A stretch of DNA of 27,672 nucleotides from an uncultured Planctomycetaceae bacterium (GCA_903958265.1 CAJBSQ010000281.1:1-27672); one strand, 5' to 3'; shown: positions 1 to 27,672, numbered from the stretch's first letter. Notes: generated by a model from the sequence alone, not told the origin. Numbers and translations: made by a program.

Positions 1-2
1 CG

Positions 3-1145
3 CTGTTCGCCGCCTGCCCCGACCGGTACGGCACGGGCTCCGAGAAGTGGGACCGCTATGCGGGCCGTGACCTGCTGCCAGTGTGGGTGGCCGACATGGA
101 CCTCGTGGCCCCGGCCGAGGTGCTCGCGGCCCTTCACGCCCGCGTCGACCACGGTGTCTTCGGCTACACCCACGAGCCGCCGGGGTTCTGCGAATCGCTC
201 GCCGCCCATCTCGAGCGGCGGCACGGCTGGCAGGTCGACCCGCAGCGGATCGTGGCCACGCCGGGCGTCGTGACGGGCCTGGCACTCACGGCGCGGCTGC
301 TGGCAGACCCCGACGCCGAGATCCTCACCTTCACGCCGGTCTATCCCCCGTTCCTCTCGCTGCCACCGCTGGCACAGCGGCGGTGCGTTCGCGTGCCGCT
401 GCTCCAGCAGCCGACGACGTGGGCCGTCGATTGGGCCGCGCTGGAAGCGGCCGTCTCCCCGCGATCAAAACTCCTCTGGCTCTGTCATCCACACAACCCC
501 ACCGGCACGGTGTTTCGCCACGCTGATCTGCTGCGGCTCGCGGAGTTCGCGGTGGCCCACGGGATCACCGTGGTCAGCGACGAGATCTGGTCGGACCTGC
601 TGCTCGACGAGGAGCATGGCGGCCCGCGGCACGTGCCCTTCGCCAGCCTCGACCACCCCGCCGCCCGGGCCGCCGTCACGCTGGTGGCGGCGTCGAAGAC
701 CTGGAACCTCGCGGGGCTGGGCTGCGCCGCCGCGATCCTGCCCACGGCCGAGATGCGGCACCGCTGGCGGATCGCGGGAGGGGGGCTGGTGCCGATGGTG
801 AATCCGCTGGGCTATGCGGCATCGATCGCCGCCTGGACCCGAGGCGAAGGGTGGCGGCGAAGGGTGGTCGACCTGCTCCGCCACCACCGCGGGCTCGTCG
901 GCGCAGCAGTCGACGCGGTGCCGGGGCTGGCATGCGTTCCCGCCGAGGCGACCTACCTGGCCTGGATCGACTGCCGTGGCACGGGCGTCGACGATCCGCA
1001 GGCGGCCTGCGAGGCGGCGGGGCTCGGCCCTTCTGACGGCCGGGAGTTTGCCGCGCCGGGGTTCATCCGCATCAACACCGCCTGCCCGACCGAGCGGCTC
1101 GAGGAAGCCCTCCGCCGCCTGCAGCGGGCCTTCATACCAGGCTGA
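3..1145 (+). CDS. patB: PLP-dependent cystathionine beta-lyase / C-S lyase, MalY/PatB family (5'-truncated)
   Basis: The frame is open from position 3 (LFAACPDRYGTGSEKWD...LLPVWVADMD), so the real start lies outside the window. Motifs: WVADMD, LCHPHNPTG, SDEIWSDL, PLP lysine in AASKTWNLAGL, ATYLAWID, GFIRINTAC. Confidence 0.88.
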   Translation: MFAACPDRYGTGSEKWDRYAGRDLLPVWVADMDLVAPAEVLAALHARVDHGVFGYTHEPPGFCESLAAHLERRHGWQVDPQRIVATPGVVTGLALTARLLADPDAEILTFTPVYPPFLSLPPLAQRRCVRVPLLQQPTTWAVDWAALEAAVSPRSKLLWLCHPHNPTGTVFRHADLLRLAEFAVAHGITVVSDEIWSDLLLDEEHGGPRHVPFASLDHPAARAAVTLVAASKTWNLAGLGCAAAILPTAEMRHRWRIAGGGLVPMVNPLGYAASIAAWTRGEGWRRRVVDLLRHHRGLVGAAVDAVPGLACVPAEATYLAWIDCRGTGVDDPQAACEAAGLGPSDGREFAAPGFIRINTACPTERLEEALRRLQRAFIPG

Positions 1146-1151
1146 CGGTGG

Positions 1152-2723
1152 TCAGCCGCGGGTCCAGGCGTGGTCGACATACCGCCACGGCCGGCCTGGC
1201 GGCGGGGCGTCGCGGACGATCTCGGGCAGCCGCGACTCCGTCCAGCCGTCGAAGCAGACCCGGCGGGCGAACCGCAGGATCGTCCACGGAAATCCCACCG
1301 CCGAAAAGAACGGCGGTCCCGCCGAAGGCCACGGGCCGCCGTGCTGCATCGAGGGCACGACACCGAGTCCCGTCGGCATGCGATTCTCGACGATCCGCCC
1401 GGCGCGCTCGATGAGCAGCGGCACAAGATCAGTAAACTCGGCATCGTCGCGGCCGTCCCGCGCCGCATAGAGGCTGGCGCCGAGTGACCCATGCACGCAG
1501 GCGACGGCGGCGTGCAGTTCGTGAAGCGAGTCGCAGGCCACGACCACCGTCGCGTTGCCGAACGCCTCCACCACGACCGCCTCAGGCCGCGCGATCAGGT
1601 CGCGGCCGCTCACCTCCAGCAGCACCGGCACGTGGCTCGCCGGACCGGCCGCTGCCGCCACGCCCGCGCGGAGCCGCGCGCCGCCCGCCTCGAGCCTGCC
1701 GATTGCGGCCACCAGCCGGTCGCAGCCCGAGCGGCCGAGCAGCACCTGCGGGCCGATGGCGGCGAATCGGCCGGCGAGTGACTCCAGGAACGCCAGCCCG
1801 GCCGCATCGGCCACGAGAAACACGACGCCCGGCTTCGTGCAAAACTGGCCGGCCGAGCCGGTGACACTCGCCGTCAGCTCGTCGGCGATCGATGTGCCCC
1901 GCTCGGCAAGGGCGCCCGGCAGCAGCACGACCGGATTGATGCTGCCCATCTCGACCCAGATCACGCGGCCGGCGGCACTGGCCGCGCGGAACAGCCGCTC
2001 GCCCGCCGCCTGACTGCCAGTGAAGCCGGTGGCCCCGACCCGCGGATCGGCGACAAGTCGTTCCCCGTCAGCCGGCTCGAGGCCGTGGAGCAGCTGCACG
2101 GTGGCGGCCGGCAGGCCGGTGTCGCGGAGGGCGGCGAGGGCCTCGTCGGCGGCCAACCGCGACACGGAGGGGTGACCCTCGTGCGCTTTGGCGATCACCG
2201 GGTTGCCGGCGGCGATCGCGGCGGCGAAGTCGCCGCCGGTGACGGCGCCATAGGCGAAGGGAAAGTTGGCGGGGGGCAGCACGACCACGGGGCCGAGCCC
2301 GCAGGCGGCCGCACGAATGTTCTTCGGCGTGTCGATCATCGCCATCCGCCAGCTGCCCTCGCGGGCGGCGGTGGCGGCCTGCCGGAGCTGGTCGAGTGTG
2401 CGCGGCATCTCGACCTCCGCGAGCCGGGGCTGCACCGCCAGGCCGGTCTCGGCATGGGCCGCGGCCACGAGTTCCGCCGACCGCCGCTCGAGCCGGTCGG
2501 CATACCTGGCGAGAAAGGCGGCGATCGCCTCGGGTGGCAGCCGCGCGAGCTCCCGGGCCGCTCCCGTGGCGGCCTCGAGGGCTGACTCCACGTCGCCCCA
2601 GCGGCTCACCGGCCAGATCGCACCGCGGTCCTGACCCGTCGAGGGGTCGATGGCCCGATAGGTGCGGCTTGTCGTGGCCTGCCTCCAGGCTCCGGCAACG
2701 AGAATCGGTTCGGTGGCTGGCAT
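1152..2723 (-). CDS. NAD(P)+-dependent aldehyde dehydrogenase, alpha-ketoglutaric semialdehyde dehydrogenase (KGSADH)-like
   Basis: 523 aa. GPVVVLPPANFPFAY...GGDFAAAIAAGNPVIAKAHEGHP, GFTGS, EMGSINP (catalytic Glu), GQFCTKPG (catalytic Cys), EAFG and MQHGGPWPS are typical of the KGSADH subfamily. GGAG lies about 10 nt upstream of the ATG. Confidence 0.82.
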   Translation of the reverse strand: MPATEPILVAGAWRQATTSRTYRAIDPSTGQDRGAIWPVSRWGDVESALEAATGAARELARLPPEAIAAFLARYADRLERRSAELVAAAHAETGLAVQPRLAEVEMPRTLDQLRQAATAAREGSWRMAMIDTPKNIRAAACGLGPVVVLPPANFPFAYGAVTGGDFAAAIAAGNPVIAKAHEGHPSVSRLAADEALAALRDTGLPAATVQLLHGLEPADGERLVADPRVGATGFTGSQAAGERLFRAASAAGRVIWVEMGSINPVVLLPGALAERGTSIADELTASVTGSAGQFCTKPGVVFLVADAAGLAFLESLAGRFAAIGPQVLLGRSGCDRLVAAIGRLEAGGARLRAGVAAAAGPASHVPVLLEVSGRDLIARPEAVVVEAFGNATVVVACDSLHELHAAVACVHGSLGASLYAARDGRDDAEFTDLVPLLIERAGRIVENRMPTGLGVVPSMQHGGPWPSAGPPFFSAVGFPWTILRFARRVCFDGWTESRLPEIVRDAPPPGRPWRYVDHAWTRG

Positions 2724-2758
2724 CGGCGACGGCTCCGCGAGATCACGACGAACGGGTG

Positions 2759-2768
2759 GGTTGCAACC
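2759..2768. promoter_or_regulatory. 10-bp perfect palindrome GGTTGCAACC in a divergent intergenic region
   Basis: Read directly between the ALDH and pepP starts. A regulatory role is only inferred. Confidence 0.2.
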
Positions 2769-2862
2769 GGGCCTGGATGCGACCGGAATCGAGTGTAGCG
2801 ACCGGTTGCTTGCGACCCCGCCCGAAAACCAGACAATGTCGGCCCGCCATCAGGAGTTGTGC

Positions 2863-4173
2863 ATGCGCCACGCGCCGATCGATCCCGCCCTGTTCATCGC
2901 CAACCGTCGCCGGCTCGTGCAGCAACTGCCCGCAGGTTCCGTGGCCGTGCTCCATGCGGCCGACATCCTGCCCACCACCGGCGACGGCACGCTGAAGATC
3001 CAGCCGGCGGGCGATCTCTTTTGGGCCAGCGGCATCGAGCAGGAGGAGAGCGTGCTCGTGCTCGCCCCCTCGGCCAGTGATCCCGCCCATCGGGAAATCC
3101 TCTTCGTGCGGCAGCCCAACGAGCATCTGGCGACGTGGGAGGGGACGAAGCTCACCAAGGAGCGGGCGACGGAGATCTCCGGGATCGCGAAGGTCCGCTG
3201 GAGCTCGGAACTGCCGGCCGTGACCCACTCGCTGCTCTGCGAGAGCACGTCGGTCTACCTCAATGCCAACGAGCACGAACGGGCGGTGATCGAGCTCGAG
3301 AGCCGTGACATGCGGCTGGGGCGGCAGCTGATGGCGAAGTATCCGCTGCACCGCTACGAGCGGCTGGCGCCACTCCTGCGACGGCTGCGGGCCGTGAAGA
3401 CGCCGGCGGAAGTGGCCCTCATCCGCCGGGCTGCCGATGTCACCGACGCGGGGCTGCGGCGGCTCATCGCCGCCCTCCGCCCTGGGGTGATGGAGTACGA
3501 ACTCGAGGCGGAACTCGCTGGTGAGTTCACCCGCCGCCGCAGCCGGATGGCCTACGAGCCGATCATCGGCTCCGGCCGCAATGCCTGCGTGCTGCACTAC
3601 CTCGACAACGACCAGCCCTGCCATGAGGGCGAACTGGTGCTCGTCGATGTCGGGGCCTCGTACGCCAACTACGCCTCGGACCTGACGCGAACCTATCCCG
3701 TGAGCGGCCGGTTCACGCCGCGGCAACGAGCCGTCTACGAGGCGGTGCTGCGGGTGCTCCGGTCGTCGATCGCCAGAACCACCGTCGGCACCCGGCTCCG
3801 CGACTGGAAGCGGGCCGCGCAGGTCGAGATGGCGGAGGAACTGGTGACACTCGGGCTGATCACCGCCGCCGATGCAGCCCGGGACACGGCGGAGGAGCCC
3901 GCCTGCCGGAGGTACTTCATGCACGGCCTCGGCCACTCGCTGGGCCTGGGGGTTCACGACATGGCGCCGGTCGACGGCCCGCTCGAGGCGGGCTGGGTGA
4001 TGACGGTGGAGCCGGGCATCTACATCCCCGAGGAGGGGCTGGCCGTCCGGCTGGAAAACAACGTGCTCGTCACGGAAAATGGGCCGGTCGACCTCACTAG
4101 CCACGTGGCCATCGAGCCCGATGAGATCGAACGATTGATGATCCGCCCACCGGCAACCGGCGGGCGGGTATGA
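2863..4173 (+). CDS. pepP: Xaa-Pro aminopeptidase (M24B)
   Basis: Start moved from 2662 to ATG 2863 (AGGAG at 2852-2856; MRHAPIDPALFIANRRRL); the longer ORF overlaps the divergent ALDH. Metal ligands present: LVDVG, YASDLT, HGLGHSLGLGVHD, TVEPG, RLENN. Confidence 0.9.
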   Translation: MRHAPIDPALFIANRRRLVQQLPAGSVAVLHAADILPTTGDGTLKIQPAGDLFWASGIEQEESVLVLAPSASDPAHREILFVRQPNEHLATWEGTKLTKERATEISGIAKVRWSSELPAVTHSLLCESTSVYLNANEHERAVIELESRDMRLGRQLMAKYPLHRYERLAPLLRRLRAVKTPAEVALIRRAADVTDAGLRRLIAALRPGVMEYELEAELAGEFTRRRSRMAYEPIIGSGRNACVLHYLDNDQPCHEGELVLVDVGASYANYASDLTRTYPVSGRFTPRQRAVYEAVLRVLRSSIARTTVGTRLRDWKRAAQVEMAEELVTLGLITAADAARDTAEEPACRRYFMHGLGHSLGLGVHDMAPVDGPLEAGWVMTVEPGIYIPEEGLAVRLENNVLVTENGPVDLTSHVAIEPDEIERLMIRPPATGGRV

Positions 4174-4208
4174 TGCCGCCCACACCAACTCGCCAAGGAG
4201 CCACCCCC

Positions 4209-4694
4209 GTGCGCATTGCTCTCGCCATCGCCCTCGCATCCTTCACCCTCTTTGCATCGGAGATCATCGTGGCCCAGGCCCCGCAACCCGCCGCCCAGGA
4301 AGTTCCGCACCCCGCGCTCCCGGCTGGCGCCGGCAAGATCGACGCCGACGCCGCCACGTCGTTCGCCAGCACCGCCTCCGGCCTGAAGTACCGAGTCCTT
4401 CGCAAGGGCACCGGTGCCAATCCCCGGGCGACCGACAACGTCAAGGTTCACTACCACGGCTGGCTCGACGGCGGGAAGGTCTTCGATAGTTCCTACCAGC
4501 GGGGCGAGTCGATCGACTTCGGCCTCAACCAGGTGATCCCGGGCTGGACCGAGGGCATGCAGCTGGTGGGCGAAGGGGGCATGATCGAACTGGTGATCCC
4601 AAGCAACCTCGGCTACGGCCGCCGAGGAGCACCCCCGGTGATTCCGCCCGACGCCACGCTCCACTTTCTGGTGGAACTCCTCGACGTCCGCTGA
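4209..4694 (+). CDS. FKBP-type peptidyl-prolyl cis-trans isomerase with signal peptide
   Basis: VKVHYHGWLDGGKVFDSSY, VIPGWTEG, IPSNLGYG, IPPDATLHFLVELL. GTG 4209 follows AAGGAG at 4195-4200 and gives a signal-peptide-like N-terminus. ATG 4170, which overlaps the pepP stop (ATGA), is an alternative start. Confidence 0.92.
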   Translation: MRIALAIALASFTLFASEIIVAQAPQPAAQEVPHPALPAGAGKIDADAATSFASTASGLKYRVLRKGTGANPRATDNVKVHYHGWLDGGKVFDSSYQRGESIDFGLNQVIPGWTEGMQLVGEGGMIELVIPSNLGYGRRGAPPVIPPDATLHFLVELLDVR

Positions 4695-4816
4695 AGCGGC
4701 AGCTTCGCGGTCGGTCAGGAATCTCAAGTGGGCGGAAATGCTTCTCATGGACACCGCTCCCGCCACGGCCAATACTCAGGCGGTACAGGGTTTTTCACCG
4801 CTGGGGTCCGTCGTTC

Positions 4817-5959
4817 ATGCCACCCTCCCACCCGCCTCGTCGCATCCGCACCGCCATCGTCGGCCTCGGCTTCGGCGCCGAGTTCATCCCGATCCACCAG
4901 CGGCATCCGCACGTGGAACTGGTCGCGATCTGCCAGAGGTCGAAGGAGAAACTTGACCAGGTCGGCGACGCCACCGGTGTGGAGCGGAGGTCGACGAGCT
5001 ACGCCGACATCCTCCGGGACAAGGATATCGATGCCGTCCACATCAACTCGCCGATCCCCGACCACGCGGCGATGTCGATCGCGGCCCTCGAGGCCGGCAA
5101 GCACGTGATGTGCACGGTGCCGATGGCGACCTCCGTTGAGGAGTGCCGCAGGATCGTCGAGCTCTCGGAAAAAACTGGGCTCAAGTACATGATGGCCGAG
5201 ACGGTCGTCTACGCCCGTGAGTTCCTGTTCATCAAGCAGATGGCCGATCGCGGTGAACTCGGCACGATCCAGTTCGTGCAGGCCAGCCACCAGCAGGACA
5301 TGGACGGCTGGCCGAACTACTGGCCGGGCCTGCCGCCGATGCACTACGCCACCCACTGCGTAGGGCCCTGCCTGGCGCTCGAGCGGAAGGACGCCGAGGA
5401 AGTGAGCTGCTTCGGCTCCGGACGGATCCGCGACGAGCTTGTCGGGAAGTACGGCTCGCCGTTCGCCATCGAGAGTGCCCACGTGAAGCTCAAGAACAGC
5501 GCCGTGGTCGCCCGCGTGATCCGCTCGCTCTTCGACACGGCGAGACAGTACCGCGAGAGCTTCGACGTCTACGGGTCGAAGCGGAGCTTCGAGTGGCAGC
5601 TCTGCGAAGGTGAAGAGCCAGTGATCCACACGGCAAAGGTTCCGGAGCCCGAGATTCCCCAGCGGGTGTCGGTGCCGGACTTCGCGCACCTGCTACCCGA
5701 GCCCATTCAGCCCTTCACGACCGGCGGCGTGTACGACGCCGACGACCATCAACACCTCTCGTTCACGCAGGGGGGCGGCCACGGCGGCAGCCATCCGCAC
5801 CTCGTGCACGAGTTTGTGACCGCGCTCGTCGAGGGCCGCGACCCCTATCCCAACGCCCGGCAGAGCGCCAACTGGACCTGCACCGGCCTCCTCGCCCACG
5901 ATTCAGCCATGCAGGGGGGGGCGATCCTGAAACTCCCCGAGTGGTCGTTCTCGTCCTAG
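4817..5959 (+). CDS. Gfo/Idh/MocA family oxidoreductase
   Basis: 380 aa. Rossmann start IRTAIVGLGFG, DIDAVHINSPIPDH, ALEAGKHVMCTVP (at the usual EKP position), MHYATHC, C-terminal GGGHGGSH. Confidence 0.85.
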   Translation: MPPSHPPRRIRTAIVGLGFGAEFIPIHQRHPHVELVAICQRSKEKLDQVGDATGVERRSTSYADILRDKDIDAVHINSPIPDHAAMSIAALEAGKHVMCTVPMATSVEECRRIVELSEKTGLKYMMAETVVYAREFLFIKQMADRGELGTIQFVQASHQQDMDGWPNYWPGLPPMHYATHCVGPCLALERKDAEEVSCFGSGRIRDELVGKYGSPFAIESAHVKLKNSAVVARVIRSLFDTARQYRESFDVYGSKRSFEWQLCEGEEPVIHTAKVPEPEIPQRVSVPDFAHLLPEPIQPFTTGGVYDADDHQHLSFTQGGGHGGSHPHLVHEFVTALVEGRDPYPNARQSANWTCTGLLAHDSAMQGGAILKLPEWSFSS

Positions 5960-5993
5960 TATTCCTCGTCTAGTCGTCGCCTTGGAGCTTCCC

Positions 5994-8900
5994 ATGGTTC
6001 GGTTCGTGTGCGCGGCTGCGCTGGCGCTTGGATCATTCCTCGGTGCGGCCCGGGCGGCCGAGGGGCCCATCAAGGTGCTGTTTCTCGGCGACCGGGGGCA
6101 CCACAAGCCGGCCGAGCGGTTCGGCCAGCTCCAGCCCGTGCTGGCCTCGCGGGGCATCGACCTGGTCTACACCGACGACCTCGCCGATCTCACGGCCGAT
6201 GTCCTGCAGGCGTACGACGCGCTGGCCGTCTTTGCCAACATCGAGTCGATCACGCCCAAGCAGGAGTCGGCGATCGTTGACTACGTTCGCGGTGGCAAGG
6301 GCCTGGTGCCGCTGCACTCCGCCAGTTTTTGCTTTCAGAACTCTCCGGTCTGGATCGACATGGTCGGCGCCCAGTTCCAGAAGCACGGCACCGGCGAGTT
6401 CCAGACCGAGATCGTGGCTCCCGAGCACCCGGTGATGAAGGGCTTTGGCGGCTTCGCCAGCTGGGACGAGACCTACGTCCATACCAAGCACAACGAGCGG
6501 GGGCGAACGGTGCTCGAAGAGCGGGTCGAGGGGACGCACCGCGAGCCCTGGACATGGGTCCGCACCGAGGGCAACGGCCGGGTGTTCTACACCGCCTGGG
6601 GGCACGACCAGCGGACCTGGGGCCACCCCGGCTTCCACAACCTCGTCGAGCGGGGCATTCGCTTCGCGGCCGGCCGCGACCCGCAGACGGCGGGGCCCTT
6701 CGTGTCGCACCCCGAAATGACGCAGCTCCCCGACGGCCTGGCACCGTTCGACTATCAGCCGGCACACGTGCCGTTCTACGTTCCCAAGGCCGACTGGGGA
6801 AAAATGGGTGAGCCGATCACCGCGATGCAAAAGCCACTCGAACCCGAGGCGTCGCGGCGACACGCGATCACTCCGGTCGGCTTTACGATCGCCCTTGCCG
6901 CCGCCGAGCCGCTCTTCCAGGCCAAGCCGCTGGCCTTTGCCTTCGACCACGACGGCCGGCTCTTCGTCTCCGAGAGCGTCGACTACCCCAACGCCATCGT
7001 TCTCCCGGGGGAAGGGGAAGGGCACGACCGGATCGTGCGGCTCGACGACCGGAATGGAGACGGCACGTTCGACACTCGCGTGGTGTTCGCCGAGTCGCTC
7101 TCGATCTGCACGAGCATGCTCGCCCACGACGGAGGCCTGATCGTCACCCAGGCCCCCCACACGCTGTTTCTCAAAGACACCAACGGCGACGGGAAGGCCG
7201 ACGTCCGCACCGAGCTGTTCACCGGCTGGGGTACCTACGACACGCACGCCGGCCCGAGCAACCTCACCTGGGGTCTCGACGGCTGGATCTACGGCATGGT
7301 CGGCTACTCGGGCTTCAAGGGTGAGGTCGGCGGCGAAACGCTGGAGTTCAAGCAGGGCTTCTTTCGGTTCCAGCCGGACGGCTCGAAGCTCGAGTTCCTG
7401 CGGAGCACCAACAACAACTCCTGGGGTGTCGGCTTCAGTGAGGAGGGGGTTCTCTTCGGCTCGACCGCCAACGGCAACCCGAGCGAACAGATGCCGCTGG
7501 CCAACCGCGTCTACGAACGGGTTCGCGGCTGGAACGCCGCCACGCTCGGCGGCATCTCGGGAAGCCCCGAGATGGAGGTGGCGCCGAGGAAGGGCACGGC
7601 CGACGGCAAGGCCCCGGTTCGCCAGGTCGACCACCACGGCAGGTTCACCGCGGCGGCCGGCCACCGGCTCTACACCGCCCGGGCCTACCCCCGCGAGTAT
7701 TGGAACCGCACCGCCTTCGTCTGCGAGCCCACCGGCCACGTGGTGGCCACGTTCGAGATCACGCCGAGCGGCGCCGCCTTCCGAAGCCGCATGGCCTGGA
7801 GCCTCGTGGCGAGCGACGACGAGTGGACGTCGCCGATCCAGGCCGACGTCGGTCCTGACGGTCAGGTCTGGGTGATCGACTGGTACAACTTCATCGTCCA
7901 GCACAACCCGACGCCGGCCGGCTTTGAAAACGGCAAGGGCAACGCCTACGAGACGCCGCTTCGCGACAAGGTGCATGGCCGACTCTGGCGGGTAGTCCAC
8001 GACGCCACGACAAACACCCCGCAGCGCACCACGCTCGCCAACGCCACGCCCGACGAACTCGTCGCGACGCTCCGCGACACCAACATGTTCTGGCGACTGC
8101 GGGCCCAGCGGAAACTCACCGAGCGGGCAGGGGGCCGACCCGACGGCGGCCACGACGTCGTGCCGGCGGTCGTGAAACTCGTCCAGGACGCCTCGGTCGA
8201 TGAGATCGGCCTGAATCCCGCAGCGATTCACGCGATCTGGACGCTGAAATCGCTGGGGGCGATCGATGGTGTGACCGCCGACGCCGCGGCGGTGGCCGCC
8301 GTGCAGGGAGCCCTGAAGCATCCGTCGGCCGGCGTGCGGATCAACGCGGTGCGGGCGCTGCCCCGCACGGCCGCCACGCTCGCCGCATGGCGTGCCGCGG
8401 GCGTCGCCGCCGACGCCGCGCCCCTCGTCAGGCTCGCCCTGCTCGACGGCCTCGGCGAGTGTCCTGTGTCGCCGGAGGCGACCGATCTCGTGCTCGCGAT
8501 GCTCGCCGATCCGCGGACGGGGGCCGATCCGGTGCTCGCCGACGCCGCCACGAGCGCCGCGGCCATCCAGGCCGTGGGCGTTCTTCCGGCCCTGATCTCG
8601 GCCATGCTCCAGGCTCCCGGTCAGCAGCCCCCGCTTGCCGACGACGTCTCGCCGGCCCGGCTCGCGCTCGTGGAGCGGGTCGCGGAGCACGTCGCGCGGG
8701 GTGGCGACGCGGCCGCGGTGAGCAGCCTCGTGGCGAGGCTCACGTCCGCCCAGCCCGACACGGCCGCGGCAGCCCTCACGGGCCTGGCCCGTGGCTGGCC
8801 CAACGGCCGAAGGATCGAGTTCGATGCCGCCGGTCGCGGAGCCCTCGTGCACCTCGTCGGCACGCTCTCCCCGGCCGCCCAAGGTCAGCTGATCACGCTC

Positions 8901-10412
8901 GTGCAGCGGGCCGGGAGCGACGCGCTCGATTCGCAGATCGAGAACGTCACGAACTCCCTCCTTGCCACCGTGGACGAAGCGGAGGCCTCCGCCCGCGACC
9001 GGGCTGAGGCGGCGAAGCGGCTGGTGCTCCTGCGGCCGGCCGACCTCGGCGTCGTCAAGGAACTCCTCGGGCGGATCACCGCCCGCACGTCACCCGATGT
9101 TGCCGGCGGACTGCTCGCCGCCGTCGCTGAGTCGAACGCCCTGGGCACCGCCGAGGTGATCCTCGACACGGCCGGCACGCTGCCGCCGGCGATCCGCGAG
9201 GCTGCCTTCCGGACTGCGGTGAACAACAAGGCCTGGACGCCGGTGCTGGTCGAGCGACTCGAGCTGGGCGCGATCCGGCTCACGGATCTGGCGCTCGTGG
9301 AGCGAAACCGGCTTGCCGAACTCCCCGACAAGAAGCTCCGAGAGCGGGCCAAGAAACTGATCGCCGCTGGCGGTGGCCTGCCGAACGCTGATCGCCAGAA
9401 AGTGATCGACGAGGTCCTCCCTGTGGTGCTTGCCGGCGGTGATGTGGCTCAGGGCAAGGCTCTCTTCAAACAGCACTGCGGCACGTGCCACGCGCATTCG
9501 GGCGCGGGGGGCAAGGTCGGACCCGAGCTTACCGGGATGTCGGTCCATCCGCCCCGAGAGCTGCTCATTCATATCCTCGACCCCAACCGCTCGGTCGAGG
9601 GCAACTACCGGGCCTACACGGTGGCTACCGACGACGGTCGCGTCGTCAACGGCCTGCTCGCCGGCGAGAGCAAGACGTCGATCGAACTGCTGGACGCCGA
9701 GGGCAAGCGGCACGTGGTGCAGCGGGATGAGATCGACGAGTTCGTTCCTTCGACCAACTCGCTGATGCCGGTGGGGTTCGAGAAGCAGATCCAACCGCAG
9801 GGACTGGCCGACCTGCTCGCCTTCCTTACGGCCCGGGGCCGGTACGTGCCGCTGCCACTCGACAAGGTGGCCACGGCGTCGAGCACTAAGGGAATGTTCT
9901 ACGAATCGAAGAGTGAAACCGAACGGCTGGTATTCCCGGACTGGGGTCCGAAGCAGGCCGACGGCGTTCCGTTCATCCTCATCGACCCGCGGGGCGACAC
10001 GGTTCCCAACGTCGTCATGCTCAACGGGCCGCAGGGCACTCTGCCGCCCACGATGCCGAAGAAGGTGTCACTGCCCCTGGGCATGCCGGCGAAGGCGATC
10101 CACCTCCTCGGGGGCATCTCGGGCTGGGGCTGGCCGCACTCGGCGAAGGGAAGCGAGTCGATGCTCGTGCGGCTGACCTACGACGACGAGAGTCAGGAAG
10201 TGCATCCGCTGGTGAACGGCGAGCACCTCTCCGACTACATCGCCCGCAACGACGTGCCGGGTAGCACGTTCGCCTTCGACCTCGGCGGCCGCCAGGTCCG
10301 CCACGTGGTGGTGGTGCCGAAGCAGCCGAAACCGATCAGGACGATCGAGCTCGTGAAGGGCGGCGACGGCACCGCCCCGATCGTGCTGGCCGTCACCGCC
10401 GAGATGCTCTGA
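5994..10412 (+). CDS. Secreted PVC-type heme-binding CxxCH protein: ThuA-like domain + beta-propeller (putative membrane-bound dehydrogenase) + HEAT-like repeats + cytochrome c + C-terminal domain
   Basis: ATG 5994 follows GGAG and starts a signal peptide (MVRFVCAAALALGSFLGAARA). ThuA-like segment (VLFLGDRGHH...GRVFYTAWGHD); propeller (AFDHDGRLFV, WGLDGWIYG, GPDGQVWVIDWYN); Ala/Leu-rich helical repeats; CGTCH at 9477-9491; GPELT; NSLMP. About 1472 aa. Confidence 0.85.
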   Translation: MVRFVCAAALALGSFLGAARAAEGPIKVLFLGDRGHHKPAERFGQLQPVLASRGIDLVYTDDLADLTADVLQAYDALAVFANIESITPKQESAIVDYVRGGKGLVPLHSASFCFQNSPVWIDMVGAQFQKHGTGEFQTEIVAPEHPVMKGFGGFASWDETYVHTKHNERGRTVLEERVEGTHREPWTWVRTEGNGRVFYTAWGHDQRTWGHPGFHNLVERGIRFAAGRDPQTAGPFVSHPEMTQLPDGLAPFDYQPAHVPFYVPKADWGKMGEPITAMQKPLEPEASRRHAITPVGFTIALAAAEPLFQAKPLAFAFDHDGRLFVSESVDYPNAIVLPGEGEGHDRIVRLDDRNGDGTFDTRVVFAESLSICTSMLAHDGGLIVTQAPHTLFLKDTNGDGKADVRTELFTGWGTYDTHAGPSNLTWGLDGWIYGMVGYSGFKGEVGGETLEFKQGFFRFQPDGSKLEFLRSTNNNSWGVGFSEEGVLFGSTANGNPSEQMPLANRVYERVRGWNAATLGGISGSPEMEVAPRKGTADGKAPVRQVDHHGRFTAAAGHRLYTARAYPREYWNRTAFVCEPTGHVVATFEITPSGAAFRSRMAWSLVASDDEWTSPIQADVGPDGQVWVIDWYNFIVQHNPTPAGFENGKGNAYETPLRDKVHGRLWRVVHDATTNTPQRTTLANATPDELVATLRDTNMFWRLRAQRKLTERAGGRPDGGHDVVPAVVKLVQDASVDEIGLNPAAIHAIWTLKSLGAIDGVTADAAAVAAVQGALKHPSAGVRINAVRALPRTAATLAAWRAAGVAADAAPLVRLALLDGLGECPVSPEATDLVLAMLADPRTGADPVLADAATSAAAIQAVGVLPALISAMLQAPGQQPPLADDVSPARLALVERVAEHVARGGDAAAVSSLVARLTSAQPDTAAAALTGLARGWPNGRRIEFDAAGRGALVHLVGTLSPAAQGQLITLVQRAGSDALDSQIENVTNSLLATVDEAEASARDRAEAAKRLVLLRPADLGVVKELLGRITARTSPDVAGGLLAAVAESNALGTAEVILDTAGTLPPAIREAAFRTAVNNKAWTPVLVERLELGAIRLTDLALVERNRLAELPDKKLRERAKKLIAAGGGLPNADRQKVIDEVLPVVLAGGDVAQGKALFKQHCGTCHAHSGAGGKVGPELTGMSVHPPRELLIHILDPNRSVEGNYRAYTVATDDGRVVNGLLAGESKTSIELLDAEGKRHVVQRDEIDEFVPSTNSLMPVGFEKQIQPQGLADLLAFLTARGRYVPLPLDKVATASSTKGMFYESKSETERLVFPDWGPKQADGVPFILIDPRGDTVPNVVMLNGPQGTLPPTMPKKVSLPLGMPAKAIHLLGGISGWGWPHSAKGSESMLVRLTYDDESQEVHPLVNGEHLSDYIARNDVPGSTFAFDLGGRQVRHVVVVPKQPKPIRTIELVKGGDGTAPIVLAVTAEML

Positions 10413-10563
10413 GCCGGTTCCTCTGAGAACTCCGGGGGCGGGAGGGCCTGGGCAGTCCCAAGCGACGGGGACGATGCGGGGCCGCGATCGGGGCCATGAC
10501 CATGACCTCACGAAGGCCAGCCGCCGGTTGAAAACCCGGGCGCCAAAGGGGCAGGGGTTTCAG

Positions 10564-11163
10564 TCAGCGGAACGTCGGCAGAGCGACACCCCGGGCCTTC
10601 GCATGGACGACAAGGGCCTCCTCGTACCGCGCGGCGACCGCGCGGCGGTCTGCCGCCGCCTTGCGGGCGGCCTCGTCGGGCGGCTTGGCATTCGGATCGT
10701 TTCCACCGCCCCGCCGCCCGGGCCCACGTTCCCGCGGCATCCATGGCGGATCGTCCGAATCAGCCTGAGGGTTGAGGGCGATCATCAGGGCGCGGAGCGC
10801 CACGAGCCGCTCGATCTCTGCATCGAGCAGCAGCGGTTTGTCGGCGGCCGGCGCGGTGAAGTAGCGGTCGATGGCCTCCTGCCGACGTCGCCGCCAGTCC
10901 TCGCCTACCGCCCGCCAGAGCTGCCCCAGTTCGTCACGGGGCATGCGGTCGACGTTGGCCACTAGCTGGCGGATCGTCTGCTTGGCGGGCGGGCCGCCCA
11001 GATCCAGCAGGCCCGTGGCGATGGCCACCGTCTCGGGCACCCGGGTGGCCTTCGGCCAGAACCAGAACACCGCGACCGCCACGAGCAGGGCCAGCACGGC
11101 AGCGATGACGAGGGCGACGGTGCGGTTCGACGACGGCGTGGGCTCGGGAACGGAACGGGCCAT
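10564..11163 (-). CDS. Hypothetical membrane-anchored protein
   Basis: ATG 11163 follows GAGGT and lies 10 nt after the upstream stop. One TM helix (VALVIAAVLALLVAVAVFWFW) followed by a helical charged domain. No family recognised. Confidence 0.7.
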   Translation of the reverse strand: MARSVPEPTPSSNRTVALVIAAVLALLVAVAVFWFWPKATRVPETVAIATGLLDLGGPPAKQTIRQLVANVDRMPRDELGQLWRAVGEDWRRRRQEAIDRYFTAPAADKPLLLDAEIERLVALRALMIALNPQADSDDPPWMPRERGPGRRGGGNDPNAKPPDEAARKAAADRRAVAARYEEALVVHAKARGVALPTFR

Positions 11164-11173
11164 GGCAGCGACC

Positions 11174-12205
11174 TCAGGAGGGCATCTCAACCACCGCCTT
11201 GATCACGCCGCTCGCTGGGTCGAGCAGTCTGGGAAACTCCGCCGGCAGCTCTGCAAACGGAAGCCGGTGCGTGATCCAGGGCCGGGTGTCGATCGTACCA
11301 TCCTCGATCAGGCCGATGATCCTCGAAAAATCCCGCGACAGGGCGTTGCGGCTGGCCAGGATCGTGAGTTCTCGGCGGTGCATCGCCGCGGCATGGGGAA
11401 ACCGCACCTCACCCTGGGTGATCCCAACATAGACGAGCCGGCCCCCGAAACTGCAGACGTCCAGGGCCGCCGCCATGCTCGCAGCGCTGCCCGTGGCATC
11501 CACCACAAGCTCGCACATCCTGCCGTCGGTGAGCTGCCCCACGGCCTCACTGTCGGCCGGCGTGCCGGTGGCCAGCACGGTGTCGGCCACGCCCATGGCC
11601 GAGCGGACGAAGTCGAGTCGCGGCTGCGACTTGTCCATGACGATCACCCGGGCCCCGGAGACCTTGGCGAACTCCAGCGCCGACAGCCCGATCGGCCCTG
11701 CCCCGATGATGAGCACCGTCTCGCCGGGCTGCGGCGCGCCGCGGTCGATCGCGTGGCAGCCGATCGCGAGCGTCTCAACCAGGGCGTTCTGCTCGGCCGT
11801 GAGCCGTGGCGACCGATGGAGCTTGCGGGCGGGCAGCGTGAAGAGCGGCCGGAGGCCGCCGTCGCAGTGCACGCCGAGCGTGTGGTGGTGGGCGCAGCAG
11901 TTGGTCAGTCCCCGAACGCACGAGTGGCACCGCTGGCAGTTGATGTAGGGCTCCACGCAGCAGCGGTCGCCGGTCTTCACGTTCGCCACGCCCGACCCGA
12001 CGGCCACCACCTCGACACCCAGTTCGTGCCCTGGGATCCGCGGGTAGCTGAAGAAGGGCATGGTGCCGAGGTAGCCGCCGTAGTCGGTACCGCAGATGCC
12101 CACGGCATGAACGCGGACGAGGGCCTCGCCGGGGCCGGGCGCGCCGGGCTCGGGCATGTCGATGAATCGGAACGCCTGCGGGCGCTCGAGCAGTAGGGCC
12201 TGCAT
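11174..12205 (-). CDS. Zn-dependent sugar-acid dehydrogenase, YjjN/LgoD (L-galactonate 5-dehydrogenase)-like
   Basis: GICGTD, MPFFSYPRIPGHE (E. coli YjjN as I recall: QPFFSYPRVLGHE), structural Zn CxxCxxCx7C, GAGPIG, acidic residue after beta-2 (NAD preference), SRNA. RBS AAGGAGG. Confidence 0.85.
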   Translation of the reverse strand: MQALLLERPQAFRFIDMPEPGAPGPGEALVRVHAVGICGTDYGGYLGTMPFFSYPRIPGHELGVEVVAVGSGVANVKTGDRCCVEPYINCQRCHSCVRGLTNCCAHHHTLGVHCDGGLRPLFTLPARKLHRSPRLTAEQNALVETLAIGCHAIDRGAPQPGETVLIIGAGPIGLSALEFAKVSGARVIVMDKSQPRLDFVRSAMGVADTVLATGTPADSEAVGQLTDGRMCELVVDATGSAASMAAALDVCSFGGRLVYVGITQGEVRFPHAAAMHRRELTILASRNALSRDFSRIIGLIEDGTIDTRPWITHRLPFAELPAEFPRLLDPASGVIKAVVEMPS

Positions 12206-12238
12206 GAAACCTCCTTCGCCGCGGTCACCGCGGTCGCG

Positions 12239-13069
12239 TCACGTGAGTCCGTAGAACCTGGTGGCGGTGCCGCCGTGGATCTGGGCCTGCTCGTCGGCAG
12301 AGAGCCGCCCGAAGTAGTCGCGGGGAATCGCCGCCACGTCGGCATACTCGCCGGCGAGCAGGCAGACCGGCCAGTCGCTGCCGACCATCAGCCGCGCCGG
12401 CCCGAAGGCCTCGAGCACCACGTCGAGGTAGGGCGTGAAGTCGTCCGGCTTCCAGCCGCGCCGCGCCGCCTCGGTCACCATCCCCGACACCTTGCAGCAG
12501 ACGTTGTCGTGGCGGGCAATCGCCCGCAGGTCCCGCTCCCAGCCCTCGATCTCGCCGGCTGCGATCCGTGGCTTCGCCAGGTGATCGACCACGAACGGCT
12601 GCTCGGGGACGAGCCCCACGAGTTCGATGGCGGCCGGCAGTTGGTCGGGATAGAGGAGCAGGTCGTAGGTCAGGCCGTGCTGGTGGAGCTCCCGCAGCCC
12701 CCGGCCGAAATCACTGCCGAGCACGAACCGCGGGTCGGGCTCGTCCTGCACGACATGCCGCACGCCGACAAACGTCGGATTCGCGGCGAGCGCATGGAGA
12801 TCGTCACCGACACGATCGCTCCGCAGGTCGACCCAGCCAACCACGCCCTTCACGAGCGGGTGGGCCTGTGCGAGCTTCAACAGCCAGTGGCTCTCCGCCA
12901 CGCTCTGTCGGGCCTGAACGGCGACCGAGCCGTGGATACCCTCGGCGGCAAGCAGGGGTGCGAGGTCCTCGGGCAGGTAGTCGCGGGCGAGCCGTTCCAT
13001 GCCCGGGCCGATCCAGGGGTACTCCGCCGCCGAGTAGTTCCAGAAGTGCTGGTGGGAGTCGATGCGCAT
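12239..13069 (-). CDS. Amidohydrolase-family sugar lactonase (COG3618; L-fucono-/L-galactono-1,5-lactonase-like)
   Basis: True start is ATG 13069 (MRIDSHQHFW), 5 nt after the AKR stop. Motifs HQH, GVRHVVQ, VVDHLAKP, CKVSG, GSDWPVC. 276 aa. Confidence 0.85.
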   Translation of the reverse strand: MRIDSHQHFWNYSAAEYPWIGPGMERLARDYLPEDLAPLLAAEGIHGSVAVQARQSVAESHWLLKLAQAHPLVKGVVGWVDLRSDRVGDDLHALAANPTFVGVRHVVQDEPDPRFVLGSDFGRGLRELHQHGLTYDLLLYPDQLPAAIELVGLVPEQPFVVDHLAKPRIAAGEIEGWERDLRAIARHDNVCCKVSGMVTEAARRGWKPDDFTPYLDVVLEAFGPARLMVGSDWPVCLLAGEYADVAAIPRDYFGRLSADEQAQIHGGTATRFYGLT

Positions 13070-13074
13070 GGCGG

Positions 13075-14007
13075 TCAGTTGTTCTCCGGCAGGCCTTCGC
13101 TGTGGCCGACGTTCTTCACGGCCGCGAAGATCGCCTGCACGTCGCGGGCGAGCTCGGTGTCGATTGGCTCGGCGGCCCAGCTCACCCAGTGGCGAATGTT
13201 CGCGGGGTTCGCACTCCCCGCCACTGTGGTGGCGATGTCGGGATTGGCGATCGAAAACTGCAGGGCGAGCTTCGCGATCGACGACCCGCGGGCCCGGCAG
13301 AGTTCGGCCGCCCGCCGCGCCGCCGCCTTCACGTCCTCGGGCTCCTTGAGCCAGGCGGGGAGGGGAGCGTCGGTGAGGAGCCGGGCGCTGAAGGGCCCCG
13401 CATTCATCACACCGATGCCTCGCGACGTCAGCCACGGAATCGTCTCGTCGGCAAATCGCGTGTTCTGGAGGGTGTACTGGTTGTAGTTGAGCACGCAGTC
13501 GACGTCGGCCTGCTCGCAGATGAAGCGAAAGATCTTCTGCGGGTAGCCGCTGATGCCGATGAACCGCACCTTCCCTTGATCGCGGGCCTTCCGGAGCGCC
13601 GGGAGTGTCTCGTCGATGATCTGCTGCATCGGCACGAACTCGATGTCGTGGCAGAGCACGATGTCGAGGTGGTCGGTGCCAAGCCGGTGGAGCGACACAT
13701 CCACGCTCTCGGACACCCGCTGCGCCGAGAAGTCGAAGTGGGAAAGGTCGTAGCGGCCAAGTTTCGTGCAGAGGAGATAGTCGTCTCGTGGCACCGACTC
13801 GAGCGCGAGGCCGAGCAGCACCTCGCTCATCCCGCGGCCGTAGAACGGGCTCGTGTCGATCAGGTTCAAGCCGCCCGCGAGAGCCTCTCGCACGCTCGCC
13901 AGCGCCTCGTCGAGGGTCACCGACCGGAACTCCTGCCCGAGCGAACTCGCCCCGAACGAGAGGATCGGCACCTCGAGGCCGGTTGTGCCGAGTGGTCTGG
14001 TTTTCAT
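13075..14007 (-). CDS. Aldo/keto reductase, L-galactose dehydrogenase / D-threo-aldose 1-dehydrogenase-like
   Basis: Start MKTRPLGTTG at 14007. SFGASSLG, IDTSPFYG, TKLGRY, FDFSAQRV, LCHDIEF and ETLPAL match, from memory, plant and Bacteroides L-galactose dehydrogenases (FDFSAERV, HCHDIEF). Confidence 0.85.
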   Translation of the reverse strand: MKTRPLGTTGLEVPILSFGASSLGQEFRSVTLDEALASVREALAGGLNLIDTSPFYGRGMSEVLLGLALESVPRDDYLLCTKLGRYDLSHFDFSAQRVSESVDVSLHRLGTDHLDIVLCHDIEFVPMQQIIDETLPALRKARDQGKVRFIGISGYPQKIFRFICEQADVDCVLNYNQYTLQNTRFADETIPWLTSRGIGVMNAGPFSARLLTDAPLPAWLKEPEDVKAAARRAAELCRARGSSIAKLALQFSIANPDIATTVAGSANPANIRHWVSWAAEPIDTELARDVQAIFAAVKNVGHSEGLPENN

Positions 14008-14017
14008 GTCGTCGCTC

Positions 14018-14473
14018 TCAGGCAAACGTTCGACAGCCGAGGGAGAGCAACAGATTCGCCCACGGCTGCGTGTCGGCCGTCTGGATCGTGAGCACGTGGT
14101 CGTCGGAGGCGACGGCCGCGTAGAAATCCCACTTCACGATCGGCACCAGTGTGCAGGGCGACGTGGCCGCGGCAAGGATGCGGCGATACTCGGCCCACAC
14201 CGGCGGGTCGCCCGGCGTGGCGGTGGCGTAGGAGTCGGCTCGATCGACCCCCATCGTGAAGACCTCGTCGACCTGCACGGCGGCGAGCACCGCCCCGAAG
14301 ACCTGTGCCACCGTCGGCACGCCGGGAACCAGTTGCAGCGAGACGAGCTCCGCCCGCGGACCCCGCTTCGTGAGGGCGGGGTAATTGCCGTCGGCGATCA
14401 GCACCTTCGCATGGTGCCCCGACCGGGCCAGCACGCGGAGAATCTCGGGATGCAGCAGGGGCCCATTGAGCAT
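14018..14473 (-). CDS. RbsD/FucU family sugar mutarotase / pyranase
   Basis: ATG 14473 follows GAGGAG. MLNGPLLHPEILRVLARSGHH...LIADGNYP and DFY...IQTADTQPWANLLL fit the FucU/RbsD pattern (GH, DAxFP-like, FY, T..(Y/W)xN). 151 aa. Confidence 0.8.
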   Translation of the reverse strand: MLNGPLLHPEILRVLARSGHHAKVLIADGNYPALTKRGPRAELVSLQLVPGVPTVAQVFGAVLAAVQVDEVFTMGVDRADSYATATPGDPPVWAEYRRILAAATSPCTLVPIVKWDFYAAVASDDHVLTIQTADTQPWANLLLSLGCRTFA

Positions 14474-14490
14474 CGTTGTATCTCCTCGCG

Positions 14491-15306
14491 TCAGGCGACC
14501 AGGTGCCGCCGCAGGCTGGCGATCGTCCGGCCCGCCGCCTCCGACGGCGTCGGCCACGGATATACCTCGGCGGACAGCCAGCCTTCATAGCCGATCATCC
14601 GCAGGGCCGCCACGACGGCCGCCGGGTCGGTGTGGCCGAAGCCCATCGCCCGGCGGTTGGAGTCGGCCCAGTGGACGTGGCCCACCCGGCGGCCGCAGGC
14701 GGCGAGCCCGCCGGCGACATCGTCCTCCTCGATGTTCATATGAAACAGGTCGCAGAGCAGTTTCACCGTCTCGAGACCATGGGCCTCGAGGAAGGCCGCG
14801 GCCTCCGCCTGACGGTTCCAGAGGTCGGTCTCGTACCGGTTGAGCGGCTCGTAGAGGAGAGGCTGGCCACGCCGGGCAGCCTGGTCGCCCAGTTCGCCGA
14901 GCGCGTCGGCGAGCATGACGAGAGCCGCCTCCCGCGGCACCTCGCTGGTCGTCCGGCCCTGCATCGAACCGATGATGGCCGGCGCCCCCAGGTCGCCCGC
15001 CACCTCGATGATCGACGCGATGAACTCCCGCGCCCTCCGCCGGACGGCCTCGTCGGGATGCACCAGGTGCAGGCCGTGCTTGACGAATCCGGCGCCTGTC
15101 CCGATGGCGGCCAGCGCCAGGCCATGGGCCGCGAGCAGGGGATTCACGGTCCGCACCGCCACGTCGTCGGCCCCTGCGGGAAACAGCTCGACGCCGTCGA
15201 AGCCGGCGTCGGCCGCGGCCCGGCAGCCCGCCTCCAGCCCGCCGTGAAACACGAACGGCCCGCGACCTGCCTCCGGCACTAGACAGATCGTGATGGCTGA
15301 TTTCAA
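14491..15306 (-). CDS. Sugar-keto-acid epimerase, xylose-isomerase-like TIM barrel, IolO (5-keto-L-gluconate epimerase) / ketose 3-epimerase-like
   Basis: Probable TTG start at 15306 (GAGGGG upstream; GTG 15309 is an alternative). AIGTG...LVHPDEAVRRRA, EPLNRYET, DLFHMNIEE, HVHWADSNR, GFGH, SAEV. From memory this is close to T. maritima IolO (AIGTG...LTHPNDEIRKKA, EPLNRYET, DTFHMNIEE, HVADSNR). Confidence 0.8.
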   Translation of the reverse strand: MKSAITICLVPEAGRGPFVFHGGLEAGCRAAADAGFDGVELFPAGADDVAVRTVNPLLAAHGLALAAIGTGAGFVKHGLHLVHPDEAVRRRAREFIASIIEVAGDLGAPAIIGSMQGRTTSEVPREAALVMLADALGELGDQAARRGQPLLYEPLNRYETDLWNRQAEAAAFLEAHGLETVKLLCDLFHMNIEEDDVAGGLAACGRRVGHVHWADSNRRAMGFGHTDPAAVVAALRMIGYEGWLSAEVYPWPTPSEAAGRTIASLRRHLVA

Positions 15307-15323
15307 CACAACCCCCTCGTGCA

Positions 15324-15358
15324 CCGTTGCCTCGAAGCCGCCGGCGCGGCAACGGCTT
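15324..15358 (-). other. Intercistronic hairpin(s) between uxaE and the IolO-like gene
   Basis: 8-bp inverted repeat CCGTTGCC/GGCAACGG (15324-15331 / 15348-15355), with an alternative 6-bp pairing AAGCCG/CGGCTT (15335-15340 / 15353-15358). No U-tract. Confidence 0.3.
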
Positions 15359-15364
15359 TCTCGC

Positions 15365-16621
15365 TCAGGATGCAACGCTCCCGAACAGCGGTTTCAGGTG
15401 GCGATCGTAGATGTTTTCGGTGACCTGCGTCGCCACCACCTCGCGGTTGGCCACGAGCAGGTCGGTGTACCGACTCCCCTGCTTGGCCGCCACCTTGAAC
15501 GACACGTGCACCAGCTGCCGCATGTGGGGATTGAAGGCGGGGTTCGAGGGGACATGACGCAGGGCGGCCGCCAGCTGCGACCCTCTCCACGATGCCACCG
15601 TGGCTGGCGACGGCAGTTGGGCCTTGTCGATGTCGATCACCGTGGCGTAGGGTGCGCAGAACTCCTCGACGTGGTCGAAGGCATAGGCATAGATCTCCCT
15701 GGCGAGCGCGAGGCCGTCGCCGCCCGCCTCGGCCAGGCCGATCATCTCCTCGAGCCACGTCGTGCCGGCTGTCTTGAGATGCAGGCCCGCCCCGGTTCGC
15801 TGCACGATCCGGCGGATGAGCGGGTAGAGCGAGAACTTGTCACTGCCGCTGTGCACCGAAAGCTTGAGGTTGTTCGGTAGGCCGTAGCGGTGGGCTGCGT
15901 AGGCCAGCACCTCCACATCATCAGAAAACTCCTGCTCGAAGCCGGCGAGGTCACCGACGTAGTCGACACCCTTATTGAATCGGCCGGTGAACTTGGGCGC
16001 GATCGTCTGTAGGGGCACACCCTCGTCGGCGAGCAGGGCGAGGATCACGAGCAGCTCCGGCGGCGTTTGGGCCACGTCGGTCTCGTCCATGCTCACCTCA
16101 ATCGCAGCTGCATCCCCCCGGCGGCTGCGAATGTGCCGGAAAATCTCTCCAGCCTCGCGGCAGGCCAGGAGATAGCGGCGGGCGACCGTCCCGGAGACCT
16201 CGGCCGACAGTGGCAGCGGCACGGCGATGCCGGGGATCGTCAGCGGCGCGGTGAGTTCGGGATGGTTCCCCAGAAAGGCGGTGATGTCGGCATCAGCCGC
16301 CGGCGTGCCGATCGAATCGGCGACGTCGATCGTGAAGAAGTCGCTCGAATCGAGGAACCGGTCGACCGTCTCGAGGCGGATGTGGTCGGCATCGACGAAC
16401 CAGGGGTGAGGCCACTTTCGGGCCGCCACCGCGGCGGCGGCCGCGGCCCGCACGCTCGCCGGCTCGCTGCCGATGAAGGTGTGTTCGCGGTTCGACTTGT
16501 TCCACACCGGGGAGACGACGATGCCCTCCTCGGCCAGCCGTTCAAAAGCGGCGAGCTGCGCCTGGGCCTGATGGGCGAACCGGTCACCAACGCCAAACGT
16601 GAATCGCGGGAGCGTGAGCAT
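15365..16621 (-). CDS. uxaE: D-tagaturonate/D-fructuronate epimerase UxaE
   Basis: Start MLTLPRFTFGVGDRF at 16621. Motifs FVDADH, FFTIDV, IEVSMDET, APKFTGRFNKGVDY, KLSVHSGSDKFS, HLKTAGTTWLEE. 418 aa. Confidence 0.9.
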   Translation of the reverse strand: MLTLPRFTFGVGDRFAHQAQAQLAAFERLAEEGIVVSPVWNKSNREHTFIGSEPASVRAAAAAAVAARKWPHPWFVDADHIRLETVDRFLDSSDFFTIDVADSIGTPAADADITAFLGNHPELTAPLTIPGIAVPLPLSAEVSGTVARRYLLACREAGEIFRHIRSRRGDAAAIEVSMDETDVAQTPPELLVILALLADEGVPLQTIAPKFTGRFNKGVDYVGDLAGFEQEFSDDVEVLAYAAHRYGLPNNLKLSVHSGSDKFSLYPLIRRIVQRTGAGLHLKTAGTTWLEEMIGLAEAGGDGLALAREIYAYAFDHVEEFCAPYATVIDIDKAQLPSPATVASWRGSQLAAALRHVPSNPAFNPHMRQLVHVSFKVAAKQGSRYTDLLVANREVVATQVTENIYDRHLKPLFGSVAS

Positions 16622-16627
16622 GCGGTG

Positions 16628-16659
16628 AGAATACCGCGGCCCATCCACGGCGAATACCG
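16628..16659 (-). promoter_or_regulatory. Candidate -10 box (TATTCT) for a leaderless uxaE transcript, inside a CGGTATTC direct repeat
   Basis: On the minus strand TATTCT (16633-16628) is 6 nt upstream of the ATG and there is no Shine-Dalgarno. The 8-mer occurs at 16629-16636 and 16652-16659. Confidence 0.35.
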
Positions 16660-16751
16660 TCGCTCGCGGCCGGGCTCATCTTATGGCCGGCAGAGGCCTT
16701 CCCGATTCCAGATGGCACGCCAGCGGGCTTCGCGGATCACTCGAGCCCGGG

Positions 16752-17300
16752 TCACCCGTCCAGGGGATTCGCTGGCGTAGGCAGGATCAGTTGCCAGAAC
16801 TCGAGGTCGAGCCAGCGGCCGAACTTGAAGCCGGCCTCGCGGACGGTGCCGCAGCAGCGAAAGCCGAGCGAACCATGCAGGGCCACGCTGGCGACGTTCG
16901 TGGCATCGATTCCGGCGATCAGCATGTGGATATCCCGCTGCCTGGCCTCGGCGACGATCGCCTGGAGGAGTTGCCGGCCGACGCCCTCGCCGCGAAATCG
17001 CTCGTCCACGTAGACGGAGTGCTCGACGGAGTACTTGTAGGCCGCCCGCGGCCGAAACGGCCCCCAGGTCGCGAAGCCGGCCAGCACGCCCGGCTCCCAT
17101 TCGATCCCGATCACCGGGATGCCGCTGCGCTCGCGGTCGGCGAACCACTCCCGCATCACCTCCTCCGTCCGTGGCTCGTATTCGTAGAGCGCGGTCGTGT
17201 GGAGAATCGCGTCGTTGTAGATCGACCGAATCGCCGGAAGCTGACTCGCCGTGCAGGCGATCACCTCGCGGCGGGGAGGCGCGGACTTCTTGCGAGGCAT
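16752..17300 (-). CDS. GNAT N-acetyltransferase, phosphinothricin / methionine-sulfoximine acetyltransferase (Pat/YncA) family
   Basis: ATG 17300 lies 7 nt after the actP stop. IYNDAI, AYKYSVEHSVYV, RGEGVG (acetyl-CoA loop), NVASVALH..LGF, GFKFGRWLD. Confidence 0.88.
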   Translation of the reverse strand: MPRKKSAPPRREVIACTASQLPAIRSIYNDAILHTTALYEYEPRTEEVMREWFADRERSGIPVIGIEWEPGVLAGFATWGPFRPRAAYKYSVEHSVYVDERFRGEGVGRQLLQAIVAEARQRDIHMLIAGIDATNVASVALHGSLGFRCCGTVREAGFKFGRWLDLEFWQLILPTPANPLDG

Positions 17301-17307
17301 CGGCGGG

Positions 17308-19050
17308 CTAGCGGCGAGGGGAGGGGGCGGGCGTGAGCAACGACACGACGACGAGCACCAAAAAACCGAGTGGGATCGTGACGAGCCCCGGCTGGCTGAA
17401 GGGGGTGAGGGCCATCTCGCGCGGGAGTCCGTAGACCTTTTCAAACGTGTCGGCCGACAGCAGGATCCAGGCCAACGACGACAGCATACCTGCCGAGACG
17501 GCCGCCACGATGCCCTGCCGGGTGGTCCGCGGCCAGAACAGCAGCATCACCAGTGACGGCAGGTTGGCACTGGCTGCGATGTTGAAGGCCCAGCCCACGA
17601 GAAAGCTGACATTGAAGTTGCGGAACAGGATGCCCAGGGCCATCGCCACGATCCCCAGCCCCACCGCGGCCAACTTCCCGCAGCGAATCTTCTCGTGATC
17701 GGTCATCTGGACGCCGCACACGTTCTCCACGAGGTCGTGGGCCACCGCACCGCTGCCGGCCATGATCAGGCCGCTGACCGTACCCAGCACGGTGGTAAAG
17801 GCGATCGCCGAGATGATCGCAAACAGGGTGTTGCTGAAGGTCTTGGCGAGCAGCGGGGCCGCCATGTTGGTGTCGGTCGGATCGAGGGCACCGGACGTCA
17901 TCGCTCCCAGGCCGAGATACAGGGTGAGCACGTAGAACACGCCGATCGCCGCGATGCCCACCACGGTGCTCTTCCGGGCGGCCGCGGCGTCCTTGACGGT
18001 GTAGTAGCGGATCAGGATGTGGGGCAGCGACGCCGTGCCGCAAAACAGCGCGAGCATCAGGCTCGCGAAGTCGAGTCGGTCGGCCAGTTTCCCGGAGGTG
18101 AGCCCCTTGAAAGAGCCGCCGGGCGTGAGCAGATCGGTCCCCCGCCGCTCGACGGGCGTGAACGTCGTATGGGCTCCGTCGGCGTCGACATGCTTCTTCG
18201 CCGCCCAGGTCACGATCGTCGAGTCTTCCAGCGCCGAGAGGTACTCCAGCGGCCCGAGCGGTCCGGTGGAGCGGGCGTCGCCGAACCGTTCCGGCAACCG
18301 GAGGATCGTGCCCACCGGCCGCAGGTCATGATCCCGCGACTGCGTCACGCCGTCCACCAGCACCGTGCCGTCGGGCCGCACGGTCCTCACCTGTGGAGCC
18401 AGGTTTTCCGTGCCGGTGCGGCTCGCATTAACGGCCAGGCCGCGGCCCAGGATCAGCACCGTCAGCACGCCGCAGAAAAAGACGAGCAGCGACCCCTTGA
18501 TGAACTGCACCCAGGTGGTCGACACCATGCCGGCAGTGACCACGATCAGCGTCACCGTCACTCCGACCAGGATCACGCCGGCCTCGTGCGGCAGGCCGAG
18601 GAGTGGCTTGATCAGCGAGCCCGCCCCCACCATCTGCGGGATCAGGTAGAAGATGCTGACGACAAGGGTCGAGATCGCCACGGCCAGCTTGATGCCACGG
18701 CTGTTGAACCGGCTGTCGAGGGCGTCGGCAAACGTGAACTTTCCCAGCGCCTTGATCGGCTCGGCGATCACAAAGAGCGCCACCACCCAGCCGGCGAGGA
18801 AGCCGATCGAGTAGAGGAATCCGTCGTAGCCGGAGAAGGCGATCATCCCGCAGATGCCGAGAAACGACGCCGCGGAGAGATAGTCGCCGGCGAAGGCGAT
18901 CCCGTTGACGAACCAGTGAATCTGGCCGTGGGCGGCGTAGTAGCCGGCCGCCGACTGCCCCTTGCGGCCCAGGAAAAACGAGAGGCCAAGCACACCGAGC
19001 ACGAACGTGGCGAAGATGGCGACGGCGACGAGCGAGGTCTGGTGCAGCAT
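17308..19050 (-). CDS. actP: Sodium:solute symporter, cation/acetate symporter ActP family
   Basis: NGIAFAGDYLSAASFLGI, GKFTFAD, YLIPQMVGAG, TTWVQFIKG, GTASLPHILIRYYTV, AFTTVLGTVSGL, ASANLP. Paired with an upstream DUF485 gene as in yjcH-actP. Confidence 0.85.
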   Translation of the reverse strand: MLHQTSLVAVAIFATFVLGVLGLSFFLGRKGQSAAGYYAAHGQIHWFVNGIAFAGDYLSAASFLGICGMIAFSGYDGFLYSIGFLAGWVVALFVIAEPIKALGKFTFADALDSRFNSRGIKLAVAISTLVVSIFYLIPQMVGAGSLIKPLLGLPHEAGVILVGVTVTLIVVTAGMVSTTWVQFIKGSLLVFFCGVLTVLILGRGLAVNASRTGTENLAPQVRTVRPDGTVLVDGVTQSRDHDLRPVGTILRLPERFGDARSTGPLGPLEYLSALEDSTIVTWAAKKHVDADGAHTTFTPVERRGTDLLTPGGSFKGLTSGKLADRLDFASLMLALFCGTASLPHILIRYYTVKDAAAARKSTVVGIAAIGVFYVLTLYLGLGAMTSGALDPTDTNMAAPLLAKTFSNTLFAIISAIAFTTVLGTVSGLIMAGSGAVAHDLVENVCGVQMTDHEKIRCGKLAAVGLGIVAMALGILFRNFNVSFLVGWAFNIAASANLPSLVMLLFWPRTTRQGIVAAVSAGMLSSLAWILLSADTFEKVYGLPREMALTPFSQPGLVTIPLGFLVLVVVSLLTPAPSPRR

Positions 19051-19071
19051 GGCGCAGGAAGTGTTTCTCCG

Positions 19072-19326
19072 TCAGCGACCCGACCGGAGAAGCATGTAGG
19101 TGACCGCCAGCACGAATGCGGATGCGATCAGCCCCATGCCATACACGATCGCAAGGTTCACGCCGCCAAAAGGCCGCAGGGCGAGCAGGTCCGGCCGCAC
19201 GAGCACCAGCGCCATGAAGCCAGCGTACAGCAGCACGTAGACGCCGAAGAGGCACAGCCCCAGTGGGCTCGCCGCTGCGTCACCGCCCGCCTGAGGCGGC
19301 CCGTCGCGTTTGCCTGATGCCGCCAT
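19072..19326 (-). CDS. DUF485 (YjcH-like) small two-TM membrane protein
   Basis: LGLCLFGVYVLLYAGFMAL...GGVNLAIVYGMGLI, directly upstream of actP. GTG 19353 is an alternative start. Confidence 0.8.
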   Translation of the reverse strand: MAASGKRDGPPQAGGDAAASPLGLCLFGVYVLLYAGFMALVLVRPDLLALRPFGGVNLAIVYGMGLIASAFVLAVTYMLLRSGR

Positions 19327-19366
19327 GCCGGTCCCCACTGGCTCACTCGTCACCGCCCAACCGGGG

Positions 19367-19381
19367 CTGTGATCGTCACAG
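19367..19381. promoter_or_regulatory. Inverted repeat CTGTGA-N3-TCACAG upstream of yjcH-actP
   Basis: Perfect 6-bp arms and relatively AT-rich for this DNA; 14 nt upstream of GTG 19353. Confidence 0.3.
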
Positions 19382-19614
19382 GATACACGGCGGGACGGCG
19401 GCGTGGTGGGCGGTCCGCTTCCGGCCGGCTGCCGCCGCAGGCTTCGCGGCTCTCGAGCACGTCCGGGTTCGGTGGAGCGTCGTCTGCGTAAGCGAGGGCG
19501 GGTAGGCGAAGGGGGTCGGCGAACGCTCGCGGAGCCTTGGGCGTATCCTCGCCCGGGCGACGCGACTTTTGCCGCCCCCGAGCCGGCGGTACAAGGAACT
19601 CGGATGCGCTCCGG

Positions 19615-22600
19615 TCACCGCCCTGCGGCCGGCACGTCGGCGACAGGATAGAGGAACTCAGGTGAGGCGACGTCGCCAGCGGGGCGACGCCCGGGAGCCT
19701 GTGGGCCGCAGAGTTCCGCCTGCATCGGCGAGACGTAGCCGCGGAGCCTGTCCACCACGGCGGGATGCTCGGCGGCGACGTCGGTCGTCTCGCCGAGATC
19801 GGCTTCGAGATCGTACAGCCGTGGCGATTCCATCGAGGCCTCGGCCACGACGGCCCCCTTCCCCATCCCCGCACCCTGCGAGGCGATGGCCAGCTTCCAG
19901 CGGCCAGCACGCACCGCCTCCAGCGTCGTGCCCTTGAAGTAATAGTGAACCGCCCGGGCAGGCTCGCGGCTGGTCCCAAGGAGGAGGCCGGAAATGTCGC
20001 GGCCGTCGATCACGGGCTCGCGGGGCATGTCGCCGCCCGCCAGTGACACGAATGTCGGAACCAGATCGATCGTACCGGCCATCGTGCCGCACTCGGTGCC
20101 CGCCGCGATTCGGCCCGGCCACCAGGCGACCGTCGGGACCCGCACGCCCCCTTCCCAGGTGCTGCCCTTACCGCCCCGCAGCGGCCCGGAGGAGCCGCCG
20201 TCCGCCCCCTTCACCACCCACGGCCCGTTATCGCTGGTGAAAATCACGAGCGTGTCGTCGTCGAGCCCCTCGTCGCAAAGCGTGTCGAGGATTTTTCCAA
20301 CGCTCCAGTCGACCTCCTCGACCCAGTCGCCGAACCGGCCATTGTCGCTCTTTCCCCGAAACCGCTCACTGGGGAAGATCGGCACGTGAACGGCGGTATG
20401 CGGTACGTAGAGAAAAAACGGCTTCTCCTTCGACCCCCGAATGAAGGCCACGGCCTCGTCAGTGCACCGTTCGACGATCCCCCGCTGTGCCTCGTCGGTG
20501 AGCAGTTCCACCACGCGGTCATCGCAGAGCAGTGGCACGACCTCCTCTCCCGTCACCGCGCTCCTCTTCTGCATGTCGTTGGAGTAGGGAATGCCGACAT
20601 AGTGATCGAAGCCCTGGCGACAGGGAAGAAACGCGGGCTGATCGCCGAGGTGCCACTTCCCGAAGCAGGCGGTGGCATAGCCGAGACTTCTCAGCCGCTC
20701 AGCCGCCGTGATCTCGGCCGGATTGAGCCCCTGCTTTCCGGCCGGAAAGAAGACCCACGGCACAGACACCCGCGGCCCGTAGCAGCCGGTGAGCAGCTGC
20801 GCCCGCGACACCGAACACGCCGGCGCCGCATAGAAACTCGTGAGCTTCATTCCCTCGCGGGCCATGCGGTCGAGGTTCGGTGTTCGCTGTTTTGTGGCCC
20901 CGAACGGTCCGATGTCGCCGTAACCGAGGTCGTCGATGAACACGACGACGATGTTCGGAGGGCGCGGCGCCGGGCCCCGGCCCTGCGGGTCGTCGAACCG
21001 CCGCTCGGCCGAGGCGAGCGTGGCCTCGAGCGTGCGGCGGGTGGCCGCGACGGCCGGATCAGCAGCAAGGTCGTGCCGCTCGCCCGGGTCGCTTGCCAGC
21101 CTGAAGACCTGGGTCCTCTCCGCCCTGGGATAGTGAATCAGCTTCCACTCGGGAGTCACGACCGCCCGCTGGACCTCCTTGTAGGCGAGCAAGAGCGACT
21201 CCCGGCCCGTGGACCGCTCGCCGCGAAGCACGGGCCCGAGGCTCTGCCCCTCGCTGGCGGCGGGGGCCGCGACACCGGCGAGTTCACCGAGCGTCGCCGT
21301 CACGTCGAAGAGATACGCGAGCGCGTCGCTGCGGCGGCCGGCGGGCACCCCCGGCCCCGCGAGCACGACCGGGGCCCGCATCGAGTGTTCGTAGAGGTTT
21401 TGCTTGCCGAGCAGGCCGTGGCTGCCGAGCGCGAGACCCTGGTCGGCAGCGAAGAGCACGACCGTGTCGGTGAGCCTGCCCTTCTTCTCGAGCGCGAGGA
21501 GTACACGGCGGATCCGGTCATCCATCCCCTCGACGAGCGCGTAGTAGTCGGCCAGTTCCTTCGAGATCACATCCTGAGAGAGCGGCCGTGGCAGGAGTCT
21601 TTCGTCGCGGACCGAAAGCGCGCCGTTGTCGAACGGATGCTCGGGCAGGAAGTTCTCCGGGGCCGGAGGCTCACGGCCGTCGTACCGGCGGCGAAACTCC
21701 TGCAGCGGCTGCCGGGGGTCGTGCGGCGCGGTGAACGCGCACCAGGCAAAAAACGGCTCGTCACCGAGGCTCTCGATGAACGCCTCGGCCGCGGCGCCGA
21801 CGACCTCCGATGAGTGGCGGTCGGTCGCGGCGTCCGCCACGGCCGCGGCATGCCCACGAAATGACACTGTCGGCAGGCCGGTATGGCCGTGCATCCCACC
21901 GAGGAACACTTGGCTCCCCTCGGCGAAGCACCGGAGGAGCGACTTCTGGCCGTTATGCCACTTGCCGGTGGCGAACGTGCGGTAGCCGGCCCGCTCGAAG
22001 GTCTCGGGCCAGGTATCGCAGCCTTTGAGTTGCTCGTGGACGTGGAAGAGCGACCGGCCGGAGAGCAGCATCGCCCGGCTCGGCACGCAGACCGCTCCCT
22101 GCATCGCCCCCATGCAGGAGACGCGATCCAGCACCGTCCCCCGGGCGACGAGGGCGTCGATCGCGGGCGTGCGGATGTGCGGATTGCCCAGCGCGTGGAT
22201 GGCGTCGGCCCGCATGTCGTCGGCAAGTAGCACGAGGACGCTCGGGCGACGCGACGCCGCAGCCGCCGTCTCGCTGACCGCCCCACGCCTCACGGCGTCG
22301 GGCGTGGAAGGGCCTTCGGAGACGGCCGCGGCGTCGGCGAAGGGCAGCGGCCATGCGGGGTCGGGCACGTGCTCGCGGTCGAGGATCTCCGTCATCCGTT
22401 TCACGACCTGCGGATGCCGCGCGGCGACGTTCGTGGTCTCCGCCGGATCGGCGACAAGATCGTAGAGCTCGACCGGGCCCGGGTCGCCAGGTCGCTTCGG
22501 ACCGGCGGCGCGGCGAATCGCCTTCCAGCGACCATCCACCGCCGCCTGCCAGGCGGCCTCCGTGAGTTCGCGGTAGAGCATCCGCTCCTCCGGCGCGGCG

Positions 22601-23820
22601 GCCTCGCCGAGCAGGGCCGGCTTCAGGCTCGTACCGTCGAGCCCGGATGGAATCTGTGGAGCGAGGCCCGCAAGATCGAGGAGCGTCGGCAGCCAGTCCT
22701 CGAACCCGGTCGGGGAGGCGATCGTGCGCCCAGCCGGGATCTTTCCCGGCCAGACGGCGACCGTCGGCACGCGAAGCCCACCCTCGAAGGGTGAGCCCTT
22801 CCAATCCCGCAGGGCACCGTTGCTCTTCAGCCGTGCCGTGTCGAGGCCGCCGGTGCCGGGCCGGGTGCCGCCGTTGTCGCTCGAGAACACGAAGATCGTG
22901 TCGTCGGCGAGCCCAAGCTCGTCGAGCAGCTTCACGAGCCGGCCCACCTCGCGGTCCATCCGCGTGATCATCGCCGCGTAGGTCGCCAGGGGATGCCGGC
23001 AGGGCACGTAGCCCCGGCCGCCGAGGTAGGGCTCCTCGTCGCCGAACTGCTTCCGGTACTCGGCCAGCGATGGCTCGTCGGTCGGCACCTGGAGCGCGAG
23101 GTGCGGCACCGTGGTCGGCACGTAGAGGAAAAAAGGCCGGCCCGCGTTCGCCCGCACGAATGCCAGCTGCTGCTCGGCGATCAGGTCTGCGGAGTAGGTT
23201 TTCCCCGAGAACGGTGCGAAGTCGCTGGCGGCCGGGGGCGGCTGGTCTGGGATCCTCCCGCCGCGTTGAACCTCGGGGTTGTCGACGGCGATCCGCTCGC
23301 GGTCGCTCCAGAGGTGCCGTGGATAGTAGGTATGCGCCTCGCGCTGACAGTTGTAGCCGAAGAACCGCTCGAACCCGCAGGCAAGCGGGTCCGAGGCACT
23401 GCCCGGTGGCCCAAGCCCCCACTTGCCGAAGCCGCCGGTCGCATAGCCCGCGTCACGGAGGATCGTGGCGAGCGTCACGGTGCCGGCCGGCAGCGGCGTT
23501 TGCCCCTCGGGCTTGGCCTCGCGGTTCGAGCGGACGGCCGCGTGCCCCGGGTGCCTGCCCGTCAAGAGCACGCAGCGGCTCGGAGCACAGACGGCGCTCC
23601 CCGCCCAGTGCCGCGAGAGCCGAGTGCCCCGGGCGAAGAGGGTGTCGATATTCGGTGTCTGGATGTCCTTCGAGCCGAGGCAGGAGAGATCGCCCGTGCC
23701 AAGGTCGTCGCACAGGAAGAACACGATGTTGGGCCGGCGAGTCTCCGCGGCCGCGACCGGTGCCGCCGCGGTCATGGCCACGGCCACCGCCAGCCCCGCA
23801 ATCAGGAACCACGCTCGCAT
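19615..23820 (-). CDS. Secreted triple-domain formylglycine-dependent sulfatase polyprotein (~1401 aa)
   Basis: ATG 23820 follows GGAGG and starts a signal peptide. Three complete sulfatase units, each with a DD motif, a Cys motif, GKW and D(N/Q)G: CAPSR 23575-23589, CVPSR 22075-22089, CSVSR 20803-20817. Confidence 0.88.
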   Translation of the reverse strand: MRAWFLIAGLAVAVAMTAAAPVAAAETRRPNIVFFLCDDLGTGDLSCLGSKDIQTPNIDTLFARGTRLSRHWAGSAVCAPSRCVLLTGRHPGHAAVRSNREAKPEGQTPLPAGTVTLATILRDAGYATGGFGKWGLGPPGSASDPLACGFERFFGYNCQREAHTYYPRHLWSDRERIAVDNPEVQRGGRIPDQPPPAASDFAPFSGKTYSADLIAEQQLAFVRANAGRPFFLYVPTTVPHLALQVPTDEPSLAEYRKQFGDEEPYLGGRGYVPCRHPLATYAAMITRMDREVGRLVKLLDELGLADDTIFVFSSDNGGTRPGTGGLDTARLKSNGALRDWKGSPFEGGLRVPTVAVWPGKIPAGRTIASPTGFEDWLPTLLDLAGLAPQIPSGLDGTSLKPALLGEAAAPEERMLYRELTEAAWQAAVDGRWKAIRRAAGPKRPGDPGPVELYDLVADPAETTNVAARHPQVVKRMTEILDREHVPDPAWPLPFADAAAVSEGPSTPDAVRRGAVSETAAAASRRPSVLVLLADDMRADAIHALGNPHIRTPAIDALVARGTVLDRVSCMGAMQGAVCVPSRAMLLSGRSLFHVHEQLKGCDTWPETFERAGYRTFATGKWHNGQKSLLRCFAEGSQVFLGGMHGHTGLPTVSFRGHAAAVADAATDRHSSEVVGAAAEAFIESLGDEPFFAWCAFTAPHDPRQPLQEFRRRYDGREPPAPENFLPEHPFDNGALSVRDERLLPRPLSQDVISKELADYYALVEGMDDRIRRVLLALEKKGRLTDTVVLFAADQGLALGSHGLLGKQNLYEHSMRAPVVLAGPGVPAGRRSDALAYLFDVTATLGELAGVAAPAASEGQSLGPVLRGERSTGRESLLLAYKEVQRAVVTPEWKLIHYPRAERTQVFRLASDPGERHDLAADPAVAATRRTLEATLASAERRFDDPQGRGPAPRPPNIVVVFIDDLGYGDIGPFGATKQRTPNLDRMAREGMKLTSFYAAPACSVSRAQLLTGCYGPRVSVPWVFFPAGKQGLNPAEITAAERLRSLGYATACFGKWHLGDQPAFLPCRQGFDHYVGIPYSNDMQKRSAVTGEEVVPLLCDDRVVELLTDEAQRGIVERCTDEAVAFIRGSKEKPFFLYVPHTAVHVPIFPSERFRGKSDNGRFGDWVEEVDWSVGKILDTLCDEGLDDDTLVIFTSDNGPWVVKGADGGSSGPLRGGKGSTWEGGVRVPTVAWWPGRIAAGTECGTMAGTIDLVPTFVSLAGGDMPREPVIDGRDISGLLLGTSREPARAVHYYFKGTTLEAVRAGRWKLAIASQGAGMGKGAVVAEASMESPRLYDLEADLGETTDVAAEHPAVVDRLRGYVSPMQAELCGPQAPGRRPAGDVASPEFLYPVADVPAAGR

Positions 23821-23865
23821 CGTCACCTCCCTCGACACCATCGATTCTCGCCACGAACCCAAGCG

Positions 23866-26800
23866 TCATTGACGGCTAGACAGGGCAGCGCGGAGATAGT
23901 CGGCCACAGTGGTGTGCGTCATCCCCGTGCCCCCGGGATACGCGAGTTCACAGTCCACCCCGACCTCGCCGAGCCGCTCCTGGAGTTTCACGCCGAAGTT
24001 CGCCGAGTGGGTCGGATCCCTGGCGGGCTTGCCCAGGTCCGGCGGCGCCGCATAGACGAGATAGACGGGCGGATCGTCAGCCGACACGAGGGCATACGGG
24101 GAAACCTTCTCGATCTCGGGCAGCAACCGGTCGCGGGCCGCCAGGAACGAGGCGAAGGGGTCGGTCACCCCGTTGCGGCCCTTGATGAACCCAAAGGCAT
24201 GGCCACCATAGGTGCTGTTGGGGGTCCAGTTCTTCATCTGGAGCGGGTCGAGCGAGGTCTGGGCGCCCATCACGGCGACCGTTGCCAGCCGCGTCGACTG
24301 CCGGGCCACGGGATCCTCGCTCTGCGGATCGGCCATGTCGTCATGGAAGGCGAGCCAGAGACTCGAACAGGCCCCGGCCGAACTGCCACAGGCGGCGATC
24401 CGTTGCGGATCGACGTGCCACTCGGCCGCCCGAGCGCGGATCGTCTGCAGCGCCCGCGCGGCGTCGGCGAGCGGGGCCTGCACGGGCGGATCGATCCCCT
24501 CGGCAAGAGCCTCCTTGATAAACCGGTACTCCATCGAGGCCACCGAGACGCCGGCGTCGAGCATGGCGGGCAGCACCTCGCCGAGCTTTTTCATCCGGTC
24601 GCCCGACTGCCAGCCGCCGCCATGGATAAAGAGCACGAGTGGTGCCGGCTGCTCGGCCGTCGCGGCGGCGGCCATCCAGACGTGCATCACCTGCTTGGGA
24701 TGCGGCCCGTAGGCGACGTCGGCGAGCGTCGGCGGTGGCAGGCTCACCGCTGGCTTTTTTCCTCTCCCCTGCCGGGCAGCGGGCTGCGTCGCCGCGGACT
24801 CACCCGCCTGGCGGCGGAAGGCGACCTTGAACGGATTCTCCGCCGGGCCGTCCTGATTTTCGTTGACAAGATCCCCCTGCACGTCGGCCCACCAGCGGTC
24901 GTATGCGGCGGCGAGGCGGCGGACGACGTCGGGATGCTCGGCGGCCACGTCGTGCGACTCGGCGGGATCGGCCGCGATGTCATGGAGTTCCCAGCCCTCG
25001 GGCCGATTCGTCACGTTGACGAGGCTCCACCGCCCCTCGCGGACGCGGCAGTTGCGAAACTGACTCGCGGCCACCTCGCCCCGCTCCCAGCGACCCTGGT
25101 GCGTGACGAGCGGCCGGTCGGGCCACACGGCGCTGGCATCGCGGAGGAGCGGCACGAGGCTCCGGCCTTCCACGTTCGCGGCGACGTCCGGCGGGATGGT
25201 CACGCCGGCGAGTTCGCAGAGCGTCGGCAGCACGTCGATGTGCGCGGTCACGGCCGGCACGTCGACGCCCTCGGGCAGCGTGCCCTGCCACCGCCAGAAC
25301 GACGGCACCCGCGTGCCCCCGCGCCAGACGGTGTTCTTGGCCCCACGCATGCCGGCGTTGAACACGCTGGACCCGGTGGCCGTGCCGTTGTCGGTCGTGA
25401 ACACGACCAGTGTCTCCCCGGCGATACCGAGCCGATCAACCGCCTCGAGCAGCCTGCCGACATTCGCGTCGATGTTCTCGATCATGCCGTAGAACCTGGC
25501 GATCCGGTCCCGCTGCCTGTGGTCGCCCACCCCTGCCGCTGCGAGTGGCGCGGCGTACGGCTCCGCCGAGCCCTCCGGGCAGTCGAGCGGCTCGTGCGGT
25601 GCGTTGGGCGTGATCAGGCAGAAGAACGGCTGCTGGTTTTCCGAGCGGCGGCGGATCCACGCGACTGCCTCGTCGAAGAACACGTCGGTGCAGTAGCCCG
25701 TCGTCTTGACGAACGTGCCGTCGCTGCGGATCACCGGATCGAAATACCGGTTGCCCTCGACGTCGCCGCAACTGCCGGGAAACGTCTGGCCAATGCCCCC
25801 TCCGCCGTGGATGAACGTGCGGTCGAAGCCGCGGCGCCCCGGCTGGTAGGCATCTTCGTCACCAAGGTGCCACTTGCCGAAAATGCCGGTCGCGTAGCCT
25901 GCCCGCCGGAGGAGATCGGGCAGCGTCGTGGCCGTGAGGGCCAGCCGTTCCCGCTCGAAGATCGTGTGCGTGACCCCCGAGCGGAACTCATGCCTGCCGG
26001 TGAGCAGCGCCGCCCGCGTGGGCGCGCAGGTGGGGCTGGCATGAAACTCGGTCAGCCGCACGCTCTCCCGCCGGAGCCGGTCGAGGTTGGGCGTCTTGAT
26101 CACTGGGTTCAAGTGCGCGGCAATATCTCCATAGCCCTGGTCGTCGGTCATCACGTAGACGATGTTCGGCGGCGGCTGGCGGCTCCGCGTGGCGGTGGGC
26201 TTGTCCGGCGCCGGCCCGGTGGCGGCCAGCCTCCGGCAGTCAGCGGCGATCCGGTTCCAGACTGCCTCGAGGTCCGCCACTTCAGCAGGCTTTGCCGCCG
26301 CCAGGTCCTTGGTCTCACAGCGGTCGGCGGCGAGGTCGTAGAGTTCCCACGGCCCCTGCTTCGTCGCCACGAGTTTCAGATCGCCAACGCGAACGGCGCG
26401 GTGCCCCTCGTGGCACCACCAGAGCGCGTCGTGCGCCGGCGGCGCGGCCGCATCGGTCAGCGAGCGAACAAAGCTTCTGCCCTGCCTCGGCGGCACGGCA
26501 CGGCCTTCCACCTCCTCCGGAGGAGCCACGCCGGCCATGTCGAGCACCGTGGGCACGACATCGATCACGTGCACCGGCTGGTGGCGAAGGTCGCCTCGAG
26601 CGGAGAAGCCTCGCGGCCAGTGGACGATCCAGGGCGTGGCGATGCCACCCTCGTGGACCCAGGTCTTGTGGCGACGAAAGGGTGCGTTGGCACAGCTCGA
26701 CCAGCCCGGGCCGAGGCAAAGAAAGGTCTTCCGCGAACCGGGCGGCGCCAGAGGATCGTGCCCCTCGCCGCGGATCATGATCTCGGCGGAGGCGCCGTTG

Positions 26801-27672
26801 TCGCTGAGAAAGAGGACCAGCGTGTCGTCGAGGGCCTGCATCGCCTCGAGCTGGGCGACGATCCGGCCGACCTCGCGGTCCATCAGCTCCACCATGGCCG
26901 CGTGGATCGCCATTTTCGCGGCCTGAAACTCCCGCTGATCGGGCGTGAGCGTCTCCCACGGCACCGGCCGATCGACCTCTCCCGCCCCCAGCCTTTTCAG
27001 GGCGTCCGGGAAGGCGTAGGGCGGACCCACACGCCGCTCGATCGCGGCCGGCTCGGTGGTCACGATGCCGAGTTCCTTCAGCCGCGTCCCTCGCACCCGC
27101 CGGATATCGTCCCAGCCGGCCCGGTAGCGGTCGCGATACTTCGCGATCACCTCCGGCGGCGCCTGGAGTGGAAAGTGCGGTGCCGTGAACGCGACGTAGT
27201 GGAAAAATGGGGCTGCTACATGGTCGCGGGCATGCTCGGCGAGGCAGGCGACCGCGTGGTCGCCGATCGCTGTCGTGGCGTAAAAGCCGTCCGCGGTCGC
27301 CGGGGCCGGCATGCCCTCCGCGCCGGCGGCGTCGAAGTAGTTGCTCTGGCCCGCAGCGGTGATCTCGAGCGACCGGTGAAACCCCTGGCCCCGCGGGTCG
27401 CCGTCGAGGTGCCACTTGCCCGAGTGGTACGACCGATAGCCGGCGGGCCCGAGCAGGGCAGGGAGGAGCCGGGCCCAGGGAGGCCGCGCGGACTTCGCGC
27501 CCCCCTCCGTGCCAGGCAGCGCGTCCCGACGGATCGCCTGCGGGTAGTAGCCCGTCAACAGCGCCCCGCGCGTCGGCCAGCAGCGGGCGGTGTTGGAGGC
27601 CTGCGTGTACCGCAGGCCACCCGCCGCGAGCCGATCGAGGGCGGGCGTGTCGATCTCGCCGCCCTGACAGCC
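23866..27672 (-). CDS. Sulfatase + sulfatase + alpha/beta-hydrolase (esterase) fusion protein, 5'-truncated (>1268 aa)
   Basis: The frame stays open to the window edge (GCQGGEIDTPALDRLAAGGLRYTQASNTARCWPTRGALLTG). CWPTR 27568-27582; second unit PPNIVYVMTDDQG with CAPTR 26014-26028; C-terminal HGGGW and GSSAG (24373-24387). Confidence 0.88.
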   Translation of the reverse strand, partial: GCQGGEIDTPALDRLAAGGLRYTQASNTARCWPTRGALLTGYYPQAIRRDALPGTEGGAKSARPPWARLLPALLGPAGYRSYHSGKWHLDGDPRGQGFHRSLEITAAGQSNYFDAAGAEGMPAPATADGFYATTAIGDHAVACLAEHARDHVAAPFFHYVAFTAPHFPLQAPPEVIAKYRDRYRAGWDDIRRVRGTRLKELGIVTTEPAAIERRVGPPYAFPDALKRLGAGEVDRPVPWETLTPDQREFQAAKMAIHAAMVELMDREVGRIVAQLEAMQALDDTLVLFLSDNGASAEIMIRGEGHDPLAPPGSRKTFLCLGPGWSSCANAPFRRHKTWVHEGGIATPWIVHWPRGFSARGDLRHQPVHVIDVVPTVLDMAGVAPPEEVEGRAVPPRQGRSFVRSLTDAAAPPAHDALWWCHEGHRAVRVGDLKLVATKQGPWELYDLAADRCETKDLAAAKPAEVADLEAVWNRIAADCRRLAATGPAPDKPTATRSRQPPPNIVYVMTDDQGYGDIAAHLNPVIKTPNLDRLRRESVRLTEFHASPTCAPTRAALLTGRHEFRSGVTHTIFERERLALTATTLPDLLRRAGYATGIFGKWHLGDEDAYQPGRRGFDRTFIHGGGGIGQTFPGSCGDVEGNRYFDPVIRSDGTFVKTTGYCTDVFFDEAVAWIRRRSENQQPFFCLITPNAPHEPLDCPEGSAEPYAAPLAAAGVGDHRQRDRIARFYGMIENIDANVGRLLEAVDRLGIAGETLVVFTTDNGTATGSSVFNAGMRGAKNTVWRGGTRVPSFWRWQGTLPEGVDVPAVTAHIDVLPTLCELAGVTIPPDVAANVEGRSLVPLLRDASAVWPDRPLVTHQGRWERGEVAASQFRNCRVREGRWSLVNVTNRPEGWELHDIAADPAESHDVAAEHPDVVRRLAAAYDRWWADVQGDLVNENQDGPAENPFKVAFRRQAGESAATQPAARQGRGKKPAVSLPPPTLADVAYGPHPKQVMHVWMAAAATAEQPAPLVLFIHGGGWQSGDRMKKLGEVLPAMLDAGVSVASMEYRFIKEALAEGIDPPVQAPLADAARALQTIRARAAEWHVDPQRIAACGSSAGACSSLWLAFHDDMADPQSEDPVARQSTRLATVAVMGAQTSLDPLQMKNWTPNSTYGGHAFGFIKGRNGVTDPFASFLAARDRLLPEIEKVSPYALVSADDPPVYLVYAAPPDLGKPARDPTHSANFGVKLQERLGEVGVDCELAYPGGTGMTHTTVADYLRAALSSRQ

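Follow-up and report, generated by a model that had tools for sequence, protein, structure and literature searches.

Which sugar is served by an operon that places an aldose-oxidizing set of enzymes beside two keto-uronate epimerases? The question is raised by six genes, all on the minus strand, at positions 11174-16621 of a 27,672-nucleotide stretch of DNA (the window) from an uncultured lake planctomycete, whose metagenome-assembled genome (MAG; G000) is 88% complete in 817 contigs. From the upstream end, they encode a UxaE-family tagaturonate/fructuronate epimerase of 418 aa (15365-16621; Pfam PF16257), an IolO/LguG-like keto-uronate 4-epimerase with a xylose-isomerase-like TIM barrel (14491-15306; matching NF041099 and TM0416), an RbsD/FucU-family mutarotase/pyranase (14018-14473; Pfam PF05025), an AKR of the L-galactose 1-dehydrogenase clade (13075-14007; matching solved L-galactose dehydrogenases), a COG3618 amidohydrolase-2 lactonase (12239-13069; matching the NCBIfam L-fucono-1,5-lactonase model and 4dlf), and an LgoD(YjjN)-like Zn-dependent medium-chain dehydrogenase (11174-12205; matching E. 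coli LgoD). An earlier note on this DNA had described six co-oriented genes with gaps of 58, 17, 10, 5 and 33 nt, exactly as in our ORF listing; the last two gaps separate the AKR from the lactonase and the lactonase from the adjacent Zn dehydrogenase. The family that it had named for every gene was upheld by Pfam and NCBIfam, with every equivalog-level NCBIfam score for the operon proteins falling under its cut-off.

We consider it probable, at roughly 70%, that this operon serves to break down L-galactose by an oxidative, non-phosphorylating route. For its genes, the data show family membership, conservation of catalytic residues and of the cluster itself, and occurrence in RNA libraries; from homology and gene context we infer the following steps. 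The mutarotase would supply the right anomer of the incoming L-sugar, the AKR would oxidize C1 of L-galactose to give L-galactono-1,5-lactone, and the lactonase would open this to L-galactonate. The Zn dehydrogenase would oxidize C5 of L-galactonate, yielding D-tagaturonate, which the UxaE-family enzyme would convert to D-fructuronate. The Zn dehydrogenase might also turn L-gluconate into 5-keto-L-gluconate, from which the IolO-like enzyme would form D-tagaturonate. By analogy with LguG of Luteolibacter sp. LG18, the IolO-like enzyme likely serves the entry of a C4-epimeric substrate, for instance L-glucose via L-gluconate. L-glucose is a plausible second substrate. Beyond the operon, an SDR-type reductase (candidate G000:C202:927-1706) would most likely turn fructuronate into D-mannonate, a dehydratase would convert this to KDG, and a KDG-kinase-like PfkB (candidate on G000:C318) would phosphorylate the KDG.

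Lake metatranscriptome contigs spanned all five gene junctions of the operon, while the flanking GNAT gene was nearly, and a small membrane protein gene almost, without coverage. Related metatranscriptome contigs carry a 2-nt indel at 15312, and its position inside the 58-nt gap supports placing the start of the IolO-like gene no higher than 15306. Scanning the operon for promoters returned no promoter-like site, and the terminator scan returned one weak terminator-like site, inside the small downstream gene (10564-11163, minus strand). This possible seventh gene follows the Zn dehydrogenase gene after 10 nt and encodes a small membrane-anchored protein with no Pfam match; only the nearest loci (L058, L059 and L065) have a homologue there, with 66-74% identity. 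Upstream of the operon, also on the minus strand, lies a candidate transporter, an ActP/MctC-like sodium:solute symporter (17308-19050) with a DUF485 match as its partner (19072-19353, minus strand). The symporter scores 419 bits on the NCBIfam MctC model and 402 bits on the ActP model, both under cut-off, and is 55% identical to a symporter that adjoins eda-kdgK in the related genome G027. The region upstream of the operon also contains two multi-sulfatase genes in the operon's orientation, suggesting that L-galactose is probably released from sulfated glycans; sulfatases also occur in the G027 context.

The grouping of the six genes is far beyond chance, because the same families co-localize, in shuffled order, in other taxonomic families, and all six occur together in 13 of 38 well-flanked loci from MAGs of two phyla, Planctomycetota and Verrucomicrobiota. 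The set is retained in three further families of the order, there with the genes rearranged and with a canonical UxaE, and in G027 a canonical UxaE (381 bits) sits in the same cluster. The RbsD/FucU and IolO-like genes occur together in almost all loci. Across 89 loci, we found no other gene family consistently linked to the six; those that recur are an AraC-type regulator adjoining the cluster (9 loci), an SDR (5) and a Gfo/Idh/MocA gene (4). The remaining neighbors are housekeeping genes.

The AKR bears on the first oxidation of the proposed L-galactose route. The five solved structures closest to it all belong to L-galactose dehydrogenases. Among the solved L-galactose dehydrogenases nearest to it is Luteolibacter LguA (9w6y; E 6e-87, roughly 46% identity by hand count of the alignment), and matches to plant L-galactose dehydrogenases range from E 1e-78 to 1e-69. 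The alignment keeps the catalytic tetrad D51/Y56/K82/H122 together with S21, D123 and W223, which have been named as substrate residues alongside the specificity residue M212 (PMC13661200). In LguA, Met at position 212 gives a preference for L-galactose and Gln a preference for L-glucose (PMC13661200). By contrast, the operon AKR has Ala at this position, as do 80 of 80 related AKRs, within the invariant motif PFSARLL.

The UxaE-like protein scores 164.6 bits on PF16257 (cut-off 27.1), and its best solved relatives are the Cohnella UxaE structures 6ilb and 6ila (E 5e-30). Both catalytic residues given in a review of the Cohnella UxaE mechanism, Glu126 and Asp159, have conserved counterparts in our alignment, as the E and D of the motifs 'RE' and 'DADH', in keeping with the family first proposed for it. 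The protein belongs to a divergent short subfamily and shares only ~30% identity with the canonical UxaE found in relatives. For the IolO-like protein, which reaches 211 bits on NF041099 (IolO; cut-off 300), T. maritima TM0416 is the best solved relative (E 1e-36), with metal and catalytic motifs aligned. The mutarotase scores 97 bits on PF05025 and matches FucU and RbsD structures weakly.

These two epimerases admit an extension of the L-galactose reading. With UxaE acting at C3 and the IolO-like enzyme presumably at C4, the pair would interconvert all four 5-keto-hexonates of equal C2 configuration, and L-galactose, L-glucose, L-gulose and L-allose could all be channeled to fructuronate if the AKR, the lactonase and the Zn dehydrogenase each tolerate several substrates. 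The stereochemical reasoning is joined by the acceptance of both C4 epimers by LguA and LguD (PMC12632266), by the presence of the IolO-like gene within the cluster at 18 of the 38 well-flanked loci, and by the uniform Ala where Met or Gln sets the preference of LguA. However, nature offers very little L-gulose or L-allose, LguA has not been reported to act on either, and we regard so broad a substrate range as unlikely.

The lactonase invites a different reading, in which the operon oxidizes L-fucose (6-deoxy-L-galactose) or D-arabinose and its other genes are unrelated. The best family match of this protein is the NCBIfam L-fucono-1,5-lactonase model (295 bits; cut-off 400) and its best solved relative, over the full length, is 4dlf (BmulJ_04915; E 8e-62), likewise an L-fucono-1,5-lactonase, so that its nearest characterized relative speaks against the L-galactose reading; the mutarotase, too, is of the FucU/RbsD type. 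Yet neither the operon nor the 80 related loci contain a fuconate dehydratase or a 2-keto-3-deoxy-fuconate dehydrogenase or hydrolase family, nor is any of these among the families recurrently linked to the cluster in 89 loci, and the AKR is nearest to L-galactose dehydrogenases, among which LguA prefers L-galactose over L-glucose and is inactive on L-fucose and D-arabinose (PMC12632266). An LgoD-like dehydrogenase and two keto-uronate epimerases would moreover have no role for a 6-deoxy sugar or a pentose. We regard oxidation of L-fucose or D-arabinose as quite improbable.

The Zn dehydrogenase is 37% identical to E. coli LgoD (222 bits), compared with 31% for RspB (152 bits) and 25% for IdnD (75 bits). 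When LgoD was queried against the whole MAG, the operon protein came first with 233 bits and the next match reached 74. The two are thus reciprocal best matches, favoring the YjjN-like assignment made earlier over RspB or IdnD. A Thermotoga-type inositol pathway, in which this enzyme would be IolM (scyllo-inosose 3-dehydrogenase) acting ahead of IolO and UxaE, could draw on its 176 bits on the IolM model, the adjacent IolO-like and UxaE genes and a Gfo/Idh/MocA oxidoreductase at 4817-5959, but is highly improbable: the IolM score lies far under the 450-bit cut-off and also under the PRK10083 score, the reciprocal match is to LgoD, no IolN-type hydrolase match was found among the operon proteins in Pfam or NCBIfam, the AKR, lactonase and mutarotase require an aldose substrate, and the Gfo/Idh/MocA gene is on the strand opposite to the operon and stays beside the cluster only in the closest relatives.

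An L-galactose route with a possible L-glucose branch has a close published counterpart. The earlier note had mentioned a dual L-glucose/L-galactose pathway from Luteolibacter; this pathway exists, in strain LG18 (lguA, lguD, lguG, lguC, lguB, lguH and lguE; Yachida et al., J Bacteriol 2025, PMC12632266), and it makes the chemistry credible. LguA, LguD and LguG have been characterized, and the LG18 authors already remarked on Planctomycetota sequences in the clades of all three (PMC12632266). Because of this remark and the published dual pathway, the novelty is smaller than the note had rated it. The operon resembles LG18 in combining an AKR of the L-galactose/L-glucose dehydrogenase type, a Zn-type aldonate 5-dehydrogenase and a putative IolO-like 4-epimerase, where LguD, LguG and likewise the Bvu0219-0222 proteins discussed below were compared by description, with solved structures and three E. 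coli proteins (LgoD, RspB and IdnD) as sequence stand-ins. The IolO-like gene adjoins an RbsD-family gene, as lguG does, AraC-type regulators occur in related loci, like LguR in LG18, and both hosts belong to the PVC group. They differ in that LG18 reduces tagaturonate (LguC) and dehydrates altronate (LguB), whereas the operon has a UxaE-family epimerase instead, and in that the LG18 clusters lack a lactonase and leave lguG outside the main cluster, whereas the operon keeps all genes together.

Three other systems share parts of this arrangement. T. maritima UxaE is reportedly part of a hexuronate route and IolO of an inositol route (Rodionova et al. 2012/2013). The L-galactose route of B. vulgatus is said to continue via UxaB/UxaA, from a cluster without an IolO-like or UxaE gene. 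Its first steps, as described for Bacteroides (Phocaeicola) vulgatus Bvu0219/0220/0222 by Hobbs et al. 2014, in the form cited in PMC12632266 and PMC13661200, use an AKR, a COG3618 lactonase and a Zn dehydrogenase to reach D-tagaturonate, like the steps we propose. The same two epimerase families as in Thermotoga would act in the same order, from 5-keto-L-gluconate to D-tagaturonate to D-fructuronate, the function of IolO being cited in the LG18 paper (PMC12632266). The Thermotoga inputs, however, are galacturonate and myo-inositol, with UxuB/UxuA next, whereas the operon would be fed by the oxidation of L-aldoses, and the MAG yielded neither UxuA nor UxuB. Finally, the E. coli LgoD/LgoT/LgoR system, which supplies the closest E. 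coli match of the Zn dehydrogenase, differs in beginning at L-galactonate, not L-galactose, and in going on via UxaB/UxaA. The recombination of UxaE, IolO-like enzyme and oxidation module is a variant of published pathways, joining three published enzyme modules. We did not find this arrangement described; in the literature searched for UxaE together with L-galactose, two reviews were the only papers to mention both.

How fructuronate is consumed is the step at which the proposal departs from known routes, and here the earlier expectation of a fructuronate-consuming route was not clearly borne out. In the 88%-complete, 817-contig MAG we found no UxuA (PF03786), Mannitol_dh-type UxuB/UxaB (PF08125), UxaA-type protein (GD_AH), Eda or mannonate dehydratase. 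The MAG does contain an SDR gene resembling 'D-mannonate oxidoreductase' (239 bits; cut-off 281) and the KDG-kinase-like PfkB gene on C318. Among the 31 genomes of the genus, UxuA occurs in 6, Mannitol_dh-type genes in 0, UxaA-type genes in 4 and Eda in 13; five genomes outside these, from other families and each with a UxaE-family gene (cluster genes were shown in four), likewise lack UxuA-like and Mannitol_dh-type genes. Gene order in two relatives connects the SDR and kinase to the operon's genes. In G029, uxaE, iolO-like and fucU genes are directly followed by an SDR and a PfkB kinase, and in G028 an SDR of the same kind comes after the lactonase. The host orthologues of these linked genes are 62% and 48% identical for the SDR and 48% for PfkB. 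As pathway-specific genes, however, these candidates failed the co-occurrence test, both being core genes of the genus that are present also in genomes where UxaE was not detected.

Other candidates were set aside. The enolase-superfamily members of the MAG look like dipeptide epimerases or racemases rather than ManD, and its second DHDPS-like gene sits with transporters and has no clear link. ManD-like enolases occur in 11 of the 31 genus genomes, all under cut-off; in the three neighborhoods examined (G019, G023 and G020) they belong to other sugar-acid modules, and they were rejected as the specific mannonate dehydratase. One such module consists of Eda, an enolase, an MFS protein and an SMP30 lactonase. 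A TIM-barrel gene beside eda-kdgK in G027, considered as a UxuA analogue, has no orthologue in the host at E < 1e-10. IlvD/Edd is single-copy in most genus genomes. The SDR gene and the KDG-kinase-like gene are the only candidates in the MAG for the steps after fructuronate. It is conceivable, at low odds in our estimate, that freshwater and soil Planctomycetota and Verrucomicrobiota share a general L-hexose funnel, in which a promiscuous oxidation module (the AKR with Ala at the M212 position, lactonase and Zn dehydrogenase) feeds the two epimerases with products of L-galactose, L-glucose and possibly L-gulose or L-allose, and whose fructuronate is then consumed without UxuA, UxuB, UxaA or UxaB; were this so, either a mannonate dehydratase would be awaiting discovery or fructuronate would have another fate.

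Glycans of algae, plants and animals contain L-galactose. To our knowledge, its bacterial catabolism is established in a few organisms only, and that of L-glucose, thought to be nearly absent in nature, is known from two. The value of the present finding is tempered by the prior publication of each enzyme family and reaction. The lack of a recognizable UxuA/UxuB is a pointer to a missing enzyme that can be searched for. With L-glucose near-absent, the conserved IolO-like gene raises the question of which natural substrate requires C4 epimerization. Operons that combine an L-galactose oxidation module with both keto-uronate epimerases are common among uncultured PVC bacteria of lakes and soils, suggesting that such polysaccharide degraders regularly have the ability to use L-hexoses.

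The six genes lie on the minus strand of C281, the window's contig (~70% G+C) and the longest in an 88%-complete assembly of 3.59 Mb in 817 contigs. Our ORF listing places the uxaE-like gene at 15365-16621, the IolO-like gene at 14491-15306, the RbsD/FucU mutarotase gene at 14018-14473, the AKR gene at 13075-14007, the COG3618 lactonase gene at 12239-13069 and the Zn dehydrogenase gene at 11174-12205, separated by 58, 17, 10, 5 and 33 nt. These coordinates and gaps exactly reproduce those of the earlier note, and Pfam and NCBIfam uphold each of its six family assignments. Every NCBIfam equivalog score for the operon proteins falls under its cut-off, as expected for a distant lineage.

The AKR and the Zn dehydrogenase are nearest to enzymes that act on L-galactose and L-galactonate. 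All of the AKR's top five solved relatives are L-galactose dehydrogenases, the best being 9w6y (E 6e-87; ~46% identity, counted in the alignment), whose N-terminus matches, except for one residue, that reported for LguA of Luteolibacter sp. LG18. In the alignment, the window's AKR keeps all seven residues described as catalytic (D51, Y56, K82, H122) or sugar-binding (S21, D123, W223) (PMC13661200). Preference for L-galactose versus L-glucose is tuned by M212, with M212Q favoring L-glucose (PMC13661200); the window's AKR carries an Ala, A208, at this position, within a local motif, PFSARLL, that is unchanged in 80/80 related loci (the best 80 of at least 596 relatives). The sole related AKR with Met at the LguA M212 position (motif PLSMGLL; locus L028, G031:C105, 2208-3194) belongs to a cluster without an IolO-like gene, and the PFSARLL clusters examined in that order all have one, in a sample far too small for any conclusion. 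The lactonase aligns with BmulJ_04915 (4dlf) along its whole length (E 8e-62). The Zn dehydrogenase is 37% identical to E. coli LgoD, an L-galactonate 5-dehydrogenase, compared with 31% for RspB and 25% for IdnD, and in a reverse search of the whole MAG it was the best match to LgoD (233 bits; runner-up, 74).

The Luteolibacter pathway half-remembered in the earlier note is real (Yachida et al., J Bacteriol 2025, PMC12632266). In LG18, LguA (an AKR) and LguD (BCU78126) take L-glucose to 5-keto-L-gluconate and L-galactose to D-tagaturonate; the IolO-like LguG (BCU76179), required for L-glucose only, converts 5-keto-L-gluconate to D-tagaturonate and is encoded next to an 'rbsD' gene outside the main cluster. 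LguC and LguB then lead through altronate to KDG, LguH phosphorylates KDG and LguE cleaves KDPG (PMC12632266). LguA has no activity on L-fucose or D-arabinose (PMC12632266). The authors noted sequences from Planctomycetota in the LguA, LguD and LguG clades (PMC12632266). A UxaE variant is not described in that paper, whereas the window's operon carries a UxaE-like gene. Our literature search for UxaE together with L-galactose met both terms in reviews only.

Both putative epimerases resemble characterized enzymes. For the IolO-like protein, the best matches are T. maritima TM0416 (E 1e-36), to which its metal and catalytic motifs align, and the IolO model, at 211 bits. The UxaE-like protein scores 164.6 bits on PF16257 and aligns with retention of Glu126 and Asp159, catalytic in the Cohnella enzyme; its solved relatives are UxaE enzymes, plus a weak match to a chain titled merely 'isomerase' (E 7e-5).

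Judging from homology, the most fitting reading of the operon is a catabolic module for L-galactose (plus C4-epimer) that exits through UxaE. Three oxidation steps like those of B. vulgatus and LG18 would convert L-galactose to D-tagaturonate, UxaE would epimerize D-tagaturonate to D-fructuronate, and the IolO-like enzyme would provide the entry for 5-keto-L-gluconate. A broader L-hexose funnel would be compatible with this reading: by our own stereochemical reasoning, a C4 and a C3 epimerase between them interconvert all four 5-keto-hexonates of one C2 configuration, so that the pair could funnel L-glucose, L-galactose, L-gulose and L-allose. Catabolism of L-fucose, which the names of the lactonase and mutarotase would favor, conflicts with the AKR's clade, with the LgoD-like dehydrogenase and two keto-uronate epimerases encoded in the operon, and with the lack of fuconate-pathway genes there and in the related loci. 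A Thermotoga-type inositol pathway fails because the operon lacks IolN and three of its genes need an aldose substrate. Read as an L-galactose module, the operon is assembled from known parts and is not a new kind of system.

The operon is real and conserved. Of 24 genomes sampled from the genus, 21 have the uxaE-like gene, and the same gene families cluster, differently arranged, in G027, G028 and G031 (the last without an IolO-like gene), genomes from three further families of the taxonomic order. The UxaE of each of these three is just ~30% identical to the window's protein; that of G027, the only one scanned, is canonical, as judged by its 381 bits on the Pfam model. That a paralogue takes this place while the context is otherwise conserved speaks for the divergent and canonical UxaE types doing the same job.

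At least 596 relatives turned up when species-representative genomes were scanned with an AKR alignment; the 80 best (L058-L137) are 75-89% identical, stem from MAGs of lakes, soil and groundwater, and carry Pirellulales/Planctomycetota and Verrucomicrobiota labels, though some titles (Klebsiella pneumoniae, Chitinophaga pinensis, Candidatus Kuenenia) look mislabelled. Identity of 75-89% also holds between the two phylum labels, which suggests that the cluster may have moved laterally inside the PVC group; Luteolibacter LguA lies much further away (~46%). Thirty-eight loci extend at least 6 kb to either side of the AKR gene; of these, 13 hold the complete six-gene set, 21 a UxaE-like gene and 18 an IolO-like gene, the latter nearly always with the mutarotase. 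Clustering of all flanking ORFs across 89 loci tied no other family consistently to the six; recurrent extras were an AraC-type regulator (9 loci), an SDR (5) and a Gfo/Idh/MocA gene (4).

The operon is probably expressed in lakes. Up to 89% of its sampled words are present in lake-water DNA runs, and in three metatranscriptomic libraries contigs 96-99% identical to the window tile it from the Zn dehydrogenase to uxaE. All five junctions are crossed by single contigs (e.g. 11922-13647, 13651-14087, 14073-15515 and 15176-16469). In two lake libraries, the downstream small ORF and the upstream GNAT acetyltransferase gene (16752-17300) are nearly uncovered, the latter although both of its neighbors are covered. 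This coverage is consistent with in situ expression of the six genes as one transcription unit, with the caveats that contigs are no proof of single transcripts, that DNA may be present in RNA libraries and that related-strain divergence may open coverage holes.

The earlier note's pathway calls for a fructuronate-consuming route, and here the reading is weakest. Searches of the window's MAG found no UxuA, Mannitol_dh-family (UxuB/UxaB), GD_AH (UxaA) or Eda gene, an absence that is not proven because the assembly is incomplete; they did find a candidate SDR and a KDG-kinase-like PfkB. Across 31 genomes of the genus, UxuA occurs in 6, GD_AH in 4, Eda in 13 and the Mannitol_dh family in 0. Five good-quality UxaE-family-carrying genomes from other families (four shown with cluster genes) have Eda and lack both a Mannitol_dh-type gene and a clear UxuA, the lone UxuA-type match scoring 28.8 bits (cut-off 23.7) over ~1/3 of the profile.

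The candidate SDR reductase (G000:C202:927-1706) lies between gnd and zwf (C202:2-3323, L141), best matches a 'D-mannonate oxidoreductase' subfamily (239 bits; cut-off 281), and shares 62% and 48% identity with SDRs directly after the cluster in the related genomes G028 and G029. It is 84-97% conserved over most of the genus, exceeding the operon proteins. G029 has the order uxaE, iolO-like, fucU, SDR, PfkB, and its PfkB is 48% identical to one in the window's MAG (G000:C318, C318:4123-5280, L044) whose best models are KDG kinases. This PfkB type is conserved in 21/31 genomes of the genus, some of them near-complete and without detected Eda (PF01081), which may point to a non-canonical aldolase or to another substrate for the kinase. 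Because the SDR and PfkB belong to the core gene set of the genus and also occur in genomes in which UxaE was not found, they are not pathway-specific evidence. No mannonate dehydratase candidate emerged from the genome and genus searches. Judging from the pattern over near-complete relatives (G020 and G041, 97-98% complete), the route after fructuronate may be non-canonical. Elsewhere in the genus, Eda is encoded together with an enolase-superfamily dehydratase, an MFS transporter and an SMP-30 lactonase (G019:C78, L155, 4508-8688; G023:C118, L156) in a separate, conserved module that is probably another oxidative sugar pathway.

A small membrane-anchored ORF (10564-11163, minus strand), 10 nt beyond the Zn dehydrogenase, is retained in the nearest relatives only. 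Convergent with the operon, on the plus strand (4817-10412), are a Gfo/Idh/MocA oxidoreductase gene and, after it, one whose 1476-aa product combines ThuA, DUF7133 and cytochrome c domains; the closest relatives keep this pair beside the cluster, and G029 keeps the gene for the large protein there. Upstream of uxaE on the minus strand, beyond the GNAT gene, an ActP/MctC-like sodium:solute symporter with its DUF485 partner (17308-19353; L052:5600-7558) could be a sugar-acid transporter instead of an acetate transporter. Its orthologue in G027 (55% identical) sits beside a xylose-isomerase-like TIM-barrel gene, divergent from eda-kdgK.

Farther upstream on the same strand, two giant multi-domain sulfatase proteins are encoded (19615-23862 and 23866-27672), one with three sulfatase domains and the other, which runs off the contig end, with two sulfatase domains and a BD-FAE/alpha-beta-hydrolase esterase. 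Genes for a sulfatase and a formylglycine-generating enzyme adjoin the G027 cluster too. Together, these sulfatase genes suggest sulfated glycans as the source of the sugar.
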